Positions 1-64,000 of a stretch of 64,000 nucleotides of DNA are shown one piece after another. The stretch lies in contig JBJMIB010000037.1 in assembly GCA_045807085.1 (NCBI GenBank), forward strand, positions 39,546 through 103,545, written 5' to 3'. The notes below the pieces were generated by a model, which was not told the origin of the DNA, made no database searches, and saw only the letters and a list, made by a program, of their open reading frames with translations. Numbering within the stretch: the stretch's first letter is position 1; each line of letters starts with the position of its first letter. Position numbers and translations under genes: made by a program. The stretch is from Jatrophihabitantaceae bacterium (GTDB lineage Bacteria; Actinomycetota; Actinomycetes; Mycobacteriales; Jatrophihabitantaceae).

Positions 1-39
1 GGGTACTAGCTCACCGGACGGTTGAGAACGAGATTCTGG

Positions 40-810
40 TTACCGTCCCAGCACCGATTCCAGCTCGGAGCGGGCGCCGGCCAGCGACGGCCCGTACCAG
101 GTCAGCAACCGGCCGCTGACCAGCTCGGCGCGGATGCCGGGGAATGCCTCCGGGCCGTCGGTGGCGCTGAATACGTACGGCTCGTCCGGCAGCAGCACCA
201 GTTCGGGCCGGACGGCCAGCAGGTCGGCCAGCCGCACCTTCGGATAGCGCTCGTCGCCGGAGCCGAAGATGTTGTCGAGGCCGAGTCGGCCGAGCAGGTC
301 GCCGGTGAAGGTGCGAGCGCCGACCACCATCCACGGGTCCCGCCAGATCGGGGTGACGGTGCGCAGCGGCGGCAGCCTGGGTGGTTCCGCCCAACTCTGC
401 TCGGCGGCCAGCAGCCAGTCCGGTCGCGGACCGCCCAGCGCCTCGACGAATAGCCGGTTGAGCGAGCCGAACGCCTCGGCCAGCGTCTCGATCCGAGTGA
501 CCCAGACGGCGACGCCGGCCGACCGCAGCCGGCGCACGTCGAGTTCCCGGTTCTCCTCCTGATTGCAGATCACCAGATCCGGGGTCAGCTCGGCGATCCG
601 TCTCAGATCCGGGTTCTTGGTGCCGCGCACCCGGGTGACGGTGAGTTCGGCAGGGTGGCTGCACCAGTCGGTGGCCCCGATCAGCAGCTCCGGACGGGTG
701 ACGGCAATCGCCTCGGTGAGCGACGGCACCAGCGAGACCACCGAGGCCACCGGTCGGTTCAGCCGGACCGGACTGCCGAGGTCGTCGGCGAGGGTGCGCA
801 CGGTCGTCAT
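40..810 (-). CDS. Periplasmic-binding-protein type III / helical-backbone metal (cobalamin/iron) receptor
   Basis: VVSLVPSLTE, LIGATDWC, GTKNPD and PDLVICNQEEN motifs of the BtuF-like family; start trimmed to ATG 810. Confidence 0.8.
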   Translation of the reverse strand: MTTVRTLADDLGSPVRLNRPVASVVSLVPSLTEAIAVTRPELLIGATDWCSHPAELTVTRVRGTKNPDLRRIAELTPDLVICNQEENRELDVRRLRSAGVAVWVTRIETLAEAFGSLNRLFVEALGGPRPDWLLAAEQSWAEPPRLPPLRTVTPIWRDPWMVVGARTFTGDLLGRLGLDNIFGSGDERYPKVRLADLLAVRPELVLLPDEPYVFSATDGPEAFPGIRAELVSGRLLTWYGPSLAGARSELESVLGR

Positions 811-898
811 CGTCGCACCTTGCCCGGTGAGCGGTTTTTGTCGGTCAGATCTGGCAGAGTCAAGATCGCAGAACATCGCCTCGGAAAGTGACGCTGAC

Positions 899-1789
899 AT
901 GGTGCCCGCCCGCCCACCTCGCAGACTGGACTTCCTGTCCGTGCGCGAGACGCCGGCCGGCCGGCAGCTGGATCTGGCCGACCTGCGCTGGCTGGATCCG
1001 TTGCACCTGGTCGGTGTGGCAACTCACGCGCTGCTGGCACAGCGGGCGGGCAGCCGGCTGGTGCTGACCGGGCTGCCGGAGAGCCAGGCCTACTACGCGG
1101 CGCGGATGCGCCTCGGCCAGATCATCGAGCTGTTCGGCGGCGAGCATGACCTGCCGCGGGTCAACGAGCGAGATCTGCGCGACAGCCTGCTGGAGATCCA
1201 GCCGCTGCGGAACGCGCACGACGTCGAGCGGCTGACCGAGCTGGTCTACCAGCGGGTGGCGCTGCGCAGCGAGCCGGCCGCCCGCGCGCTGCACCTGGCC
1301 ATCGGCGAGGTCGGCAGCAACGTCTGCCAACACGCCCGCAGCATCGGGTTCATGGCCGCCCAGACGATCGCCGAGCACGGGGTACTGCGGTTCGCGGTGG
1401 CCGACGCCGGCGTCGGCCTGCGGGCCACGCTGGCCTCGATCGGGGCCGAGGATGACCAGCAGGCGGTGCAGCTGGCGCTGTCCGGTGAGCGTCGCAAGCG
1501 CAGCCCCGGCTACGGGTACGGGCTGCCGAGCACCGTCAAGATCATCACCGAGCTGCACGGCGAGCTGCTGTTGGCCAGCGGGCTGGCCGCCAGCCGGGTG
1601 AGCCCAGGCCGCAGCATGGACCGCCGGCTGGAGGTGGCCTTCCACGGCACCATCTTCGAGGGCTCGGTGCCGGCTCGGGCGCCGGTCGGTGGCGGCAGCC
1701 GGCGGCGGCCGGCCACCCGGCATCGCCGGTCGGCCGAGCCGGAAAGCACGCCAGACGCTGTACCCAGCACGGGAGAGGTGAAACAATGA
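899..1789 (+). CDS. STAS-like N-terminal domain fused to a GHKL/HATPase_c (anti-sigma kinase-like) ATPase
   Basis: N box EVGSNVCQHA, G1 VADAGVG, G2 GYGYGL; N-terminal LDLADLRWLDP resembles a STAS motif; the upstream in-frame extension overlaps the antisense gene, so the start is set at ATG 899. Confidence 0.75.
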   Translation: MVPARPPRRLDFLSVRETPAGRQLDLADLRWLDPLHLVGVATHALLAQRAGSRLVLTGLPESQAYYAARMRLGQIIELFGGEHDLPRVNERDLRDSLLEIQPLRNAHDVERLTELVYQRVALRSEPAARALHLAIGEVGSNVCQHARSIGFMAAQTIAEHGVLRFAVADAGVGLRATLASIGAEDDQQAVQLALSGERRKRSPGYGYGLPSTVKIITELHGELLLASGLAASRVSPGRSMDRRLEVAFHGTIFEGSVPARAPVGGGSRRRPATRHRRSAEPESTPDAVPSTGEVKQ

Positions 1790-1868
1790 GGCTTGCACAG
1801 TTGTTATTCGCCGCAACGCTGCCCGGCTGGGAGCGTCGGCAGGCGGGTGGAACCGTGGGAGGGGACTC

Positions 1869-2174
1869 ATGAGCGCCCGAACATTGCAGCTGCCCAGGCT
1901 GGTCGCCGGCCGTGACTATGCCGACGACTTGGTGGACTCCCTCGGCCTGGAACCGGGCGCCGACGTGGTGGTGGACGCCGGTGAGTTGCTGTCCGGCACG
2001 CCGTCGTTCGCGGCCGAGTTGGTACGGCGGGTGCTGGTCGCCGGCCATGCCGGCTCGATGATGCTGCTCAATGCGCCAGCCGACTTCGTCAACTACATCC
2101 AGTCCGCCGCCGGGGACCTGGGGGTCAGCGGCAAGCTGGTGGTCCGCCGGGCGCCCGCGCACACCGCGGGGTAG
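1869..2174 (+). CDS. Small STAS-like (DUF4325-type) protein
   Basis: GGAGG upstream; VVVDAGELLSGTPSFAAELV resembles the STAS/DUF4325 phospho-Ser region; directly follows the GHKL ATPase. Confidence 0.65.
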   Translation: MSARTLQLPRLVAGRDYADDLVDSLGLEPGADVVVDAGELLSGTPSFAAELVRRVLVAGHAGSMMLLNAPADFVNYIQSAAGDLGVSGKLVVRRAPAHTAG

Positions 2175-2236
2175 GCAGGCCGCAGCTACAGCTGGGTGGC
2201 CACGCCGTGCGCACAGCGGGGATGGCCCGAACTCGG

Positions 2237-2716
2237 CTATGGCTGGCCCAGCGCGTTGCCGATCGTCGAGTTCAGCGCCGCCCAGGCTCGTTGCTCGTCC
2301 GGTCGGGAGACCTCGTCCTGCACACTGATCGAACTCACCTGGGCAATCCGTCGCCAGTCGTTCACCAACTCGGCCACCTCGGCGTCGGCCACCCGGCTCA
2401 GCATCACCTCAAGCAGCCCCGAGGTGCGGTCGAACCGCCTTTCCGCTTCGATAAGTTCCGCCGATCGGTAGCCGGGCGTGGCGCGGGCCAGTTCGCCGAA
2501 ATCGGCCAGTGCCTGGCGCAGCGCCAGCGCGGCGTTCTGCACGTCGAGCAGCGCCGTGCGACGCCGCTGGTACAGCCGTTCCTGCCGGTCCCGCCGGGAC
2601 AGGCTGAGCTGGGTGAACACCGCGACCAGCAACGACACCGCGGCGGCGATCAGCGCCGACTGCAGCGCACTCACCGAGCCGGATTGCGCCTGCTGGATAA
2701 GCCCTTGCGCGGTCAA
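2237..2716 (-). CDS. Hypothetical protein with one N-terminal TM helix and a helical C-terminus
   Basis: Hydrophobic ALIAAAVSLLVAVF followed by basic RRDRQERLYQRRR; plausible codon usage. Confidence 0.65.
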   Translation of the reverse strand: MTAQGLIQQAQSGSVSALQSALIAAAVSLLVAVFTQLSLSRRDRQERLYQRRRTALLDVQNAALALRQALADFGELARATPGYRSAELIEAERRFDRTSGLLEVMLSRVADAEVAELVNDWRRIAQVSSISVQDEVSRPDEQRAWAALNSTIGNALGQP

Positions 2717-2757
2717 GCCGATCCCTTCCGCGCGGCAGCTTCGTCTCCCGCATTAGA

Positions 2758-3396
2758 TCATCGACCGGCGACGAACTCGGCGGCCACCCGCAGGTCGGCG
2801 ACCAGGCCGGTCAGCGCCGCGTCCCGGTCCGGTGCCCGCAGCACCGCCGAGGGGTGCACGGTGGCCAGCACCGAGAACTGGTTGCCATCAAGGTCGGCGG
2901 TCAGCACACTGCCCCGGTTCTGGGTCAGCCGGAAGCTGGTGCCGAGCAGCGCCTGCGCGGCGGTGGCACCGAGCGCCACCACCAGCTTCGGCTGCACCGC
3001 GCGCAGCTCGGCGGCCAGCCATGGCCGGCAGGCGCGAATATTGCCGGCCGACGGCTTCTGGTGGATCCGCCGCTTGCTGCGCTCGTCCGGCTTCCACCGA
3101 AAGTGCTTGACCGCGTTGGTCAGATAGGTACGGTCCGGCTCGACGCCGGCCTCGGCCAGCGCTCGGTCGAGCAGCTTGCCGGCCGGTCCGACGAACGGCT
3201 CGCCACGCTGATCCTCCACGTCACCCGGCTGCTCACCGACCAGCATCATCGAGGCGTCGGCCGGCCCGCGGCCGAACACGGTCTGGGTGGCGTTCTGGTA
3301 GAGCTCGCAACCCTGGCAGTCGGCCGCCGCCCGGGCGACGGCGGGCAGCTGGTCGGTATCCGGCAGGTATGGCTCAGCGGTGCTGGTAGCGGCCAT
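2758..3396 (-). CDS. udgX: UdgX-type family-4 uracil-DNA glycosylase
   Basis: CQGC Fe-S ligands, GEQPG, NAVKHF, the KRRIH R-loop diagnostic of UdgX, HPSAVLR. Confidence 0.9.
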   Translation of the reverse strand: MAATSTAEPYLPDTDQLPAVARAAADCQGCELYQNATQTVFGRGPADASMMLVGEQPGDVEDQRGEPFVGPAGKLLDRALAEAGVEPDRTYLTNAVKHFRWKPDERSKRRIHQKPSAGNIRACRPWLAAELRAVQPKLVVALGATAAQALLGTSFRLTQNRGSVLTADLDGNQFSVLATVHPSAVLRAPDRDAALTGLVADLRVAAEFVAGR

Positions 3397-3630
3397 GGAT
3401 GTCCTCCGGTGGGAAGCCCGCAGCGCTGTTGGCGGTCTGACCCGAGCCTACCCGCGTCCCATCGGGAGTTGCGTTCTGTCCGGCCTGCGCATACTTTCAA
3501 TTCAGGCGCGCCTTTTACAGGCGGCTCGTTGAGGCTGAATCGACAGCCGACCTGTGCTGATGCGAACGACGCCATGCCCTTTGGATAGCCCTTTTTGCGG
3601 GCAGCGTCCTCGCGTCCAGAAGGAGCATTC

Positions 3631-3774
3631 GTGCAGCCTCTCCAGAATTCCGTACTGGCCGATCCAGCCCAAGAAATCCTGCTCCGCGTCCAACCGCCGT
3701 TCATCCAGCTGGCCGCCGTGCCGGTGATCGAGGAGCCGGTCACCGTGCAGGACCCGCCCTGGCGTGATGAGTGA
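3631..3774 (+). CDS. Putative 47-aa small ORF overlapping the HAD hydrolase start
   Basis: AGAAGGAG Shine-Dalgarno 5 nt before GTG 3631; stop overlaps the next ATG (GATGAGTGA). Confidence 0.5.
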   Translation: MQPLQNSVLADPAQEILLRVQPPFIQLAAVPVIEEPVTVQDPPWRDE

Positions 3775-4450
3775 ACGGCTGCTGAAGCCCGTACGCGGCG
3801 TGCTGTTCGACGTGGACGGCACGCTGATCGACACCACGTTCGTGCATACCGTGTGCTGGTGGCAGGCCTTTCGCCAGCACGACATCGACGCGCCGATGGC
3901 GGTCATCCACCGGTCGGTGGGGATGGGCTCGGACAAGCTGGTGGGCAACGTGCTCGGCAGCACCGAAGGCGTCGACCTCGATGCGCTCTCGGCCAGCCAT
4001 GACGCCCTGTATTCGGCGTACTGGCCGCAACTGCGGCTGCTGCCCGGCGCCCGTGACCTGCTACGGCGCTGCCATCAGGCGGGTCTGCTGACGGCGCTGG
4101 CCTCCTCGGCCAAGGAGCGAGAGCTGGGCATGCTGCTGCGGGTGCTGGACTGTGCCGAGGCGATCGACGTGGCCACCAGTTCGGCCGACGCCGACGCCAG
4201 CAAGCCGGCGCCGGACATCCTGGAGGTGGCACTGGCCAAGGCCGAACTCTCGGCGGACGAGGCGTTGTTCATCGGCGACGCGGTCTGGGATGTGCACGCC
4301 AGCGGCAAGCTTGGCATCGCCTGCATCGGCCTGGAAAGCGGCGGCACCAGCGCCGCCGAGCTGTTGGCGGCCGGCGCCTTCGCCACCTACTCCGATCCGC
4401 GGGATCTACTCCTGCACAGCGATGAGCTGCATTGGTTGGCAGATCGCTGA
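3764..4450 (+). CDS. HAD-superfamily hydrolase
   Basis: FDVDGTLID motif I, ASS motif II, KPAPD and FIGDAVWD motifs III/IV. Confidence 0.9.
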   Translation: MMSERLLKPVRGVLFDVDGTLIDTTFVHTVCWWQAFRQHDIDAPMAVIHRSVGMGSDKLVGNVLGSTEGVDLDALSASHDALYSAYWPQLRLLPGARDLLRRCHQAGLLTALASSAKERELGMLLRVLDCAEAIDVATSSADADASKPAPDILEVALAKAELSADEALFIGDAVWDVHASGKLGIACIGLESGGTSAAELLAAGAFATYSDPRDLLLHSDELHWLADR

Positions 4451-4472
4451 ACTCGTAGCGAGGAACTAGATC

Positions 4473-5444
4473 GTGACCCGATTCGGCTACACCCTGATGA
4501 CCGAGCAAAGCGGCCCGAAGGAACTCCTCCGGTACGCGGTCGGTGCCGAGCAGGCTGGCTTCGACTTCGCGGTCTCCAGCGACCACTACTTTCCCTGGCT
4601 GCCGGAGATGGGTCATTCGTCCTATGCCTGGTCGGTGCTCGGCGCCGTCGCGCACGCCACCGAGCGGCTGGAGCTGATGACGTACGTGACCTGCCCGACC
4701 ATGCGCTACCACCCGGTGGTGGTGGCCCAGAAGGCAGCCACCCTCGGGTTGCTGTCGGACAACCGGTTCGTGCTGGGGTTGGGTTCGGGGGAGAACCTGA
4801 ACGAGCACGTGGTCGGTCGTGGCTGGCCGATGGCCTCGGTCCGGCAGGACATGCTGGCCGAGGCCATCGAGCTGATCCGGGCGTTGCACCGGGGCGAGCA
4901 GACCACCTGGGTGGGCGAGCACTTCCGTGCCGACTCGGCCAAGATCTGGGATCTGCCGGACCGGCCGGTGCCGTTGGCAGCGGCGGTGTCCGGGGATGGT
5001 TCGGTCAGCCGGTTCGCGCCGGTGGCCGACCACCTGATCGCGGTGGAGCCGCGGGCCGAGCTGGTGAGCGGTTGGGACGCGGCCCGGCCAAATCTGCCGG
5101 CCTCCCGCAAGATCGGCCAGATCCCGATCTGCTGGGGCGTCGAGGCGAAGCAGGCGGTCCAGCGGGCACACCAGCTGTTCCGCTGGTTCGGCGGCGGCTG
5201 GAAGGTGAACTCCGACCTCCCGACGCCGGTCGCCTTCGACAGCGCCAGCCAGTTCGTCCGAACCGAGGACATCGCCGAGTCGATCGCCTGCGGCCCGGAT
5301 CTGGACCAGCTCGCCGAATCGGTGCGGCCGTTCCTGGATGCCGGCTTCACCGATGTCGCGCTGGTGCAGATCGGCGACGAGAGCCAACCGCAGTTCCTGG
5401 CCCAGATCGCCCAGCCGCTGCTGGCGAAACTCCGCACGCTCTGA
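4473..5444 (+). CDS. LLM-class F420-dependent oxidoreductase (G6PDH-like family)
   Basis: AEQAGFDF, SDHYFPW, YHPVVVAQ, LGLGSGENLNEH. Confidence 0.9.
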   Translation: MTRFGYTLMTEQSGPKELLRYAVGAEQAGFDFAVSSDHYFPWLPEMGHSSYAWSVLGAVAHATERLELMTYVTCPTMRYHPVVVAQKAATLGLLSDNRFVLGLGSGENLNEHVVGRGWPMASVRQDMLAEAIELIRALHRGEQTTWVGEHFRADSAKIWDLPDRPVPLAAAVSGDGSVSRFAPVADHLIAVEPRAELVSGWDAARPNLPASRKIGQIPICWGVEAKQAVQRAHQLFRWFGGGWKVNSDLPTPVAFDSASQFVRTEDIAESIACGPDLDQLAESVRPFLDAGFTDVALVQIGDESQPQFLAQIAQPLLAKLRTL

Positions 5445-5475
5445 CGTACGCCCGGCTACCGCTAGATTTGCGTTC

Positions 5476-6327
5476 ATGGCCGCATGGGTAGGCATCTCCG
5501 GCTGGAACTACCCCCCGTGGCGGGGCACCTTCTACCCGGTCGGGTTGCCGCATCGAGCTGAGCTGGCCTATGCGGCGAGCCAGCTCGATTCGATCGAGAT
5601 CAACAGCTCCTTCTACCGGCTGCAGCATCCGACCAGCTATCACCGCTGGGTGGCCGAGACGCCGGCGGACTTCTGTTTCGCGGTGAAGGGCGCCCGTTTC
5701 ATCACCCACCTGAAGCGGCTGACCGACGCCGAGCAGACGGTGCCGAACTTCCTGGCCAGCGGAGTGCTCGCGCTGGGGCGCAAGCTCGGCCCGCTGCTGT
5801 GGCAGCTGCCGCCGACCTTTCGCTTCGACGTCGAGCGGATCCGGCAGTTCCTGCTCCGGCTGCCCCGATCCACCGGCGAGGCGGCCTACCTGGCCCGCCG
5901 GCACGACGAGCGGCTGGCCGGCCGAGCCTGGACCGGCACCGCCGACGACCGGCCGCTGCGGCATGCGATGGAGGTACGGCACGACAGCTTCAAGGCCCAG
6001 GCATTCCTGGAGCTGCTGGCCGAGAACCAGGTGGCCGCGGTGATCGCCGATACGGCCGGCAAGTGGCCGCAGTTCGACGTGGTCACCGCCGACTTCGTCT
6101 ACATCCGGCTGCACGGGGCGCAGGAGCTGTACGTCAGTGGCTACACCGGCCCCGAACTGGCCAATTGGGCGGGCAAGATCAGCGGTTGGCTGGACCGTGG
6201 CCTGGACGTCTACACCTACTTCGACAACGACGTGAAGGTCCGAGCACCCTACGATGCGATGGCGTTGGCTCGGCTGCTGGCCGGCCGGCCGACGGCCGCC
6301 CTGCCGGTGTCGGATTACCGCGCCTGA
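5476..6327 (+). CDS. DUF72 domain protein
   Basis: VGISGWNY, EINSSFY, GPLLWQLPP, YIRLHG, YFDND. Confidence 0.9.
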   Translation: MAAWVGISGWNYPPWRGTFYPVGLPHRAELAYAASQLDSIEINSSFYRLQHPTSYHRWVAETPADFCFAVKGARFITHLKRLTDAEQTVPNFLASGVLALGRKLGPLLWQLPPTFRFDVERIRQFLLRLPRSTGEAAYLARRHDERLAGRAWTGTADDRPLRHAMEVRHDSFKAQAFLELLAENQVAAVIADTAGKWPQFDVVTADFVYIRLHGAQELYVSGYTGPELANWAGKISGWLDRGLDVYTYFDNDVKVRAPYDAMALARLLAGRPTAALPVSDYRA

Positions 6328-6372
6328 CGCGGGCGCCCTTCCGGTGTCGGATTACCGCGCCTGACGCGGGCG
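6304..6372. repeat. 32-bp direct repeat (period 37) duplicating the DUF72 3' end and stop codon
   Basis: CCGGTGTCGGATTACCGCGCCTGACGCGGGCG at 6304-6335 and 6341-6372. Confidence 0.9.
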
Positions 6373-6386
6373 GGCGGGCTGCCCTG

Positions 6387-7109
6387 CTAGGCGTCCGACC
6401 GCTTCGGTGGCACGTCGGGCAGCGTTCCGGTCTCCATCACCTCGCTGGCCACGTCGCGCAGCTTGCGGTGCAGGTTCTGGCTGGCCGTGCGCAGCAGGTC
6501 GAAGGCGGCCTCGGCGGTTACCTTGCGGTGCGCCATCAGGATTCCCAGCGCCATGCCGATCTCCCGGCTGCTCTGCAGCGCCGTCTCCAGGTTGGCCGAA
6601 TGGTCCTGGGCGGCCAGCAGCGCCACCAGGGTGGCGGCCTGGGCGGCAAAGATCGTCGCGGTCTCGGATGCTTCGCCGGAGAAACCGGCGGGCTCGCTGC
6701 TGTAGAGGGTGAGCACCGAGGGATGGGCTCCGGCCAGCCGGAATGCCAGCACGCTGCGCACGTCGGTGGCCCGCGCCGCCAACGCGGCGAATCGTGGCCA
6801 GCGGGACTCGCCGGTCAGCCCGCCGCTGAGCATGTCCCGGTCCAGGCGGGCGGTATCCAGGGTCGGCCCCTCGCGGAGTTCGTTCTGCAGTTGCTCCAGT
6901 TGTTCGCCGACCTTGTCCGAGCTGCCCAGCAGGTGACTCTGCCTGCCCCGAAGCACCGAGGCGGTGGCGTAGCGGCACCCCTCGATGGACTTGACGGCCA
7001 GGTCGACCATGCGCTGTATCGCGGCCCCGCTGTCGCCAGGGCCGCTTATTTGTTCGGCTAGATCGGCAAACTCCCGGGAGAGTTGAAGCAGGTCGGCTCG
7101 GTCCATCAT
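6387..7109 (-). CDS. GAF and ANTAR domain-containing protein
   Basis: GAF-like EQLQNELREGP...SRWPRFA, then ANTAR ALQSSREIGMALGILMA...AFDLLRTASQNLHRKLRDVA. Confidence 0.9.
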   Translation of the reverse strand: MMDRADLLQLSREFADLAEQISGPGDSGAAIQRMVDLAVKSIEGCRYATASVLRGRQSHLLGSSDKVGEQLEQLQNELREGPTLDTARLDRDMLSGGLTGESRWPRFAALAARATDVRSVLAFRLAGAHPSVLTLYSSEPAGFSGEASETATIFAAQAATLVALLAAQDHSANLETALQSSREIGMALGILMAHRKVTAEAAFDLLRTASQNLHRKLRDVASEVMETGTLPDVPPKRSDA

Positions 7110-7312
7110 GGCCCTTAACAGTCATGGCCCAAAGTTGTGCATCACACCCGGCTCCGCTGCTGAACCGTGTGCAGTCAATTTTTATCAGATGCCGCGCGGG
7201 GACTGATATGGGTGCGGCATTTTTCCCGGAAATCCGGTCTGGACGCACCCGAGGTGCCGGTCGAACACCGTCCGACCCATAACGGTGTTTCCACGAGTGG
7301 TCAATCGGCCGC

Positions 7313-7957
7313 TCAAAGCTGTTCGGGCTGGCCGTATCCGCGAAACGCCTCGGCCGCCTCGGCCAGCTGGGCGTCGGTGAGCGCTCGCTGGTTGCCGAGC
7401 AGGCGGGCCCGCCAGGCCAGCTCAGCGACATATTCCACCGACTCGGCAACGGTCATCGCCTCGGCGAGTTCGCTGCCCACCGCCACCAAGCCGTGATGGG
7501 CCAGCAGCACCGCCGGTCGGTCGGCCAATGCGCGCACGCAGGCCTCGGCCAGTTCCTCGGTGCCGTAGCGGGCGTACGGTGCGATCGGCGGGCTGCCACC
7601 GGCCCGGGCCAGCTGGTAGTGCACCGGCGGGATCGGCTCGTCGAGCACCGCGAAGACGGTGGCGAACATCGAGTGGGTGTGCACGATGGCGGCCACGTCC
7701 GGCCGGGTTCGGTAGATCCGCAGGTGCAGCGCCAGCTCCGAGGTCGGTGCCAGCGCCCCGTCCAGCCGGCTGCCGTCCAGGCCGACCACCGGCACCGCGG
7801 CCGGCTCCAGCTCCGGGTACGGCACGCCGGTCGGTGACACCGCCACCGCGTCGGCCTGCCGGACCGAGATGTTGCCGGCGGTGCCGCGCACCAGGCCGGT
7901 GGCCAGCAACCGCTGGCAGCCCCAGACCACGGCCGAGCGCTGTTCGGCAAGCAACAT
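7313..7957 (-). CDS. Class II aldolase/adducin family protein (fuculose-phosphate aldolase-like)
   Basis: GTAGNIS, PTSELALH, VHTHS, LLAHHG zinc-binding motifs. Confidence 0.88.
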   Translation of the reverse strand: MLLAEQRSAVVWGCQRLLATGLVRGTAGNISVRQADAVAVSPTGVPYPELEPAAVPVVGLDGSRLDGALAPTSELALHLRIYRTRPDVAAIVHTHSMFATVFAVLDEPIPPVHYQLARAGGSPPIAPYARYGTEELAEACVRALADRPAVLLAHHGLVAVGSELAEAMTVAESVEYVAELAWRARLLGNQRALTDAQLAEAAEAFRGYGQPEQL

Positions 7958-8031
7958 GGCTGTCGAGGCTAGCGAGTGAGCAGCGCAGTCGCGAGGAGCG
8001 CAGCGCGATTAACACCGGTTAGGCTCCGATC

Positions 8032-9084
8032 GTGCGCACGATCGACTGGGTGGACGGCCGGATCCGGATCATCGACCAGACCAGGTTGCCGGCCGAACTG
8101 CGCAGCATCGACATCGCCGAGGTGGACGAGCTGGTGACGCACATCGCCTCGCTGGCGGTGCGCGGGGCGATGGCCCTAGGTGTTGCCGGCGCGCTCGGCA
8201 TGGCGCTGGCCGCCGTCCGGGCCACCGAGCGGGACGAGCCGCTCGACCCGGTGCTGGCCGCGGCCGCCGACCGGCTGATCGGCGCCCGGCCGACCGCGGT
8301 CAACCTCGGCTGGGGGGTTCGGGAACTGCTGCTGGCGCGGGCCGCCGGCGCCGATGCCGGCCAGCTGCTCGATCGGGCGCTGGCCATCCGGGACGCCGAC
8401 CTCGCGGTCAGCCGCGCGCTCAGCCAGCGTGGCGCCGAGTTGCTGGCCGGCTGCCGAACCGTGCTCACCCACTGCAATGCCGGCGCGCTGGCCGGTGTCG
8501 AGTCCGGGTCAGCGCTCGGCGTGATCGAGCGGCTGCACGCCGACCAGCCGCTGGAGTGCGTCTATGTCTGTGAGACCCGCCCGTTGCTGCAGGGCAGCCG
8601 GCTGACCGCCTGGGAACTGGGCCGGCGCGCTATCCCGTACCGGGTGATCGTGGACTCGGCAGCCGCCGGGCTGATAGCCGGCGGGGGAGTCGATGCGGTG
8701 GTGGTCGGGGCCGATCGGGTCGCGGCGAACGGCGATGTCGCCAACAAGGTCGGCACGCTGGGGCACGCGCTGGCGGCCAGGCATGCCGGCATCCCGTTCG
8801 TGGTGGCCGCCCCGGAGGCCACCATCGACGCCGAGGCCGAGACCGGCCGCGACATCCCGATCGAGATCCGGGACGAGGCCGAGGTGCTCGGCTTCGCCGG
8901 CCAGCGGGTCGCGGCCCCGGGCAGCACCGGCTGGAATCCGGCCTTCGACGTGACCCCGGCCGAGCTGGTGACCGCCGTGGTGACCGAGGCCCGCACCATC
9001 CGGGGCCGGGCCGAGCGGGCGCTACCGATACCGGCCGACTTGTCTCAGCTCACGTCCGCCGGGCCCGCGACTACTGCCGGCTGA
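8032..9084 (+). CDS. mtnA: S-methyl-5-thioribose-1-phosphate isomerase
   Basis: IIDQTRLP, VRGA, ARPTAVNL, LTHCNAG, ETRPLLQGSRLTAWEL, GDVANKVGT, NPAFDVTP. Confidence 0.92.
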   Translation: MRTIDWVDGRIRIIDQTRLPAELRSIDIAEVDELVTHIASLAVRGAMALGVAGALGMALAAVRATERDEPLDPVLAAAADRLIGARPTAVNLGWGVRELLLARAAGADAGQLLDRALAIRDADLAVSRALSQRGAELLAGCRTVLTHCNAGALAGVESGSALGVIERLHADQPLECVYVCETRPLLQGSRLTAWELGRRAIPYRVIVDSAAAGLIAGGGVDAVVVGADRVAANGDVANKVGTLGHALAARHAGIPFVVAAPEATIDAEAETGRDIPIEIRDEAEVLGFAGQRVAAPGSTGWNPAFDVTPAELVTAVVTEARTIRGRAERALPIPADLSQLTSAGPATTAG

Positions 9085-9108
9085 CCGACCGGGGTTGAAT
9101 GTCCTTCC

Positions 9109-11352
9109 GTGGCCACCGAACTGCATCCGCTGGACGAACACTTCCTGACCGAAGCCGCCGAGCTGCCGGCCGGCGAGCCGCGTGGTGAGGACGAGCCGGT
9201 GCAGCCGGGCGGCACGCTCACCATCCGGCGGGCCCGGGAGCTGTTCGAGTGCCAGTGCGAGTCCCGGCACGCGGATCTGGCCGCGATCTGGATGCAGTCA
9301 CAGGGCCGTGGCTACTACACGATCGGCTCGTCCGGGCATGAGGGGAACGCCGCCGTGGCGGCGGCCCTGCGACCGGACGACCCGGCGCTGCTGCACTACC
9401 GCTCCGGCGGCTTCTACTGCTCCCGCTCGGCCCAGCTGGCCGGCCCCGGAAGTTCGAACGCGGTGCGTGACATCCTGTTCGGGGTGGCGGCCGCCACCGG
9501 CGAGCCGATCGCCGGTGGCCGGCACAAGGTCTTCGGCAACGCGGCGCTCTCGGTCATTCCACAGACCTCCACGATCGCCTCGCACCTGCCGCGGGCGATG
9601 GGGCTGGCCTTCTCGCTCGAACGCGCCAAGCGGGTCGGGGTGTCCACGCCGTGGCCGGCCGATGCGGTGGTGGTGACCAGCTTCGGCGACGCCTCGGTCA
9701 ACCATTCGACACTGGTCGGAGCCCTCAACAGCTCCTCCAACGCCGTCTATCAGGGCCTGCCGATGCCGTTGCTGATGGTCTGTGAGGACAACGGCATCGG
9801 CATCAGCACCCGGACGCCGGCCGGCTGGATCGCCCAGCGCTTCGCCGGCCGGCCGGGCCTGCGTTACCTCGCGGTGGACGGCTGCTCGCTGGCCGATGTC
9901 TACGACGCCGCGCAGCAGGCGGTGGAGTACGTCCGCGGCTACCGCAAGCCGGCGTTCCTGCACCTGAAGACCGTCCGGTTCCTCGGCCACGCCGGTTCGG
10001 ACGCCGAGGTGGCCTATCGGACGCCGGCCGAGATCGCCGCCGACTACGGCAGGGACCCGCTGCTGGCCAGCGCGCGGTTGCTGGCCTCGGCCGGCTTGCT
10101 GGACGGCAAACAGATCATCGAGCTGTACGAGCAGGTTCGCGAGCGGGTGCACGAAGTCGCGGTCGCGGCGATGGCCGAGCCGCAGCTGGCCGGCGCCGCC
10201 GAGGTGATGGCGCCGCTCGCACCACGCCGACCGGCCGCGGTGGCCGCGGCGGTAGCAGCCGAGGTGTCCGCCGAGGTCCGCCAAGGGGTGTTCGGCGGCA
10301 AGCTGCCCGAGAATGAGCCGCCGCTGACGCTGGCCCAGTCGATCAACCGGGCGCTGCACGACGAGCTGGCCCGCCGGCCCGAGGCGATGGTGTTCGGCCA
10401 AGACGTCTCGGTCAAGGGTGGCGTCTACGGCCTGACCCGAGGGCTGCGCAAGAGCTTCGGCGGGGCTCGGGTGTTCGACACCATCCTGGACGAGCAGGCC
10501 ATTCTCGGGGTGGGGTTGGGAGCCGCGCTGGCCGGGCTGCTGCCGATTCCGGAGATCCAGTACCTGGCCTATCTGCACAACGCCGAGGACCAGCTGCGCG
10601 GCGAGGCGGCCACCCTGCAGTTCTTCTCCCAGGGCCAGTACCGCAACCCGATGGTGGTCCGGGTCGCCGGGCTGGGTTATCAGCGCGGCTTCGGCGGCCA
10701 CTTCCACAACGACAACTCGGTGGCGGTGCTGCGCGATATCCCTGGTCTGGTGGTTGCGGTGCCCGCGCATCCCTCGGATGCGCCGGCGATGCTACGCACG
10801 CTGCTCGCCGCCGCCCGGCTGGACGGCACGGTCGGGGTGTTCCTGGAGCCGATCGCGCTCTATCACCAGCGGGATCTGCAGGCCGACGGCGACGGCGGCT
10901 GGTTGGCCTCCTACGCGGGCCCGGATGCCTGGGCGGCCGAGCACGTGCCGATCGGCTCGGCGCGGACCTGGCCGGTGGGCGCCGGCGAGCCGGAGTTGAC
11001 CTTCGTGACGTTCGGCAATGGTCTGCCGATGAGCCTGCGGGTGGCTGGCGAACTCGGCCTGCAGGGCGTTTCGAGCCGGGTGCTGGACCTGCGCTGGCTG
11101 TCGCCGCTGCCGGTGCGCGACATCCTGCGCGAAGCCGCGATCACCGGCCGGGTGCTGGTGGTGGACGAGACCCGCCGGACCGGCGGGGTGTCCGAGGCAG
11201 TGCTGGCCGCGCTGGTGGACGGCGGCTTCCGGGGCGCGATCCGGCGGGTCACCAGCGCCGACAGCTTCATTCCGCTGGGCGCGGCCGCGCGAACCGTGCT
11301 GCTGGACGAGCCGACCGTGCAGCAGGCAGCCCGCGAGCTGATCGGCGGCTAG
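9109..11352 (+). CDS. Fused E1 alpha/beta TPP-dependent 2-oxoacid dehydrogenase (transketolase-like)
   Basis: SFGDAS...EDNGIGIS TPP motif; FGQDV...GGVY, DTILDEQ, GGHFHNDN beta-subunit motifs. Confidence 0.88.
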   Translation: MATELHPLDEHFLTEAAELPAGEPRGEDEPVQPGGTLTIRRARELFECQCESRHADLAAIWMQSQGRGYYTIGSSGHEGNAAVAAALRPDDPALLHYRSGGFYCSRSAQLAGPGSSNAVRDILFGVAAATGEPIAGGRHKVFGNAALSVIPQTSTIASHLPRAMGLAFSLERAKRVGVSTPWPADAVVVTSFGDASVNHSTLVGALNSSSNAVYQGLPMPLLMVCEDNGIGISTRTPAGWIAQRFAGRPGLRYLAVDGCSLADVYDAAQQAVEYVRGYRKPAFLHLKTVRFLGHAGSDAEVAYRTPAEIAADYGRDPLLASARLLASAGLLDGKQIIELYEQVRERVHEVAVAAMAEPQLAGAAEVMAPLAPRRPAAVAAAVAAEVSAEVRQGVFGGKLPENEPPLTLAQSINRALHDELARRPEAMVFGQDVSVKGGVYGLTRGLRKSFGGARVFDTILDEQAILGVGLGAALAGLLPIPEIQYLAYLHNAEDQLRGEAATLQFFSQGQYRNPMVVRVAGLGYQRGFGGHFHNDNSVAVLRDIPGLVVAVPAHPSDAPAMLRTLLAAARLDGTVGVFLEPIALYHQRDLQADGDGGWLASYAGPDAWAAEHVPIGSARTWPVGAGEPELTFVTFGNGLPMSLRVAGELGLQGVSSRVLDLRWLSPLPVRDILREAAITGRVLVVDETRRTGGVSEAVLAALVDGGFRGAIRRVTSADSFIPLGAAARTVLLDEPTVQQAARELIGG

Positions 11353-11354
11353 CG

Positions 11355-11390
11355 CCGCTCAGCGGCTGTATTCGCGGGGCCGCTGAGCGG
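11355..11390. terminator. 12-bp stem hairpin between convergent genes
   Basis: CCGCTCAGCGGC (11355-11366) pairs with GCCGCTGAGCGG (11379-11390). Confidence 0.65.
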
Positions 11391-11410
11391 GGCGTTCCGG
11401 TCGCCGAGGT

Positions 11411-12295
11411 TCAGACCGTCCGGATCGCCGAGGCGAGCCGGGGGGATGCGTTGCCGATCTGGATGTTGATCGCATAGATGGTGATCACGTGCCGGCCGGC
11501 CGGCAGGGGGAGCGTGATGTCGAAGCCGAGATCCGGCCCGGCGTGGTAGCGGGTGGCTATGTCCGGCCGCGGGGTATTGGTACGGAAGTACCCGGCGTAC
11601 CTGCCGTCGTAGTAGACCGCGGTCAGCGGCGCCACGCCCTTGTAGTCGGGGTCGATCGACCAGCCGGTCAGCCGCACCTTGTGTCCGGGCAGCACGGTGA
11701 CGCCGTCCACGTGACCGATCGGGTTGTGCAAGGCGATCTGGGCCGCGGTGGGGCCACCGCTGACATCGGCGAAGTCCTCGGTGAGCCAGAGCTTGCCGGT
11801 CCCGGCGTCGAGGTAGACGTCGATCCCGACGTAGTGCACACCGGTGGACAGGATGTTGCGCCGGTGGCCGTCATTCGGCGGCGTCTCGTTGTACATGGCG
11901 GTTTCCAGCCCGAGTGCGCCGCTGGTCGTCCGGTTGGTGGTCCAGCCGATGTTCTCGGCCGCCACGTGCCAGGCCACGCCGGCCTGGCTGATCCGGGTGC
12001 TGAAGTACGGCTCGCCGGGAAGCTGGTGGGACAGGGTGTTGTCGCTGGCCATCCACAGGTTGTGCCGGTGGGCGGAGCTGATCAGCGCTGTGCTCATCCC
12101 CAACGCGGGCAGCTGGTGCGCGGCCCGCTCGGTGTTCATCAGCTGCAGCACCGCGTTGGCCGCGCTGATCTCGGCCGTGGTGGCCGCCGTGGCGGTGCCG
12201 GTGCCGATCACCAATGCGCTGAGCATGACCGCCGCCGCGACGACCGCACCAGGCAACCGGCGTGACCGGAAACGAATCGCAACCCGAGTGAACAT
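11411..12295 (-). CDS. Secreted CAP/SCP domain protein with a C-terminal beta-rich domain
   Basis: Signal peptide; LMNTERAAH, AENIGW, GHRRNILS, VGI; C-terminal PIGHVD...GWSIDPD module. Confidence 0.85.
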   Translation of the reverse strand: MFTRVAIRFRSRRLPGAVVAAAVMLSALVIGTGTATAATTAEISAANAVLQLMNTERAAHQLPALGMSTALISSAHRHNLWMASDNTLSHQLPGEPYFSTRISQAGVAWHVAAENIGWTTNRTTSGALGLETAMYNETPPNDGHRRNILSTGVHYVGIDVYLDAGTGKLWLTEDFADVSGGPTAAQIALHNPIGHVDGVTVLPGHKVRLTGWSIDPDYKGVAPLTAVYYDGRYAGYFRTNTPRPDIATRYHAGPDLGFDITLPLPAGRHVITIYAINIQIGNASPRLASAIRTV

Positions 12296-12427
12296 CCACC
12301 GTCCCCTTCATTCGTGCCGGCACACGAAGCAGGCACTCTAGGGGCACTTTCGGCGGATAGCTCACCCATCTAAGTCGTGTCGCTACACCAAGTAGCCAAA
12401 TTCTGGGAAGACGGTCGCCGTATCTAG

Positions 12428-13345
12428 CTAATTAGGGGCAAATGCCTCCAGGACCTCGCGTGCGCGAGCCATGGATCGGGCGGGGTCGGCGTCGGGAGAC
12501 CCGACACTCGGATCGAAATTCAGATCGATGAAGGCCTCGGTCACGCCCTGCCGGTGCAGATCTTCCAAGTCGGCCCGAACCTGATCCACGCTGCCCTGCA
12601 GCGGCCGGCGGTCCGGGCGGTCGTCCGGGAGCTCGGTCGACCTGAGCACCGCTCGCACGATGAACCGCAGCGCGTCCGGATCCCGGCCGGCCTCCTCGGC
12701 GGCCCGCTTGATCAGTGCGATGTCGGCGTCGATATGGCGCAGGTCGTGCCGGCTGGCGCTGATCCAGCCATCGGCCAGCCGGCCGGCCCGGCGCAGCGCC
12801 CGGTCCGCGCCGCCACCCAGCAGGATCGGCGGATGTGGTCGCTGCAGTGGCTTGGGATCCACGCTGGCCGGCGGCAGCTGGTAGAACTCGCCGTCGAAGC
12901 GCACCGGATTCTCGCCCCAGATGGCCCGCAGGCATTCGACGAACTCATCCAGCCGGTCGCCCCGGCGTTGCTGGCTGGCCCCGACCGCGGTGAGCTCCTC
13001 GGCTGCCCAGCCGATGCCCAAACCGGCGTCGAGCCGTCCGGCGCAGACCTGGTCCAGCGTGGTCAACTGCTTGGCCAGCACGATCGGTGAGTAGAAGGGC
13101 GCGTTCACCACCGCGACACCGAGCCGGACCCGCTCGGTCACCGAGGCCACGTAGGCCAGGCTGATCAGTGGATCCTGCACGGCGCGGTAACTGGCGCCCC
13201 AGTCGCCGTCGGCCGGATGCAGCAGGCGCTGGAAGGTCCAGACCGAGTCGTAGCGCAGTTCCTCGGCACGTCGGGCGATCTCGATCAGGTTCGCCGGAGT
13301 GGCCCAGCTGCCGGACACCGGCAGCCCGAAGCCGATCCGGAGTCC
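12428..13345 (-). CDS. LLM-class F420-dependent oxidoreductase
   Basis: RIGFGLP, AEELRYDSVW, RVRLGVAV, GRLDAGLGIGW, GGGADRALRRAGRLADGW; start approximate. Confidence 0.85.
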   Translation of the reverse strand, partial: GLRIGFGLPVSGSWATPANLIEIARRAEELRYDSVWTFQRLLHPADGDWGASYRAVQDPLISLAYVASVTERVRLGVAVVNAPFYSPIVLAKQLTTLDQVCAGRLDAGLGIGWAAEELTAVGASQQRRGDRLDEFVECLRAIWGENPVRFDGEFYQLPPASVDPKPLQRPHPPILLGGGADRALRRAGRLADGWISASRHDLRHIDADIALIKRAAEEAGRDPDALRFIVRAVLRSTELPDDRPDRRPLQGSVDQVRADLEDLHRQGVTEAFIDLNFDPSVGSPDADPARSMARAREVLEAFAPN

Positions 13346-13347
13346 GC

Positions 13348-13869
13348 TCACCTGCCGTCCAACCACTGGCCGCCGAAGTACATCAGCTCATCGGACAGCA
13401 GCTCGATCTGGATTCCGTCCGGGTCGCGGAAGTACAGCGACTCCTCGATTCCCTTGTCCGGGCCGCCGTAGCTGATGCCGGCCTCGTCGAGCACCCGACG
13501 CAGCTCACGGTGCCGTTGCGGGGTGACCGAGATGGCGATGTGCTGCACGGTGCCGAGCGCCTCCTGGCCCGCCGCCAGGCCGAGGCCGGGGAAGTCGAAG
13601 AAGCCCAGCAGGGTGGAGTTGCCGAGGTCGAAGAAGAAGTGTGACGAGCCGGGATAGTCCCGGTTCTCCACCAGCTCGATCAGCGGAAAGCCCAACAGTC
13701 CTTGGTAGAACTCGATCGTGGCCGCCGGCTCGGAGCAGATGAGGGCGGCGTGGTGGATACCTCGCCCAGTTGAGGGCGGTCGCTGCCCGGGTGGCCGCAG
13801 GTAGCGCGCGCGGAGTTGGTCGCGCCGCTCGGCAAGCTCGGCCTGTTCGGCCGCGGTCGGCGCGGGCAT
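13348..13869 (-). CDS. VOC/glyoxalase family protein
   Basis: GIHHAALIC, HFFFDLG, VQHIAI, SLYFRDPDGIQIEL. Confidence 0.88.
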   Translation of the reverse strand: MPAPTAAEQAELAERRDQLRARYLRPPGQRPPSTGRGIHHAALICSEPAATIEFYQGLLGFPLIELVENRDYPGSSHFFFDLGNSTLLGFFDFPGLGLAAGQEALGTVQHIAISVTPQRHRELRRVLDEAGISYGGPDKGIEESLYFRDPDGIQIELLSDELMYFGGQWLDGR

Positions 13870-14585
13870 CAGCCGAGCTTCGCGTGCAGGAAGTCCACCG
13901 TGCGCTGCCAGGCCAACGTGGCCAGCTCGGGGTCGTAGGTGCCCAGCAGGTCATGGTCGGCGTGGAAGGCATGTCCGGCCGGGTAGTAGTAGAACGTCAC
14001 CTCGGCTCCGGATTCCTCGCGGATCTGCTGTTCCTGCTTGCGTGCCTCGGCGACGGGGTAGAAGGCGTCCTGCTCGGCGTAGTGGCCCTGCACCGGGGCG
14101 GTGATGCCGGTGAACTGATCTGGAACGCCCGCGCCCACGCCGTAGAACGGAACGGCGGCGCCGATCTTGTCGCCTTGCTGGGCGGCCAGCAGCAGCACGA
14201 AGCCACCGCCCATGCAGTAGCCCACCGCACCCACCTTGGTGGAGGTGACCGCCGGCTGGGAGAGCAGGAAGTCGACGGCTCCGGCCAGGTCGGCAGCCGC
14301 CTTCTCGACCGGCAGCTCCGACATCAGCCGGCCGGCCTCGTCCGAGTCGTGCGTGGTCCTGCCCCCGAACAGGTCCGGCGCCAGGGCCACGAAGCCTTCG
14401 CTCGCCAGCCGGTTGGCGATGTCGACGATGTGATCGGTGAGGCCCCACCACTCCTGGATGACGACCACACCGGGCCCCGTGCCGGCTTCCGGGATGACCA
14501 GGTAGCCATGCGCCTGGCCGCCGTTGCTGGGAAAGGTCGTGTTCTGGGCGGGATTCTGCGCGGACACGTCGTTCTGCTCGGACAC
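13869..14585 (-). CDS. Dienelactone hydrolase family protein
   Basis: VIQEWWG, VGYCMGG nucleophile elbow, YPAGHAF; start set at GTG 14585. Confidence 0.9.
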   Translation of the reverse strand: MSEQNDVSAQNPAQNTTFPSNGGQAHGYLVIPEAGTGPGVVVIQEWWGLTDHIVDIANRLASEGFVALAPDLFGGRTTHDSDEAGRLMSELPVEKAAADLAGAVDFLLSQPAVTSTKVGAVGYCMGGGFVLLLAAQQGDKIGAAVPFYGVGAGVPDQFTGITAPVQGHYAEQDAFYPVAEARKQEQQIREESGAEVTFYYYPAGHAFHADHDLLGTYDPELATLAWQRTVDFLHAKLG

Positions 14586-14763
14586 GGGGTGTGGTCCTCT
14601 CTGTGGGCAACCGGCTGCGATGACGGACGTCAGAGCCGCGGTGGCCGTGGCTCCCTCGACGTTAATTGCCCTCGCACACACCCGGCAACAGCGCCTGCGA
14701 CGATCCTGTCACGCCCCGGTGGCAGGCTGCCTGCCATCTATCCCGTGGCAGAAGGGCGCCGGC

Positions 14764-15570
14764 ATGAGCACTCGTGAAACCCCGTGGCCGGACGCCACGC
14801 CCAACTGGGTCGAGCTGTCCACACCTGACTTCGACGCTGCCCGCCGGTTCTACCAGGAGCTGTTCGGCTGGACGGTCAAGGACGAGCCGACCGGCCGCTC
14901 GGCCGACTGCTACCTGGACGGCCGGCGGGTCTGCGGCATCAGCTGCGGTGCCGAACAACTCGATGGCGGCCATTGGGGCGGCGGCCAACCCAGCGCCTGG
15001 ATCAGCTACTTCGCGGCCTCGGACGCCGCGGCCGTGCTGGGACGGGTGCACCGGGCCGGCGGCTGGATACAGGCCGGTCCGGTGCCCGACGGCGACCGCT
15101 GCATCCGAGCCGTGGCCACCGATCCGCTGGGTGCCGTCTTCGGACTCTGGCAGGCCGGCAGCCACTTCGGTGCCGAATGGGTCAACGAGCCCGGCACGCT
15201 GGTCTGGAACGAGCACCTGAGCCTGGACTACTTGGCGCCCCAACCGTTCTACGCCGAGGCCTTCGGCTGGCAGTACCGCGACATCTCGGTAGGCGAGTTC
15301 CGCTACGCCACCTGCCGGGCGGCCGACGAGCGCGAGGTCGGCGGCATCGGCGAGCCACCGGCCGACCTGCCGGTGCTGGCCGGGCGGTGGCTGGTCTACT
15401 TCGCGGCCGCGGACACCGACGCCGTCGTTGACCGGCTGCTCCGGCTCGGTGGCGGGGTGGTGCTGCCGGCCATCGACACGCCACACGGCCGGCTGGCTGT
15501 GGTGCGCGACGACCAGGCCGCGGTGTTCGCGCTGCTCGGCCCGAGCAAGGCCGGCAGCGACGGATCCTGA
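14764..15570 (+). CDS. Two-domain VOC family protein (Cfp32-like glyoxalase)
   Basis: PNWVELSTPD...FYQELFGW, DPLGAVFGLWQ, PGTLVWNE, WLVYFAAADTD. Confidence 0.88.
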   Translation: MSTRETPWPDATPNWVELSTPDFDAARRFYQELFGWTVKDEPTGRSADCYLDGRRVCGISCGAEQLDGGHWGGGQPSAWISYFAASDAAAVLGRVHRAGGWIQAGPVPDGDRCIRAVATDPLGAVFGLWQAGSHFGAEWVNEPGTLVWNEHLSLDYLAPQPFYAEAFGWQYRDISVGEFRYATCRAADEREVGGIGEPPADLPVLAGRWLVYFAAADTDAVVDRLLRLGGGVVLPAIDTPHGRLAVVRDDQAAVFALLGPSKAGSDGS

Positions 15571-15576
15571 CTGCCG

Positions 15577-16389
15577 CTACCGCACGCCGACGGCCGTCAG
15601 CAGCGCCTCGTGCAGCCGTCCGTTGGAGGCTGCCGCGTTGCCCTGATGCACGCCGGCCACTCCGTCCAGGCCGGTGAACCGGCCACCGGCCTCGGTGACG
15701 ATGGGCGCCAGCGCCGCCATGTCCCACAGCGACAGTTCGGGCTCGGCGGCCAGGTCCACCGCCCCCTCGGCCACCAGCATGTAGGACCAGAAGTCACCGT
15801 AGGCCCGCGACCGCCAGAGACCGTCGATCAGCGTCAGGAACTCCGGCAGCCGGCCGATGTCGGCCCAGCCACCCAGAGAGGAGTAGGACAGGCTGGCCTC
15901 GCTGAGCGTTTCGACCGCCGACACCCGCAGCCGGCGGGGCCGCTCACCGGCCGCCTGACCGAACGCGCCGTGCCCGGTTGCTGCCCACCAGCGCTGCCCG
16001 AGCGCTGGGGCGCTGACCACCCCAACCGCCGGCTCGCCGGCGACCAGCAGCCCGACCAGGGTGGCCCAGACCGGCACGCCGCGAACGAAGTTGTGGGTGC
16101 CGTCGATCGGATCCACCACCCACTGCCGCTCGCCGTCGCCGGTGCTGCCGAACTCCTCGCCGAGCAGCGCATCCGATGGTCGCCGCTCAGCCAGTCGGGC
16201 TCGGATCGCCTGCTCGACCGCCCGGTCGGCGTCGGTGACCAGGCTGAGGTCGGGCTTGCTCCGCACGGTCAGGTCGTCGGCCCGGAACCGGGCGGTGGTG
16301 ATCGCGTCGGCCAGATCCGCCAGTTGCAGGGCGACCGCGAGGTCCGGTGGCCCCACGTCGGTCGCCCCATCGGCTGGCTGGTCCGGCAC
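15577..16389 (-). CDS. hisN: Histidinol-phosphatase (inositol monophosphatase family)
   Basis: [57 protein letters not shown]; conserved position near rsgA/aroA. Confidence 0.85.
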
Positions 16390-16411
16390 CCCTGCAGGTT
16401 ATCGTCGCGGA

Positions 16412-16747
16412 GTGGACACCGATGCCGACAGTGCCGTCCGGGCCAGTGCCCTGGCCGATCCCGCTTCGTTCGGTGAGATCGCGGATCCGGCGCTGCGCAA
16501 GGTGTTGCGGTCCTATCTGGTGGATGGCCGGCTACCGGTGATCCCGCGCCCGGGCAACAAGCGGCGGCTACTGCTCGGCTACCTGGCCACCGCGTTCGAG
16601 CCCGGCGTGCACTACTCGGAATCAGAGGTGAACGACACCGTGCGGGTATGGCATCCGGACGTGGCCGCGCTGCGCCGGTACCTCATCGACGAGGGTCTGC
16701 TCGCCCGGGAGAACGGGGTGTACTGGCGCTCCGGCGGCTGGCTCTGA
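16412..16747 (+). CDS. DUF2087 domain protein
   Basis: IPRPGNKRRLLL, FEPGVHYSESEVN, DVAALRRYLIDEGLLARE. Confidence 0.82.
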   Translation: MDTDADSAVRASALADPASFGEIADPALRKVLRSYLVDGRLPVIPRPGNKRRLLLGYLATAFEPGVHYSESEVNDTVRVWHPDVAALRRYLIDEGLLARENGVYWRSGGWL

Positions 16748-16781
16748 CCGAGCCGATCCACCGACGAGTCGCGGGACGGGA

Positions 16782-16815
16782 GGGGGCGCCGCCGGGCGGA
16801 CCCGGCGACGCCCCC
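16782..16815. terminator. GC-rich hairpin between convergent genes
   Basis: GGGGGCGCCGCCGGG-CGGA-CCCGGCGACGCCCCC, 15-bp stem with one mismatch. Confidence 0.6.
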
Positions 16816-16828
16816 GCTCAGTGGCCGA

Positions 16829-18769
16829 TCAGCCGTTGGGCACCGCCACGTTGGCGGTCCGCACCTCCTGGTCATTGGCCTCCGCCGCGTTGGCTGCGCT
16901 GGCGGTGCACAGCGCGGGCGGGTTGCCTGCCGTTGCGGTGCCGGGGCACAGGAAGTACTCCGGGGTCCGGGTGTCTGACCAGACCGGGTTGGCATTGTCC
17001 GGCGCGACCATCCCGGCGTAGTCACCGTAGAACGTGCCGTCGAACTGGCTGGGCGGCGGCATCGAGGACGACGTCACCCGCTTCGTCCCGAAGTGGGCCA
17101 GGCTGGCGCTGCCGGACAGGCTGACGTCGGAGAAGCCGGTCGTCTCGTCGGTGCCGTACTGCCGGTCGTAGTAGGAGACCGCCAGCTTGCCGGTCCGGGT
17201 GAAGTCGAGCCATGGCCACCACTGGTCGGTGGTCGCCTGGCCAGGCTCGGTGGTGACCACCGGCATCAGCCGCGGGTCCAGCGTGCCGCCGGTGAACGTG
17301 CCGCCTGCGTCCGTGGAAACGCTGATCAGGATGTCGTTGTTGCAGGCACCCGGCACCTTCACCCCGGCATAGAGAGGGAGCCTGAATGCGGAGAAGCCGG
17401 TCGGCACGCAGCCGGTGGACTCGTTGGAATGCTGGTTGAGGTAGGAGCCGAAGGCCACCACCACCTTGTTCGGATCGGTCGGATCGACCGCTCCGACCGG
17501 GTAGTTGAACGTCCGGAAATAGGAGTTGGCGGTGGCGGCCTTCTCCGGCAGGCAAGACCGGCCGGCATCCTTGCCCTGCTGGTACGTGGCGCAGTCGGGC
17601 AGGTCATAGACGTCGCTGACCTTCACCGGCGGCAGGAAGGTGTTGCCACCGTCGAGCGACTTCACCAGCAACAGCTGGTTGCGGTTGTCGCCCGGCGCTT
17701 CGGCGTTGTTGTAGTTGGCGTAGACGATGTACAGGCTGCCGTCGGGCCCGGTGAACGGCTGGGCGAACTGGCCGTGGTTGCAGTTGGAGTTCTCACCGGT
17801 GATGGCGACCGTGCTGACGCCGAAGGTGTTCACGCACAATGGGCTGTTGGTGCTCACCAGCTTCGGGCTGCTGAACGTTTGGCCGTAGTCGGCCGAGTAT
17901 GCCTCGTACATGAAGGTGGTGCCGTCGGCCGCGAACTCCACCCACCCGACGTACACCCGGTCCTGGAACGGGCTGCCGACGTGGTTGTCGACGGTCATCA
18001 GCTGCCGGTCCAGGAACGGCGCGGTGTGGGTGCCGGTGACATCGGCGCTGGCCCGGACGTAGCGACCCGGGAAGTTCCAGGACGCGCCGCCGTTCTGGGT
18101 CGAGCGGTAGACCACCAGGGCGCTGGAGAGGTCGCTGCTGGGCGCGGTCGGCCGGGCGCGGGTGAACATCAGGCAGCTGAGGTAGGCGTTGCCCTTGGTA
18201 TCAAAGGCAACCGAGGTGTTACTGGCAGCGGCCCAGTACTCCCGCGCGGCGCCGAAGTTCGCCGTGTTGGCGACTTGGCCGCGGGTGAAACCGGTGGGCA
18301 CGGTGCTGTCCTGCCAGCTCCGGCCACCGTCGGAGGTGTAGGAGGCGGCGCAGTTGGTGTCGCCGCGCCGGTAGTCGTTGTCGGAGGCGATCATGAGGTT
18401 CGGGTTGTTCGGGTCGTAGGCGATGGAGGTTCCGTTGTTGCCCTGGCCCCGGCCGTTCAGATCCGCGTCGGTGATGTTCAGGCAGTTGGCGTTGACCTTG
18501 ACGTTGGAGGCGATGTTGTCCTGGCAACCCTTGTCGCCGTTGCCACGCGGGGTGTACGTCGGGTTGAAGGAGGGGTTCGAGGAGCTATCGGCATCCTCCT
18601 GCAGGGCAAGCGTCCCGCTGCCCGAGAGCAGCCGCTTCTGCATCGTGGTCAGTTGGTCGTAGGAGATCCCGGTGGCATGGGCGGTACCGCCGCCCGTTCC
18701 CACCGTCAGGGGTAAGGCCACGAGCGCCAGCGCTGTCGCCGCGGCGGCATAGCCGATGGAACGTCTCAC
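16829..18769 (-). CDS. Secreted BNR/Asp-box beta-propeller protein (exo-alpha-sialidase-like fold)
   Basis: GGAGG RBS before GTG 18769; signal peptide ending TAHA; five Asp boxes (TSDGGRSW, STQNGGASW, SADYGQTF, SLDGGNTF, STDAGGTF). Confidence 0.8.
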   Translation of the reverse strand: MRRSIGYAAAATALALVALPLTVGTGGGTAHATGISYDQLTTMQKRLLSGSGTLALQEDADSSSNPSFNPTYTPRGNGDKGCQDNIASNVKVNANCLNITDADLNGRGQGNNGTSIAYDPNNPNLMIASDNDYRRGDTNCAASYTSDGGRSWQDSTVPTGFTRGQVANTANFGAAREYWAAASNTSVAFDTKGNAYLSCLMFTRARPTAPSSDLSSALVVYRSTQNGGASWNFPGRYVRASADVTGTHTAPFLDRQLMTVDNHVGSPFQDRVYVGWVEFAADGTTFMYEAYSADYGQTFSSPKLVSTNSPLCVNTFGVSTVAITGENSNCNHGQFAQPFTGPDGSLYIVYANYNNAEAPGDNRNQLLLVKSLDGGNTFLPPVKVSDVYDLPDCATYQQGKDAGRSCLPEKAATANSYFRTFNYPVGAVDPTDPNKVVVAFGSYLNQHSNESTGCVPTGFSAFRLPLYAGVKVPGACNNDILISVSTDAGGTFTGGTLDPRLMPVVTTEPGQATTDQWWPWLDFTRTGKLAVSYYDRQYGTDETTGFSDVSLSGSASLAHFGTKRVTSSSMPPPSQFDGTFYGDYAGMVAPDNANPVWSDTRTPEYFLCPGTATAGNPPALCTASAANAAEANDQEVRTANVAVPNG

Positions 18770-18974
18770 ACGCACCTCCAGGCACACGAGCGCGGAGGGT
18801 CGCGCCCGAAACGAAGCCGGGCGCAGCCGCGCTCGGCGTGACTCCGACGTAGGGTCGGCAACGCCTGGAGCTACCGGCTCGGGCGCTTGTTTGATCCATC
18901 GGAGGCTATAGCTGCGCGGAAGTCTGAACCTACTCGGAGATTGCCCTGCCCGTCTGGGCATTTCCCAATGCCTG

Positions 18975-19198
18975 GCCTCAGCCAGTACCGAGATCGGTGC
19001 GGCTTGCCAGCAACCGGCCGTTCTTTCTCCCAGCGCCTCAGCCAGTGCCCAGATCGGTGCGGCTTGCCAGCAGTCGCGATTCTTTTCTCCCAGCGCCTCA
19101 GCCAGTACCGAGATCGGTGCGGCTTGCCAGCAACCGGCCGTTCTTTCTCCCAGCGCCTCAGCCAGTACCGAGATCGGTGCGGCTTGCCAGCAACCGCC
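18975..19198. repeat. 60-bp tandem repeat, about 3.7 copies, containing the rsgA 3' end and stop codon
   Basis: Unit GCCTCAGCCAGTACCGAGATCGGTGCGGCTTGCCAGCAACCGGCCGTTCTTTCTCCCAGC starts at 18975, 19035 (variant), 19095 and 19155 (partial). Confidence 0.95.
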
Positions 19199-20165
19199 GG
19201 AAGCCAGCGAGCCGGGCCGGCGTGGAGTGCCCCGACTCCACCCAGGCATCCAGCCGGCAGCCCTCGGCGGCGGCCAGGTGTTCGCAGCCACGCGGGCACT
19301 GCACCGCGCCGTCCTCGAGATCCGGGAACGCCCAGAGCAGGTCCTGGGCGCTGACATGGGCCAGCCCGAACGAGCGCACGCCGGGGGTGTCGATCACCCA
19401 ACCGTCCAACGGGTCGGGCAGTCGCAACGCGAACACCGAGGTCGAGGTGTGCCGTCCCTTGCCCAGGTCGCTGACCGCACCGGTGCTGCGCGCGGCACCC
19501 GGCACCAGCGCGTTCACCAGGGTGGACTTGCCCACCCCGGAGTGACCGACGAACACCGTGACGTTGCCGTCCAGCAGGGCCCGGATCGGGGTCAGGTCGG
19601 TGCCCCGCGAGGTCACCACCGCCGGGATGTCGAGGTCGGCGTAGTTGCTCAACACCTCGTCCGGCGATGCCAGATCCGCTTTGGTCAACAGCAGGATCGG
19701 CTCCATGCCGGCAGTCAGCGCCGCCACCACGCAGCGGTCGATCAGCCCGTACACCGGTGGTGGTGAGGCCAGCGAGGCAACGATCAGCAACTGGTCGGCA
19801 TTGGCCACGATCACCCGCTCGTACGGGTCGTTGTCGTCGGCGGTCCGGCGCAGCACGGTCTGCCGCTCGAAGATCCGGACGATCCGGGCCAGCGTGTCCG
19901 GCTGCCCGGACTGGTCGCCGACCACGGCCACCTGATCGCCGACCGCGATCGACTTGCGGCCCAGTTCACGCGCCCGCATCGCGGTCAGCCGCACGTCGGT
20001 GTCGGCCAGCAGCACGGTGAACCGGCCGCGGTCGATGGTCACTACCATTCCGGTCGCGGCGTCGGTGTGCGCCGGCCGCTGCTTGCTGCGGGCCCGGCTG
20101 CCGTAGCGGGTCGGGCGGTTGCGGACGTCGTCCTCGTCCAGCCGGCGGGTGTCCCGGCGCGCCAT
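19158..20165 (-). CDS. rsgA: Ribosome small subunit-dependent GTPase A
   Basis: TKAD, GHSGVGKST, GRHTST, DTPG circularly permuted GTPase motifs; CPRGCEH zinc site. Confidence 0.95.
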   Translation of the reverse strand: MARRDTRRLDEDDVRNRPTRYGSRARSKQRPAHTDAATGMVVTIDRGRFTVLLADTDVRLTAMRARELGRKSIAVGDQVAVVGDQSGQPDTLARIVRIFERQTVLRRTADDNDPYERVIVANADQLLIVASLASPPPVYGLIDRCVVAALTAGMEPILLLTKADLASPDEVLSNYADLDIPAVVTSRGTDLTPIRALLDGNVTVFVGHSGVGKSTLVNALVPGAARSTGAVSDLGKGRHTSTSVFALRLPDPLDGWVIDTPGVRSFGLAHVSAQDLLWAFPDLEDGAVQCPRGCEHLAAAEGCRLDAWVESGHSTPARLAGFRRLLASRTDLGTG

Positions 20166-21445
20166 CAGCCGGACTGCTCCAGCATCGCGTGCCACAGCCC
20201 GGGGAAGTCGGCGAGCGTCTTGCTGGTGCAGCCGATGTCGTCCACGGTCAGGCCGGCCACCGCCAGCCCGAGCAGCGCGCCGGCCTGGGCCATCCGATGG
20301 TCGGCGTAGGCCCGCCAGCAGGTCGGTCGCAGCGGCGCCGGCCGGATCACCAGCCCGTCCTCGGTCTCCTGCACCGCGGCACCGGCCGCGCTGAGCTCGC
20401 CGCGCAGCGCGGCCAGCCGATCGGTCTCGTGCCCCCGGATGTGCGCCACCCCGGTGATCCGGCACTCGCCGTCGGCCAGCGCGCACAGCGCCGCGATCAC
20501 CGGCGTCAACTCACTCGCCTCATGCAGGTCGGCCGCCAGCGGGCCGATCGAGCCGGTTCCGGTGACGGTCAGGCCGCGCTCGTCCAGCGTCACCGAGGCG
20601 CCCATCCGGGTGAGCAGTTCGGGCAGCAGGGCGCCCGGCTGGTCGGTCTCGGCCGGCCAGTGCGGCACCGTCACGGCTCCGCCGGTGACCAGCGCGGCGG
20701 CCAGGAACGGCGCGGCGTTGGACAGGTCCGGCTCGATCACCTGATCGGGCAGGTCGAGCTTGCCCGGGGCCACCAGCCAGCGCCGATCGGATAACTCCTC
20801 CACCGAACCGCCGGCCGCCTGCACCGCGGCCACCGTCATCCGCACGTGCGGCAGCGACGGCAGCGGGCCGCCGAGATGCCGGATGTCGGCGCCCTCGGCA
20901 AACCTGGCCCCGGCCAGCAGCAGCGCCGAGACGAACTGCGAGGATGCGGAGAAGTCCAGTTCCAGCACGCCGCCACGCACCTCACCGGTGCCGTGCACGG
21001 TGAACGGCAGCCGGCCGGTGCCGCCGTCGGAGATCGCCACGCCGGCCTGTCGCAGTGCCTGGATCAGCGTCTGGATCGGACGTATCCGAGCGGCCGGGTC
21101 GCCGTCGAAGGTGCTGTCCCCGGCGGCCAGCGCGGCCAGCGGTGGCACGAACCGCATCACCGTGCCGGCCAGCCCGCAGGCCACCCGGCCGCCGTGCAGG
21201 CCGGCCGGCTGGACGATCCAGTCCGGGCCGGCCGCGGTGACGGTAACCCCCAGCGCGGTCAGCGCGTCAGCCATCAGCGTGGTGTCGCGGGCGATCAGCG
21301 GTGCGCCGATCCGGGTCGGCGTGTGCGACAGCGCGGCCAGCACCAGGGCGCGGTTGGTCAGCGACTTCGAGCCGGGCAGCGCCACCACGGCCGCCAGCCG
21401 GCCGGTTGCCACCGGCGCCGGCCAGGGTTGATCCGCTTGGGTCAC
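20165..21445 (-). CDS. aroA: 3-phosphoshikimate 1-carboxyvinyltransferase
   Basis: LPGSKSLTNR, GLAGTVMRF, SASSQFVS, EPDLSNA, RGHETDR, DHRMA, SKT; start trimmed to GTG 21445. Confidence 0.95.
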   Translation of the reverse strand: MTQADQPWPAPVATGRLAAVVALPGSKSLTNRALVLAALSHTPTRIGAPLIARDTTLMADALTALGVTVTAAGPDWIVQPAGLHGGRVACGLAGTVMRFVPPLAALAAGDSTFDGDPAARIRPIQTLIQALRQAGVAISDGGTGRLPFTVHGTGEVRGGVLELDFSASSQFVSALLLAGARFAEGADIRHLGGPLPSLPHVRMTVAAVQAAGGSVEELSDRRWLVAPGKLDLPDQVIEPDLSNAAPFLAAALVTGGAVTVPHWPAETDQPGALLPELLTRMGASVTLDERGLTVTGTGSIGPLAADLHEASELTPVIAALCALADGECRITGVAHIRGHETDRLAALRGELSAAGAAVQETEDGLVIRPAPLRPTCWRAYADHRMAQAGALLGLAVAGLTVDDIGCTSKTLADFPGLWHAMLEQSG

Positions 21446-21555
21446 CGCAACAGTATGACGGCGACCCAGGCCCGGTCGGTGCGCACTCCGGCCAACGCAC
21501 GACCCCTGATCGGCGCCCGGCGCGATGTCGGCGCTGCCCGGTACCGTCTTGAGGT

Positions 21556-22308
21556 ATGTGCGGTCGATATGTATCAGTGAAATCAACCGACAACCTGCTC
21601 GACGAGTTCGACGCGATCGACGAGACCGGTGGCACGGACGGCGGCACCGGCTATAACATCGCGCCGACCACCGGGATCCGGATCGTGGTGAACCGGGCGC
21701 CGCATGGCGCGCCGAAGGAGGCCGAGCCGGTCCGCCAGCTCCGGTTGGCCCGCTGGGGCCTGGTGCCGTCCTGGGCCAAGGACCTCTCGGTCGGCAACCG
21801 GATGTTCAACGCGCGGGCCGAGTCGGTGACCGAGAAGTCCGCGTTCAGCAAGGCATTCGCGGTCCGCCGCTGCCTGGTGCCGGCCGACGGCTGGTACGAG
21901 TGGCAGAAGATCACCGATCCGGACGGCAAGCCGGCCAAGCAGGCCTACCTGATGACCCCGCCGGACGGGCACTCGCTGGCCTTCGCCGGCTTGTACGAGT
22001 TCTGGAAGCCGAAGGACGATCCGGACGCCGACTGGCTGACCTCGGTCACCATCCTTACCGTCGCCGCCCAGGGTGAGCTTGTCGAGATCCACGACCGGAT
22101 GCCGCTGGTGCTGCCCCGCCGGGGCTGGGCCCGCTGGCTCGACCCGAATCAGGAAGGCCCGACCGGGCTGCTCCAGCCGGAGGACGAGGCCGGGCGTGAA
22201 TCGCTGGAGCTCCGTCCGGTCTCGGCGAAGGTGAACAGCGTGAAGAACGACTCCGCCGACCTGATCGAACGGGTCGAGCCGGATCCAGCCGCCCAGGCGC
22301 TGTTCTGA
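21556..22308 (+). CDS. SOS response-associated peptidase (SRAP/HMCES, abasic-site protection)
   Basis: N-terminal MCGRY, YNIAPT, RWGLVPSW, FNARAE, DGWYEW, IHDRMP. Confidence 0.95.
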   Translation: MCGRYVSVKSTDNLLDEFDAIDETGGTDGGTGYNIAPTTGIRIVVNRAPHGAPKEAEPVRQLRLARWGLVPSWAKDLSVGNRMFNARAESVTEKSAFSKAFAVRRCLVPADGWYEWQKITDPDGKPAKQAYLMTPPDGHSLAFAGLYEFWKPKDDPDADWLTSVTILTVAAQGELVEIHDRMPLVLPRRGWARWLDPNQEGPTGLLQPEDEAGRESLELRPVSAKVNSVKNDSADLIERVEPDPAAQALF

Positions 22309-22320
22309 CCGGCAACCCCC

Positions 22321-22932
22321 GTGCTGACGATTGCCACCCCGGTCGGTGAGGCCCAGGTCGTGCTAGATCGGGTCGCCGGTGCGCCGGCCCTGCTGGTGCT
22401 CGGACACGGCGCCGGCGGTGGCATCGAGTCGCCCGATCTGCTCTCGGCCCGCGCCGCCTGCCTGGCCGCCGGGATCAGCGTTGCCCGGGTGCTGCAGCCC
22501 TACCGGGTGGCCGGCCGCAGGGCACCGCCGGCAGCACCGGTGCTCGACCAGGCGTGGCAGGCGGTGCTGCGCGCGCTGGCCCGGCGGCGCGGGTTGGCCG
22601 GCCAGCCGGTCGTCTTCGGCGGCCGGTCCTCCGGTGCTCGGGTAGCCTGCCGGACGGCTGCCGATCCGGCCACCCAGCCGGCCGCCGTGGCGGTCGTGGC
22701 CATCGCGTTTCCGCTGCATCCGCCGGGCAAACCGGAGCGGAGCAGGTTGCCGGAGCTCGCCGCCGTGCCGGTACCGGTGCTGGTGGTGCAGGGCAGCGCG
22801 GATCCGTTCGGGATGCCGCCCGATGGTGCCAACCGGCAGGTCGTGAGACTGCCCGGCGACCATTCACTCAAGCGCAGCGCCGCCGAGCTCGGTCCGGTGA
22901 TCGCCGGCTGGATCGCCGCCACGGTGGGCTGA
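22321..22932 (+). CDS. Alpha/beta hydrolase family protein
   Basis: LGHGAGG, GGRSSGAR, FPLHPPGK, VQGSADPFG, GDH. Confidence 0.85.
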   Translation: MLTIATPVGEAQVVLDRVAGAPALLVLGHGAGGGIESPDLLSARAACLAAGISVARVLQPYRVAGRRAPPAAPVLDQAWQAVLRALARRRGLAGQPVVFGGRSSGARVACRTAADPATQPAAVAVVAIAFPLHPPGKPERSRLPELAAVPVPVLVVQGSADPFGMPPDGANRQVVRLPGDHSLKRSAAELGPVIAGWIAATVG

Positions 22933-22998
22933 GCCCACTGCTCGGATGACCGACCGGCTGAGTGACAAAGGCTGAGCCGGCGTGCCAGAGTCGCCAGC

Positions 22999-24756
22999 AT
23001 GACGCCGAGCACGCCGATCGCCGAGTTCCTGGCCGCCCGCGACCTGCTGCTTGACTGCCGAGGCGACTACCGCCGCGCCCGGCGGGAGTTTCGCTGGCCA
23101 CGGCCGGATCACTTCAATTGGGCGCTGGACTATTTCGATGGGGTGCTGGCCGCCGAGCACGGCGAGCAGCCGGCGCTACGGCTGATCGAGGACGACGGCG
23201 CCCAGGCCGAGTACTCCTTCGCCGAGTTGGCCGAGCGGTCGTCCCGGCTGGCCGGCTGGCTGAGCGCGCACGGCGTGCGCCGGGGTATCCGGGTGCTGCT
23301 GCTGCTCGGCAACCAGGTCGAACTGTGGGAGTCCATGCTGGCCTGCATCAAGCTGGGCGCGGTGATCATCCCGGCCACCACGCTGCTGTCGCCGGCGGAC
23401 CTGGCCGACCGGCTGGAGCGTGGCGTGGTCGGCGCGGTGATCGCCCGCGCCGAGCTGACCGGCGGCTTCGGCAAGCCGGCGGACTGGCTGCCGATCGCGG
23501 TCGGCGGGCCGGCCGAGGGCTGGTTGCGCTATGCCGATTACGCCGGGCATGAGGCTGGATTCGAGCCGGCCGGGCCCACCCCCAGCGGGGATCCGCTGCT
23601 GCTCTACTTCACCTCCGGCACCACCTCCAAGCCAAAGCTGGTGGAGCACACCCATCTCAGCTATCCGGTAGGGCATCTGTCCACCATGTACTGGATCGGG
23701 CTGCGGCCCGGCGACGTGCACCTCAACGTGTCCTCGCCCGGCTGGGCCAAACACGCCTGGTCCTGCTTCTTCGCACCCTGGAACGCCGCGGCCACGGTGG
23801 TGCTGTCCAACTACGTCCGGTTTGACGCGGCTCGGTTGCTGGACGTGCTGCGGGACGCCCGGGTCACCACGTTCTGCGCGCCGCCGACGGTCTGGCGGAT
23901 GCTGGTGCAGCAGGACCTCGGCAGTTGGCAGCTGTCGCTGCGCGAGCTGGTCGGTGCCGGCGAGCCGCTCAATCCAGAGGTGATCGAGCAGGTGCAGCGG
24001 GCCTGGCAGCTCACCATCCGGGACGGTTTCGGGCAGACCGAGACCACCTGCCAGATCGGCAACCCGCCTGGCGAGCCGGTCAAGCCGGGTTCGATGGGCC
24101 GGCCGCTGCCCGGCTACACCGTGCTGCTGGCCGATCCGGTCACCGGCGAGCGGCGCACGGCTGAGCGAGCATCGGGGCGCGGAACGAGCGAGGAGGGGGC
24201 CGAGGTGGTGGCATCGGAGCCGGCTGCCGAGGGCGAGATCTGCCTGGATCTCAGCGACCGGCCGGTCGCGCTGATGACCGGCTACCGCGACGACGACGAG
24301 CGCAACGACGCCGCGATGGCGCATGGGCTGTACCACACCGGCGACGTCGCCTCGCTCGATGCCGACGGCTACCTGACCTACGTCGGCCGCACCGACGATG
24401 TGTTCAAGTCCAGCGACTACCGGATCAGCCCGTTCGAGTTGGAGAGCGTGCTGATCGAGCATCCGGCGGTGGCCGAGGCGGCAGTGGTGCCCTCGCCCGA
24501 TCCGGTCCGGCTCTCGGTGCCCAAGGCGTACGTGGTGCTGGCTGCCGGTCACCAGCCGGACGCCGACACCGCACGGTCGATCTTCCGTTATTGCGCCGAG
24601 CAGCTGGCGCCGTTCAAGCGGATCCGGCGGCTGGAGTTCGCCGAGCTGCCGAAGACCATCAGCGGCAAGATCCGCCGGGTCGAGCTGCGCGGTTCGGAAG
24701 CCGCCCGGGGCGGCGAGCGGTCGGCCACCGAATACCGCGAGGAGGACTTCCGCTAG
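22999..24756 (+). CDS. AMP-binding acyl-CoA synthetase
   Basis: YFTSGTTSKPK P-loop, DGFGQTET, YHTGD, GRTDD, LPKTISGKIRR. Confidence 0.93.
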   Translation: MTPSTPIAEFLAARDLLLDCRGDYRRARREFRWPRPDHFNWALDYFDGVLAAEHGEQPALRLIEDDGAQAEYSFAELAERSSRLAGWLSAHGVRRGIRVLLLLGNQVELWESMLACIKLGAVIIPATTLLSPADLADRLERGVVGAVIARAELTGGFGKPADWLPIAVGGPAEGWLRYADYAGHEAGFEPAGPTPSGDPLLLYFTSGTTSKPKLVEHTHLSYPVGHLSTMYWIGLRPGDVHLNVSSPGWAKHAWSCFFAPWNAAATVVLSNYVRFDAARLLDVLRDARVTTFCAPPTVWRMLVQQDLGSWQLSLRELVGAGEPLNPEVIEQVQRAWQLTIRDGFGQTETTCQIGNPPGEPVKPGSMGRPLPGYTVLLADPVTGERRTAERASGRGTSEEGAEVVASEPAAEGEICLDLSDRPVALMTGYRDDDERNDAAMAHGLYHTGDVASLDADGYLTYVGRTDDVFKSSDYRISPFELESVLIEHPAVAEAAVVPSPDPVRLSVPKAYVVLAAGHQPDADTARSIFRYCAEQLAPFKRIRRLEFAELPKTISGKIRRVELRGSEAARGGERSATEYREEDFR

Positions 24757-24763
24757 CTCGATC

Positions 24764-25237
24764 TCAGCCGGTCGCGATCGGCGCCGTCCGGGCCTCGGTC
24801 ACCCGGATCAGGTCGGCCGGTGCCAGCTCCAGCTGCAGGCCGCGCTTGCCGGCCGAGACGTAGATCCGCTCGTACCCGGTCGCGGACTCATCGACCACCA
24901 CCGGGATCCGGCTGCGGTGGCCCAGCGGGCTGATGCCGCCCAGCACGTAGCCGGTGGCCCGCTGTGCCTTGACCGGCTCGGCCAGCTCGGCCCGGCGGCC
25001 GCCGACCGCGGCGGCCAGTGCCTTCAGATCGAGCCGGGCCGCGACCGGCACCACCGCGCAGGCCAGCGTGCCGTCCACCGACGCGATGAGGGTCTTGAAG
25101 ATCTGGCGGGGATCCAACCCGAGCCGGGTCGCCGCCTCCGCGCCGTAGGAGTCGGCCCGGCTGTCGTGGGAGTAGCTGTGCGTGCGGTAACCGATCTTCG
25201 CCCGGTCCAGCATGGTGGTGGCCGGCGTCCCGCTCAT
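24764..25237 (-). CDS. ybaK: Cys-tRNA(Pro) deacylase
   Basis: IFKTL, LDLKALA, TGYVLGGISPLG, SAGKRGLQLEL; start at ATG 25237. Confidence 0.92.
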   Translation of the reverse strand: MSGTPATTMLDRAKIGYRTHSYSHDSRADSYGAEAATRLGLDPRQIFKTLIASVDGTLACAVVPVAARLDLKALAAAVGGRRAELAEPVKAQRATGYVLGGISPLGHRSRIPVVVDESATGYERIYVSAGKRGLQLELAPADLIRVTEARTAPIATG

Positions 25238-25238
25238 G

Positions 25239-25343
25239 CCGGTCGATCCTGCCAGCCGCCCGGTCGATCCGGCCAGCCGCCCGGTCGATCCGGCCAGCCA
25301 GCCGGTCGATCCGACCAACCGGCTGGTCGATCCGGCCAACCGG
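25239..25343. repeat. 21-bp tandem repeat, 5 imperfect copies, upstream of ybaK
   Basis: Consensus CCGGTCGATCCGGCCAGCCGC at 25239, 25260, 25281, 25302, 25323. Confidence 0.9.
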
Positions 25344-25374
25344 CTGGCCGAGCCGGCGGGGGGAGAATGGGCGG

Positions 25375-25581
25375 ATGCAACGGATTCCCATCAGCGGCGG
25401 CGGTATCCGGCTCGGGCAGTTCCTCAAGCTGGCCGAGCTGGTCGAGCAGGGCTCGGACGTCAAGCAATTGCTGGCCGGCGGCGAGGTGCTGGTCAACGGC
25501 GAGCCGGAGCACCGGCGGGGTCGACAGCTGGTTCCGGGCGATCTGGTCACCGTCCGTGCGCAACACTTCACACTGAGCTGA
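25375..25581 (+). CDS. S4-domain RNA-binding protein (YaaA/YbcJ-like)
   Basis: IRLGQFLKLA, VLVNGEPEHRRGRQLVPGD. Confidence 0.9.
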   Translation: MQRIPISGGGIRLGQFLKLAELVEQGSDVKQLLAGGEVLVNGEPEHRRGRQLVPGDLVTVRAQHFTLS

Positions 25582-25607
25582 TATTAGCGATTACCCTGTC
25601 AGAAAAG

Positions 25608-25633
25608 GGGAATCCCGGCTTGCTCGAAGCGTT
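25608..25633 (+). promoter_or_regulatory. Putative SigR/SigH-type ECF promoter
   Basis: GGGAAT-N16-CGTT (GGAA-N18-GTT) upstream of the gene preceding sigR. Confidence 0.55.
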
Positions 25634-25690
25634 CGGGCAGCGCATGATCGAGAGTGCGCCGCAGGTGCGCGACGGGGGATCGGAAGGCTG

Positions 25691-26233
25691 ATGGCAGACA
25701 GCGTCTCATTGCCGTATCCGGGTGGAATGGCCCGGCAGTGGGGGCACTATGCCCCTCAGCTGCTCAGCGGAGCCATCGTGCTGGTGATCGCGCTCGGCTT
25801 CCAGCCGTACTCGGTCGGCCTGCCCATCCTGCTGGCAACCACTGCGCTGCTGCTGTTCGTTCTGGTCACCTGGCTACAGATGCGCGATCACGACCGCCGG
25901 CTCTGCGAGCGGTGCGCGGGTTCCATGCCGCTGAACGCCGCCGAGTACGCCGCCCGTTACCAGCGCCGGTTCCGGCTGGTGCATGCCGGCAGCAACCCGC
26001 GCCTCTTGGTGCCGTACCTGCTGGTCCTGATCGGCAGCAACTTCCTGACCAGCCCGCCCGGCCGGATCGTCTGGGCGTTGGTGCAGGCCAGCATGATCTA
26101 CCTGATCCTGTCCCACGCCAGCCACCGCAAGCTGCAGCCCTGGTGCCCGTGGTGCTCCGACGGCGGAGGTGGCACCGAGGAGTTCGACCCGGAGCCGGAC
26201 GTGCCGCGCGGCGATCGCCGCCAGTTGGTCTGA
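25691..26233 (+). CDS. Membrane protein with two CxxC motifs, upstream of sigR
   Basis: About four hydrophobic segments; HDRRLCERC and HRKLQPWCPWC. Confidence 0.75.
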   Translation: MADSVSLPYPGGMARQWGHYAPQLLSGAIVLVIALGFQPYSVGLPILLATTALLLFVLVTWLQMRDHDRRLCERCAGSMPLNAAEYAARYQRRFRLVHAGSNPRLLVPYLLVLIGSNFLTSPPGRIVWALVQASMIYLILSHASHRKLQPWCPWCSDGGGGTEEFDPEPDVPRGDRRQLV

Positions 26234-26331
26234 TCGTTGCCCGGGCCACTCGGCCGCGGCCCGGGCAACGGCGGTCCTGCGGGCTGGGCGCTGTAGCCGG
26301 CGCAGTCCCGCAACGGCGGCTCGGCCAGGCA

Positions 26332-26359
26332 GGGAATGGAAGGTGAAAGGGCTGACGTT
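26332..26359 (+). promoter_or_regulatory. Possible autoregulatory SigR promoter
   Basis: GGGAAT-N18-CGTT upstream of sigR; spacing is slightly long. Confidence 0.4.
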
Positions 26360-26526
26360 CCACCCTGCGAAGCCCGTTGGGTTGATCATGAGGGGAAGAA
26401 CGCATGCTCGTGCTGGAGTCAGCCAGCCGGCAACCTGCAACCGAACCGCCACCGCAACCCGGTCGACCCGTAAACTCTGCCTTGCCGGTGCCGTGCAGAG
26501 GTTGGCAGACGACCAGAGGGAGCGCA

Positions 26527-27141
26527 GTGGCTGAAGAGACCGTGGAGGACCGTCGCGCTCGATTCGAGCGGGACGCGCTGCCCTATCTCGACCAGCTGTA
26601 CGCGGCCGCGATGCGGATGACCCGGAACCCGGCCGATGCCGAGGATCTGGTCCAGGAGACCTACGTCAAGGCGTTCGCCGCCTTCCACCAGTTCGCCGAG
26701 GGCACCAACCTCAAGGCCTGGCTGTACCGGATCCTGACCAACAGCTTCATCAACACCTACCGCAAGAAGCAGCGGCAGCCGCAGCAGAGCAACTCCGACA
26801 CCATCGAGGACTGGCAGCTGCACGCGGCCGAGTCGCACAGCTCGTCCGGACTCCGTTCGGCCGAGATGGAAGCGCTGGACCACCTGCCCGACTCCGACGT
26901 GAAGGAGGCGCTGCAGCAGCTGCCGGAGGAATTCCGGCTGGCCGTCTACCTCGCCGACGTCGAAGGCTTCGCGTACAAGGAAATCGCCGAGATCATGGAC
27001 ACCCCGATCGGGACCGTGATGTCCCGGCTGCACCGCGGCCGCCGGCAACTGCAGGCCCTGCTCGCCGACTACGCGCGCGGCCGCGGCCTGGTCGCCAGCG
27101 GCAACCGCGGCCCAGGCAACACCGAAGGAGACAAGTCATGA
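26527..27141 (+). CDS. sigR: ECF sigma factor SigR/SigH (thiol-oxidative stress)
   Basis: [62 protein letters not shown]; followed by a ZAS anti-sigma. Confidence 0.92.
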
Positions 27142-27422
27142 CCGGTTTCGGCCCGGGCGGCGTGGACTGCGGCGAGGTGCTCGCGGACGTCTACCTCTAT
27201 CTGGACGACGAGACCGACGACGAGGCGCGGCACCGGATCCGGATGCACCTGGACGACTGCGCTCCCTGCCTGCGCCGGTACGGCCTGGAGCAGGACGTGA
27301 AGTCGCTGGTCGCGCGCAGCTGCGGTGGTGACATCGCGCCGGGCGAGCTCAAGGACCGGATCCGTGGCCGGCTCAGCCAGGTGGTCATCGAGACCAGCCA
27401 CCTGGAGTACCGGGCCGACTGA
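27138..27422 (+). CDS. rsrA: Zinc-binding anti-sigma factor RsrA/RshA
   Basis: HLDDCAPC = HxxxCxxC ZAS motif; ATGA overlap with sigR. Confidence 0.92.
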
Positions 27423-27430
27423 GCCGGCCG

Positions 27431-29125
27431 TTACGCCCTGCTCGCCCTGCTGGTCGCCCGGTCCGGCGCCGGCAGGCCGCCCTCGGTCCCCGGCACCGCG
27501 CCGGCGACCAGGTCGGACTCGCCGTAGTAGTCCTCATCGACGGTCTGGTCGACCCCGTCCGGGGTGCGCACCGCCCGCAGCAGCAGCGTCAGCAGCACCG
27601 CCACCGCCAGGTTGAGCACCAGCGCCGAGAACGCGATGTAGACCTTGGTGTGGGTGAACGGGAAGGTGGCCAGCGAGCCGCCGAAGTGCTTCGTCACGGC
27701 CGACGACTGGTGGTAGGCGGCCACCGTGCCGTACACCATGCCGACCGCCCAGCCCACCAGCAGCGCCCATCGGTGCAGCCATCGGGTGTAGAGCCCGCTC
27801 ACGATGGAGACGAACGTCTGCAGGATCCACACGCCGCCGAGCAGCTGCAGGTTGATCGCGTTCTGCTTGTCCAACGCCAGCACGAAGATCAGCGCACCGA
27901 ACTTGACCACCAGCGAGGTGATCTTGGAGACGGTCGCCTCATGTCGTGGGGTGGCGTCCGGCCTGATGAACTCGCGGTAGATGTTGCGGGTGAACAGGTT
28001 CGCCGCGGCGATCGACATGATCGCGGCCGGCACCAGCGCGCCGATCGCGATCGCGGCGTAGGCCACTCCGGCGAACCAGTGCGGGAACTGGTCGCGGAAG
28101 AAGTGCGGCACCGCCAGCTGCGGGTTCGGCTTGCCGTCGCTGCCGACCACCGAGGTCTTCTCGGCGATCGCGGCGTAGCCGAGCAGGGCCAGCAGCCCGA
28201 GCATCAGCGAATAGGTCGGCAGGATCGAGGCATTGCGCCGGATCACGTTGCGCGACCGGCCGGACAGCACCGCGGTCATCGAGTGCGGGTACATGAACAG
28301 CGCCATCGCCGAGCCGAGGGCCAGCGTCGCGTAGGCCCAGTAGTTGTTCTTGGCCGGCACGAACACCCCGGTCGGCGCGCCGGTCTTCGGGTTCTTGGTC
28401 GCCATCTTGGTCTGCGCGGCCTGGAACAGGTGATGGAAACCGGTGTGCACGCCGACGTAGACGATGGCCACCGCGATGACCAGGTAGACCAGGCTGTCCT
28501 TGACGAAGGCGATCAGCGCCGGCGCCCGCAGCCCGGAGGAGTAGGTGTAGGCGGCTAGCACCGCGAACGCGATCAGCAGCGGCAGGTCCCGGACGAAGGC
28601 GTTGCCCCTGCCGCCCAGGCCGATGGTGTCCAGGACGGCCTGGATGCCGACCAGCTGCAGGGCGATGTAGGGCATGGTGGCCAGGATGCCGGTGATGGCC
28701 ACCGCCAGCGCGAGCAGCTTGGAGTCGAACCGGCCGCGGATGAAGTCCGCCGCGGTGACGTAGCCCCGCCGGTGCGCCACCGACCACATCCGGGGCATGA
28801 AGATGAAGATGATCGGATACACCAGGACGGTGTAGGCGACCGCGAAGTAGCCGGATACCGCTCCGGTGGCGAACATCGCCGCCGGCACCGCGATGAAGGT
28901 GTAGGCGGTGTAGAGGTCACCACCGAGCAGGAACCAGGTGATCACGGTGCCGAACGAGCGCCCGCCCAGACCCCATTCGTCCAGCGAGTGGGGGGCATCG
29001 GCCCGGCGCCAGCGAGCCGCCCAGAACCCGCCGACGGTGACCAGCAGGAAGAAGAACAGCAGCACGCCGAGCGCGGTGCCGTCCACCTTGCTGCCGGCCG
29101 CCAGCTCGATCGGGTGCCCGCTCAT
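27431..29125 (-). CDS. Sodium:solute symporter family monocarboxylate permease (MctP-like)
   Basis: LDEWGLGGRSFG, GGDLYTAYTF, FMYPHS, multiple TM helices. Confidence 0.9.
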   Translation of the reverse strand: MSGHPIELAAGSKVDGTALGVLLFFFLLVTVGGFWAARWRRADAPHSLDEWGLGGRSFGTVITWFLLGGDLYTAYTFIAVPAAMFATGAVSGYFAVAYTVLVYPIIFIFMPRMWSVAHRRGYVTAADFIRGRFDSKLLALAVAITGILATMPYIALQLVGIQAVLDTIGLGGRGNAFVRDLPLLIAFAVLAAYTYSSGLRAPALIAFVKDSLVYLVIAVAIVYVGVHTGFHHLFQAAQTKMATKNPKTGAPTGVFVPAKNNYWAYATLALGSAMALFMYPHSMTAVLSGRSRNVIRRNASILPTYSLMLGLLALLGYAAIAEKTSVVGSDGKPNPQLAVPHFFRDQFPHWFAGVAYAAIAIGALVPAAIMSIAAANLFTRNIYREFIRPDATPRHEATVSKITSLVVKFGALIFVLALDKQNAINLQLLGGVWILQTFVSIVSGLYTRWLHRWALLVGWAVGMVYGTVAAYHQSSAVTKHFGGSLATFPFTHTKVYIAFSALVLNLAVAVLLTLLLRAVRTPDGVDQTVDEDYYGESDLVAGAVPGTEGGLPAPDRATSRASRA

Positions 29126-29379
29126 CGGTCGGCCCCCACGCGGTCGCGGCGGTTCGCCCCGCGGTCACGCTGGATGACCAGGTGGGCGGCCGTGGTGAAC
29201 AGGCCGCAGATCAATACCCAGAGCAGTTGATACCAATAGAAGAAGGGGAACCCCCAGAGCTCCGGAGACTTCTTCGCATAGATCGGCACGATCACCAGGG
29301 CGAGGATCGGTATCGCCAGCAGGATCGTGACCGCGGCCTTGGCGCCGGCCGACAGCCGGTACCGGACAGGTGTAGCCAT
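29122..29379 (-). CDS. DUF3311 small membrane protein (symporter partner)
   Basis: PELWGFPFFYWYQLLW signature; overlaps the symporter start. Confidence 0.88.
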   Translation of the reverse strand: MATPVRYRLSAGAKAAVTILLAIPILALVIVPIYAKKSPELWGFPFFYWYQLLWVLICGLFTTAAHLVIQRDRGANRRDRVGADR

Positions 29380-29493
29380 GACGACCTCCCTGGTGGGGAT
29401 ACCCCAAACGCAGGCAATGTAGTCAGGCAATTAGCCAGGCGTGTGGTCAGGCAGGCCGCCGCCGCCACATCGGCGGACCGGACCGTCGGCGGA

Positions 29494-30225
29494 CTAGACC
29501 GTCGGCACGCCCAGCCGGGCCACGAAGGTATACCGGTCGCCGCGATACCAGCTGCGCACCCACTCCACCGGCTGGCCGGCTGAGTCCAGGCTGTGCCGGG
29601 ACAGGATCAGCATCGGCGCGCCGGTGTCGGTGGCCAGCAGGCCGGCCTCGCGCGGCGAGGCCGGCGCGGTCTCGATCGTCTCCACCGCAGACTCCGGCAA
29701 CACCCCGAACTCCTCCTGCAGCACCTGGTAGAGCGAGCCGGTCTGCCGCAAGGCCTTGGCCAGGCCGGGAAAGCGCTTGGCCGACAGGTGGGACTGCTCC
29801 AATGCCATCGGTGAGCCGTTCACCTCTCGCAGCCGCTCGATCCGGTGCACCTGCCCGCCCACCTTGAGCCCGAGCAGTTCTGCGATCTCCGGCGAGGCCG
29901 GGATGCGCTCGGCCGAGACCAGGGTGGTCTCCACCTTCAGCCCGGACGAGGCGGCCTGCTCGGTGAAGCTGGACATCTGCAGCGGCCAGGCCAGCTTCGG
30001 CTCGGCGACGTAGGTTCCCGAGCCCTGCCGGCGCACCAGCCGGCCCTCGGTGACGAGTTCGCTCAGCGCCTGCCGGACGGTGGTACGCGAGGTGCTGGCC
30101 AGCTCGGCGAGTTCCCGTTCGGTCGGCACCGGTGCGCCGGGGGCCAGTTCGGCGATGAGCTCCAGCAGATGCCGCTTCACCACGTAGTATTTCGGCTCGC
30201 GCCGTCGGTCCTCGGTCAACGCCAC
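29494..30225 (-). CDS. dasR: GntR/HutC family regulator, DasR-like
   Basis: PKYY...PTERELA...SRTTVRQAL...QGSGTYVA wHTH plus UTRA domain; syntenic position and adjacent dre boxes. Confidence 0.8.
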   Translation of the reverse strand: MALTEDRRREPKYYVVKRHLLELIAELAPGAPVPTERELAELASTSRTTVRQALSELVTEGRLVRRQGSGTYVAEPKLAWPLQMSSFTEQAASSGLKVETTLVSAERIPASPEIAELLGLKVGGQVHRIERLREVNGSPMALEQSHLSAKRFPGLAKALRQTGSLYQVLQEEFGVLPESAVETIETAPASPREAGLLATDTGAPMLILSRHSLDSAGQPVEWVRSWYRGDRYTFVARLGVPTV

Positions 30226-30267
30226 CGTCCTCTCGTCATGATCTCCACTATCTCACCGTGCCGGGGT

Positions 30268-30283
30268 AGTGGTCTATACCATT
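30268..30283. promoter_or_regulatory. DasR-responsive element (dre)
   Basis: AGTGGTCTATACCATT closely matches the Streptomyces dre consensus (A[G/C]TGGTCTAGACCA[G/C]T). Confidence 0.8.
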
Positions 30284-30329
30284 GACTTCGCGACCATTGA
30301 CTTCGCGCGGCGAACCCGGCAGGCTGGTG

Positions 30330-30345
30330 ATTTGTCTAGTCCAAT
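30330..30345. promoter_or_regulatory. Weaker second dre-like site
   Basis: Reverse complement ATTGGACTAGACAAAT, 12/16 match to AGTGGTCTAGACCACT. Confidence 0.5.
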
Positions 30346-30388
30346 TAGCTGGCGACTTGAATTGGCGCACACCGGGAGAAATGATCCG

Positions 30389-31450
30389 ATGACCCGTCCG
30401 GCAGGCCAACAGATGGCTGCCGAGATCGCCGAGCAGCCGGCGGTGCTGGCCCGGCTGGCTGCCGATGGCGGCCCGGCAATCGTGGCGCGGGCCATCGCGG
30501 GCCGCCGACCTCGGTTCGTGTTGCTGGCCGCTCGCGGCAGCTCCGACAACGCCGCGCTGTATGCCAAGTACCTGGTCGAGGTGCGGCTCGGCCTGCCGGC
30601 CGGGCTGGTCTCGCCGTCCGCGATGACGGTCTACGGTGCCCGTCCCGACCTGCGTGAGGTGCTGTTCCTGGCCGTCAGCCAGTCGGGTTCCTCGCCGGAC
30701 CTCATCGACTCGCTGGCCGCGGCGCGCGGCTGCGGCGCGCTGACCGTGGCGGTGACCAACGACCCGGCCTCCGAGCTGGCCCAGGCCGCCGAGTTCGCGG
30801 TGGACGTGCGAGCCGGCGCCGAACGCTCGGTGGCTGCCACCAAGTCCTACACCGCCGAATTGCTCGCGCTGTACCTGCTGCTGATGCCGCTGGCTGCCGG
30901 CGCGCCGGACGGCCGACAGCTGGCCGAGCAGGCAACGGCGCTGGCCGAGGCCGCGCGGGTCAACCTTGACCAGCCGGCCGCGGTCGCCGAGCTGGCCGAG
31001 CGGTATCGATTGATCGACCGGCTGCTGATCACGGCCCGCGGCTTCAGCTACCCGACCGCGCGGGAGGCCGCGTTGAAGCTGATGGAGACCTGCTACCTCG
31101 GCGCGCAGGCGTTCTCCGGCGCCGACCTGCTGCACGGCCCGATGGCCATGGTGGACGCGCGGCTGCCGGTGCTGGCGATCGTCACCCCGGGGGCCGGTGG
31201 GCGTGCGATGCTGGCGGTGCTGGAGCGGCTGCGGCAGCGTCAGGCGGAGCTGGTCGTGGTCGGTGGCCTGCCGGGCGGTACCCCCGGCGAGCCACCGGTG
31301 CTGCCGGTGAGCACCGAGGGACTGCCCGAGGAGCTCTTCCCGGTGGTGGAGATCCTGCCGCTGCAGCAGCTCAGCTATCAGCTTGCCCGGCTGCGCGGCG
31401 CCGATCCGGACGCACCGCGTGGGCTGGCAAAGGTGACCCGGACCTGGTGA
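30389..31450 (+). CDS. SIS-domain protein, probable glucosamine-6-phosphate deaminase (NagB-II type)
   Basis: EIAEQP, ARGSSDNAA, VSQSGSSPDL, VAATKSYTAEL, EAALKLMET, LLHGPMA. Confidence 0.85.
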   Translation: MTRPAGQQMAAEIAEQPAVLARLAADGGPAIVARAIAGRRPRFVLLAARGSSDNAALYAKYLVEVRLGLPAGLVSPSAMTVYGARPDLREVLFLAVSQSGSSPDLIDSLAAARGCGALTVAVTNDPASELAQAAEFAVDVRAGAERSVAATKSYTAELLALYLLLMPLAAGAPDGRQLAEQATALAEAARVNLDQPAAVAELAERYRLIDRLLITARGFSYPTAREAALKLMETCYLGAQAFSGADLLHGPMAMVDARLPVLAIVTPGAGGRAMLAVLERLRQRQAELVVVGGLPGGTPGEPPVLPVSTEGLPEELFPVVEILPLQQLSYQLARLRGADPDAPRGLAKVTRTW

Positions 31451-32358
31451 GGCAGATGCAACAACCGCTCGATCTGCCGGCGCAGCCGCTCGATGCGCTG
31501 CCGGCGCAGCCGCTCGATCTACTCGGCACCGAGGAGGCGGTGCGGACGGTGCTGGCCGGTCAGGCTGGGGTGCTGGCGGCGGTCGCGACCGCCCAGCCCG
31601 AGCTGGTTCGGGCCACCGAGCTGCTGGTCAGCGCATACGCCGCGGGTGGTCGGCTGGTGTTGCTGGGGGCCGGCACCTCCGGCCGGCTCGCGGTGCAGGA
31701 GGCGGCGGAACTGCCCGGCACCTTCGGCATCCCGGCCGAGCGGGTCCAGGCCCGAGTGGCCGGTGGCGGGCCCGGCCAGCTGATCGGGACGGACGCCGCC
31801 GAGGACGACGCGGCCCAGGGCCGGTCCGACATCGACGAACTCGGGGTCGGCCGGCCGGACGTGCTGATCGCGGTGGCGGCCAGCGGCCGGACGCCCTACA
31901 CCCGGGCGGCCGCCGAACTGGCCCGGCAGCGCGGCGCGACGGTGGTGTCGGTGACCAACGTGGCCGGCTCCGAGTTGGCCGCGCTGGCCGACGTGGCGAT
32001 CGAGGTGCCGGTAGGTGAGGAGGTGGTGACCGGCTCCACCCGGCTGGCCGCCGGCACCGCCCAGAAGCTGGTGCTGAACACGCTGACCACCACCGCGATG
32101 ATCCGGCTAGGCCACGTGCACGGCCGGCACATGGTGGACGTGGTGGCCGCCAACGACAAGCTGCGCCACCGGATCGCCGGCGTGGTCGCCGACAGTGCCG
32201 GCTGTGCCGAACCGGCGGCCTGGCAAGCGCTACAGCGGTGCGGCTGGAATGCCCGGGCGGCCATCGTGCATCTGCTGACCGGCCGGTCACCCGCCGACGC
32301 GGCCAGCCTGGCGGCCGCCCACCGCACCGTCCGGGAGGCGATCGCCGCCGCCGGCTGA
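31447..32358 (+). CDS. murQ: N-acetylmuramic acid 6-phosphate etherase
   Basis: GAGTSGRL, E..PGTFG, AEDD, AASGRTPY, VTGSTRLAAGTAQKLVLN, MVDVVAANDKL. Confidence 0.88.
   Translation: MRQMQQPLDLPAQPLDALPAQPLDLLGTEEAVRTVLAGQAGVLAAVATAQPELVRATELLVSAYAAGGRLVLLGAGTSGRLAVQEAAELPGTFGIPAERVQARVAGGGPGQLIGTDAAEDDAAQGRSDIDELGVGRPDVLIAVAASGRTPYTRAAAELARQRGATVVSVTNVAGSELAALADVAIEVPVGEEVVTGSTRLAAGTAQKLVLNTLTTTAMIRLGHVHGRHMVDVVAANDKLRHRIAGVVADSAGCAEPAAWQALQRCGWNARAAIVHLLTGRSPADAASLAAAHRTVREAIAAAG
31462..31520. repeat. Short tandem duplication in the murQ N-terminus
   Basis: CCGCTCGAT three times, encoding QPLDLPAQPLDALPAQPLDL. Confidence 0.8.
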
Positions 32359-32442
32359 GCACCGCTCTCATGCGACCGGCGTGGGGCTAGGCAATCACGG
32401 AGCCCGCATCGGCCGCACAGATATGGCACGCTGAGGCGCACC

Positions 32443-33927
32443 ATGTCAGCGCTGTCCTACCTCCTTGCCAGCAACACCTCGCTGACCGCGGCACAGACCG
32501 GCCACCTGCAGCAGTTGGTGGCCGAATGGCAGCTGCTGTCCGACATGTCCTTCGCGGATCTGCTGCTCTGGGTGCCGATCCCGCCGGATGGAACGTTCCT
32601 GTGCGCCGCCCAGTGCCGGCCCACCACCGGCCCGACCGGGTACCTGCACGATCGGGTCGGCGAGAAACTGCCCGAGGACCGGGCCGGCGCGCTGCACACC
32701 GCGATGACCGAGTCGCGGATCTTCCGGGAGTCGGATCCGGACTGGGAGGACGGCATCCCGATCCGTCGGGAGGCCATCCCGATCGTGCTCGCCGGCCAGA
32801 CCATCGCGGTGCTGGGCCGGGACAGCAACCTGACCAGCGTGCGCAGCCCGAGCCAGCTCGAGCTGGCCTACCTGCAGAGCGCGGCCGACCTCGCCTCGAT
32901 GGTGGCCACCGGGCAGTTCCCCGGCCCGACCGGCCAGCGCGAGGAGGGCGCCGGGCCGCGGGTCGGCGACGGGATGATCCGGGTCGACAGCGCGGGCCGG
33001 GTGCTCTACGCCAGCCCGAACGGTTCCTCGGCGGTACGCCGGCTGGGTTTCGCCGGGAACCTGCACGGCGAGCCGCTGGTGGCCGCGGTCGCCGGTCAGG
33101 TCGACGACCCGTTCCAGGCGGCCGAACTCACCACGATGATGGACGAGGCGCTGCGCGGCATCCATCCGTCCATCCAGGAGGTGGACAGCGGCGACGGCGC
33201 CATCGTCCAGCTCCGCGCCATCCCGCTGCATCCGCGCGGCGAGTCGTTGGGCGCGCTGGTGTTGTTGCAGGACGTCACCGAGCTGCGTCGGCGGGACCGC
33301 CAGATCCTGAGCAAGGACGCCACCATCCGCGAGATCCACCATCGGGTGAAGAACAATCTGCAGACGGTGGCCGCACTGCTCCGGCTGCAGTCGCGCCGGG
33401 TCGCCAACGCCGAGGCACGCACCGCGCTGGAGGAGTCGATGCGGCGGGTGTCCTCGATCGCGCTGGTGCACGAAACGCTGTCCTCGGCGATCGATGAGGA
33501 AGTGGCGTTCGACGAGGTGGTGGATCGGCTGCTGGGCATGCTGACCGAGGTCAGCGGTGGCGGTGGCCGGGTGGCGGTCAGCAGGACCGGTTCGTTCGGC
33601 GAGTTGCCGGCCGAGCTCGCCACCCCGCTGGTGATGGTGCTGACCGAGCTGATCGGCAACGCGGTGGAGCACGGCTTTCCGGGCGACCGATCCGGCACCG
33701 TGCGGGTGATCGGCCGGCGGGAGGCTGGTGGGCTGATCGTGCAGGTGCTCGACGACGGGGCCGGCCTGCCGGAGCGGTTCTCCCTCGGCGCCTCGGACCG
33801 GCTCGGCCTGCAGATCGTGCAGACCCTGATTAGCGCGGAGTTGAACGCCGGGATGGAGCTGGGCCGGCGGCCCGGTGGCCAGAGCGGCACCGTGGTGACG
33901 CTGCGGATACCACTCCGGCGAAGCTAG
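32443..33927 (+). CDS. pdtaS: Cytoplasmic sensor histidine kinase PdtaS
   Basis: WQLLSDMSFADLLLW N-terminal domain, REIHHRVKNNLQTVAALLRLQ HisKA_2, ELIGNAVEHG, DDGAG, LGLQIV; adjacent to whiB1. Confidence 0.92.
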   Translation: MSALSYLLASNTSLTAAQTGHLQQLVAEWQLLSDMSFADLLLWVPIPPDGTFLCAAQCRPTTGPTGYLHDRVGEKLPEDRAGALHTAMTESRIFRESDPDWEDGIPIRREAIPIVLAGQTIAVLGRDSNLTSVRSPSQLELAYLQSAADLASMVATGQFPGPTGQREEGAGPRVGDGMIRVDSAGRVLYASPNGSSAVRRLGFAGNLHGEPLVAAVAGQVDDPFQAAELTTMMDEALRGIHPSIQEVDSGDGAIVQLRAIPLHPRGESLGALVLLQDVTELRRRDRQILSKDATIREIHHRVKNNLQTVAALLRLQSRRVANAEARTALEESMRRVSSIALVHETLSSAIDEEVAFDEVVDRLLGMLTEVSGGGGRVAVSRTGSFGELPAELATPLVMVLTELIGNAVEHGFPGDRSGTVRVIGRREAGGLIVQVLDDGAGLPERFSLGASDRLGLQIVQTLISAELNAGMELGRRPGGQSGTVVTLRIPLRRS

Positions 33928-34022
33928 CGGGTCGAAGCTAGCCGGTCGTAATTAGCCCGTCGCAGCTAGCCGGTCCGGCGGTCCAGCCCCGGTAGGTACC
34001 GGCGGCCAGCCCCGGTAGGTAG
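33920..34022. repeat. Degenerate 14-bp repeats and a CCAGCCCCGGTAGG duplication downstream of pdtaS
   Basis: GAAGCTAGCGGGTC / GAAGCTAGCCGGTC / GTAATTAGCCCGTC / GCAGCTAGCCGGTC, then CCAGCCCCGGTAGGTA twice. Confidence 0.7.
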
Positions 34023-34133
34023 GTGGCCCGTCGGATCCAGAGGTTCGCGGAAAGCAGAGAGCCCGCCGCGGTTCGCGACGGGCTCCTGATCGAGCTGTGT
34101 TGACTGCTGTCAGGCAGCCGTTTCGAGGATGGG

Positions 34134-34385
34134 TCAGGACATCCGGGCTCGGGCTCGGGCGTTGCGGCGCTTCAGAGCACGCCGTTCGTCCTCGCTCAGA
34201 CCGCCCCAGACGCCGGCGTCCTGGCCACTTTCGAGTGCCCAGGAAAGGCACTCGGACATCACCGGACAGCGACGGCAAACAGCCTTCGCCTCTTCGATCT
34301 GCATCAATGCGGGGCCGGTGTTGCCGATCGGAAAGAACAGTTCCGGGTCCTCGTCGCGGCATACCGCGCGGTGACGCCAGTCCAT
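34134..34385 (-). CDS. whiB1: WhiB-family Fe-S transcription factor WhiB1/WblE
   Basis: MDWRHRAVCRDEDPELFFPIG...CRRCPV..ECL..AL...GVWGG. Confidence 0.95.
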   Translation of the reverse strand: MDWRHRAVCRDEDPELFFPIGNTGPALMQIEEAKAVCRRCPVMSECLSWALESGQDAGVWGGLSEDERRALKRRNARARARMS

Positions 34386-34467
34386 GCGGTAGTTCTCCTC
34401 ACTTACTTGAGTACTGCTGCGGGTCAAAAGCGGGGCATTACCAGGGCTCACGCTTCGCAACAGGGCT

Positions 34468-34483
34468 TGTGAATACTTTCACG
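34468..34483. promoter_or_regulatory. CRP-binding site upstream of whiB1
   Basis: TGTGA-ATACTT-TCACG matches TGTGA-N6-TCACA; whiB1 is a known CRP target in mycobacteria. Confidence 0.7.
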
Positions 34484-34727
34484 AGCTGCGGCGTACTTCA
34501 AGAACCTCTTCCATTTCGGAGGTCGGGGGTGTCGAGCCTCTCGAACCGGGGTTGGACGTGCCAGTGTGTTCGGCCGCCGCAACGTCGCGTATCTAAGCGT
34601 TACTCACCTTGGCGTAGTCAGCAAGTCGGAATTTACAGAATCGACGAGTCGTCGGGGTCTGCACAGGCAAAACACAGTGGTATTCGAAAAGGTATTCGGA
34701 TAATCGGCCATTCTCGTACGGTGGCCG

Positions 34728-35735
34728 TTAAATCAGTACCTCAATAGCCTGGGGTATCGAGCTGAATTCGACCCGGTCGCGATAGTCCAGCGCGTCGCCG
34801 TCGACCTGAAACGGCATTGGCCGGCTGCTGCTGAGCACGAAGGAGTCCAGGTCGTGTTCGAGCCGAGCGCCAAATTTGACCGTACTGTCCGGTGAGCGAT
34901 GGGGCCGCCGGAACGGTCCGGTGATGCGTTTCACCCCCTGCGACGCGGGCCGCTCGGACGGCTCGCCGGCCGGTTTGACCCGTTTGAGCATGCCGGTGAC
35001 GGCCAGCAACAGGCCCACCGCGCCCATCCGGGTGCGTGCGTAGACGTCGAGCCCGGTGGTGAAGGAAGCTTGTGGAGTGGGCGAGATCGGCGTGTTGCCC
35101 AGGTACGTCCAGGGATCGCAGTTGGTGACCAGCGCCATGTGCAGGCCCTCGATCACCCCGCCGCCCGGTAGTTCCAGGCGCAGCCGGGGATGCCGGTGGT
35201 CCTGCCGGAAGTAGGTGCTGACCGCGGTCTGCACGTACAGCCGGTGGGTGGAGGCCTTGCCCCGCCGCCGATGGGCTTCGACCGCGGCCACCACCGCGGC
35301 GTCGTAGCCGATGCCGGCGGTGAACAGGAAGTAGCGACCGTCGGCAAGGCCCAGGTTGATTCGCTGGGTACGCCGGGTGCCCATCGCGTCGATCAGCATC
35401 GAGGTGGCTTCGAACGGGTCGTTGGGCAGCCCGAGCGCCCGGGCGAAGACGTTGGTCGAGCCGCCGGGCACCACGCCCAGCGCAGGCAGATCGGGGTGCA
35501 CGCCGTCGGTCAGCAGGCCGTTGACCACCTCGTTGACGGTGCCGTCGCCACCCAGGGCCACCACCACGTCGACCCGATCGCGCATCGCCCGGCAGGCCAG
35601 CGCGGCGGCGTGGCCGCGGTTGGCGGTCTCCTCGACCTCCAGCTTGGCGTCGGAGGCCAGGGCGTGCACCAGCAGGTCGCGTTGCCGAGCCGTCGTGCTG
35701 GTCGCCCGCGGGTTGGCCACCACCAGGACTCGCAC
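34728..35735 (-). CDS. Diacylglycerol kinase family protein
   Basis: VVANPRA, LGGDGTVNEVVNGL, PGGSTNVFARALG, FQVDGD. Confidence 0.9.
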   Translation of the reverse strand: MRVLVVANPRATSTTARQRDLLVHALASDAKLEVEETANRGHAAALACRAMRDRVDVVVALGGDGTVNEVVNGLLTDGVHPDLPALGVVPGGSTNVFARALGLPNDPFEATSMLIDAMGTRRTQRINLGLADGRYFLFTAGIGYDAAVVAAVEAHRRRGKASTHRLYVQTAVSTYFRQDHRHPRLRLELPGGGVIEGLHMALVTNCDPWTYLGNTPISPTPQASFTTGLDVYARTRMGAVGLLLAVTGMLKRVKPAGEPSERPASQGVKRITGPFRRPHRSPDSTVKFGARLEHDLDSFVLSSSRPMPFQVDGDALDYRDRVEFSSIPQAIEVLI

Positions 35736-35794
35736 AGTCGCGACTGTACCTGGCCGCGGCGGGTCGGCCGGCCAACTGCCTTAGGCTGCTGCGG

Positions 35795-36202
35795 ATGAGC
35801 GCAATCGAGCCGGCCGAGCCGGACGCGGCTCCGCCGAGTGTCCGGTACGCGGCCGGCATCGTGTTGGTGCAGGCGGCCGGGCTGTTGGTCACCGCGATCG
35901 CGCTGCTGGTGCTGGCCGTGGCGCATTCCAGCCAGCGGTTGTGGGCGGCGCTGGCCATCGCCGGCTTCGCCCTGCTCGGCGCGCTGGTCTTCTATGCCTG
36001 CGGCTGCGGCCTGCTCGGGCTGCGCCCGAGCGCCCGCTCGCCGATCGTGCTGCTGGAGTTGCTGGCGCTGCCGGTGGGGTATTCGCTGGGCATCCAGGCC
36101 GGTCGGGCGCTGGTCGGCATCCCGGTGCTGATCTCGGCGGTGGCGGTGCTGGTGCTGCTGTTCACCCCGTCCGCGCGGGCGGCATTGGATCGGATGCGAT
36201 AG
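35795..36202 (+). CDS. Conserved integral membrane protein
   Basis: Four hydrophobic helices, ARSPIVLLELLALPVG; syntenic with the DAG-kinase gene. Confidence 0.75.
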   Translation: MSAIEPAEPDAAPPSVRYAAGIVLVQAAGLLVTAIALLVLAVAHSSQRLWAALAIAGFALLGALVFYACGCGLLGLRPSARSPIVLLELLALPVGYSLGIQAGRALVGIPVLISAVAVLVLLFTPSARAALDRMR

Positions 36203-36229
36203 CCGATCCGGCGCGGTTGGCCGGCGTGG

Positions 36230-37006
36230 CTAGCCGGGCACCTGCACATCCGGCAGCTTGCTGCGCAGGTCCTGCAGCGTCTTGGCCAGCAGCCGGGACA
36301 CGTGGACCTGGGACACGCCAAGCGCCTGGGCGATCTCGTTCTGGGTCTTGTTCTCCACGAAGCGCATCACCAGCGCCCGCCGCTCCCGCTCGCCGAGCTT
36401 GGCCAGCACCGGACGTAGCGTGTGTCGTAATTCGACGTGTTCCAGCGCGGCGTCGGACTCCACCAGCCCGTCGGCCACCGTCATGCCGGTGCTCGAGTTG
36501 GGTACGTCGAGCGGCACCGCCGAGTAGGCCCGGGCAGAGTCGGTGGCTTCGATGACCTGTTCCTCGGTGAGGCCGAGATGCTCGGCCAGCTCGGCGATGG
36601 TGGGGGAGCGGCCCAGTCGCTGGGACAGCTCGTTGATGCCGGTGGCCAACTCGCCCTGCAGCTCCTGCAGCCGGCGGGGAACCCGCACCATCCAACCCCG
36701 GTCGCGGAAATGCCGCTTGATCTCGCCGACGATGTTCGGCGTGGCGAAGGTGGAGAATTCCAGGCCGCGCTCCACCTCGAACCGGTCGATGGCCTGCAGC
36801 AGGCCGATGGTGCCGATCTGTAGCAGGTCGTCGGCCGGCTCGCCGCGGCCGGTGAACCGGCGCGCCAGATACCGCACCAGCGGCATGTGGATCTCCACCA
36901 GCTCGGCCCGGACCTCGCTGTGCCGATCGGAGCCCGGGCGCAGGGTGGTCAGCTCTAGGAAGAGCTGGTGGGTTCGCTCGCGGTCGGGCCGGCTGCGCTC
37001 ACTCAT
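36230..37006 (-). CDS. SigB/SigF-family RNA polymerase sigma factor
   Basis: DDLLQIGTIGLLQAIDRF, FSTFATPNIVGEIKRHFRD, VRVPRRLQEL, TQNEIA..LGVSQVHVSRLL. Confidence 0.93.
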   Translation of the reverse strand: MSERSRPDRERTHQLFLELTTLRPGSDRHSEVRAELVEIHMPLVRYLARRFTGRGEPADDLLQIGTIGLLQAIDRFEVERGLEFSTFATPNIVGEIKRHFRDRGWMVRVPRRLQELQGELATGINELSQRLGRSPTIAELAEHLGLTEEQVIEATDSARAYSAVPLDVPNSSTGMTVADGLVESDAALEHVELRHTLRPVLAKLGERERRALVMRFVENKTQNEIAQALGVSQVHVSRLLAKTLQDLRSKLPDVQVPG

Positions 37007-37419
37007 GTGCTGCGGGCGCCTCGCGCCTTGGTGAGGGTGAGTGCCAGTCGGTCATCGGCGGCCGTGCTGGTTACCGAGTCGGCCAGCGCCGCGAGCACCA
37101 TCCAGGCGAAACTGGTCTGGTCCGGCTCGACAGCCGAGCGGCCGGGCGGCAGCGGAACCGAGACTCGGATGATCAGGGTGTTGTCCGCTCCATCGAAGGA
37201 GGCCGACAGCGAGCCGCCGTCGCCGGCGTGCGGCAACAGCAGCGCGCTGGCCTCGTCCACCGCGATCCGCAGGTCGTCGATCTCTTCGATGGTGAAGTCC
37301 CGGCGCGCGGCGAGTGAGGCGGTCACGGTGCGGACCACCGAGATATAGGCCGGGTTCGCGGGCACGGTGAGCTCAACGGTGTTAGGGCTAGCGCCGTTCC
37401 CGGCGGCGACATGACTCAC
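37003..37419 (-). CDS. rsbW: Anti-sigma factor RsbW/UsfX-like
   Basis: VELTVPANPAYISVVR, IDDLRIAVDEA; coupled to the sigma gene. Confidence 0.85.
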   Translation of the reverse strand: MSHVAAGNGASPNTVELTVPANPAYISVVRTVTASLAARRDFTIEEIDDLRIAVDEASALLLPHAGDGGSLSASFDGADNTLIIRVSVPLPPGRSAVEPDQTSFAWMVLAALADSVTSTAADDRLALTLTKARGARST

Positions 37420-37524
37420 ATGCTGCTCCTCATCACGCCAGCGGACGGCTTCGATCTTGCTGCCATAGCGGGAGAAAGCTATCCCGTCGGTCTGATCGGC
37501 TGCAATGCGGGGCCGTCTGCACGA

Positions 37525-38139
37525 TCAGTCGTCGGCGAGTTCGGAGCCGATGTTCCAGTGCAGGATGACCGGATTGCCGTGCTCGAAACCGAGGCTGGAG
37601 ACGGTGGCGGTGTCCAGCCGCAGGAACCGGCCGAACCGCACCGGCTGGCCGAGCCAGCGCGCGGCCAGGCAGCGACTGAAGTGCCCGTGCGAGAACACCA
37701 ACAGGGTCTGCCCGGACGTCCGGCGGCCTAGCAGCCGGTCGGCCCGGGCGGCCACCTCGGCAGCGGTCTCACCACCCGGCACCGGGCCGGACCAGATCGA
37801 CCAGTCCGGATACCGCTGCTGAATCTCGGAGGTGGTGCGCCCCTCCAGCTCGCCGTAGTCCCACTCGGCGGCGTCCTCGGTCAGCTGGGCCGGTGGGTAG
37901 CCGGCCAACTCGGCGGTGTGCAGCGCTCGGGCCCGGGGCGAACTGAGCACGCTGACCCGGCCGCGCTCGGGCAGCAGGGCCGCTATCACCCGGCCGGCCT
38001 GTCGGGCCTGCCGCTCGCCGGCCTCGGTGAGGGCCACGTCGGCGCGCCCGGTGTGCCTGCCGGAGCGGCTCCATTCGGTCTCGCCGTGCCGTACCACGAC
38101 CAGCGCCGCGACACCATCCGGCAGCGATTCGGAGGCCAT
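37525..38139 (-). CDS. Histidine phosphatase (phosphoglycerate mutase superfamily)
   Basis: VRHGETEWS, SSPRARALHTA, EWDYGELEG, FSHGH. Confidence 0.9.
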   Translation of the reverse strand: MASESLPDGVAALVVVRHGETEWSRSGRHTGRADVALTEAGERQARQAGRVIAALLPERGRVSVLSSPRARALHTAELAGYPPAQLTEDAAEWDYGELEGRTTSEIQQRYPDWSIWSGPVPGGETAAEVAARADRLLGRRTSGQTLLVFSHGHFSRCLAARWLGQPVRFGRFLRLDTATVSSLGFEHGNPVILHWNIGSELADD

Positions 38140-38201
38140 CCGCGCCACGCTAACAGCTCGCCGAGAGCGGCCGGCCGCGCGGGCGATGGCGTGCTGCCAG
38201 C

Positions 38202-38693
38202 TCAGGACTTGGTGGCGCTCCAGTTCCCGCCGGGTGCGCCGCCCACCTGATAGCTGCCGGACATCGAGTTGCCGGATACCGTGCCGGTATAGGTGATTGC
38301 GGCCGAGCCGACCGTGCCGAAGCTGATCTTGGCACCGGTGACCGTACCGGTCAGGCTCAGCGGGCTCGGCTCCGTCGAGAGCGTGATGGTGCCGCTTAGG
38401 CTGGACCCGGTCTGCTGCCAGCTGAGCTTGAACGTGCCAGTGAAGGCGCCACTGTACTGGCCCGACCAGTTGCCCGAGAGATCGACGCTTGCGGCGCTCG
38501 CGGGAGCTGACGACGTCGGCGGGGCGGCGCTGGGACTGGTCGAGGTGTTGCGCGCGGCCGGTGGCGGAGGGGTCGAGGTCGTGACCGTGCCACCACTGCT
38601 GCCGCATCCGGTGGCCAGGACGGCCAACGCTCCGAGCAAGGCAACGCGCATCATGGCGCGGCTGCGCGCAGTGGTAGGCGGTTCGCGTCGCAT
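38202..38693 (-). CDS. Putative lipoprotein with a P/S/T linker and a beta-rich domain
   Basis: Lipobox LATGC; VDLSGNWSGQYSG...GGNWSAT. Confidence 0.7.
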   Translation of the reverse strand: MRREPPTTARSRAMMRVALLGALAVLATGCGSSGGTVTTSTPPPPAARNTSTSPSAAPPTSSAPASAASVDLSGNWSGQYSGAFTGTFKLSWQQTGSSLSGTITLSTEPSPLSLTGTVTGAKISFGTVGSAAITYTGTVSGNSMSGSYQVGGAPGGNWSATKS

Positions 38694-38921
38694 GGCCGTC
38701 CCCCCATCAGGCGTGCTCGCTTGGTCTGCGGGGTTAGGAAAGCGGGTGTCGGCCGGGTTCCGCATCCGTAGCCACTACGTAGCAGCGGCCGACGTCCGCG
38801 CACGTACTGCGTAGTCGCTACCGACGTGTCCGGCGCGGCCGGCAGGCGATGCTGACGTGTGTCGCGACGAACTCGATCGGATCGGCCAAACCGGGGCTCG
38901 GGTCGCGGTACTGTGCGCGTC

Positions 38922-41516
38922 ATGGCCCATCGGTGGCCTTTCATCGGTCGCGCAGGTGAGTTGGCGCGCATCGAGTCCTTGATCACGTCCGGCATCGGCG
39001 CGCTCATCCTCGGCGAGCCGGGCGTCGGCAAGGCGGCCCTGGCCCGCCGCGCGGCGGAGCGGGTCGGCCCGGCAGCGCCGGTCGGACGCGTCATCGGGCG
39101 GGCGGTGTCCAACGGTGCACCGTTCGAGGCCTTCGCCGGGGTGCTGACGGCGGCCGACACCTCGGTCCTCTATCCCGTCGAGGTGGCGCGGCGGGTGGCC
39201 GAGGCGTTCGGGTCGCCGATCGGTACCAAGGTGCTGTTCGTGGTCGATGATGCTCAACTGCTCGATGAGCGCTCGGCACAGGTGTTGCTGCAACTCGCCG
39301 CCGACGGCACCGCGACGGTGTTGGCGACCGCCCGCGACCTCAGGCTGCCCGCGGCGGTTGAGCGGTTGTGGTACGACGGCTGGTGCGAGCGGATCGAGCT
39401 TGGCGGGTTGGCCGACGACGAGGTTCTGGAGCTCCTCGAAACCGTTCTCGACGCACCTGTCGGCGCTGCCGCCGCGCGGGCCTTCGCCAGCCGAGCCCAG
39501 GGCAATCCGTTATTGCTGCGCGAGCTCGTCGGCGCCGCGCTGAATGCCTCGACCCTCGTGTGGCGGGGCACGGCTTGGACGCTGGCCGGCGAGCCTCCGA
39601 TCAGCAGCGGCGTCCGGGAGCTGGTGAGGTCCCGGCTGGCGGCGCTGCCCGAGGCACAGCGCTCTGCTCTGGAGACGGTGGCCGCAGGGGAACCCCTCCC
39701 GGCTCCGGTCGTGGTCGACCTGATCGGTGAGACGGTGCTGGACGACCTCGACGCGAATCGGCTGATCACTGTCCACACCGGACTGGCCGGGCCGGAGGTC
39801 AGCAGCGCGCACCCATTGCAAGGTGAGGTGCTGCGCGCCGACATCCCGCTGCTGCGACTGCGCCGGCTTCGGCTGTTGTTGGCCAGCAAGCTGGAGGCCG
39901 TCGAAAGCCCGTCGCCGCACGATCTCGTCCGGGCAGCGTTGTGGCGGCTGGAGAACGGGCGGAGCGTAGATCCCGAGCGGCTGCTGGCTGCCGCCCGGGC
40001 CGCGCGAGGCATGAGTCTCGACACGGCCGAGCGGCTGGCCCGGCACGCGCACGAGATGAGCGGCTCGCTGCAGGCCACCGTGCTGCTCGCCGAGATCCTC
40101 ACGCACGCCGGGCGTAATGCGGAGGCAACGAAGCTGACCGAGACGCTGCCACCGGAATCGCTCACCTCGGCCGACCGGGAAGCCCTGGTGTACTGCGCCG
40201 CGATGGGGCAGGGTCTGATGATCGGCGACGCCGCCGGCGGCGCCGACTTCGTGGCCGCGGTGATGGCCGGCGATCCGGCCGCCAGTGACCAGTTACGTGG
40301 CTTGCACGCCTCGCTGCTGGCCTTCGACGGGCGATCGGGCGAGGCGATCGAGGTGGCCGGCCCGCTCGTCGAGAATCCGGACGCGCATCCGGTCGCGCGG
40401 ACGTTCGCGGCGATCGGCGCGGTCGGCGCCGAGTACTGGCTCGGCCATACTCGCCACGCAGTCGCCTTGGCTGACGCGGTCGCTCCGGTGGCCGCGACGG
40501 TCCGGGATGCGTTGCCCTTCGGCCCGGCCAGCATCGAGTTGATCGCCATCTGCGCACTGATCGAGGAGGGCGCGTTCGATCGGGCCGAAATGCGCGCCCA
40601 CCGGATGCGGGCACGGGCCACGGCCGATGATGACGCGTTCGCCGGCCCTCGAGGCGAGTACTGCATGGCCCGGGTCGAACTTGCCCGCGGCCGGCCCGCG
40701 ACCGCGCTGCGGGGATTCCGTCGCTGCGTGGCCGCACTCACCCCGTTCGACCAATCGTTCCTGCGACATATCAGCTCGATGCTGGCCCGGGCAGCCGCCA
40801 CCGTCGGAGATGTGACCAGCGCGCGGCAGGCCCTCGATGCCTGCGCCGACGCCCCGCGGATGAAGATGTACGAGCCGGAGTTCGAACTCGCCGTGGCCGC
40901 GCTGCATGCCGCCGATGTGCGGATGGCCGAGGCCGCCGACCATGCGGCCTGGGCCGCCGGCGTGGCCGCCGACCAGGGGCAGTGGAATGTCGCGCTCGCG
41001 GGTTATCACGACGCGGCTCGCTACGGCGTCGCCCGGACCATCCTCATCCCGCTGCGCGAGGCCGCCACGCACGTCGACGGGACGTTCGCGTGGTGCCTGA
41101 TCGACCACGCCTCGGCGTTGGCGGCCCGCGACCCGGTCGCGCTGGACGAGGTCGCCCGCCGGTTCGAGGTGCACTGCACGATCCTGCTGGCGGCCGAGGC
41201 GTCGGCCGAGGCTGCGCTCGCGCACACCGCTGCCGGGCATCCCCGGCCGGCCCGGGCCAGCGCGGCCCGCGCGGCGCTGCTGCGGGGTCAGTGCGAGGGT
41301 GCGTTGTCGCCCTGGTTGTTCGGTGCCGCCGTGGCGGTGCCGCTGACCGCGCGCGAACGGCAGATCGCCGCGCTGGCGGCCGGCGGCAACTCCGACGCGG
41401 CTATCGCCGACCGGCTCGGCATCTCTGCCCGAACCGTGCAGACCCACCTGGCCCGGGTCTACACCAAGCTCGGCATCAACAGCCGCACCGAGATCGGCCA
41501 GCACCTCAACGCCTGA
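38922..41516 (+). CDS. Large ATP-binding LuxR-family (LAL-like) regulator
   Basis: FIGRAGEL, GEPGVGKA Walker A variant, VVDDAQLLD, QGNPLLLREL, C-terminal LTARERQIA..AAGGNSDAAIADRLGISARTVQTHL. Confidence 0.88.
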   Translation: MAHRWPFIGRAGELARIESLITSGIGALILGEPGVGKAALARRAAERVGPAAPVGRVIGRAVSNGAPFEAFAGVLTAADTSVLYPVEVARRVAEAFGSPIGTKVLFVVDDAQLLDERSAQVLLQLAADGTATVLATARDLRLPAAVERLWYDGWCERIELGGLADDEVLELLETVLDAPVGAAAARAFASRAQGNPLLLRELVGAALNASTLVWRGTAWTLAGEPPISSGVRELVRSRLAALPEAQRSALETVAAGEPLPAPVVVDLIGETVLDDLDANRLITVHTGLAGPEVSSAHPLQGEVLRADIPLLRLRRLRLLLASKLEAVESPSPHDLVRAALWRLENGRSVDPERLLAAARAARGMSLDTAERLARHAHEMSGSLQATVLLAEILTHAGRNAEATKLTETLPPESLTSADREALVYCAAMGQGLMIGDAAGGADFVAAVMAGDPAASDQLRGLHASLLAFDGRSGEAIEVAGPLVENPDAHPVARTFAAIGAVGAEYWLGHTRHAVALADAVAPVAATVRDALPFGPASIELIAICALIEEGAFDRAEMRAHRMRARATADDDAFAGPRGEYCMARVELARGRPATALRGFRRCVAALTPFDQSFLRHISSMLARAAATVGDVTSARQALDACADAPRMKMYEPEFELAVAALHAADVRMAEAADHAAWAAGVAADQGQWNVALAGYHDAARYGVARTILIPLREAATHVDGTFAWCLIDHASALAARDPVALDEVARRFEVHCTILLAAEASAEAALAHTAAGHPRPARASAARAALLRGQCEGALSPWLFGAAVAVPLTARERQIAALAAGGNSDAAIADRLGISARTVQTHLARVYTKLGINSRTEIGQHLNA

Positions 41517-41626
41517 TGCGGCCGATCGCGCCACGGCGCGGGCGTTAGGCGGACGCCTGCCACTGCTCGGCGTAGGCGCGCAAGGTGCCCTTCGAAACCA
41601 TCGGCCCGCCAACCCTGCCTAAGTGG

Positions 41627-42772
41627 TCAATTCTCCGGTCGGAGGTGGTCATGCGCAGCATCCCTGGCCACCAGTTCGGCCTCGCAGATGGCCAGCAGGT
41701 CATTGAGCGTGTAGCCGTCCCGGGGCTTGCCGGCAGCGGCGACGTGGCCGGCGATGCCTTTGGTGCGAAGGGCTGTTCTCAACCGTGCCGCCAACGCTTC
41801 GGCGCTCAGCGACGGGCAATCCACCAGCAGCATGCCGAGTCCGTCCTGGCCGAGGTAGCCGATCGCGTCGCAACCGGCCTGCAGCCGAGCCACCGCGCTG
41901 ACCGCGACCGGGTCTGCGGTGGTTATCCGGATGATTGCCACTACCGGCAATGCGGCGACCACCTCGGTAGCGGCGATGGACCACGCTTCCTGCCCCATCG
42001 GCTGCAGCAGCGCATCGTCGGCCACATCTCGCAGCCGAGTTCGGGTGATCGTTCGTTGAAGCCCGACCGCCGCCGGCAGCGAGAGCCAGACCAGCATTCC
42101 GAGCCTGACGTCAACCAGCGCGACAACGCCAACAGCAATGGCAAGGCAGCAGACCTCGACCCGGTACGGACTCGGCTGGAGAAAGGCCCGCGCCGCTGAC
42201 CGTTCACCGGCCGCGAGCATCGCGGCGACGATTAGGAGAGCACCGATCGCGACATAGACCAAGACGGCCAGAGCGATTCCAAGCCACCGATCCACGCTCG
42301 AACTGGACACCGCGTGCGCAGCCGTCGCTGCCAGCACCGCTCCGGCTGTGCTGTAGACGTGCCGGTACAGGCGCGCTCTGCCAGCTACCCGTCGAGCAGG
42401 CCACTCGGCGGCGGCGCCCGCAACCGCTACGACCCACATCAGTTCGAGGGGAAGCAATACCGCGGCAGCGAAGCCCCAAATCGCCAGCAGGTTCGAGTAC
42501 CTGGCTGCCTCCGCCCCTTGGTGCAACGTCCGGCGGACCCGTTCGGCGCTGCACGTGTAGGTCGAGTAGGCGATACTCAGGGTGCCCAGCGCAACGGCTA
42601 TCTCGACGTCCGAGCGTGAGATCGCCTGCCAGAACGACGCGGGGAGCAGGACAGCCGCCAAGTCCACTGCCAGGATGAGGCCGAGCGCACCGGGTGGCTG
42701 TCGCCAGATCGGCCACTTTGCCGTCGCTCGGAGCACTACCTTGCACCCTTCTGCAGAATGCCCGCTGCACAA
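41627..42772 (-). CDS. Multi-TM membrane protein with a degenerate GGDEF-like C-terminus
   Basis: About 7 hydrophobic helices; DAIGYLGQDGLGMLL...AEALAARLR aligns by eye with the GGDEF region but lacks catalytic residues; start uncertain. Confidence 0.6.
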   Translation of the reverse strand: MCSGHSAEGCKVVLRATAKWPIWRQPPGALGLILAVDLAAVLLPASFWQAISRSDVEIAVALGTLSIAYSTYTCSAERVRRTLHQGAEAARYSNLLAIWGFAAAVLLPLELMWVVAVAGAAAEWPARRVAGRARLYRHVYSTAGAVLAATAAHAVSSSSVDRWLGIALAVLVYVAIGALLIVAAMLAAGERSAARAFLQPSPYRVEVCCLAIAVGVVALVDVRLGMLVWLSLPAAVGLQRTITRTRLRDVADDALLQPMGQEAWSIAATEVVAALPVVAIIRITTADPVAVSAVARLQAGCDAIGYLGQDGLGMLLVDCPSLSAEALAARLRTALRTKGIAGHVAAAGKPRDGYTLNDLLAICEAELVARDAAHDHLRPEN

Positions 42773-43320
42773 GCACGATGGGAGGTGACGTCACATGCGT
42801 AACTTCGAGTGGCCGTAAACCGGCACCATCTGGTCGCGTAGTCACGAACAGTACCTAGTGCGACGCGCGCTGTCACCACCCTGGCTGCCACGACCTTCCA
42901 GCGTCAGGGAGACCGCCCCGAGGTCGGCCGCGAACTGGCCGCTCGGCCTTCCTCGGGGCGGGAGCCAGCGCAGTGCGACACCAGCGCACCCGACACTTCC
43001 AGGTGGGGACCTCCGCCCACCCTCCTAGCCGGACAGCGCAGCGTACTGGCAAGTTTGGTGCTTACGGTTCCGGGGGATCGCCGGCTCGCGCAGCCGCTCC
43101 CGCAGGCGTCGCACACCCCCGGCCACCTTCAACGCAGCAGCGGAGCGTGCAGCGGCTGCCACCGTCCCTGAGTCTGAGGTTTCGCCGGCAGGCCCTCCCT
43201 GAGTGCCCCGACCGGCCGCGCTGGATGCGTACTGGCCACTGCGAAGCTCACGCAGCGTCAAAAAACGCAAGCCTGCGCACGCGGGTTTCGAAGGCCGGGC
43301 TCCGGCCAGCTTCCGCGCGG

Positions 43321-43352
43321 GCTGTCCGCAGCGAGTCCGCAAGCAGTCCGCG
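43321..43352 (-). repeat. Inverted array of three integrase arm-like sites outside the element
   Basis: GTCCGC(A/G) at 43324, 43335, 43346 (11-bp period); reverse complement matches 52205-52226 at 20/22. Confidence 0.75.
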
Positions 43353-43413
43353 AGACAGCCACCATGCGTCACCGTTGACCACCACTAGCCACCCTCAGGG
43401 AGCCGAAACGAGA

Positions 43414-43451
43414 ACCGGGCCGGACGTCATTCAGCTGACGTTCGGCCCGGT
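43414..43451 (-). terminator. Hairpin, probably the original sodN terminator displaced by the insertion
   Basis: ACCGGGCCGGACGTCA-TTCAGC-TGACGTTCGGCCCGGT, 16-bp stem with one mismatch, 16 bp beyond the left att copy. Confidence 0.7.
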
Positions 43452-43467
43452 CCGGAGCGGGCGAAGG

Positions 43468-43494
43468 CTAGGCAGCCTTCTTGGTCTCCCAGAA
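43468..43494. repeat. att core, left copy (duplicated sodN 3' end)
   Basis: CTAGGCAGCCTTCTTGGTCTCCCAGAA, identical to 52273-52299; encodes FWETKKAA-stop on the minus strand. Confidence 0.95.
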
Positions 43495-43496
43495 TT

Positions 43497-43639
43497 TGCG
43501 GACCACGCTGCAGGTCCGCGAATCCGGGCTCAGAGCCGCGCACCCCCCGGATTTCCTGGCCTCCGTACCGCTGACAAGCGTTGGCATCCGTGGGGGTCCG
43601 CTGGGCACGTTGCGGACTCCTTGCGGACAGCCTGCGGAC
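43497..43639 (+). promoter_or_regulatory. Integrase arm-type sites, left end of the element
   Basis: TGCGGAC at 43497, 43611, 43622, 43633 and inverted GTCCGCG at 43514. Confidence 0.75.
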
Positions 43640-43720
43640 TGACGTAAGCGGCCCGGCCGAGTGTTCGAAGCACTCAACCGGGCCTTGCCGAACTACCTAC
43701 CAGAGTTAGGAAGCCCGACC

Positions 43721-44194
43721 ATGAGCAAGAGTACGAGCGCCGGCAGACAGATACCTGATGAGGCCGCCGTCACAAAGCCATCCGTCCGAGCGCTGTGCTG
43801 CCAGTGCGGCCAGCTCAACACCTTTCCGACCGACCGCCCGTCGCCAAAGGGTGGCCTCAACTGGCGCGGCGAACGACAGCCCGTCGATGTGCGGGCCGGC
43901 ATCGTGCCGGCCGACGACGACACCGAGGCGTGGGCACGGTGTGTCATTCAGCGCCGCTGCCCGAACTGCAGAGAGCACACGACGCACGCCCTGCTGCGGG
44001 ATGAGCCCAGCCAGTACCGGGACAGTTTGGAGCGCACGCACCGGCTGCGCTGCGAGCAGGGCCGCAGGTACGACCCCGAGCCGCCCGAAGGGTGGACTCA
44101 ATGGGCGCTCGGCTACTGCACGTACTGCAGGTCTGGCATCGCGGAGTGGTTCGCCGACGTGCGTCGCTGGGATGCGCGTAGGGGCGGTGCCTGA
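43721..44194 (+). CDS. Cys-rich hypothetical protein (putative zinc-binding, phage-like)
   Basis: CCQC, CPNC, CTYC motifs; AGGAAG upstream of ATG 43721; TGATG coupling to the next ORF. Confidence 0.65.
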   Translation: MSKSTSAGRQIPDEAAVTKPSVRALCCQCGQLNTFPTDRPSPKGGLNWRGERQPVDVRAGIVPADDDTEAWARCVIQRRCPNCREHTTHALLRDEPSQYRDSLERTHRLRCEQGRRYDPEPPEGWTQWALGYCTYCRSGIAEWFADVRRWDARRGGA

Positions 44195-44373
44195 TGTACC
44201 TGGACGCGTGGCTGAACGATGACACCCCGCCGCACCCGCGCCGCCGCCTGACCGACCGCTGGTGGTATCGGCTCGGCCGGGCCGTGATCCTGCTCGGCAC
44301 GCACGCTGCCGCCGGGTGGATCGGGTACGACTGGCCCGCCGTCCTAGTGTGGATCGCCAGCAACCCGAAGTAG
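44194..44373 (+). CDS. 59-aa small membrane protein (not in the ORF track)
   Basis: MYLDAWLNDDTPPHPRRRLTDRWWYRLGRAVILLGTHAAAGWIGYDWPAVLVWIASNPK; translationally coupled and followed by a terminator. Confidence 0.6.
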   Translation: MYLDAWLNDDTPPHPRRRLTDRWWYRLGRAVILLGTHAAAGWIGYDWPAVLVWIASNPK

Positions 44374-44385
44374 AGCCCGCGCCGC

Positions 44386-44425
44386 CAAGAGGCCAGGTGT
44401 TCGAAACTGAACACCTGGCCTCTTG
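44386..44425 (+). terminator. Perfect 17-bp stem hairpin
   Basis: CAAGAGGCCAGGTGTTC-GAAACT-GAACACCTGGCCTCTTG, 12 bp after the stop at 44373. Confidence 0.8.
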
Positions 44426-44434
44426 CTGTGTGCG

Positions 44435-44959
44435 ATGATCCGGGCCGTGAACAGTGTTAGAACCGGCGCGGCGGGCGGCGCTGCGATGTTCCTGTTCCTG
44501 GTCCTAGCGCTTGCCGGTTGCACGGGGCACACGGGCCGAACCCCGCAGGAGCGAGCAGCCGCGTACGTGCAGAAGTATGGTGCTGAGGCGGTAGCTGTCC
44601 AGGGGGATGTGCAACAGGTGCAAGCCTTGCTTAAGACGACCGCCGCGAACGCCACCGACGCGAGCGTGGGCCGCCTGGCCATCATGGCGCAGGCCGCTCA
44701 CGATGACCTCGACTCGGGTAGGAGCGATTTCGCCACCGACGGGGGCGGTGGGGATGTCGGCGCGGCGATCACCTCCATGTACTCGGCCGTCAACGACTTG
44801 AAGAACGCCATGGGCGGCATCGTCGCCTACACCGGGAACCCGAACCCGGCCACTGAGGCGAAGATGGTCACTCAGTACCAGAACGCCGTCGCCGAGTGGA
44901 ACGACGCCGTGACGACGATCTGGTCAGTGGCCGGCGAGGGTAAGCCGCCGACGGTCTAG
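44435..44959 (+). CDS. Element-encoded lipoprotein (helical)
   Basis: Hydrophobic MFLFLVLALAGC lipobox followed by an alpha-helical, Ala/Gln-rich domain. Confidence 0.75.
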   Translation: MIRAVNSVRTGAAGGAAMFLFLVLALAGCTGHTGRTPQERAAAYVQKYGAEAVAVQGDVQQVQALLKTTAANATDASVGRLAIMAQAAHDDLDSGRSDFATDGGGGDVGAAITSMYSAVNDLKNAMGGIVAYTGNPNPATEAKMVTQYQNAVAEWNDAVTTIWSVAGEGKPPTV

Positions 44960-45270
44960 TCGAAGCGGGGTAGTTCGACGGGCAGCGAGTAGGCGTACAG
45001 CCAGCCGTTCCGCTGCCACCACTGATCGCCGCAGTCCGGCCCGTTGGTGGCGAGCCGGTAGAGCCGCATCCGGGCCCACTCGGTGAAGCTGGCGTCAACC
45101 TCCGGGGGGTTGTCCGGGTTGCTGACCGCGATCACTTCCCACGTCGTGCCCTGGTCGGCCTGCCGGGCCCGCATGAAGCCGCTCCGGCCGTCCCAAGGGA
45201 TCGAGCCGGGACGTGCCGGGATGATGGGCAGCGCGTGCGCCTGCCGCCACGCTTCCGGGTGGTCGTGCAT
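44956..45270 (-). CDS. Hypothetical protein coupled to the tail hub gene
   Basis: ATG at 45270 overlaps the TGA of the upstream gene (TGATG); 104 aa, Trp-rich. Confidence 0.65.
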   Translation of the reverse strand: MHDHPEAWRQAHALPIIPARPGSIPWDGRSGFMRARQADQGTTWEVIAVSNPDNPPEVDASFTEWARMRLYRLATNGPDCGDQWWQRNGWLYAYSLPVELPRFD

Positions 45271-47210
45271 CAGTAGGCGAAGACCATCGAGTCGAGCAAC
45301 CCATAGACCGGATCGTCGAGCGTGGCGTACAGGGAAGGATCGGCCGGCGCGGTGTTCAACGTCAGGGTGCAGGTGTCGGACCGGCCGGAGAAGTCCCACG
45401 ACAGCGACTCGATGACGAAATCCATGCTCGTGGACGGTGCCTCTGCCGGCAGCCCGGACACGGTGAACTGAACCCCGATCTCGGCCAGCGCCGCCACTGA
45501 CCAGAGGTCGCTGGCCCGCTTGAGGTCGATCGTCACGGTCGGTGTGCGCGGGATCGGCTGGGCGAGTCGGCCGATGCGGAAGTTCGCGTAGTCGGCCAGC
45601 TCGTTGTCGCTGGTGAGCTGCAGCAGTTCCGCGCCGGAGTCGTCGGGCGAGTTGGTGTAGACGCCGTAGTCGGCCACCGACGTCCCGGTGTCCCGGACCC
45701 GGATCACCGCGCCACCCGGACGGGTCACGGCGTAGTCGTTCAGCAGCAGCCCGTCGTCGATGCCGACCTGGAAATCCGCGGTCACGTCCTGCGCGGCGGC
45801 ATTCAGGCTGAACGCTGAGGTGCGGTTCATCGAGGCGAGCCGGCTACGGAAGATCAGCGCACCATCGCCCCGCATGAACAGCAGGCCCTGCTCGGTCTTG
45901 GCGACCGTCTGCAGCGCATCGAGGAAGGTCTTACCCGTAGTGTCGAACGGCGCGACGGCCGCTGTCATGCCGGTATCGGCGACCACCAACGGAGCGGCGA
46001 ACTGGTTGTAGCCGGCGAGCTGCGCGATGTCCGTCACCCATGAGCCGGTGTCGTTGTTGAGGTAGTACATCTGCCGGCCGTACAGCCAGCGGATGCTGTT
46101 GTTCAGCGTCGTGTCGGTGCCGATGTAGAACCCGATGTTCGCCAGGGAGCCGTTCAGGCCGTAGGCGGACTCGCCGTAGTTGGAGTACCGGCCGCCGGCG
46201 ACTACCCATGTCATGCCCCGCAGATAGATGTTCGCGCTGGTGGCGACGAAGGTTGCGGCCACCCCGTCCACGATCACCTGCTGAGTCTTCAGGTCGGTGA
46301 AGAACGACGCGGTGACGTAGTGCCAGACCCCATCGGCGTAGCTCGCGGCGCTGGTGACGGCCTGCCCGCCGATGGCGAAGTTCACCTTGCCGGCCGTGTC
46401 GACGTAGAGGTGCATCGTCGATGGCGGCAGCGTCGGTGTCAGCGCCGGGTCCTGCTGCAGCCCGGACGTGGCATACAACAAGGTTGCGTTGGCTGAAGGC
46501 GTGGTCAGCTTGAACCAGCATCCGATCGTCCAGTTCCCGGTGCGGGGCAGGCTCACCCCGGCAGGCCCCGGAGCGCCGCCGAGTTGGATCACGGTCATGT
46601 GCTCGGCGTTGCCGCTGCCGGTGAAGGCGAACGTGCAGTAGGTGGCGTTCGGCGCGCCCTGCAGGAACCCGGCACCGTTGCCGGCGGTGAACGTCCCGGC
46701 CCCGTACTTCGAGTCGAGCAACTGCGCCACGGGTGGCGAGGCGGCCGGCGCGATCGAGCCGAACGCCGTAGCGCCGGATGGCTCGGACAGCGGGAACGCG
46801 GCGGTGACGGTCATCCCGGACTGCAGCACCGACTCGGCGTAGAAGCTCTGCATCGTGCGCCGAGCTAGGCCCTTGAACCCGTCCGTCGCGCCGATGTTGA
46901 CAACCGCGGTCCGGCCACCGTCCCAGCTGGTGACGACGCTATCGAGGTTGCCGGTGAACAGGTAGGTGACGACGCTGGCGACGGTGACCGACACCCTCAC
47001 CGGCCGGTTCACCTTGACGTTCGGGTGTCCCGCGCCGGGCGAGTAGTTGCCGCTGTTGTTGTACAGGCTGCCGGAGAGCGTGCCGGGGCCGACCTGGTCG
47101 AACTCGTGCCCCCGTCCGCGGTTGATGCTGATCGAGTCGCAGTCGGCGGTTATGTCGGTCCAGGTGCCGGTGTTCGGCCAGTCGACTTCGACCTTCAGCG
47201 TGCCGCTCAT
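45270..47210 (-). CDS. Phage minor tail / baseplate hub-like protein with an inserted LamG (concanavalin A-like) domain
   Basis: AAGGA RBS; N-terminal WTDITADCDSISINRGRG..D..GPGTLS..LYN typical of actinophage tail proteins; LamG motifs WTIGCWFK, YADGVWHYV, VIVDGV, GGR..LNGSLANI; hub-like C-terminus LDALQTVAKTEQGLLFMRGDGALIFRSR. Confidence 0.75.
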   Translation of the reverse strand: MSGTLKVEVDWPNTGTWTDITADCDSISINRGRGHEFDQVGPGTLSGSLYNNSGNYSPGAGHPNVKVNRPVRVSVTVASVVTYLFTGNLDSVVTSWDGGRTAVVNIGATDGFKGLARRTMQSFYAESVLQSGMTVTAAFPLSEPSGATAFGSIAPAASPPVAQLLDSKYGAGTFTAGNGAGFLQGAPNATYCTFAFTGSGNAEHMTVIQLGGAPGPAGVSLPRTGNWTIGCWFKLTTPSANATLLYATSGLQQDPALTPTLPPSTMHLYVDTAGKVNFAIGGQAVTSAASYADGVWHYVTASFFTDLKTQQVIVDGVAATFVATSANIYLRGMTWVVAGGRYSNYGESAYGLNGSLANIGFYIGTDTTLNNSIRWLYGRQMYYLNNDTGSWVTDIAQLAGYNQFAAPLVVADTGMTAAVAPFDTTGKTFLDALQTVAKTEQGLLFMRGDGALIFRSRLASMNRTSAFSLNAAAQDVTADFQVGIDDGLLLNDYAVTRPGGAVIRVRDTGTSVADYGVYTNSPDDSGAELLQLTSDNELADYANFRIGRLAQPIPRTPTVTIDLKRASDLWSVAALAEIGVQFTVSGLPAEAPSTSMDFVIESLSWDFSGRSDTCTLTLNTAPADPSLYATLDDPVYGLLDSMVFAY

Positions 47211-47377
47211 CGTGTGTCCTTGCTGTAGGTGGACCCGGGAGCGCAGGCAGCGGGTACGCCCTCCGAGCAAGGGCTGAGCGTGGCGGCTAATTGGAGGCCG
47301 CGCCGGTTGCCTTGGATTCCCGCGCGCCGCGATTGCCCTAGCAGCGCGGGGGTGACTTTGACGCTCACCGGGTCAGG

Positions 47378-47551
47378 TCAGTCGTCGGTCGGCAGGGTCA
47401 CCCGGTCACCGACCGAGACTCCGGCCGTCAGGGTCGCTGTGCTCTGCTCGGCCATCTCCGCGAGGGCCAGCGCGACCGCGTTGGCCGGGCGGGACGTGAT
47501 GCAGTCGTCCGGGGTGCCGTCATCCGGCACGCCGGCAGGTTGGGTAATCAC
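47378..47551 (-). CDS. 57-aa small ORF (not in the ORF track)
   Basis: GTGA overlap with the upstream gene stop; MITQPAGVPDDGTPDDCITSRPANAVALALAEMAEQSTATLTAGVSVGDRVTLPTDD. Confidence 0.5.
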   Translation of the reverse strand: MITQPAGVPDDGTPDDCITSRPANAVALALAEMAEQSTATLTAGVSVGDRVTLPTDD

Positions 47552-48075
47552 TGGACGCCCCGCTCCATCGCGGACAGCCGCACGGCGGTCCGGATGAGCT
47601 TGGTGTCCCGACGACGGCGGGCGGTGATCCGCGCGGCGCGGTCGGCCAGCTCAGCGGCCTCCTGCACCTCCTCGAACGACGGTGCGGACGTGTCGGCCGA
47701 CGTGTCGCCGTACCATGCCTCGTTGCACTTGTCCTGCACCCACTTGGCCTGTAGGCCGGCCTGCCGCGCGTCTTCCCAGTCCATTCGGGACGACGCCAGC
47801 GCGACCATCTCGGCCCGGGTGTGCCCGATGCCGCCGTTACGGACGGCCTCCCGCACGTCGAAGATTTCGCCCCGGTCGACCGCGAGTTCGATCGAGGCCC
47901 TGATCCGCTTGTCCTCGTCCTGCGCCCGCAGCTCGGCCCGCTCCCGCTCCACCCGGGCGGCCTGCTGGTCGAACGCGGCATCGGCCATCTCGCACCGCAG
48001 CCGCAACGACGGCGACATGCGCTCACGGGACGCGCCGCCGAACCCGCCACCTACGAAAACAACCATCTCAGTCAC
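47548..48075 (-). CDS. Hypothetical helical/coiled-coil protein
   Basis: AAGGAG upstream, GTGA overlap with the HTH gene; heptad-like QQAARVERERAELRAQ segment. Confidence 0.65.
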   Translation of the reverse strand: MTEMVVFVGGGFGGASRERMSPSLRLRCEMADAAFDQQAARVERERAELRAQDEDKRIRASIELAVDRGEIFDVREAVRNGGIGHTRAEMVALASSRMDWEDARQAGLQAKWVQDKCNEAWYGDTSADTSAPSFEEVQEAAELADRAARITARRRRDTKLIRTAVRLSAMERGVQ

Positions 48076-48479
48076 TCGGAATTCTCCTTCGGGGTGGCCG
48101 GCAGCCCGGCGACGTAGGTCTGTAGGTCGGCAGTCCGCACAACCGCCTTGCCGGCGATGCGGACGCTGGGCAGTTCACCGGCAGCGATGAGCCGCTGTGC
48201 AGAGCGCTTCGAGCAGCGCAGCGCGTCAGCGGCTTCGTCAACGTCCAGCACAAGAGCCATGGGCGCAGAGTCAGCCTCAGCACCCGAGCCCGGCAAGTTT
48301 GGCGCTCCCTGGCGCTCGGTGGCGCTCTCTGTCGTTTCCAGCACCGCGATCAGGTCCCGCACGACAGCCGGAACGGGCAAGCCCTCAGCCCGACGACGCG
48401 TCCGATAGCTCACCAGGGCACGCCGCAGATGCACCCCATCGGACGCGTCCAGCGCCAACACCAGCGCCGAGCTACCCAT
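48072..48479 (-). CDS. Excisionase-like HTH_17 domain protein
   Basis: C-terminal LDVDEAADALRCSKRSAQRLIAAGELPSVRIAGKAVVRTADL; start trimmed to ATG 48479. Confidence 0.8.
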   Translation of the reverse strand: MGSSALVLALDASDGVHLRRALVSYRTRRRAEGLPVPAVVRDLIAVLETTESATERQGAPNLPGSGAEADSAPMALVLDVDEAADALRCSKRSAQRLIAAGELPSVRIAGKAVVRTADLQTYVAGLPATPKENSE

Positions 48480-48513
48480 GATCGCGCGCCCGCATCGTGG
48501 AAGACCCGGCACT

Positions 48514-48698
48514 CCGACCCGCCAGCCGAGCTTTTTCTGTCTGTAGCCGAAAAAAAGCAAGCCGTCGTGAAACGCCGGGCGCACCCGACCCGCCAGCCGA
48601 ACAGATTTCTCCCCCCGATACCCCGGGGAGGGGGGTAGGTAGCCGCGTGGTGGTGGAAAAAAAGCCGTAGATAGAAAAGGTTCGGCTGGCGGGTCGAG
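48514..48698. promoter_or_regulatory. Symmetric non-coding site: candidate packaging (cos-like) or replication site
   Basis: Three identical 15-mers CGACCCGCCAGCCGA (48515, 48586, inverted at 48682), a 28-bp inverted repeat (25/28), A7 tracts, and a central C6-GATA-CCCCGGGG-A-G6 near-palindrome. Confidence 0.55.
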
Positions 48699-48849
48699 AG
48701 GCCGTTCGGTTTCGCGATCCGGTTCGGTTGTGGGCTGCCGTGTCGCGCTCGGCCCGGTCGAGTTCGATGCACCCGGCGATGGTCAGGCCGGCGAGCGGGG
48801 TCAGCCAGGAGGCTGTCACCAGCATGTTGTGCAGGGCGGCGTACAGCAT

Positions 48850-49557
48850 TTAGCTGGCCCTGATGTCGAGCTGAGGGAATGGGCAGTACTGGCCTGCGGT
48901 CAGCCTGTGGCAGCCGGAGTTGTCGCCCATCGTGGTCCGTCGTCGGCACTCGCTGCAGTTCGGCTCTGTGCCGCTGGTGTTCGGTGAGTCGGCAACGGTG
49001 GTGGTGGTGTCCGGTGCTGCTTCGTCGGTGCGCTGTTCCTGGTGTTGCTGGTCGGGTGCGTCGCGGCTGCCGTCGTGGTCGGGTCGCCGGTCGCGGCCTT
49101 GGTCTAAGGCTCCGTGCTCACTTGCGTTCGCGCTGTCTTCTATTGACTCGGCCACTAGGTGGCACACTCGTTCGGGCCGGGAGTGTGTACTTTCTGGCTC
49201 ACTCGTTCGGCCATTAGTGGTGCACTCCCTAGCTTCGGAGTAGGCCACATGTGGCGCACTATCGCCTTGCGGAGTAGGCCATTCGTGGCACACTCCGGGC
49301 AGTGCCGCCTGATACCTCGATCGGGCACCGACACCGCCCCGGGCGATGCGGTCCAGCCAGCCGGCGTCAACCGCTTTCGCCAGGTGGCGCGCGAGCGTCC
49401 GGACAGGTAGCCCGGTCAGCTCGGCCATCTCCGTATTCGTGGCCGTGATGGTGCCCTCGGTGGTCATCGGCAGCAGCAGCAGCGTTGCCCGTGCGATCCG
49501 TAGCCCGGCCGGGAAGTCGCCGCGCCGTACCTCGCGTAGCCACTGCCCGCGGTTCAT
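48850..49557 (-). CDS. Winged-HTH replication initiator-like protein
   Basis: N-terminal wHTH TNTEMAELTGLPVRTLARHLAKAVDAGWL..G....SRY, internal iterons, low-complexity linker, C-terminal Cys cluster. Confidence 0.7.
   Translation of the reverse strand: MNRGQWLREVRRGDFPAGLRIARATLLLLPMTTEGTITATNTEMAELTGLPVRTLARHLAKAVDAGWLDRIARGGVGARSRYQAALPGVCHEWPTPQGDSAPHVAYSEARECTTNGRTSEPESTHSRPERVCHLVAESIEDSANASEHGALDQGRDRRPDHDGSRDAPDQQHQEQRTDEAAPDTTTTVADSPNTSGTEPNCSECRRRTTMGDNSGCHRLTAGQYCPFPQLDIRAS
49150..49294. repeat. Four iterons inside the initiator gene (putative ori)
   Basis: GGCCA-N4/5-TGGYRCACT at 49150, 49209, 49243, 49277; the last three are spaced exactly 34 bp. Confidence 0.8.
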
Positions 49558-49784
49558 GGTGACCCGCCGAGAGTGAGTTCCACCTGGTGCCCGTCGGCCA
49601 CCAGCGCGGCCTCAACGTCTGCAAGGTGCTGGCGGGCTACCAGGTAGGCGTGCCGGCGATGGTCGTACATCCACGGGATGCCGAGCCGCTGAATGGCGGG
49701 GTGCACGATCCGAACCGGGCCGCTGATAAGGCCGCTGTGCATGTGCACGCCGGTTCGGATGGTGGAGGAGGTCTTCTTCTTCAC
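49554..49784 (-). CDS. Hypothetical protein
   Basis: 76 aa; GTGA and ATGA overlaps on both sides within the early operon. Confidence 0.65.
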   Translation of the reverse strand: MKKKTSSTIRTGVHMHSGLISGPVRIVHPAIQRLGIPWMYDHRRHAYLVARQHLADVEAALVADGHQVELTLGGSP

Positions 49785-50209
49785 GCGGCAACACCTGGGT
49801 CTCCATCGAGAAGATCACCGCGATCTCCATCGAGCCGAACACCTGGGTAGTCAGGTGAGCCGCCGTACCGCTGCCGGTTGCGGTACGCCTGTTCGAATCT
49901 GTAGCACTTCGCGCAGCGCCTGCAGCGAGTCCGGCAAGGCTCGTTGTCGCACTGCCGAGCCCGCGCCAGCTCATCCTGCGTCGGCTGCCTGAGTGTGGAG
50001 ATCGTCGGTGCAAGCCACTCACTGACCCGTTCGGCGTGCGCGTCCCACCCCGCGAGCCAGCCCGCCGTGTAGTGACCGAACTCCTCCGGGGAGAACGGCC
50101 AGAACGGCGAGGTTCTGTCGGTGCCAGCGGGTAGGATCGGGCCGTCAGTGGTGCGGTTTGGGATCGGGTCGGTCTGGGCGGGCCGACCTTTTCCATCCGG
50201 CGGGCTCAC
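49781..50209 (-). CDS. Hypothetical protein with a Cys-rich motif
   Basis: GTG 50209 overlaps the upstream TGA; GWLAGW and CRTRCRRCAKC motifs. Confidence 0.6.
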   Translation of the reverse strand: MSPPDGKGRPAQTDPIPNRTTDGPILPAGTDRTSPFWPFSPEEFGHYTAGWLAGWDAHAERVSEWLAPTISTLRQPTQDELARARQCDNEPCRTRCRRCAKCYRFEQAYRNRQRYGGSPDYPGVRLDGDRGDLLDGDPGVAA

Positions 50210-50394
50210 GCGGCATCGCCGCTGCAGCTCTGCGCGTCGATCCACTGCTCTAGCGCATCGGCGGGGTACCGGACGAGACGGCCGGTCTTGATCCACTTCG
50301 GGCCATAGCCGATGCCGCGCCAGTAGCGCAGCGTTTCGATCGGCCGCTTCAACCGCGCCCCGACTTCTAGCGGGGTGAGTAGTTCGCTCATCAC
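50206..50394 (-). CDS. AlpA/excisionase-type HTH protein
   Basis: LLTPLEVGARLKRPIETLRYWR..GYGPKWIKTGRLVRY....LEQWI; GGAG RBS. Confidence 0.88.
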   Translation of the reverse strand: MMSELLTPLEVGARLKRPIETLRYWRGIGYGPKWIKTGRLVRYPADALEQWIDAQSCSGDAA

Positions 50395-50402
50395 GTCTCC
50401 TA

Positions 50403-50498
50403 TTCGCGTAGGTGCTCTGGCCTACATACATAGCGTGACAGCGAGAGCGAACGCGTAGGAGCGTTGACTTACGCGGGAGGTCGTGTAACCTACGCGTT
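50403..50498. promoter_or_regulatory. Divergent switch region with operator repeats
   Basis: CGCGTAGG at 50405 and 50452; perfect inverted repeat AACGCGTAGG (50450-50459) / CCTACGCGTT (50489-50498); TTGACT-N16-TAACCT ending 7 nt before GTG 50499. Confidence 0.65.
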
Positions 50499-51152
50499 GT
50501 GACGCTTTTCTCGATCGGCCGGGCCGGCTGGGTCCGGTTCGAATCCGCGGACTGCCCGCCGACCTACCTCCGGTACCTGCCTGACGAGATCGGCCGATGG
50601 ACGCTGCGCGAGCTGATGATGGACGCCAGCGAGTCTCCGGCGATCACAGCGGCGACTCTGGCCGCGCTGCCGCTGGCCCAAATCGAGTTCAATGTGAACT
50701 ACTACGCCGACTTGATGGAGGGCAGCCAAGAGGGCGGCCAAACGCTATCGAGCGCGGTCGGTGGTCCTGCTGCCGGCTCCAACGTGGCTGTCCTCGCTTC
50801 CCATTTCGCTACCGGCTTCGTCAAGTACCAGCCGGAGAAGTGGGTAGCGCTCGCGCAGCAGGGTAAGCAGGTCGGCAAGGAGCGACGCGCTGTAGGGGCC
50901 AAACGTCCGACTCTGGACGTTGACTACCGCCTCACGGAACCGCCGCCCGGCAGGTTGACCGATGAGTTTCTAGGCAAGGTGGCGCGCGCCTATGCCGCTG
51001 CGATGGTGCGGGGTGAAGCGCCGCTCCAAGCAATGATCGCGGACCTTCGAGCGGCAGGCGCTGGCGACTACCGGCGCGCGGTTGAGCGCTGGGTTGCTAC
51101 AGCACGGAAACGCGGCGTCATGCCGCCCGGCAAGAAAGGTGCTCGCGGATGA
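50499..51152 (+). CDS. Putative regulator with a C-terminal HTH-like region (resembles DUF6214)
   Basis: LGKVARAYAAAMVRGEAPLQAM...AVERWVATARKRGVM; divergent from AlpA-like gene and ATGA-coupled to the integrase. Confidence 0.6.
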   Translation: MTLFSIGRAGWVRFESADCPPTYLRYLPDEIGRWTLRELMMDASESPAITAATLAALPLAQIEFNVNYYADLMEGSQEGGQTLSSAVGGPAAGSNVAVLASHFATGFVKYQPEKWVALAQQGKQVGKERRAVGAKRPTLDVDYRLTEPPPGRLTDEFLGKVARAYAAAMVRGEAPLQAMIADLRAAGAGDYRRAVERWVATARKRGVMPPGKKGARG

Positions 51153-52237
51153 GCAGCAGCATCACCAAGCGGCCGAACGGTCAATGGCGGGCCCGGTACC
51201 GGGACGCGGACAACCGGGAGCACGCTCGGCACTTCTCCCGCAAGGTGGACGGGCAGCGCTGGCTGGACGAGCAGACCGCTGGCCTGGTCACCGGGCAGCA
51301 CATCGACCCCCGCTCGGCCAAGGTCACCTTGCGCGCCTACGCCGAACAGTGGGAAGCGGTGCAGGTCTGCCGGCCGGCAACCGCCAGCATCACCAGCAAC
51401 GCGCTCCGGCTGCATATCCTGCCCCGGCTCGGCAACCGGCCCATGTCGTCGATCCTGCGAACCGACGTTCAGGCACTCGTCAAGGCCCTGTCCGATGACC
51501 TGGCACCGTCCAGCACCCGGAACGTTTACGACACCTTAACGCGGGTGTTCGGTGCCGCTGTCGATGACCGGATCGTTGCCAGCTCACCATGCCGCCGGAT
51601 CACCCTGCCCCCGGTCGATGACAGCGAGATCGTGCCGCCGACCGTCGAACAGGTCCGGGCGATGGTGGACGCCATGCCCGAGCGGTACCGCGCCGCCGTT
51701 GTGCTGCTGGCCGGGTCCGGCCTGCGGATCGGGGAACTGCTCGGCCTGCAGCGCTCCGACGTGGACTTTCTGCGCCGCACCGTCCGGGTAGAGCGGCAAC
51801 GGCTGCAGAACGGCCAGCTAGGGCCCTGCAAGACCGGCAAGAGCGTCCGCACCGTCCCGCTCGGCCAGGTCGTCATCGACCAGCTAGCCGCCCACCTGGC
51901 TTCGGGCTCCGTGGAGCCCGAAGCCTCACCTGAGATGTTCACGGCCGGGAGGGGTCAGCCGCTCCGCTACAACGCCTGGAAGGCGGCCTGGCAGGCCGCG
52001 TGCCGGGTCACCGGGCACGAGCTGACCACGCACGACCTGAGGCACTTCTACGCGTCCAGCCTGATCGCCGGGGGAGCGTCGGTGAAGCAGGTTCAGACGG
52101 TGCTCGGCCACGCCAGCCCGGTCGTCACCTTGCGGGTGTACTCGCACATGTGGCCCGGCGACGATGACCGGGTACGCACGATCACCGATGCCACGCTGGA
52201 GCCCTTGCGGACTATCTGCGGACAGCAGGCGGTGTGA
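51149..52237 (+). CDS. Tyrosine recombinase / phage integrase
   Basis: N-terminal arm-binding WRARYRD; catalytic GLRIGELLGL (R), KT, HDLRHFYAS (HxxR), LGH, TLRVYSH (Y). Confidence 0.96.
   Translation: MSSSITKRPNGQWRARYRDADNREHARHFSRKVDGQRWLDEQTAGLVTGQHIDPRSAKVTLRAYAEQWEAVQVCRPATASITSNALRLHILPRLGNRPMSSILRTDVQALVKALSDDLAPSSTRNVYDTLTRVFGAAVDDRIVASSPCRRITLPPVDDSEIVPPTVEQVRAMVDAMPERYRAAVVLLAGSGLRIGELLGLQRSDVDFLRRTVRVERQRLQNGQLGPCKTGKSVRTVPLGQVVIDQLAAHLASGSVEPEASPEMFTAGRGQPLRYNAWKAAWQAACRVTGHELTTHDLRHFYASSLIAGGASVKQVQTVLGHASPVVTLRVYSHMWPGDDDRVRTITDATLEPLRTICGQQAV
52206..52223 (+). promoter_or_regulatory. Integrase arm-type sites, right end of the element
   Basis: TGCGGAC at 52206 and 52217 (11-bp period), within the end of int. 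Confidence 0.75.
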
Positions 52238-52272
52238 GCACCATGCAGCCCAGCAAATACGGGCCTTCCCGC

Positions 52273-52299
52273 CTAGGCAGCCTTCTTGGTCTCCCAGAA
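52273..52299. repeat. att core, right copy (3' end of intact sodN)
   Basis: Identical to 43468-43494. Confidence 0.95.
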
Positions 52300-52671
52300 G
52301 ATCGTGTCGATCTCGGCGATCAGGTCCAGCAGCGCCTGGCCCTCGGCCGGGTCGACGGAGCCCTTGCCGCCGGCCGCGCCGGCTGCCTTGGTGGCCTTGT
52401 TGAACAGCTCGTGCAGCTGCGGGTACTTCTCGAAGTGCGGCGGCTTGAAGTAGTCGGTCCACAGCACCCACAGGTGGTGCTTGACCAGGTCTGCCCGCTG
52501 CTCCTTGATCAGCAGCGCCCGGGTGCGAAAGACCGGGTCCTCGTTGGCCTGGTACTTCTCCATGATGGCCTTCACCGACTCGGCTTCGATCCGAGCCTGG
52601 GCCGGGTCGTAGACACCGCACGGCAGGTCGCAGTGAGCTGAGGCAGTGGCCACACGACGCATCAAGCGCAT
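52273..52671 (-). CDS. sodN: Nickel superoxide dismutase
   Basis: Leader followed by the nickel hook HCDLPCGVYDPAQA; HLWVLWTDYFK. Confidence 0.97.
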   Translation of the reverse strand: MRLMRRVATASAHCDLPCGVYDPAQARIEAESVKAIMEKYQANEDPVFRTRALLIKEQRADLVKHHLWVLWTDYFKPPHFEKYPQLHELFNKATKAAGAAGGKGSVDPAEGQALLDLIAEIDTIFWETKKAA

Positions 52672-52781
52672 TGACTTTCCTCCATTTCAACATGGATGCC
52701 CGAGGGTTCACCGGACTGATCCCGGGCGAACCGCTCATCGCTGACGACCCTACTCCGCAGCCGTTCCCGGGTTCCGGCAGC

Positions 52782-53156
52782 ATGTCGAGCGTGCGGGCCC
52801 TGCTCAGCTGGCAGCGAATCCGGATCGCCGGCTACTCCATGACGCCCACCCTGCTGCCCGGTGATCTGGTACTGGTCCGGCACGGCGCCCCGGTGCGCCC
52901 GGGCGCGATCGTGCTGGCCCGGTTTCGCGGTCAGCCCGAGCCGCTGGTGGTCAAGCGGGCGGTACGACCGGAGGCCGGCGGCTGGCTGCTCGCCTCGGAC
53001 AACGCCCGGGCCGGGTCCGACTCCCGCCAGCACGGGGTGGCCGAGGTCGCCGCGGTGGCCGTCCGGATCTGGCCTCGTGGCGCCGGCCGGGCGCCGGGTC
53101 GCACGCCGGGCCGGTGGCTCGGCCAGCCCGTCCCGCCGCCGCCGGCCGGTCTGTGA
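52782..53156 (+). CDS. sodX: Ni-SOD maturation protease (S26 family)
   Basis: GYSMTPTL, VVKRA, SDNARAGSDSRQHG; divergent from sodN. Confidence 0.9.
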   Translation: MSSVRALLSWQRIRIAGYSMTPTLLPGDLVLVRHGAPVRPGAIVLARFRGQPEPLVVKRAVRPEAGGWLLASDNARAGSDSRQHGVAEVAAVAVRIWPRGAGRAPGRTPGRWLGQPVPPPPAGL

Positions 53157-53316
53157 ACGGTCCGGCATCGTCGCCGGTGGGCAGGTTGTGGCCGGTTCAT
53201 GAACAACTGCGGTCTGTCGTGCACGCATCCCTGGGTAGCCCCGCGCTGTGCCAGACTTGGTCACGGTTGGTCGGGTTTCTCAATGCCCCTCAGCCGAACA
53301 GCTGTGGAGGTGTTCG

Positions 53317-54495
<1,179 letters not shown>

Positions 54496-54518
54496 GTGCT
54501 CAGTCCGCCGGGCCATCG

Positions 54519-54543
54519 TTTACAAAATTTGCGAATTTGTAAA
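54519..54543. promoter_or_regulatory. AT-rich palindrome, putative operator
   Basis: TTTACAAA-N9-TTTGTAAA. Confidence 0.55.
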
Positions 54544-54580
54544 CTGATCGGCACGATGGAAGGCGGAAGGAGGCGCCACC

Positions 54581-54673
54581 ATGATCACCATGACCGGCTC
54601 GGGCATTGTGCTGCTGGTTATCGCGTTGGTCGCGCTCGCCGCGATCGCGATCCGAGAAGGCCTACGCCGATAA
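54581..54673 (+). CDS. 30-aa single-TM small protein (not in the ORF track)
   Basis: AAGGAGG RBS 7 nt upstream; MITMTGSGIVLLVIALVALAAIAIREGLRR. Confidence 0.6.
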   Translation: MITMTGSGIVLLVIALVALAAIAIREGLRR

Positions 54674-54900
54674 ACCGCCGGCGCCGAGACGTCAGCGCCG
54701 CTCGAAGACCGCAACCGTCCGGGCCGGCACCATGAACGTCCGGACGCCTGATCGAAGCCGGCAGTCCGGACCACTGGGTCACTGCCGTGGGCAGGCTGCC
54801 CTTCAGCCGAGGATCGACGTTCGGCCCGACGGTGTCGTCGATCCGCTCGACGATGACCCCCGGCATCGAACTCGGCTCGCGGCTGGCGGTAACGGCACGG

Positions 54901-56169
54901 CTATCCGGAGTCGGTGTCGTGTCGGGTGCCGGTCGGGTCGGTGAGTAGTTCGGGATGGTGCAGATAGTTGCGTTGTGGTTGCTGGGTCGGGTGCCAGTCT
55001 GGTGGTTGCCAGTGTGGGATGCCGTTGAGCATGACCGTCCGCCAACCCTGCTTCGGCGCTTCGACGTTGTGGTAGCCGCAGGCGATCGCCATGCTGTCCA
55101 GGTTGGTGTGGCCGCCGGTGGCCCAGTCGGTGGCGTGATGGATCTCCGACCGTGCGGCGCTGCGGTCGCAGCCGGGAAAGGTGCAGCCACGGTCGCGGGC
55201 GAATAGCGCTTTGCGCTGGCCGGGTGAGGCCAGCCGGCGGCCGCGGCCGTAGGCGAGGATGCCGCCGGTGTCGTCGAGCACGGCGGGCAGTAGACCGCCG
55301 TCGGCGGCGAGGCGCAGCGCGTCGTCGATGGTGAGGGTGCCGCCGTGGTGGGTGGTGGCTCGGCCGGCCCGGCGTTCCACGTCGGTGAGGCTCAGGGTGA
55401 GGATCAGCTGGCTGGGTAGCCCGGCGTGGTCGGGCAGCTCGCCGGTGGCGAGCAGTCGGCGGCCGGCTTCTTCGAACGCGTCGTGCAGCCGCTGCGCCGG
55501 ACTGCGATCATCCGCACCGAGCGCGTCGTCCGGTCGGGCAGCGGCCAGCGGGGTGAGGACCGCTTCCCAGATGGCCTGGCAGGCCGGTGTGAGCCGGCCG
55601 TCCAGCAGCCCGGTCGAATCCGGGAGGCAGGTCAAGGAGAGTCGCCGGTGGGCCTGTTGCAGCCGCCGCTCGTCGGGGCTGGGGCCGTCCGGGTCCAGGT
55701 GGGCCAGGATCCGCTGGCCGAGCAACCGGATCGTGCGCGGATCGCTGGTCCGAGCGTGCTCCACCAGCGTTGATTCCACCGGTGCCGCGTGTGCGGCCCG
55801 CTCCGCCGCGGGGATGGCCTCGACCGTCTCGGCGATCGCCGCCGCGTGCTCGCAACCGACCTCACCGGCCTCGAATGCGGCGGCCGTGGCGGGCAGCATC
55901 GGCTCCAGCGGCTCGCCGATCAAGCTCCGCCGGGCACCGAACCGCTCGACCGCCTGCGCCCGCTTCCGCGCCTCGGCCCGGCCGCAGCGCAGCTGCGCCG
56001 CGATCAAGTCCGACAGCCCGCGGAAGCCCAACGTGCCGGGCACACTCCGCGCGTTGAGTTCGGCCAACACCGCCAACTGCCGGTATCGCAAGCGAGCCAG
56101 CTCGGCTTCCAGCTCCACAACCTCGGCGAGCAGCTGAGCATCCGTAGCGGTCCCGAGCGGCTCGATCAC
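54901..56169 (-). CDS. DUF222 / HNH endonuclease signature protein (13E12-repeat family)
   Basis: RSPAQRLHDAF, GRGRRLASPGQRKALFARDRGCTFPGC, EIHHATDWATGGHTNL....ACGYHN. Confidence 0.9.
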   Translation of the reverse strand: MIEPLGTATDAQLLAEVVELEAELARLRYRQLAVLAELNARSVPGTLGFRGLSDLIAAQLRCGRAEARKRAQAVERFGARRSLIGEPLEPMLPATAAAFEAGEVGCEHAAAIAETVEAIPAAERAAHAAPVESTLVEHARTSDPRTIRLLGQRILAHLDPDGPSPDERRLQQAHRRLSLTCLPDSTGLLDGRLTPACQAIWEAVLTPLAAARPDDALGADDRSPAQRLHDAFEEAGRRLLATGELPDHAGLPSQLILTLSLTDVERRAGRATTHHGGTLTIDDALRLAADGGLLPAVLDDTGGILAYGRGRRLASPGQRKALFARDRGCTFPGCDRSAARSEIHHATDWATGGHTNLDSMAIACGYHNVEAPKQGWRTVMLNGIPHWQPPDWHPTQQPQRNYLHHPELLTDPTGTRHDTDSG

Positions 56170-56177
56170 ATGTTCGA
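56162..56177. promoter_or_regulatory. LexA SOS box overlapping the DUF222 start
   Basis: TCGATC-ACAT-GTTCGA, one mismatch from the actinobacterial TCGAAC-N4-GTTCGA; TAGAAT -10 directly adjacent on the minus strand. Confidence 0.7.
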
Positions 56178-56355
56178 TTCTACCGTACCGAACAGCGATA
56201 GGCAAGCCTCGCCGTCCATGAATTTCCTTATGAAGTAAGGCGAAAACGAAAAGCAGCAACGCAACCGAGGCGGAAGCACGACTCCTCGCCGCTGCGCCTT
56301 TTTGTTTGGCCGAAAGGCAGATCACCAGCGTTCCGGGCGTCTGGCAGCGGTGGCT

Positions 56356-56538
56356 TTACTCGTCCTCGTCGTCGGCACGCGCCAGCCAGGTGGCCAACCG
56401 CTCCACGGCCGTCTCGAACTCCGGATTCGCGTCGACGAAGGTCTGCAGCCGCTCGGCGAGCCAGGCCAGGCTGACCTGCTCGTCCCCGCGCCGCTGCTCC
56501 AGCTCCTCGATACCCCTATCGGTAAAATACATTCTCAA
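56356..56538 (-). CDS. DUF6104 family protein
   Basis: MYFTDRGIEEL..RRG.E.V...WLAERL..FVD.NPEFET.VERLATWLAR. Confidence 0.85.
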   Translation of the reverse strand: MRMYFTDRGIEELEQRRGDEQVSLAWLAERLQTFVDANPEFETAVERLATWLARADDEDE

Positions 56539-57590
56539 GCCCTCCCCGCCGACGTGGCGGTCTCGCCGGGATAGCGCACCCCGAGCTCGGCCCGGGCGGC
56601 GTCCAGCAGGTTCATGATGGCGATGGTGTCGGCCGGCGGTACCAGCTCGCTGGTCAACCGGCCGGCTCGCAGGCAGCGCTCGACCTCCTCGATCTGCGGC
56701 CGGTAACCGGGCAGTTCCGGATCGAGCGGGTCGGCGAATCGCCGCTCACCCTCCGCGTTGTGCAGCACCAACCCGGTCGGCCGGTAGAACCGGCCCTCGG
56801 TCCGCAGCCAGCCCTCGGTGCCCAGGATCAGCCCGCGACAGGGGCCACCCACCGGCACCGAGCACCACAGCTGGGCATCCCGGCCGTCGGCATAGGACCA
56901 CTGCATCGCCACCGTCGCGTCGGCGCCGGTCGGCGCCAGCGAGCCGGTCACCGCCGTCCGATCGGGTTTGCCTAGGAACAGCCAGCCGAAAGTCACCGGA
57001 TAGACGCCAAGATCTAGCAGCGCGCCGCCGCCGTTGGCCAGCTCGTACAGCCGGTGCCCTGGGTCGAACGGCCGACCTAGTGCCAGCTCTGCCCGTACCG
57101 AACGAACCTCGCCGATCGCGCCGGCCGCGATCAACCGCTGAGCCTGCCGGATCAACGGATTGGTACGCATCCACATGGCTTCCATGGCGAACACACCGGC
57201 CGCCGTGGCTGCGTCGAACACCTCGCGGGTGGCCGCGGCGTTCAAGCACACCGGCTTCTCGATCAGCACCGGCTTGCCGGCGCCGACGGCCAGCAGCGCC
57301 TGCTCACGATGCATCGGATGGGTGGTCGCGATATAGACCACGTCCACGTCCGGGTCCTCGACCAGTTGCCGATAGTCGCCATAGGCCCGAGGCCGGCTGG
57401 CATAGCCGCGCGCCCGGACTCCGGTGGCCGAGTCGTGCCGGTCGGCGAACTCCGCAGCACGGGCCGAGGAGCGCGCGGCCACCGCGGCCAGCACGTTGCC
57501 CGGCGTGCTGGCCAGATCGCGTGCCAGCTTGCCGGCGATGCCGCCCGCGCCGAGGAAACCCCATCGCACCGGCTGGTCTGCGCTGATCAC
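56535..57590 (-). CDS. Gfo/Idh/MocA family oxidoreductase
   Basis: WGFLGAGGIA, VVYIATTHPMH, VLIEKP, GGGALLDLGVYP. Confidence 0.92.
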   Translation of the reverse strand: MISADQPVRWGFLGAGGIAGKLARDLASTPGNVLAAVAARSSARAAEFADRHDSATGVRARGYASRPRAYGDYRQLVEDPDVDVVYIATTHPMHREQALLAVGAGKPVLIEKPVCLNAAATREVFDAATAAGVFAMEAMWMRTNPLIRQAQRLIAAGAIGEVRSVRAELALGRPFDPGHRLYELANGGGALLDLGVYPVTFGWLFLGKPDRTAVTGSLAPTGADATVAMQWSYADGRDAQLWCSVPVGGPCRGLILGTEGWLRTEGRFYRPTGLVLHNAEGERRFADPLDPELPGYRPQIEEVERCLRAGRLTSELVPPADTIAIMNLLDAARAELGVRYPGETATSAGRA

Positions 57591-57596
57591 CTGGGT

Positions 57597-60500
57597 TCAG
57601 CCGAGCGCGGTCGCGATCACCTCGCGCTGCTGCGCCTCGTGCACACTCACCGAGCCCACTGCCGGTGAGGCCGAGGCCTTGCGGGAGGCACGGTAGATCG
57701 GCCGGCTGTCCCCGGCGGCGGCCAGCCGCTCCGGCAGGTTCAGTGCGATGAACGGATAGCCGCCCTGGTTCGCCGGCTCCTCCTGCGCCCAGACCAGCTG
57801 GGCGTCCGGGTACCGGGCCAGTTCCGCCGCGATCTCCTCGCCGTGCAGCGGGTACAGCTGCTCGAGCCGGACGATGGCCACGTCGGTGCGCCGCGCCTCC
57901 GCCCGGGCGGCGGCCAGGTCGTAGTACAGCTTGCCGCTGCACAGCACCACCCGGCGGACGCCGGCCGGATCCACCGTGTCGTCGCCGATCACCGGACGGA
58001 AGTGCCCCTCGGTGAACTCCGGCAGCTGGCTGACCGCCGATTTCAACCGCAGTAGCGACTTCGGGGTGAACGCGATCAGCGGCCGGTGCAGGCCGGCGAG
58101 GGCCTGCCGGCGCAGCAGGTGGAAGTAGTTCGCCGGCCTCGAGCAGATGGCCACCGTCATGTTGTTCTCGGCGGCCAGTTGCAGGAAACGCTCCGGCCGG
58201 CCGGAGGAGTGGTCGGGGCCCTGGCCCTCGTAGCCGTGCGGCAGCAGCAGGGTCACCGAGGAGCGCTGGCCCCACTTGGCCTCGCCGGAGGCGATGAACT
58301 CGTCGATGATGGTCTGCGCCCCGTCGGCGAAGTCGCCGAACTGCGCCTCCCACAGCACCAGGGCGTCCTTGTTCGCCACCGAGTAGCCGTACTCGAAGCC
58401 CATCGCCGCGTACTCCGACAGGAGCGAGTCGTAGGCCCGGAACGGTGCCTTGGCGTTGGGGATGTGTCGCAGCGGGGTGTACTCCTCGCCGGTGTTCCGG
58501 TCGATCAGCACCGCGTGCCGCTGGGTGAAGGTGCCGCGCCGGGAGTCCTGGCCGGCCAGCCGAACCGCCTTGCCGTCGACCGTGAGCGAGCCGAGGGCCA
58601 GCAGCTCGGCGGTGGCCCAGTCGACGTCGCCGCCGGTGGTCTGGGCCACCCGGCGATCGATCTGCGGCTTGAGCCGCGGATGCACGGCGAAGCCGGCCGG
58701 GTGGTTGGCGTAGAGCTCGCCGATGTTCTTGATCAGCTCGGCCGAGATCGCCGTCGAGATCACCGGCTCGTCCTCGTCCTCGTTCATCGGCGGCACCCGC
58801 CGCGGCGTGGAGGAGGCGTCCCGGGTCTCCACGAACACCTTCTCCAGCTGGGACCGGAAGTCGCGCAGCGCCTCCTCGGCATCGTCCAGGGTGATGTCGC
58901 CGCGACCGATCAGCGCCTCGGTGTAGAGCTTCCGCACGCTGCGCTTGTTGTCGATGATGTCGTACATCAGCGGCTGGGTGAACGAGGGGTTGTCGCTCTC
59001 GTTGTGCCCACGCCGCCGGTAGCACACCATGTCGATGACGACGTCCTTCTTGAACTGCATCCGGTACAGCACGGCCAGCTTGGCCACCCGGACGCAGGCC
59101 TCCGGGTCGTCGCCGTTGACGTGGAAGATCGGCGCCGCGATCATCCGGGCGATGTCGGTGCAGTAGAGGCTGGATCGGGACTGGGCGGGCGAGGTGGTGA
59201 AACCGACCTGGTTGTTCACCACCACGTGCACCGTGCCGCCGGTGCGATAACCACGCAGCTGGGACAGGTTCAGCGTCTCGGCCACCACTCCCTGGCCGGC
59301 GAAGGCGGCATCGCCGTGCATCAGCACCGGCAACACCGTGAAGCCTTCCTCGCCCTTGTCCAGGATGTCCTGCTTGGCGCGGACGATGCCTTCCAGCACC
59401 GGGTTCACCGCCTCCAGGTGGGACGGGTTCGCGGTGAGCTCGACCGCGATCTTGGCACCGTTCTCCGCGACGTAGGCGCCGTGCGCGCCGAGGTGGTACT
59501 TCACGTCCCCGGAGCCCTGCGCGGTGCCCGGGTCGATGTTGCCCTCGAACTCGTTGAAGATCTTCGAGTACGGCTTGCCGACGATGTTGGCCAGCACGTT
59601 CAGCCGGCCGCGGTGCGGCATGCCGATGACCACCTCGTCCAGTTGGTTGGCAGCGGCCGTGGACAGCACCGTGTCGAGCAGTGCGATCACCGTCTCGCTG
59701 CCTTCCAGGGAGAACCGTTTCTGCCCGACGTACTTGGTCTGCAGGAAAGTCTCGAACGCCTCGGCGACGTTCAACTTGGACAGGATGTGCTTCTGCTCCT
59801 CCTTGGTCGGAGCGTCGTTCTTGACCTCGATGTGCTGCTGGATCCAGGCCCGTTCCTCCGGATCGATGATGTGCATGTACTCCACGCCGACCCGGCGGCA
59901 GTAGGCGTCGCGCAGCACGCCGAGGATGTCGCGCAGCTTCATCAGCTTCTGGCCGGCGAAGCCGCCGACCGGGAACTCCCGGTCCAGGTCCCAGATGGTC
60001 AGCCCGTGCTTGGTGATGTCCAGATCCGGGTGGCTGCGGATCTTGAACTCCAGCGGGTCGGTGTCGGCCATCAGGTGCCCGGAGGTGCGATAGGCGTTGA
60101 TCAGCTCGATCACCCGAGCGGCCTTGTCGATCTGGCCCTCGTGGCTGAACTCCCGGTCGGTCAGCCAGATCGCCGGCTCGTACGGGATCCGCAGCGAGGC
60201 GAAGATGTCGTAGTAGAAGTTGTCCTCGCCGAGCAGCAGCCGATGCACCGTGCGCAGGAACTCCCCGCTCTGCGCGCCCTGGATGATCCGGTGGTCATAG
60301 GTGGAGGTCAGCGTCATGATCTTGGAGATGCCCATGTCGGCCAACGCATCCGGGTGCATGCCGCTGAACTCGGCCGGGTACTCCATCGAGCCGACGCCGA
60401 CGATGGCGCCCTGGCCCTGCATCAGCCGCGGCACCGAGTGGTTGGTGCCGATGGTGCCCGGATTGGTCAGGCTGATGGTCGAGCCGGCGAAGTCGTCGGC

Positions 60501-61370
60501 GGTCAGCTTGCCCGCCCGGGCACGCCGGATGATGTCCTCGTAGGCGACCCAGAACGCGCCGAAGTCCATCGTCTCGGCGGCCTTGATGGCGGCCACCACC
60601 AGGGCCCGGCCGCCGTCCTTGCCGGGCAGGTCGATCGCTAGGCCGAAGTTGACGTGCTCCGGCTTGACCACGGCCGGCTTGCCCTCGGCGGTCATCGCGA
60701 AGGAGTGGTTCATCTCCGGGTGCTCGCGCAGCGCCCGGATCACCGCGTAGCCGATCAGGTGGGTGAAGCTGACCTTGCCGCCGCGGGCCCGGCGCAGATG
60801 GTTGTTGATGATGATCCGGTTGTCGGCCAGCAGCTTGGCCGGCACCGCGCGCACGCTGGTGGCGGTGGGGATCTCCAGCGAAGCCTGCATGTTGCTGACC
60901 ACCCGGGCCGGCGCCCCGCGCAACACCGCGGCGTTGGCACCGGCTACCGGCGCCACCGCCGGCTCGGTCCAGGACGGCGCCGGCCGGCTGGCCGGTGTGC
61001 TGTCGGACTGGGCCGGGGTGCCGGTCGCGGTGGCTGAGGCGTCGGTGGTGGCGGCCGGCGGCGTGGCGTCCGCGGCGGACCGGCCGGCATCGCCGGCGGC
61101 GACCTCGACGGAGGCGTGCCTGCCGGAGTCCTCGGCCGGCCTGGCGTGCCCGTTGCTGGCGGCCGGGTCGAGCCGCGGCGAGGCGCCGGCCGGCGGGTTG
61201 GCCGGGCGGTAGTCGGCGAAGAACTCGTGCCAGGCGGCGTCAACCGCGTTGGGATCGGCCAGATAGCGCTCGTACATCTCCTCGACGAGCCACTCGTTCG
61301 CCCCGAAATCGGTATGCGACGATGCCGGCTCGCTGCCGGTTTCCGACTGCGCGGTCACGTTGGTGTCCAC
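57597..61370 (-). CDS. kgd: Multifunctional 2-oxoglutarate decarboxylase/dehydrogenase (E2-like plus E1)
   Basis: [71 protein letters not shown]. Confidence 0.97.
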
Positions 61371-61553
61371 CTTCTTCGCGAGTACCTAACGCGTATGGGC
61401 GCGCCGCGAAGGCGATGTCTGCGCACTGCCGACCGGGCAACTGACCCAAAGGACAAGCCTACGCGCGATCGGCGGCCGGTCGCAGCGCAAGTCGGCGCTA
61501 CCGTCGACGGCGTCGCGGTGCGTTTGCTCACAAAACTGCCGGGCCGGCTGAGA

Positions 61554-62315
61554 TCAGGTGATGTCACGATTGAGGCTGAGGTAACCGCCGGCCAGCAGCA
61601 GGATCAGGCACCACATCAGCAGGAGCACACCGCCGGCCCCAGGTGAGACGTGGGCTACGTCGCTGGGGAGCCCGTAGTTGTTCCGGTCCCGCGAGGTGAA
61701 CGCGTTGAACGCGCCAGCCGGTTCGAAGAGGTAGACCCGGCGCAGGCCGGGGATGCCGGCGAAGAAGATGTTGAGCACGCTCAGGTACAGGATGCCGACG
61801 ACCATGCCGGCGGCCTGGTTACGGATCAGCGCGCCCAGGCCGAGGCCGAAGAAGGCCAGCAGGATCAGGGCGACGAAGTTGCGGACCATGCCGCCGACCG
61901 CGCCGTCGGTGAAGTGGACCGGCAGGCCCTTGGCGTTGAGGCAGATCAACGCGGTGATCAGGTTGACGAGCAGGCAGACGATTCCGTACGGGATCGCGAA
62001 GACGACGTAGGCCAGCGCCTTGCCGATCAGCAACTGCCACCGGTTCGGGGTGGCCAGCAGGGTCGGGGTGATCGTCTTGTGCCGGAACTCGGTGGTCAGA
62101 CCGAGCAGGCCCAGCACGACCAGCGCGACGCCGGCGACACCGAAGTTGGTCCAGATGCTGAAGTAATTGATCTCACTCACCGGTGTTGCGCTGTCGATCG
62201 TGAGCACCGAGCCCAGGGTCGCGGCCACCGTGATCGCGACCACCAGCACCATCATCCAGAACCAGACCTGGGTGCTCCGGATCTTGAGCACCTCGGACTT
62301 GATCAGGTTCACCAT
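61554..62315 (-). CDS. ABC-2 type transporter permease
   Basis: IKSEVLKIRS, TTEFRHKTITPTLLATPNR, six TM helices. Confidence 0.88.
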   Translation of the reverse strand: MVNLIKSEVLKIRSTQVWFWMMVLVVAITVAATLGSVLTIDSATPVSEINYFSIWTNFGVAGVALVVLGLLGLTTEFRHKTITPTLLATPNRWQLLIGKALAYVVFAIPYGIVCLLVNLITALICLNAKGLPVHFTDGAVGGMVRNFVALILLAFFGLGLGALIRNQAAGMVVGILYLSVLNIFFAGIPGLRRVYLFEPAGAFNAFTSRDRNNYGLPSDVAHVSPGAGGVLLLMWCLILLLAGGYLSLNRDIT

Positions 62316-63346
62316 CAGCTGGTGCCCGCCCGGTAGCTCGGGCCCTGTTGCGGCGGTGGCATCTGTGGTGCCGGGCCGTGGTCGAAGCTGGCCCCCTGAT
62401 AGGCGCCCTCGGTAAGGGTGAAGAACAGCCGCTCCAAGTCGAATTCCTCCAGGCGCAGTTCGTGCAGCTCCACGTTGTGGGCGAAGGCCAGATGGCCGAT
62501 CTGGGGCAGATTGTCGGTGCGTACCCGCAGCGAGCCGTCCGGCTCGGTGCTGCCGGACAGCCCGTTGTCGATCAGCGCCTGCTGCAACCCTTGCAGGTTC
62601 GGCCCGCGCACTATCGCGGTGGTAGTGCCGGCCGACAGCTCAGCCAGCGTGCCGGCCTGGACCAGCCGGCCGCGGTTGAGGATGACGGCCCGGTCGGCCA
62701 CCTCCTGCACCTCAGCCAGTTGATGGCTGGACACCAGCACGGTGCGTCCCTCGGCGGCCAGGTGGCGGAAGAAGCCACGCAGCCACCGGATGCCTTCCGG
62801 GTCCAGGCCGTTGGCGGGCTCGTCCAGGATCAGCACCCTCGGATCCCCGAGCAGGGTGGCGGCCAGGCCCAGCCGCTGCCGCATACCCATCGAGTAGCCC
62901 TTGGTCTTCTTCTTGCCATCGCCGGCCAGGCCGACGAGCGCGAGCACCTCGTCGGCCCGCCGGGCCGGTAGTCCGGCCGCGGCCGCGTAGATCCGCAGGT
63001 GCTGCAAGCCGGTGTGCGCCGGGTGGAAGCTGGACGCCTCCAGCGCCGCGCCGACGGTCTGCATCGGTGCCGGCAGTTCGGCATAGTGCCGGCCGTTGAT
63101 GGTGGCGGTGCCCGAGGTGGGCGCAACCAGGCCGAGCAACATCCGCAGCGTGGTGGTCTTGCCGGCCCCGTTCGGCCCGAGGAAGCCGGTCACCGAACCC
63201 GGCTCGACGGTGAAGCTCAGGTCGTCCACCGCCCGCTGGGTGCCGAACACCTTGGTCAGGTGGTCGACCACGATCCGGCCGTTCGGCTCGGGCTGGACGG
63301 GTTGGGTCTCGGCCGTCGCGGGACCTGGTTGTCCGGGCGAGGTCAT
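62315..63346 (-). CDS. ABC transporter ATP-binding protein
   Basis: GPNGAGKTT, YSMGMRQR, ILDEPANGLDP, VSSH. Confidence 0.93.
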   Translation of the reverse strand: MTSPGQPGPATAETQPVQPEPNGRIVVDHLTKVFGTQRAVDDLSFTVEPGSVTGFLGPNGAGKTTTLRMLLGLVAPTSGTATINGRHYAELPAPMQTVGAALEASSFHPAHTGLQHLRIYAAAAGLPARRADEVLALVGLAGDGKKKTKGYSMGMRQRLGLAATLLGDPRVLILDEPANGLDPEGIRWLRGFFRHLAAEGRTVLVSSHQLAEVQEVADRAVILNRGRLVQAGTLAELSAGTTTAIVRGPNLQGLQQALIDNGLSGSTEPDGSLRVRTDNLPQIGHLAFAHNVELHELRLEEFDLERLFFTLTEGAYQGASFDHGPAPQMPPPQQGPSYRAGTS

Positions 63347-63510
63347 GGGTTCATCCAAACAGACCCGCAACGAGCAGGGACGCCCGACACGGCGAACGGC
63401 CACCGGGTGGGCTCAGCGAACTGTCAGGTCAGTCGCTGTCCCAGCTGGCTTTCCACTGGCCGGCTCGGCCCTCCGCCGGCCAAGTCGGCCGAGGTCTCGA
63501 GTCGGCCGGA

Positions 63511-64000
63511 CTAGGCAGCCAGTTCGGCGAGCAACCCGGCCAGCTCCGCCGGTCCGGCCAGCGCGATGTCGGTCGCCGCCGCCAGCTCGGCGACCGCGCC
63601 GACCGCGACGGTCAGCGCCGGCCGACCGGTCCGCTCAGCCCAGTGCCGCACGGCCCGCACCGCCGGCAGGTCGCCCAGATCGTCGCCGGCGAACAGGGTG
63701 GCGGTCGGCTGCTCGGCCAGTAGCGACTCCAGCGCGGTGGCCTTGGACAGGTCCGGGATCCGGATCTCGATCACCTGCTTGCCCGGATGTGCCTGCAGCC
63801 CGTGCTCAGCCGCCAGCCGCGGCACGAACTGGTTCAGCTCGGCCAGCGCCCGTTCCGGCTGCTCAGCTCGCCGGGTGTGCACCACCAGCGACAGCCGCTT
63901 GTCCTCCAGCCAGACGCCCGGTGGCAACAGCGGCGGCAGCACGCCGCGCAGCTCGGCCAACCCCGCCGGCTCGTCCCGGGTGCGCAGCCGGCCGTCCCGC
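63511..64000 (-). CDS. otsB: Trehalose-6-phosphate phosphatase (5'-truncated by the window edge)
   Basis: WLEDKRLSLVVHTR, PGKQVIEIR, SKATAL, FAGDDLGD. Confidence 0.85.
   Translation of the reverse strand, partial: RDGRLRTRDEPAGLAELRGVLPPLLPPGVWLEDKRLSLVVHTRRAEQPERALAELNQFVPRLAAEHGLQAHPGKQVIEIRIPDLSKATALESLLAEQPTATLFAGDDLGDLPAVRAVRHWAERTGRPALTVAVGAVAELAAATDIALAGPAELAGLLAELAA

Follow-up and report, generated by a model that had tools for sequence, protein, structure and literature searches.

Satellites that supply a tail tip of their own represent no new principle, and they have been shown so far only among the satellites of cholera phages. In Vibrio cholerae, the PLEs that live as satellites on phage ICP1 themselves encode a tape-measure protein (TMP), a tail chaperone and a baseplate hub (Mathur, Boyd et al., Nature 2026, PMC12987554); their virions take in the PLE-encoded TMP and exclude the helper TMP and hub, tails that are chimeric between satellite and helper have been demonstrated, and one of them, PLE11, has its own putative hub gene (PMC12987554). 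The EPIPs of Mycolicibacterium aichiense, which are about 11 kb long, carry a tape measure (Qian et al., bioRxiv Dec 2025, PMC12822802). SatelliteFinder lists tail genes as 'forbidden components' (de Sousa et al. 2023, PMC10085698), and the element described here would therefore be rejected by it.

This element lies in a window of 64,000 nucleotides (the whole stretch of DNA that was analysed) from an actinobacterium of uncultured type of the Jatrophihabitantaceae. Its best reading, to which we give about an even chance, is that of a satellite-type, helper-dependent element whose tail-tip hub enters or blocks the tails of a helper. It resembles the PLEs in being a small integrative element that has no capsid gene and that brings a tail-core part of its own, as the PLEs do with a set including the baseplate hub, but there is no sequence homology between the two. 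The PLEs have a large serine recombinase and exploit a lytic myovirus, carry TMP, TAC and hub together and add capsid-redirecting and anti-phage genes, whereas the element has a tyrosine integrase and the hub only, the hub being of siphophage type with a LamG receptor-type domain, and it is read here from its sequence, where the PLEs are backed by experiments. None of the PLE-type core families (large serine recombinase, RepA, TcaP and others) was found in the element with Pfam and PHROGs, and neither TMP nor TAC was detected beside the hub with Pfam, PHROGs and tblastn. The EPIPs, compared here by description, are satellites of the same bacterial order that likewise combine a tail gene with HTH proteins, and one sibling of the element (G091) also has a tape measure; they differ in having a serine integrase, TerS, major capsid, scaffold and head-tail adaptors, all of which the element lacks, and in that their tail gene is the tape measure rather than the hub. 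The sequence-only reading had put the element forward as a new class of satellite with a reverse strategy, in which heads and tail tubes are borrowed and a tail tip is supplied; neither novelty can be upheld, since the PLEs, capsid-less and with their own tail core including the baseplate hub, were demonstrated experimentally (PMC12987554) and EPIPs carry a TMP (PMC12822802).

PICIs and SaPIs, together with phiRv1 and phiRv2 of M. tuberculosis, as SatelliteFinder models them (PMC10085698), are like the element small and flanked by att sites, and its genes apparently follow their order of int, regulator, alpA/xis and rep-ori. The element differs from PICIs in that no TerS, Ppi, Cpm, Rpp, capsid-size or other hijack gene was recognised in it (Pfam, PHROGs, NCBIfam, PADLOC), and in having no capsid genes; the PICI criteria (PMC10085698) ask for a hijack module and for the absence of tail or holin genes, and the element departs from them on these points.

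Boundaries, control region and putative replication genes

The 8,805-bp element is bounded by a perfect 27-bp direct repeat at 43468-43494 (attL) and 52273-52299 (attR). The window contains exactly two copies of this att core, CTAGGCAGCCTTCTTGGTCTCCCAGAA, 8805 bp apart, with none expected from 100 shuffles. It sits in the 3' end of sodN (52273-52671, minus strand; PF09055, E 2e-46), the last nine codons and the stop of which make up the right att copy. TGCGGAC triplets flank the predicted attP core on both sides, namely at 52204-52231, as P-arm sites inside the 3' end of int, and at 43610-43636 on the plus strand, where three copies about 11 bp apart (direct-repeat family D1, inverted pairs I4/I5) are of P' arm type and are probably integrase arm sites. 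As in PICIs, the integrase gene lies at one end between the att repeats; it encodes a tyrosine integrase (51149..52237, plus strand; PF00589 3e-26, PF14659, PF22022, phrog_1 9e-62). Coupled to it, and in the position of a repressor, is p217 (50499..51152, plus strand), which has a 41% homologue in the same position in G091 and gave no family match and no recognisable DNA-binding domain in Pfam, PHROGs, NCBIfam and PADLOC. In the divergent control region (50395..50498) the sequence shows CGCGTAGG-type sites, among them AACGCGTAGG...CCTACGCGTT, a perfect inverted repeat of 10 bp, between p217/int and the divergent gene of an AlpA/Xis-type HTH_17 protein (50206..50394, minus strand; PF12728 6e-5, phrog_66 1e-5). 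Of the divergent pair that PICIs have beside int, a Stl-like repressor and an alpA/cro-like gene, the element shows the arrangement and an HTH_17 gene of AlpA type, with a family-less p217 in the repressor position.

The early genes continue on the minus strand with the Cys-rich p142 (49781..50209; scanned as 140 aa, 49781-50203), whose GTG start overlaps the alpA stop and which has a 41% homologue in another island in the same genus (G119), and with p76 (49554..49784), a conserved partner of Rep with identities of 78% in L009, 53% in L063 and 41% in G091. The replication-initiator-like Rep itself (48850..49557, minus strand) shows wHTH Pfam matches and weak matches to phrog_270 (2e-5) and phrog_678 (2e-4), and its gene harbors iterons at 49159-49295, with the repeats TGGCACACTCGTTCGG and TGGCTCACTCGTTCGG 35 bp apart. 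Where PICIs have a primase/replicase and an origin of their own, the element has this initiator-like wHTH protein and the iterons inside its gene; profile searches detected no helicase or primase domain in the protein. Behind rep lies hth170 (48072..48584, minus strand; PF12728 1e-10, TIGR01764), a backbone HTH_17/excisionase-type DNA-binding protein with homologues 3' of rep in L063 (38%) and L065 (34%), whose true start, judged from the sequence, may be an internal ATG at about 48479. The symmetric cis site at 48514..48717 carries CCGACCCGCCAGCCGA three times, twice direct and once inverted, along with an inverted repeat of 28 bp; it is only weakly alignable to L009 and may act as a pac/cos site, late promoter or operator.

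The ORFs of the element are all intact and tightly coupled, with 4-nt start/stop overlaps along alpA, p142, p76 and rep, along hth170, p175 and p57, and between p217 and int, and a 1-nt overlap (TGATG) between the hub gene and p104. The description of an intact 8.8-kb element with att repeats, arm sites, int, switch, coupled operon, iterons, cis site and second HTH gene was thus seen again.

Related elements sharing the backbone

The conserved backbone comprises int, p217 with the opposing alpA/xis, p142, p76, the wHTH Rep with its in-gene iterons and the HTH_17 protein; the core that recurs elsewhere consists of p76, the initiator with iterons and the HTH_17 protein, followed by late regions that vary. 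The Rep family contains 92 clusters at E<=1e-10, and backbone elements visible at both ends measure about 6-10 kb. The nearest sibling, L009, occupies 8.03 kb between tRNA-Leu repeats; its p76 and Rep are 78-80% identical to those of the element and its rep gene holds the same iteron motif at the same spacing, while its integrase is different and a NACHT (STAND NTPase) cargo replaces the late region. Among the others, L066 (about 8-10 kb) has no virion genes, adjoins Wadjet/AbiE genes and carries PemK; in L062 the chromosomal genes resume about 3 kb beyond rep; G091, which has no definable element ends, carries a tape measure on its own; G169 contains capsid, portal, protease and TerL only, a head-only module resembling that of phiRv1; and L065 encodes TerS but, over the 3.4 kb that follow, no TerL, a combination that resembles SaPIs. 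Two members of the same Rep family (G016 and G007) are decayed and, unlike the element, have truncated or frameshifted genes.

Searches of 50,697 phage genomes and of IMG/VR matched neither Rep nor p217, and none of about 12 backbone contexts read is a demonstrable full phage; several of these, as many contexts of the family, are short contigs, and full-length phages with this backbone may therefore exist. The backbone occurs in other small elements, but the hub-only layout was found in no other. In the satellite-type reading, and with the even chance given to it, the element is an intact representative of a rare family in Mycobacteriales, made up of small integrative elements that derive from phages and would work like a phage satellite.

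Tail-tip hub and late block

The genes p175, p57, hub and p104, all on the minus strand, form a compositionally distinct late block, in which GC3 steps up from the 0.73-0.83 of the backbone to 0.86-0.91, a step counted in favour of mosaic capture. The block opens with p175 (47548..48075; GC3 0.89), a helical protein with no significant family matches and a poor single-sequence AF2 model (pLDDT 62), to which p57 is coupled (47378..47551; GC3 0.86; no matches in Pfam, PHROGs, NCBIfam and PADLOC). The LamG protein that follows (646 aa, 45270..47210; Laminin_G_3 PF13385; phrog_5313, E 6e-50) is a genuine, complete siphophage tail-tip hub. Its homologues, full length, colinear and 40-52% identical, are post-tape-measure proteins of phage contigs, and its AF2 model (pLDDT 76) displays a gp27-like hub fold with the LamG domain inserted, matching phage minor tail proteins and baseplate hubs (BFVD TMq 0.74). 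Full-length homology and this fold are those of the siphophage post-TMP LamG hubs of phrog_5313, although the gene does not directly follow a tape-measure gene, none being present in the element or the genome. The phage LamG hubs, which include those of four metagenomic phages (L003, L004, L005 and L058), of a Streptomyces prophage (L059) and, distantly, of Streptomyces phage Chymera (gp18), have the same hub-plus-LamG fold; in the related phages the hub is the sole large protein after the tape measure, its gene overlaps the end of the tape-measure gene, and 2-3 small tail genes and a lysin come next. The hub of the element, in contrast, stands alone behind p175 and p57, and its coupled partner p104 (44956..45270; ORF frame, GC3 0.91) is unrelated, with no homologue among the genes that come after the hub in phages.

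The hub/LamG tail protein with its coupled partner had been described as the sole virion-type gene, and this stood up: no other virion, terminase, lysis or conjugation families were found in the element with Pfam, PHROGs, NCBIfam and PADLOC, tblastn with virion proteins of related phages yielded no virion gene beyond the hub, and no vestiges of tape-measure or post-hub tail genes lie beside it (tblastn, E<5).

The element might instead be a defective prophage, descended from a temperate siphophage with the order int, early genes, virion genes and tail, from which all genes between the early region and the hub, and all those beyond the hub, have disappeared, so that the hub is a roleless leftover; we consider this unlikely. 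Early genes and hub share one orientation, and internal deletions could therefore give the order of the element; decayed relatives exist within the Rep family, and the host genome contains no helper, since neither a tape measure (PF10145) nor an HK97-type capsid (PF05065) was found in it. The hub outside a full tail module is a single case, all other placed homologues lying in complete phage tail modules, which is one half of what the sequence-only reading had named as speaking against itself; the other half, that the element is a simple deletion derivative, found no support. Against a remnant, there are no truncated genes, frameshifts or tape-measure and post-hub vestiges, the hub is colinear and full length, codon overlaps are retained at every junction, the two att repeats still match perfectly even though the host exerts no selection on attL, and the backbone occurs elsewhere in small elements that are intact, while no sequenced phage has it. 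The claim that the element is not a simple deletion gains from the recurrence of the backbone in elements of about 6-10 kb, several of which hold only subsets of virion or packaging genes.

Possible cargo readings and proposed helper exploitation

Quite unlikely, in our estimate, is a mobile defence island in which the hub, perhaps with p104, p175 and p57, is host-protecting cargo that poisons the tail assembly of incoming phages, as a dominant-negative analogue of tail-assembly inhibition that does not serve the element's own transfer. NACHT/STAND NTPase proteins, one of which takes the place of the late region in the nearest sibling, are a known anti-phage type, and the position of L066 beside Wadjet/AbiE genes, with PemK, points the same way. 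Satellites and prophages are known to encode tail-assembly inhibitors (PMC11364771; Rta in PMC12987554), and two products of the att-distal end, the lipoprotein and the small membrane protein, appear to resemble those of exclusion genes. However, no gene of the element has a PADLOC match, the known Tai and Rta proteins are not homologues of tail proteins, and a complete, well-conserved hub with a receptor-type LamG domain exceeds the needs of a poison.

It is highly improbable that this is an AICE-like element mobilised in trans by conjugation, with 48514-48717 as transfer locus and the LamG protein as adhesin-type cargo: AICEs have a similar size, int/xis/rep layout and actinobacterial hosts, and GACCCGCC-type words recur in the cis site, but searches with Pfam, PHROGs and NCBIfam turned up no gene for FtsK/TraB, a relaxase, Spd or Nudix/Pra, the FtsK/SpoIIIE-type Tra with RepSA/RepAM/Prim-Pol that defines AICEs has no Pfam or NCBIfam match in the element, the siblings carry capsid, terminase and tape-measure genes, and the LamG protein is folded like a phage hub and has its homologues in phages only.

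The satellite-type reading draws on the intact att sites and ORFs, the small backbone siblings with their partial virion or packaging sets, the precedent of PLEs and EPIPs, a backbone unlike known phages, a full-length hub with no vestiges around it, and decayed relatives that look different; counted against it are the singularity of the hub-only layout, the lack of a recognised hijack gene, a Rep with no helicase or primase, and a genome with no helper. In this satellite cycle, a helper siphophage of the L003/L058 type would lift repression, Int and the AlpA-like protein would excise the 8.8-kb circle, Rep would fire the iteron origin, and the late block would then be expressed. The satellite hub would replace the helper hub at the tail tip and give chimeric tails, as in the Vibrio PLEs, either conferring a receptor specificity of its own on element-carrying particles or spoiling helper tails, while the helper would provide heads, tail tube and packaging, the last acting on a cis site that is possibly 48514-48717.

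Three genes on the plus strand occupy the attL end. They are the accessory gene p177 (43661..44194; GC3 0.80), a Cys-rich DUF6315 protein (PF19836, E 9e-8); p59 (44194..44373; GC3 0.93), a small hydrophobic ORF with no family match whose sequence suggests a membrane location; and the accessory gene p178 (44423..44959), a probable lipoprotein with a LALAGC lipobox, no family match above threshold and possibly a role in superinfection exclusion. A perfect palindrome at 44386..44425 (inverted pair I20; 17-nt arms, 100% complementary, 6-nt loop) could be a terminator or operator.

Ends, insertion site and gene content of the element

The element is bounded by a 27-bp repeat, CTAGGCAGCCTTCTTGGTCTCCCAGAA, exactly two copies of which are present in the window (43468-43494 and 52273-52299), 8,805 bp apart, where the expectation for shuffled sequence is none. 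The right copy forms the final nine codons and the stop of sodN, encoding a nickel superoxide dismutase (52273-52671; PF09055, E 2e-46) and adjoined by a sodX-type peptidase gene, and TGCGGAC triplets flank the would-be attP core at 52204-52231, inside the 3' end of int, and at 43610-43636. The cis features listed in the sequence-only reading, namely the iterons of rep, a symmetric site (48514-48717) and inverted repeats resembling operators within the divergent region, were borne out, and the promoter and terminator scan and the Rfam search gave nothing informative. A perfect palindrome with 17-nt arms was also observed between p59 and the lipoprotein gene (44386-44425).

By gene order, sodN in genus relatives (G111) directly adjoins the homologue of g360, the chromosomal gene on the attL side, whereas here attL and g360 are separated by an additional 4.9 kb (38608-43467) that is missing at the same position in those relatives. 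No exact empty site for the element was found among relatives, because the left flank is strain-specific. The extra stretch contains a LuxR-type gene of 885 aa, a gene for a 381-aa membrane protein and a non-coding part of about 700 nt, within which the arm-site triplet recurs in inverted form (43316-43343). The stretch may be what remains of an earlier island at this hotspot, so that the end of sodN may have served as a target more than once.

Fourteen intact genes were observed in the element, as judged from frame-specific GC3 and ORF lists, with 4-nt overlaps joining alpA, p142, p76 and rep; hth170, p175 and p57; and p217 and int. The backbone includes a tyrosine integrase; p217, which occupies the repressor position and is without a family match; the 62-aa AlpA, of HTH_17/AlpA type; p142 and p76, without a recognised family; Rep, a winged-helix protein of 235 aa with iterons in its gene and weak matches to the phage replication initiators phrog_270 and phrog_678; and hth170, a 170-aa protein of HTH_17/excisionase type. 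The late block includes p175 and p57, likewise without a recognised family; the hub, a 646-aa protein (45270-47210) with a Laminin_G_3 domain and a match to phrog_5313 (E 6e-50); and p104, coupled to the hub by a 1-nt overlap. The opposite strand encodes a DUF6315 protein, a 59-aa hydrophobic protein and a lipoprotein-like protein. Family searches of the element recovered no capsid, portal, terminase, tube, tape measure, lysin or holin gene. GC3 is 0.73-0.83 across p217 through hth170 versus 0.86-0.91 in p175, p57, hub and p104, values near those of the genes of the hub-bearing phage contig L003 (0.81-0.90), which suggests a mosaic origin of the element.

The hub protein and its phage relatives

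The closest relatives of the hub (52, 48, 44 and 40% identical, with colinear matches over the full length) are all located on metagenomic phage contigs, where the homologous gene directly follows its upstream gene or overlaps the end of it. In L003 and L005 this upstream gene is a PF10145 tape-measure gene, and L003 has the order portal, protease, capsid, tube, tape measure, hub homologue, small genes and GH25 lysin. More distant relatives hold the same position in a Streptomyces prophage and in Streptomyces phage Chymera. A PDB sequence search with the hub gave no match. In structure searches, an AlphaFold2 model built from 11 sequences (pLDDT 76, pTM 0.69) reached a TMq as high as 0.74 against predicted proteins of phages, some of them annotated as minor tail proteins in Streptomyces, Arthrobacter and Rhodococcus phages. 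Along its whole length the model also matched the baseplate hub proteins diffocin 8v3w_H, AlgoCIS 7aef_q, MuSo2 3cdd and the HFTV1 tail, and its insert matched LamG and CBM40 domains. The hub homologue is the sole large protein after the tape measure in those phages, and the protein probably serves as both tail hub and receptor-binding part. p104/p147 showed no similarity to the genes downstream of the hub in phages.

Every placed hub homologue sits in a full tail module, and the hub-only layout has one example, the present element. This pattern favours one of the two main rival explanations, in which the element is a defective prophage left by deletion and, if only such a remnant, would be ordinary. 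A prophage remnant of this kind is opposed by the absence from the element of any vestige of a tape measure or of the post-hub genes, even at E<5, and by the GC3 step, which is consistent with a small element, already in existence, having acquired a block of phage genes. The sequence-only reading had set its satellite proposal against a deletion derivative of full prophages, and on this point the two parts of the element differ: the hub homologues do belong to full phages, whereas the backbone recurs in other small elements.

Distribution of the backbone family

A profile search across 1.84 billion representatives found 92 clusters of the Rep family at E<=1e-10, and many of the family's contexts are short contigs; a wider alignment of the family (A5) was too divergent and was set aside. 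Scans of genome, metagenome and viral collections with the Rep alignment returned no loci beyond those already in the set. As further points against a remnant, Rep and p217 had zero tblastn matches in 50,697 phage genomes, and Rep had zero matches in IMG/VR. The nearest relative, L009 (4475-12535), spans 8.03 kb and is delimited by 32-nt repeats at tRNA-Leu(TAG); its p76-Rep pair is 78-80% identical and its rep gene carries the same iteron motif with the same 35-bp spacing, which likewise argues against deletion from a prophage; its integrase and regulator differ from those of the present element, and its late region encodes a NACHT protein of about 940-1000 aa.

Several other Rep-family contexts, being small elements or carriers of partial virion or packaging sets, also speak against a remnant. 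The element of the Jatrophihabitans MAG G091 (L029, G091:C3, 2437-12458) contains int, a p217 homologue (41%), xis, p76, rep, an HTH protein, an HNH-like gene, p155 (phrog_11991) and, as its sole clear virion gene, a 1,341-aa tape measure with a tail-lysozyme domain; the search for its ends gave no convincing att repeat, and its equivalents of p175 and hth170 showed no match to those proteins by BLAST or hhalign. The element of the Mycobacteriales MAG G169 (L030, G169:C109, 35-10168, on a 10.3-kb contig) has a serine integrase and rep, followed only by capsid, portal, protease and TerL, a head-only layout as in phiRv1 and the cfPICIs. L065 (207-11015) carries int, Rep (48%), an hth170 homologue and TerS (phrog_1496, 7e-24), and TerL is absent from the 3.4 kb after TerS, as SaPIs likewise have TerS without TerL. 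The backbone of L063, on an incomplete contig, is as in the present element and includes an hth170 homologue; L066, of about 8-10 kb, adjoins Wadjet/AbiE genes and carries PemK without virion genes; in L062 chromosomal genes resume about 3 kb past rep; and G020 has a serine integrase, Prim-Pol and rep. Plainly decayed members, with truncated integrases and fragments of rep or capsid, were found in G016 and G007. An island in G119 that encodes a p142 homologue and matches rep weakly was rejected as a different element. The single-sequence AF2 model of p175 was too poor for structure searching. These contexts outline a poorly sampled family of small mosaic elements in Mycobacteriales that carry defence genes or single virion parts.

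Life cycle, known satellites and the host genome

A satellite-type life cycle is favoured for the element. Its anatomy, its homologies and the pattern across the family are shown by the data, and we infer all the dynamic steps, as follows: a helper phage would lift the repression of the element, Int and AlpA would excise it, Rep would replicate it from the iterons, the late block would then be expressed, and the element's hub would enter the helper tails. The second main rival is a defence island, in which the orphan hub would poison the tails of incoming phages. The family searches found no relaxase or FtsK-type gene in the element, and a conjugatively mobilised element is the less likely explanation.

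The supply of a tail tip by a satellite, proposed as a reverse strategy in the sequence-only reading, has precedents. Vibrio cholerae PLE virions incorporate a PLE-encoded TMP and exclude the TMP and hub of the helper, and PLE11 encodes its own TMP, tail chaperone and baseplate hub (PMC12987554); a tape measure is among the genes of the Mycolicibacterium EPIP satellites (PMC12822802); and MiniFlayer carries a tail fibre (PMC10690885), and thus the principle of satellite-supplied tail parts is already in print. PLE, EPIP and MiniFlayer have no genes in common with the element, the EPIPs being set apart by description, and it departs from PICIs, PLEs, EPIPs and AICEs in defining features. What would be new is a tyrosine-integrase element with a siphophage-type, LamG-bearing hub as its only virion gene. 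If the satellite reading is true, the element would represent the first siphophage-type, Gram-positive counterpart of the chimeric-tail strategy of PLEs and its barest form, a single gene carrying a probable receptor-binding domain.

A wider proposal, which we consider rather unlikely, is that actinobacterial satellites with this backbone each reserve a place for a single virion part that can be swapped (the hub here, the tape measure in G091, the head set in G169 and TerS in L065); that the LamG hub would be the only large tail-tip protein of the helper family, so that this one gene would give helper-built particles the satellite's own receptor specificity and the next host would be chosen independently of the helper; and that satellite finders would miss the whole group because elements with any tail gene are rejected. 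SatelliteFinder forbids tail genes in PICIs and cfPICIs (PMC10085698), a rule that, if the satellite reading of the present element is true, would hide a group of satellites.

The host genome (4.57 Mb, 69% G+C, 41 contigs, 98% complete) contains neither a PF10145 tape measure nor a PF05065 capsid, and among the virion proteins of L003, L029 and L030 only the hub has a homologue in it; no helper is resident. No CRISPR-spacer-like matches were found between the hub-bearing phage contigs and the host genome. The protein encoded at 15553-16557 of L003 is 62% identical to that of a chromosomal gene of the host (G000:C34:89753-90442), a similarity that hints that L003-type phages may infect related hosts. 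Elsewhere in the window, a tRNA-Arg(CCT) was predicted by ARAGORN at 10872-10970, its 99 nt being unusually long for a tRNA. The region at 54901-56325 encodes a 474-aa protein with an HNH-type C-terminus that is kept in relatives (72% in G116) and that seems to resemble the 13E12-repeat/DUF222 proteins of mycobacteria, which are the targets of phiRv1.

Follow-up and report, generated by a model that had tools for sequence, protein, structure and literature searches.

The window (the whole 64,000-nucleotide stretch of DNA that was analyzed) carries on its minus strand sodN, a gene for nickel superoxide dismutase (52273–52671; 132 aa; 90–98% identical in congeners). Its product matches Pfam Sod_Ni over profile positions 2–127 of 127 (2.4e-46) and can be aligned over its whole length with solved Streptomyces NiSOD chains (1T6U and others; 2.5e-55). 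Those chains end in ...IDKIFWETKKA, and the C-terminus of the sodN ORF in the window reads ...IDTIFWETKKAA*. All elements of a nickel superoxide dismutase locus are present, namely the Sod_Ni family match, the HCDLPCG nickel hook following a 12-residue propeptide, and an adjacent S26-type maturation peptidase. The last is encoded by a sodX-like S24/S26 peptidase gene (52671–53156, plus strand; Peptidase_S24, 9.8e-11), which is divergent from sodN, lies in the chromosomal flank and keeps its synteny in all relatives. An earlier reading of this DNA from its letters and open reading frames (hereafter, the sequence-only reading) had held that sodN stays intact, and the 132-residue length, the full-length Sod_Ni match and the end-to-end NiSOD alignment agree with it.

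The last eight sense codons of sodN and its TAG stop, in frame at 52273–52299, recur as an exact copy at 43468–43494. This 27-mer (CTAGGCAGCCTTCTTGGTCTCCCAGAA/TTCTGGGAGACCAAGAAGGCTGCCTAG) is present in exactly two copies in the window, both on the minus strand, and a repeat search returned it as a perfect (100%) two-copy direct repeat with a period of 8805 bp; by chance, a match is not expected (0 of 100 dinucleotide-preserving shuffles). On reading the sequence, identity is lost sharply at both edges. The claim that the repeat core is the sodN 3′ end holds, strictly as eight sense codons plus the stop. The copy at 52273–52299 (sodN-proximal att core) is in frame with sodN and joined to the integrase-side arm of the intervening DNA; the copy at 43468–43494 (distal att core) has element DNA upstream of it and no sodN body. 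When we allowed up to four errors, no third, degenerate core was found in window positions 36–53 kb. The site was also said not to be a tRNA, and ARAGORN indeed found no tRNA or tmRNA in 36000–56000; the core thus does not overlap such a gene as it would in a tRNA/tmRNA-integrating element, and Rfam families gave no match in 38000–54000. The distal core closes a 69-aa chimeric ORF (43468–43677, minus strand) composed of the element arm and ...FWETKKAA*, a new reading frame that arises from the attP design and is probably meaningless.

Between the two cores of the direct repeat lies an integrated element of 8778 bp (43495–52272), for which a one-core circle of 8805 bp is predicted; it is absent from the sodN–HisPhos interval of the closest relative, G014. 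Its plus-strand gene int1 (51149–52237), whose 3′ end faces the sodN stop, encodes a tyrosine integrase of 362 aa with SAM-like and central domains (PF00589, 3.3e-26; phrog_1, 8.6e-62). Residues R193, K228, H295, R298, H321 and Y331 do not vary among seven aligned clade members and, as assigned from motifs, would make up a complete catalytic set. The N-terminal 55 residues are highly conserved and gave no match to a Pfam arm domain. By its sequence, Int1 looks like an intact integrase. An HTH_17 protein of the AlpA/Xis type, encoded on the minus strand (48072–48584; PF12728, 9.6e-11; phrog_66 "excisionase and transcriptional regulator", 4.3e-6), is a candidate excision directionality factor. 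The remaining cargo includes a 235-aa protein with weak replication-initiator PHROG matches (2.4e-5), a 666-aa LamG-containing protein that falls in phrog_5313 (tail protein) and is the sole virion-type product of the element, and several further ORFs without a family match. Among the element ORFs there were no FtsK/Tra-type transfer genes and no Rep-family Pfam matches. Given the lack of an FtsK/Tra-type gene, this is not a classical actinomycete conjugative element, and the gene set expected of an actinomycete integrative and conjugative element (AICE) was not found.

The DNA beside the cores contains regularly spaced GCGGAC motifs. The pattern GCGGAC-N5-GCGGAC, with an 11-bp period, has six matches in the 4.57-Mb genome (compared with one control match), five of which are at the sodN locus. 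One such pair lies in the integrase-side arm, inside the last codons of int1 (52207–52223, plus strand), and a triple array with the same period lies inside the element, 118–145 bp from the distal core (43612–43639, plus strand). Read from the sequence, an inverted GCGGAC...GTCCGC pair (43498–43519) abuts the distal core. The motif at the int 3′ end is shared with the relatives G017, G135, L078, L079 and G159. This layout is what would be expected for the arm-type sites of a lambda-like integrase, and we regard the arrays as putative sites of that kind. A third triple array with the 11-bp period lies outside the direct repeats in inverted orientation (43324–43351, minus strand) and mirrors the in-element array about the distal core, with 89% complementarity over 27 nt; an earlier related element may have left it behind. 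We considered whether this outside array was part of a longer integrase-gene relic and rejected the idea: similarity to int1 stops after 23 nt, and the local-alignment score of 36 compares with a shuffle maximum of 42.

From these features we infer the roles of the core sites, the overlap and the arm sites. The attP of the element would itself contain the final 27 bases of sodN and would recombine, through the tyrosine integrase, with an attB that is the sodN 3′ end. The proposed 7-bp overlap is GGAGACC (52288–52294 and again 43483–43489, minus strand), within the W-E-T codons, and Int would bind the imperfect inverted repeat CTTCT...AGAAG that flanks it. The overlap was assigned to this heptamer because the limits of identity between site pairs always include it: the window pair shares 27 bp, identity in the MAG-derived genome G162 starts exactly at GGAGACC, and the relic in G013 keeps CTGGGAGACCAAGAA. 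The N-terminal domain of Int would bind the GCGGAC arrays of both arms, with the HTH_17 protein acting as the excisionase. Recombination would leave the end of sodN unchanged (...FWETKKAA*) and place an orphan copy of the tail at the far end of the element; the repaired site is predicted to read as the sodN tail followed by CCTTCGCCCGCTCC....

A survey of sodN-downstream regions for integrases, as had been suggested from the sequence-only reading, was positive. Integrases 54–67% identical to Int1 lie at the same spot beside sodN in the congener G017, in the MAG contigs L078 and L079 and in the metagenome contigs L147, L149 and L153. The two MAG contigs come from outside the genus and have the same convergent pair (int 61% and sodN 69% identical in L078; int 54% and sodN 74% identical in L079, from genome G162), and G162 has a second core, GGAGACCAAGAAGGCcTGA, 17.8 kb downstream of sodN. 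In G017, which belongs to the same genus, the integrase (61–67% identical) converges with sodN and lies 39 bp from the sodN stop. G017 and G021 are 97.3% identical through sodX–sodN, with homology ending 3 nt past the sodN stop; in G021, a hairpin and a His_Phos_1 gene follow directly, and this order of sodN, hairpin and His_Phos_1 is found in many congeners. The two genomes are a clean occupied/empty pair. The far end of the G017 insert lies beyond the contig, with no second core within 21.5 kb, and no exact empty site with the window's own two flanks was found among the relatives compared. Other relatives hold pieces of such insertions: the last 104 codons of an integrase of this kind beside sodN in G135, about 115 nt of the integrase-side arm at the sodN site in G018, and, in G013, an insertion of 1.7 kb behind sodN, closed by a degenerate second copy of the core, CTGGGAGACCAAGAA-ACTGCCTAG.

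In a tree, all five full-length integrases next to sodN group as a single clade (100/99 support) apart from tRNA-adjacent homologues; since the groups were defined by sodN adjacency itself, this clustering does not amount to an independent test. More distant Int1 homologues from the same bacterial family (35–42% identical) adjoin tRNA-Lys, Val, Glu, Arg, Ala and Gly genes. sodN is not the only target in the Int1 clade. The integrases of L145 and L146 (64% identical to Int1) lie against the 3′ end of a gene for a type IV leader peptidase, with the relative in L145 converging on that gene (Peptidase_A24; 4134–4802, minus strand), and an Int1 relative in L183 (60% identical) converges on an HhH-GPD repair gene (4090–4881, minus strand). 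Within the clade, targets are therefore switched from one protein-gene 3′ end to another. L145 and the sodN-associated L147 have nearly identical integrase-side arms, and target specificity seems to have switched recently.

The sodN tail was also identified on phage contigs. Four IMG/VR contigs (G161, G159, G160 and G158) hold the core without the sodN body. One of them, G161 (L123), has a length of 41,570 bp, direct terminal repeats and a CheckV completeness of 100%, and encodes small and large terminase subunits, portal, tape measure, a phrog_5313 tail protein, endolysin, primase/polymerase and a 454-aa integrase. It contains a single ...ATCGACAAGATCTTCTGGGAGACCAAGAAGGCTTGA (...IDKIFWETKKA*) about 130 bp beyond the integrase stop. 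This lone sodN tail, of the Streptomyces type, is the attP of a complete temperate phage, and the suggested survey of the site thus extends to a phage that carries the sodN tail as its attP. The G161 integrase is only 21–25% identical to Int1, and that of G159 belongs to the Int1 clade (56% identical). G159 and G160 are labelled "provirus" in IMG/VR, yet have an attP-like order. Among cultured phages in the GenBank phage collection, the best integrase identity was about 33% and there was no core match beyond chance. A looser pattern run against viral contigs returned L130 and L131, which were discarded as low-GC chance matches. The G161 integrase (L123:13619–14983, minus strand) has a LysM match before its catalytic domain (PF01476, 3.4e-6; residues 241–286), an insertion that is unusual for a tyrosine recombinase. 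In L123, L125, L126 and L127, three close TGGGAGA(C/T) repeats and GCAGGTCAG motifs lie in the arm opposite the integrase, about 100–200 nt upstream of the core; the arm motifs of these Streptomyces-type phages differ from the GCGGAC arrays of the window element, and the core is the same.

We consider it very likely that the 8.8-kb element is a site-specific insertion by a tyrosine integrase into the sodN 3′ end, with an attP that carries the 27-base sodN tail. The 27-bp repeat could in principle be a chance repeat, a transposon target duplication or what is left of a partial sodN duplication rather than a pair of att cores, a view to which we give practically no credence: nothing beyond the mere presence of a repeat speaks for it, and it is opposed by the nil chance expectation in shuffles, by a length far above that of transposon target duplications together with the absence of a transposase in profile searches, by the distal copy having no sodN-like sequence upstream, by the lone sodN tails beside integrases on phage contigs, and by the G017/G021 breakpoint at the sodN stop. 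A second alternative accepts the site and concerns the state of the element. A homologue of its 666-aa tail gene, the only virion-type gene, comes next after the tape measure in both G161 and G159, and tail gene, core and integrase come in the same order in all three, which fits a satellite derived from G161/G159-like phages or a deletion remnant of one. As an immobile remnant of a sodN-integrating prophage of this kind, the element would retain its integrase side together with the distal part of the late operon (from the tail protein to att), and the replication, packaging and head genes would have been lost. The shared phrog_5313 gene, core and order speak for such a remnant, and so does the frequency of in-situ decay at the sodN site, as seen in the relics of G135, G018 and G013; against it, no difference has arisen between the two 27-bp repeats, no catalytic residue of the integrase is missing, the Xis-like gene is intact and each side has an arm-like array, which together fit a recent or still active element. 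We put the immobile remnant somewhat short of an even chance. The arm–core junction expected of a free or circular form of the 8.8-kb element had no match in the metagenome scan.

The convergence of sodN and int1 invites a different question, that of transcription across the junction. The two stops are 35 bp apart (spacer 52238–52272) with a weak hairpin only (fold z = −0.56; 54 of 200 shuffles fold as well), and a pattern scan found no terminator-like site in this spacer. The description of sodN as converging directly on int is accurate, and, because the spacer has neither a strong hairpin nor a terminator-like site, read-through is possible in either direction. A strong hairpin does occur 19 nt after the distal core (43414–43451, minus strand; −47.9 kcal/mol in an 81-nt context, z = −6.07; 0 of 200 shuffles fold as well) and is a candidate for the original sodN terminator. 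The sequence-only reading had called it the likely native terminator, now 8.8 kb away: that there is a strong hairpin at this distance from sodN was confirmed, and its being native was not, as this flank is not shared with any relative. In position it agrees with the hairpins of relatives, which come about 15–45 nt after the sodN stop and have no sequence homology to 43414–43451, and beyond the window hairpin come the outside arm-like array and a 4.9-kb non-syntenic island. It is plausible that 43414–43451 is the native terminator, displaced by the element.

Convergence might also be a regulatory device, an idea that goes back to the sequence-only reading. Integration could then alter the 3′ processing of sodN mRNA, nickel- or oxidative-stress-responsive transcription of sodN would yield RNA antisense to int, and read-through from int would act on sodN, so that maintenance or excision of the element would follow the metal or redox state of the host. 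In lambda, sib retroregulation depends on integration changing the sequence downstream of int, and integration likewise alters the DNA downstream of int here; the int 3′ end abuts the att site in every member seen, and in the window the weak hairpin between the stops and the strong one beyond the distal core would suit such a device. In G017 and G135, however, a strong 8-bp hairpin (z = −4.0) is present at the same place between sodN and int, where it would block the coupling; being element-borne, it argues against read-through as a designed feature. The same convergent geometry on unrelated genes (peptidase A24 and HhH-GPD) makes it a property of the integrase family rather than of sodN. We therefore judge a sodN-specific regulatory coupling unlikely, and by a wide measure. 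Were it nonetheless true, the choice of sodN would, more speculatively, tie prophage or satellite behavior to metal or oxidative stress.

The non-syntenic island occupies the 4.9 kb from the distal core to the His_Phos_1 gene (38608–43467). It is absent from G014, and the gene order of G014, G013 and G018 is regained only at or below 38157, at the His_Phos_1 gene; none of the relatives compared shares the flank beyond the distal core. By Pfam, the island includes a LuxR-family gene (38859–41516, plus strand) and a gene for a multi-pass membrane protein (41627–42772, minus strand) with many paralogues in the genus. The latter ORF had been considered as a second integrase, with its many paralogues and its presence beside sodN in G013, and was rejected when Pfam identified a multi-pass membrane protein and no recombinase domain. 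Its homologue in G013 lies inside the relic that is bounded by the decayed sodN core, in the opposite orientation relative to sodN. This inverted homologue and the outside GCGGAC array together suggest that an older related element decayed at the window locus. Integration at the sodN site explains the variable DNA downstream of sodN in the genus, as prophage, integrase stumps, a relic with a decayed core and the 4.9-kb island. Divergent from the membrane-protein gene is a tiny ORF (window 42790–42819, plus strand) with a GGAGG-type ribosome-binding site and the ending ...NFEWP*; a tiny ORF beside the G013 homologue, MRN(x)EWP*, occurs in three copies (L075, about 2515–2540, and two near 3000–3200). 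It looks like a conserved leader peptide or a small repeat unit.

The closest analogue of the sodN element is the icd case. Both coliphage 21 and the e14 element insert at the 3′ end of icd, the isocitrate dehydrogenase gene, and carry a replacement gene end that keeps the protein functional, leaving a duplicated gene tail at the far end of the element. The features of this type recur here: the direct repeats equal the 3′ end of a target ORF that is still full length; close relatives include both an occupied and an empty site, and their sequences part at the repeat (G017/G021); and a free form with the gene fragment as attP beside int is found for related phages (G161). Common to the sodN element and the icd elements are a tyrosine integrase, a conserved housekeeping protein gene that is entered at its 3′ end, the replacement tail and the duplicated tail. 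The two differ in target gene, host phylum and integrase lineage, and the sodN segment is only 27 bp, identical, and brings no alternative C-terminus. A second group of comparators comprises pSAM2, SLP1 and actinobacterial prophages, whose tyrosine integrases target tRNA or tmRNA genes, with int beside attP and the 3′ end of the target regenerated. Fold, position of int and regeneration of the target end are common to these and the sodN element, whose GCGGAC arrays are putative counterparts of their arm-type repeats; unlike pSAM2/SLP1-type elements, the sodN element targets a protein gene and has no FtsK/Tra-type gene or clear Rep.

For phage phiEf11, an attB in ffs (the 4.5S RNA gene) has been described with an identical 27-nt core located 74 nt from the end of the integrase gene (PMC12540744). 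The new attB is defined alike in both cases, by an identical 27-nt core near the integrase gene end, but the phiEf11 target is an RNA gene, the host a Firmicute and the phage held in the laboratory, whereas the sodN case comes from sequence alone. In the TIGER/Islander resource, 43.4% of about 1.75 million islands lie inside coding sequences (PMC12424338), and it is stated as a general matter that islands often reconstitute the gene entered (PMC12884075). The sodN element follows this general rule of target-gene reconstitution. Neither PMC12424338 nor PMC12884075 names sodN or superoxide dismutase as a target; the database may list the site without a description. A literature search returned no relevant full-text paper on sodN with integrase, attB or prophage. 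No cultured phage record carried the core or a close integrase either, and the remark in the sequence-only reading that sodN is not known as a described attB stands for the papers searched. What is new is sodN as a target; 3′-end integration with repair of the gene end is well known, and no new mechanism is revealed.

The landing site is conserved at the DNA level well beyond the genus. When we sampled 401 genomes, evenly drawn from the class, the 19-mer TTCTGGGAGACSAAGAAGG was found with at most one mismatch in 188, almost always as a single copy, compared with a total of two control matches. By analogy with a tRNA gene, the sodN tail would work as a landing pad in being short and conserved as DNA across much of the class, and this opens the same site to many hosts. 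Its users include an entire clade of integrases and, with a far more distant integrase, a complete temperate phage. We therefore suggest, tentatively, that the 20-nt sodN tail (TTCTGGGAGACCAAGAAGGC) might be a "safe-harbour" attB across much of the class, for at least two very different integrase lineages (the Int1 clade and that of G161). If so, a small int-attP module could serve as a broad-host-range integration vector that leaves sodN intact, and the compact int-attP pair is a candidate tool for actinomycetes without the usual phiC31/phiBT1 sites, with a predictable site and no gene disrupted. sodN joins the conserved genes that serve actinobacterial phages and islands as targets in place of tRNA genes, and the likely reason is that its last codons are conserved as DNA.

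Occupancy of the site is rare in the 401-genome sample, where a direct core pair on the same contig was found only in the window's own genome. The other genomes with two copies were rejected as occupied sites: G224 has sodN paralogues, G423 a contig break, and G339 and G365 chance near-matches. The two paralogues in G224 are both full sodN genes and lie on different contigs (L136 and L140). In G423, two contigs (L135 and L139) end precisely at the sodN core, as would be expected from a repeat, and this genome may hold another occupied sodN site.

Follow-up and report, generated by a model that had tools for sequence, protein, structure and literature searches.

Why does a small integrated element carry a single gene for a phage tail hub, and what would such a protein do outside a phage? 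The question is raised by a locus in the 64,000-nucleotide window analysed here (contig JBJMIB010000037.1, positions 39,546 to 103,545, of assembly GCA_045807085.1 from a Jatrophihabitantaceae bacterium), to which all coordinates below refer. A preliminary description of the sequence had pointed to a 646-aa protein whose gene has a ribosome-binding site of its own and is coupled through TGATG to a downstream 104-aa ORF, and all of these features were found as claimed. The hub ORF (45270–47210, minus strand) opens with an ATG, is preceded at a distance of 6 nt by the ribosome-binding site AAGGA, and encodes 646 aa. An alternative start, the TTG at 47270, would yield a protein of 666 aa; phage homologs align with the 646-aa form from its fourth residue onward, which makes the ATG, not the TTG, the likely start. 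The hub stop codon TGA shares bases with the ATG of the partner gene g104 (44956–45270, minus strand), and the GC3 of 0.91 for the two genes matches the coding signature of the genome.

The 646-aa protein matches PHROG 5313 (E 6e-50), and an AF2 single-chain model (pLDDT 89, pTM 0.87) resembles tail hubs of known structure, which bears out the phage-tail character earlier ascribed to its N- and C-terminal segments. Among hubs that lack a LamG domain, Foldseek matched the model to Mu gp44 (1wru, TMt 0.66) and the MuSo2 43-kDa protein (3cdd, TMt 0.62). Whole-length matches included baseplate chains of contractile injection systems (7b5h_AJ, 7aef_q, 9gtr_q), the HFTV1 tail (9h4p) and diffocin (8v3w_H), and further matches were the Neisseria tail protein 3d37 and VgrG1 (7q5p). 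E values for the hub-type matches (1wru, 3cdd, 3d37, 7q5p, 7b5h_AJ, 7aef_q, 9gtr_q, and 8v3w_H) ranged from 3e-9 to 5e-7, and the top viral structural match had a TMq of 0.76; at the sequence level, no solved hub structure was matched. As predicted by the model, the protein is a genuine siphophage tail-tip hub that combines a gp27 / Mu gp44-type fold and a LamG insert, as the gp27-like fold proposed at the outset had anticipated. A distal tail protein (Dit) with an inserted carbohydrate-binding module was rejected when the fold search returned gp27 / Mu gp44 hubs; Dit had first been suspected on account of a motif at the N-terminus and the location behind the tape measure.

Three regions can be delineated. 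The N-terminal beta domain (aa 1–145; 46776–47210, minus strand), placed by the ATG, the AAGGA motif, the model, and the phage-homolog alignment, and the C-terminal part with its alpha/beta hub domains (aa 367–646; 45273–46112, minus strand), placed by the model, Foldseek, and homologs, bracket an insert of about 220 residues (about aa 146–366; 46113–46775, minus strand) with the features of a LamG or concanavalin A-like jelly roll. Pfam Laminin_G_3 (PF13385) matches aa 219–359 with 32.9 bits, above the gathering threshold of 27.6 bits. The family profile matches solved neurexin and laminin LG domains, pentraxins, and the sialidase CBM40, down to E 6e-27, and Foldseek aligned the LamG part with LG3 and CBM40 (TMt 0.5–0.67). 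These profile and fold matches corroborate the jelly roll reported inside the protein and predict a lectin-like domain that is a candidate glycan binder.

The insert had also been described as swappable, a property for which no support was obtained. Within the hub family LamG is the most variable domain, with a mean identity of 22% vs 31–35% for the core. To the nearest relatives, the island LamG domain shows 47% identity and the hub core 48–58%, so that the two have diverged together, and this comparison gave no sign of a domain swap in the island hub. The insert is a general trait of the phage hub family and not peculiar to the island copy.

In all seven phage contexts (six metagenomic and Streptomyces phage Chymera) the homolog lies directly after the tape measure gene or after a gene truncated at the contig edge, as the preliminary description had expected. 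The next gene encodes a conserved protein of ~175 aa in the six metagenomic contexts and a 145-aa protein in Chymera. The island hub is 40–52% identical at most to the sampled phage hubs, its C-terminal part shows 30% identity to Chymera gp18, and it keeps the 20 near-invariant residues of the family. The hubs of T4 (gp27) and Mu (gp44) and the N-terminal hub of Tal are alike in fold, and the family homologs follow the tape measure; the protein described here differs from gp27 and gp44 in the ~220-residue LamG insert, and the island copy lies outside any tail module. Neither a tape measure, nor the ~175-aa neighbor, nor fragments of either are present in the island. The position after the tape measure is thus true of the phage homologs and not of the island copy, and the missing tail module represents an anomaly of that copy rather than an argument against the hub fold.

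The element that houses the hub is 8.8 kb long (43468–52299), is inserted in the 3′ end of sodN, and is bounded by perfect 27-bp direct repeats. The left repeat, attL (43468–43494; CTAGGCAGCCTTCTTGGTCTCCCAGAA), is a copy of the sodN 3′ end, and the right repeat, attR (52273–52299), constitutes the last nine codons of sodN (52273–52671, minus strand). A terminator-like hairpin of sodN is located immediately left of attL. Next to attL lie g177 (43661–44194, plus strand), an accessory gene for a Cys-rich DUF6315 protein (Pfam DUF6315, 32.4 bits), g59 (44194–44373, plus strand; GC3 0.93), encoding a small hydrophobic protein, and g178 (44423–44959, plus strand), which encodes a predicted lipoprotein with the lipobox LAGC and is convergent with the hub operon. 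Upstream of the hub, across a gap of 167 nt, are the overlapping small genes g57 and g175 (47378–48075, minus strand; GC3 0.86–0.89), neither of which has a family match in Pfam, PHROGs, or NCBIfam. They were considered as tape-measure remnants and discarded, since nothing in the five phage loci compared resembled either of them.

The remainder of the island resembles an integration and replication backbone. It comprises g170 (48072–48584, minus strand), of the excisionase-type HTH_17 family (HTH_17, E 9.6e-11; TIGR01764 'excise'; PHROG 66), and a replication-type module of g76 and g235 (48850–49784, minus strand), in which g235 encodes a winged-HTH, replication-initiator-like protein assigned from weak PHROG matches only (E 2e-5 to 3e-3). 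On the opposite strand, g217 (50499–51152, plus strand) occupies the regulator position and overlaps the start of int; it has homologs in 6 genomes of the family and no match in the family libraries (Pfam, PHROGs, NCBIfam). The tyrosine integrase itself (51149–52237, plus strand) is identified by Phage_integrase (E 3e-26) and SAM-like N-terminal domains. A scan for promoters and terminators gave background levels. Searches of the island ORFs returned no family of tape measure, major tail, capsid, terminase, or lysin proteins, and the 4.57-Mb assembly contains no second hub; the hub is therefore a lone one, as had been stated. AICE traits (FtsK/SpoIIIE-type transfer and RepSA/RepAM-type replication genes) were absent from all island ORFs. 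As a small integrated element with an integrase, att sites, and a single virion gene, the island has the general build of a phage satellite.

Resident prophages with a compatible hub had been proposed as a source of helper functions. Homology and family searches of the assembly found no such helper: no PF10145 tape measure, PF05065 HK97 capsid, or PF03354 TerL was detected, nor any homolog of the L002 phage genes or of what else the closest phage encodes. The insertion gene sodN is kept in 40 of 41 relatives; the flank downstream of it cannot be aligned even inside the genus. Because no hub homolog above 38% identity was found among 100 relatives and no convincing g104 homolog among 400 genomes of the order, the island appears to be missing from the relatives searched.

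The partner gene g104 is an orphan, with no match in any family library searched. Among 5.8 billion proteins a single homolog was retrieved (P0160, 65% identity), in the same place behind a hub. A 122-aa ORF in genome G266 resembles g104 at 30% identity, possibly by chance (per-genome E 4e-4 across 400 genomes); this ORF does not adjoin a tail gene. The AF2 single-sequence model of g104 (pLDDT 53) was too poor for a fold search. Derivation of g104 from the ~175-aa phage neighbor by shortening was rejected on the hhalign result (probability 0.1%). The gene has no counterpart in the loci of the phage homologs and does not normally accompany hubs of this kind. A chaperone function had been suggested for the partner; since the phage homologs lack g104 and carry the unrelated ~175-aa protein, a generic hub chaperone role is unlikely on this comparison of loci.

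Selection could be assessed with a second version of the hub-bearing island end, L056, which has diverged from the first. It keeps the order hub–TGATG–g104, then g178–g59–g177–att, and its att repeat, at the same end, has 3 mismatches relative to attL. The contig ends within the hub, and the hub module is known from these two copies only; scans of genome, viral, and metagenome contigs yielded no further copies of the island. Between the two, the C-terminal part of the hub is 89% identical, with a dN/dS of 0.19 at a dS of 0.40. The corresponding dN/dS values are 0.46 for g104, 0.25 for g178 (62% identity, lipobox kept), 0.29 for g59, and 0.26 for g177 (70% identity). These substitution ratios indicate that the hub and g104 are maintained by purifying selection within the context of the island, and the value of 0.19 for the hub renders an inert relic unlikely.

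Elements with related backbones carry different cargo. One of them, G037, has counterparts of int (36% identity), g217 (41%, in the same position), and rep (42%), together with a g76-like gene, and its cargo is a lone 1341-aa tape measure in the arrangement HNH–155 aa–tape measure. In L034, g76 and rep have counterparts with 79–80% identity, and a NACHT protein follows rep. The rep gene of G088 is also related (49% identity across the N-terminal 100 residues), and this element carries capsid, portal, protease, and TerL genes. Some eight to ten elements with any backbone gene were found, and since only two of them carry a tail gene, the backbone is not defined by tail cargo.

Based on these data, our leading model, to which we tentatively assign a probability of about 0.4, is that the island is of the satellite type and that its hub enters the tail tip of a helper siphophage, as PLE satellites do. 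Infection by a compatible siphophage, or induction of one, would lead the island to excise and replicate. At the start of tail assembly, which takes a tape measure plus a hub, the island hub trimer would replace that of the helper, and the resulting island-carrying particles would have a chimeric tail tip with the island's own LamG domain. Substitution of the hub would also cut the helper's own yield. The island-specific g104 would probably serve as an adaptor that fits the foreign hub to helper parts, or as a blocker of the helper hub. Several points weigh against the model: no packaging or capsid-redirecting gene (terS or cpm type) was recognised in the island, no helper resides in the genome, the hub module is known from two copies, few of the elements with a shared backbone carry tail genes, the rep assignment comes from weak PHROG matches, and the hub is distant from all sampled phage hubs (40–52% identity). 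The preliminary description had inferred a swappable host-range determinant or a dominant-negative tail subunit; LamG divergence lends no support to swapping, and a satellite-supplied or dominant-negative subunit survives as the leading reading, with an experimental precedent in the PLEs (PMC12987554).

In Vibrio cholerae, PLEs build their own tape measure and the BhuB hub into chimeric ICP1 tails (PMC12987554). PLE11 encodes a tape measure, a tail assembly chaperone, and BhuB, and its Rta blocks the tape measure of the helper (Nature 2026, PMC12987554). The likeness lies in small integrated islands without head genes that bring their own tail-initiation part, here a hub and in the related G037 a tape measure; in addition, the hub is not present in every PLE variant, and a small orphan gene adjoins the tail gene. 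The island differs in belonging to another phylum, in having a siphophage-type rather than a myophage-type hub, and in carrying one tail gene without a tape measure or chaperone. The comparison is an analogy of strategy, with no homology to PLE proteins expected, and the mechanism established by experiment for PLEs is a prediction for the island.

In overall design the island is also reminiscent of PICIs and cf-PICIs, with int and regulator, a divergent xis-like gene, replication genes, a variable accessory end, and a length of <10 kb (PMC10085698), and the capsid, portal, protease, and TerL of the related G088 element recall cf-PICIs. In contrast to PICIs, the island has no recognised terS, capsid-size, or head–tail adaptor genes, and it integrates at the end of a protein-coding gene. 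In the SatelliteFinder models of PICIs and cf-PICIs, tail genes are 'forbidden components' (PMC10085698), and the island would consequently fail a standard satellite detector. MiniFlayer of Streptomyces is likewise an actinobacterial phage satellite; it differs in that it is described as encoding encapsidation functions and as associated with a virulent helper, with no tail hub reported (PMC10690885).

A more far-reaching model, which we regard as doubtful, posits an actinobacterial family of mini-satellites with a common int–regulator–replication backbone that swaps single tail-initiation parts, with g104 acting in the manner of Rta to disable the helper hub. One member would bring a lectin-bearing hub and another a tape measure, and only chimeric, island-carrying particles would get working tails.

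Alternatively, the island could carry defence cargo only. The hub and g104 would then form a decoy that co-assembles with the tape measure and tail-tip parts of an invading phage into dead tails, with no packaging involved; the population would be protected, and the hub would fill an accessory slot of a small integrative element. The location of the hub in the variable accessory end is in keeping with this proposal, as are the NACHT protein, of a known anti-phage type, behind the 80%-identical rep gene of L034, the purifying selection on the hub although the genome is without a helper, and the adjoining conserved lipoprotein gene, which would suit superinfection exclusion. Blocking of tail assembly is established for prophages and satellites: Tai (PMC11364771), Tab (PMC10884400), and Rta (PMC12987554) are borne by such elements and act at the tail tip or at tape-measure-dependent assembly, as a decoy hub would. 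However, these blockers are small and unrelated to tail proteins, whereas the candidate effector of the island is a complete structural hub. The strong conservation of the whole hub, including its near-invariant residues, suits proper assembly, so that incorporation fits at least as well as poisoning. Moreover, the island proteins match no known PADLOC defence family: PADLOC-DB 2.0 models matched neither the hub nor g104, and the sole match was a marginal one of the HTH mad1 model (E 1.4e-3) to the excisionase-like protein. We consider a purely defensive role unlikely. Defence and satellite functions are compatible, as PLEs perform both.

It is also quite unlikely that the island is a prophage remnant, that is, a temperate siphophage after deletions in which chance or recency explains the survival of a hub that no longer serves any function. 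Several observations could be accommodated by such a history. The int, regulator, xis-like, and rep-like backbone resembles the early region of a temperate phage; searches of the island ORFs against Pfam, PHROGs, and NCBIfam returned no packaging or capsid hijack gene (terS, cpm, sid, or TcaP type); the island appears to be missing from every relative searched and is rare in databases; and most elements that share its backbone are without a tail gene. The terminal branch of the island hub (0.54) is somewhat longer than those of the two nearest phage homologs (0.27 and 0.39); both this length and the extent to which the hub departs from conserved positions fall inside the range of its phage clade. 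Against a remnant, the island lacks any fragment of the tape measure or the ~175-aa neighbor, and the hub is an intact, full-length ORF that has its own ribosome-binding site and a tight TGATG coupling to a non-phage gene, a coupling kept in the second copy at a dS of 0.40. The dN/dS values of the hub and of its four neighboring genes (0.25–0.46 for the latter) and the perfect att repeats speak against it as well, and the arrangement in G037 would require at least three precise in-operon deletions. Finally, domestication of the hub by the host as a lectin or adhesin, for instance for surface glycan binding, is very improbable: the LamG domain, the purifying selection, and the lipoprotein and small membrane-protein neighbors would agree with it, but the N-terminus of the 646-aa protein has no signal peptide or secretion signal, the hub core is conserved as much as LamG or more, and the gene resides in a mobile island that has genes for integration and replication rather than in a host operon.

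To our knowledge, the prevailing view until 2026 was that satellites never bring tail genes with them, and we know of experimental evidence for a satellite supplying its own tail part only from cholera bacteria. If the satellite model is correct, the tail-part strategy would not be a Vibrio oddity and would have had a separate origin in high-GC Gram-positive bacteria, where the helpers are siphophages. The hub and its 104-aa partner offer a compact, testable system. Were the doubtful mini-satellite family to prove real, it would constitute the first tail-substituting satellites outside the Vibrio PLEs, and the first for siphophages and Gram-positive hosts, within a class that the satellite detectors now in use are built to leave out. 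A satellite hub with its own lectin domain could alter which cells the particles bind. More generally, if the model holds, many islands with a lone tail gene that have been filed as prophage debris would merit re-examination.

The hub reading frame lies on the minus strand, running from an ATG at 47210, with AAGGA 6 nt 5' of it, through 646 codons to a TGA at 45272–45270, which overlaps the ATG of the 104-codon partner gene g104 (TGATG; end at 44956, minus strand). An alternative TTG start upstream would give 666 aa, yet the alignment of relatives begins at residue 4 of the 646-aa form. GC3 is 0.91 in both frames, the coding signature of the genome. Pfam places Laminin_G_3 at residues 219–359 with a score over the gathering threshold, and PHROG 5313 (unknown function) matches residues 73–634 (E 6e-50); g104 has no family match in Pfam, PHROGs, NCBIfam, or PADLOC. 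When 1.84 billion representatives were scanned in full with HMMER, 2926 hub relatives reached E≤1e-3 and, of these, 84 reached E≤1e-30; the majority are 600–660 aa and align end to end.

An AlphaFold2 model computed from an alignment of 57 relatives (pLDDT 89, pTM 0.87) was compared with the PDB by using Foldseek. Whole-length matches included contractile-injection-system baseplate chains (7b5h, 7aef, and 9gtr), a Haloferax tailed virus tail (9h4p), and a diffocin baseplate (8v3w). The classical hubs Mu gp44 (1wru, TMt 0.66) and the MuSo2 43-kDa protein (3cdd, TMt 0.62) were also matched, as were a Neisseria tail protein (3d37) and VgrG1 (7q5p), and these last four structures have no LamG domain. 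The central region of the model resembles LG, pentraxin, and CBM40 domains. In the comparison with predicted viral structures, the top match (TMq 0.76) is followed by many actinophage "minor tail proteins." The model and these matches identify a tail-tip hub of the gp27/Mu gp44 type, with a LamG insert at approximately residues 146–366 between N- and C-terminal hub parts, which bears out the preliminary description of phage-tail-type segments bracketing a LamG domain. The further proposal of a swappable host-range determinant fared less well. The insert is common across the family rather than peculiar to this copy. No other part of these proteins varies as much: identity to the query averages 22% in the insert, against 31–35% in the core. 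In the window hub, LamG and core have diverged in step, so that nothing points to a recent swap.

Close relatives are few, only four at 40–52% identity among 5.8 billion proteins. Seven phage contexts were examined: a 40-kb contig (L002) with portal, protease, capsid, tube, and tape measure, three shorter contigs (L003–L005), two more distant family members (L046 and L047), and Streptomyces phage Chymera. In line with the position that the preliminary description gave for such proteins, the homolog in all seven starts at or over the stop codon of the preceding gene, which is either the tape measure or a gene truncated at the contig edge. A conserved protein of ~175 aa begins 8–18 nt after the homolog in all six metagenomic contexts, with lysis genes next on contigs that extend far enough; the Chymera homolog, gp18, is separated from the downstream lysin by a 145-aa protein. 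Neither phage neighbor, tape measure or ~175-aa protein, accompanies the window hub, and the two genes upstream of it, g175 and g57, show no resemblance to any gene of the compared phage loci. g104 was considered as a relative of the ~175-aa protein and rejected as unrelated (hhalign probability 0.1%). The ~175-aa protein itself, always directly 3' of the hub, starts MATxPxPPTFTV and lacks a family assignment. Across four phages, each with a hub only 40–52% identical to that of the window, 43 of its columns are invariant; the protein may be required as a partner at the tail tip. L002, the nearest phage contig that is complete, also encodes, downstream of its lysis genes, a 1229-aa protein (16574–20263) that contains a cellulase (GH5) domain and may be a depolymerase or fiber.

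The hub had also been described as lone and lacking a tape measure, and this holds for the genome as a whole. Neither a second hub nor a homolog of any other L002 virion gene occurs in the 4.57-Mb assembly, which is 98% complete, and the families PF10145 (tape measure), PF05065 (capsid), and PF03354 (TerL) are likewise missing from it.

The hub resides in an 8.8-kb island bounded by a perfect 27-bp direct repeat (43468–43494 and 52273–52299) that is identical to the last nine codons of sodN, encoding nickel superoxide dismutase; no tRNA was found at the site. A tyrosine integrase lies at the sodN-side end, overlapped by a gene of 217 aa that occupies the regulator position. The opposite strand carries a 76-aa gene and a gene for a 235-aa winged-HTH protein whose replication-initiator matches are weak. 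Reading on from the sodN side, there follow an excisionase-type HTH_17 protein, two small genes with no assigned function (g57 and g175), a 167-nt gap, the hub, and g104; convergent with this pair are genes for a DUF6315 Cys-rich protein, a 59-aa hydrophobic protein, and a lipoprotein. Although sodN is kept in 40 of 41 relatives, the island appears to be absent from those searched, since no hub homolog above 38% identity was found in 100 relatives and no g104 homolog in 400 genomes of the order.

Three ORFs of 204, 213, and 224 aa (41585–43467), between a LuxR-type regulator (38859–41516) and attL, have lower GC3 (~0.75) and no family match; they could be relics of an earlier insertion into this site. 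Near the island, a gene at 54901–56325 encodes a DUF222 (13E12-repeat/HNH-associated) protein, a type typical of actinobacterial mobile DNA. Elsewhere in the window, a 99-nt ARAGORN tRNA-Arg(CCT) call (10872–10970) falls within a 747-aa high-GC3 ORF (9109–11352) and is probably false.

Island backbone genes recur with other cargo. Three metagenomic elements (L034–L036) carry the 76-aa/235-aa pair at ~80% identity with a different integrase and, after the rep-like gene on the opposite strand, a 936–989-aa NACHT protein; a 170-aa gene accompanies it and a tRNA-Leu adjoins (L034, 4565–12304). An element from another genus of the family (G037:C3, 2437–12458) shares the integrase (36%), 217-aa gene (41%), rep-like gene (42%), and a 76-aa-like gene, and also has a xis-like gene. 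Further along its operon come an HNH-like gene, a 155-aa protein (phrog_11991), and a tape measure of 1341 aa that includes a lysozyme domain; nothing hub-like or capsid-like lies beyond it. A second tape measure in that genome (C11:92073) may be that of a helper prophage. In genome G088, a 10-kb contig (G088:C109, 35–10168) combines a related rep-like gene (49% identity over the N-terminal 100 residues) with serine recombinase, capsid, portal, prohead protease, and TerL in unusual order; tail genes were not seen on this contig, which looks like a capsid-forming mini-element of the cf-PICI/phiRv type. Five further genomes of the family have 217-aa gene homologs without tape measure or hub. Such differing cargo on common backbone genes shows the backbone to be a mosaic, phage-related mini-element with a variable cargo slot, which in two cases holds a single part of the tail initiation complex.

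Tail genes count as forbidden components in SatelliteFinder, on the ground that satellites "never or very rarely" possess them (PMC10085698). In 2026, Vibrio cholerae PLE satellites were reported to encode their own tape measure and chaperone, and PLE11 also a baseplate hub; PLE tail proteins and ICP1 parts form chimeric tails, and the small PLE protein Rta blocks the helper tape measure (PMC12987554). Tai (PMC11364771) and Tab (PMC10884400) are small tail-assembly blockers of prophages or satellites and are not tail homologs. Compared by strategy rather than gene homology, the island would resemble PLEs in strategy at most and lies outside their family. Our tentative reading, with a probability of roughly 0.4, is that the island is a satellite and contributes its hub to the tail tip of a helper siphophage. 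Defense by decoy assembly is compatible with this reading and, as an explanation in itself, unlikely.

Alternatively, the hub could be left over from a prophage, an improbable origin given its conservation in a second copy. The single g104 homolog in a large protein collection (65% identity) is encoded on L056, a contig of 2.6 kb that comes from an unrelated run. L056 ends inside the hub, so that only the hub's downstream side can be compared. The last 156 hub residues are 89% identical, the TGATG overlap is retained ahead of the g104 homolog, and convergent homologs of the lipoprotein (62%), 59-aa protein, and DUF6315 protein (70%) follow; the att core differs by 3 mismatches. Nei-Gojobori estimates reveal purifying selection: dN/dS is 0.19 for the C-terminal 156 hub codons (dS 0.40), making the hub the best-conserved gene in the module, 0.46 for g104 (dS 0.42), and 0.25–0.29 for g178, g59, and g177 (dS 0.53–1.17). 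g104 is island-specific, constrained, and distinct from the hub's usual phage neighbor. In the clade tree, the hub's end branch (0.54) falls among those of its phage relatives (0.27–0.64), and the hub departs alone from 8 family-conserved columns (relatives, 5–8). On these sequence comparisons, selection, conserved arrangement, and branch length together make an inert remnant unlikely. Domestication of the hub by the host is very improbable.

Under the satellite reading, the island hub would be built into the tail tip of the helper siphophage, where the LamG domain on a chimeric tip may shift adsorption, and helper yield may fall.
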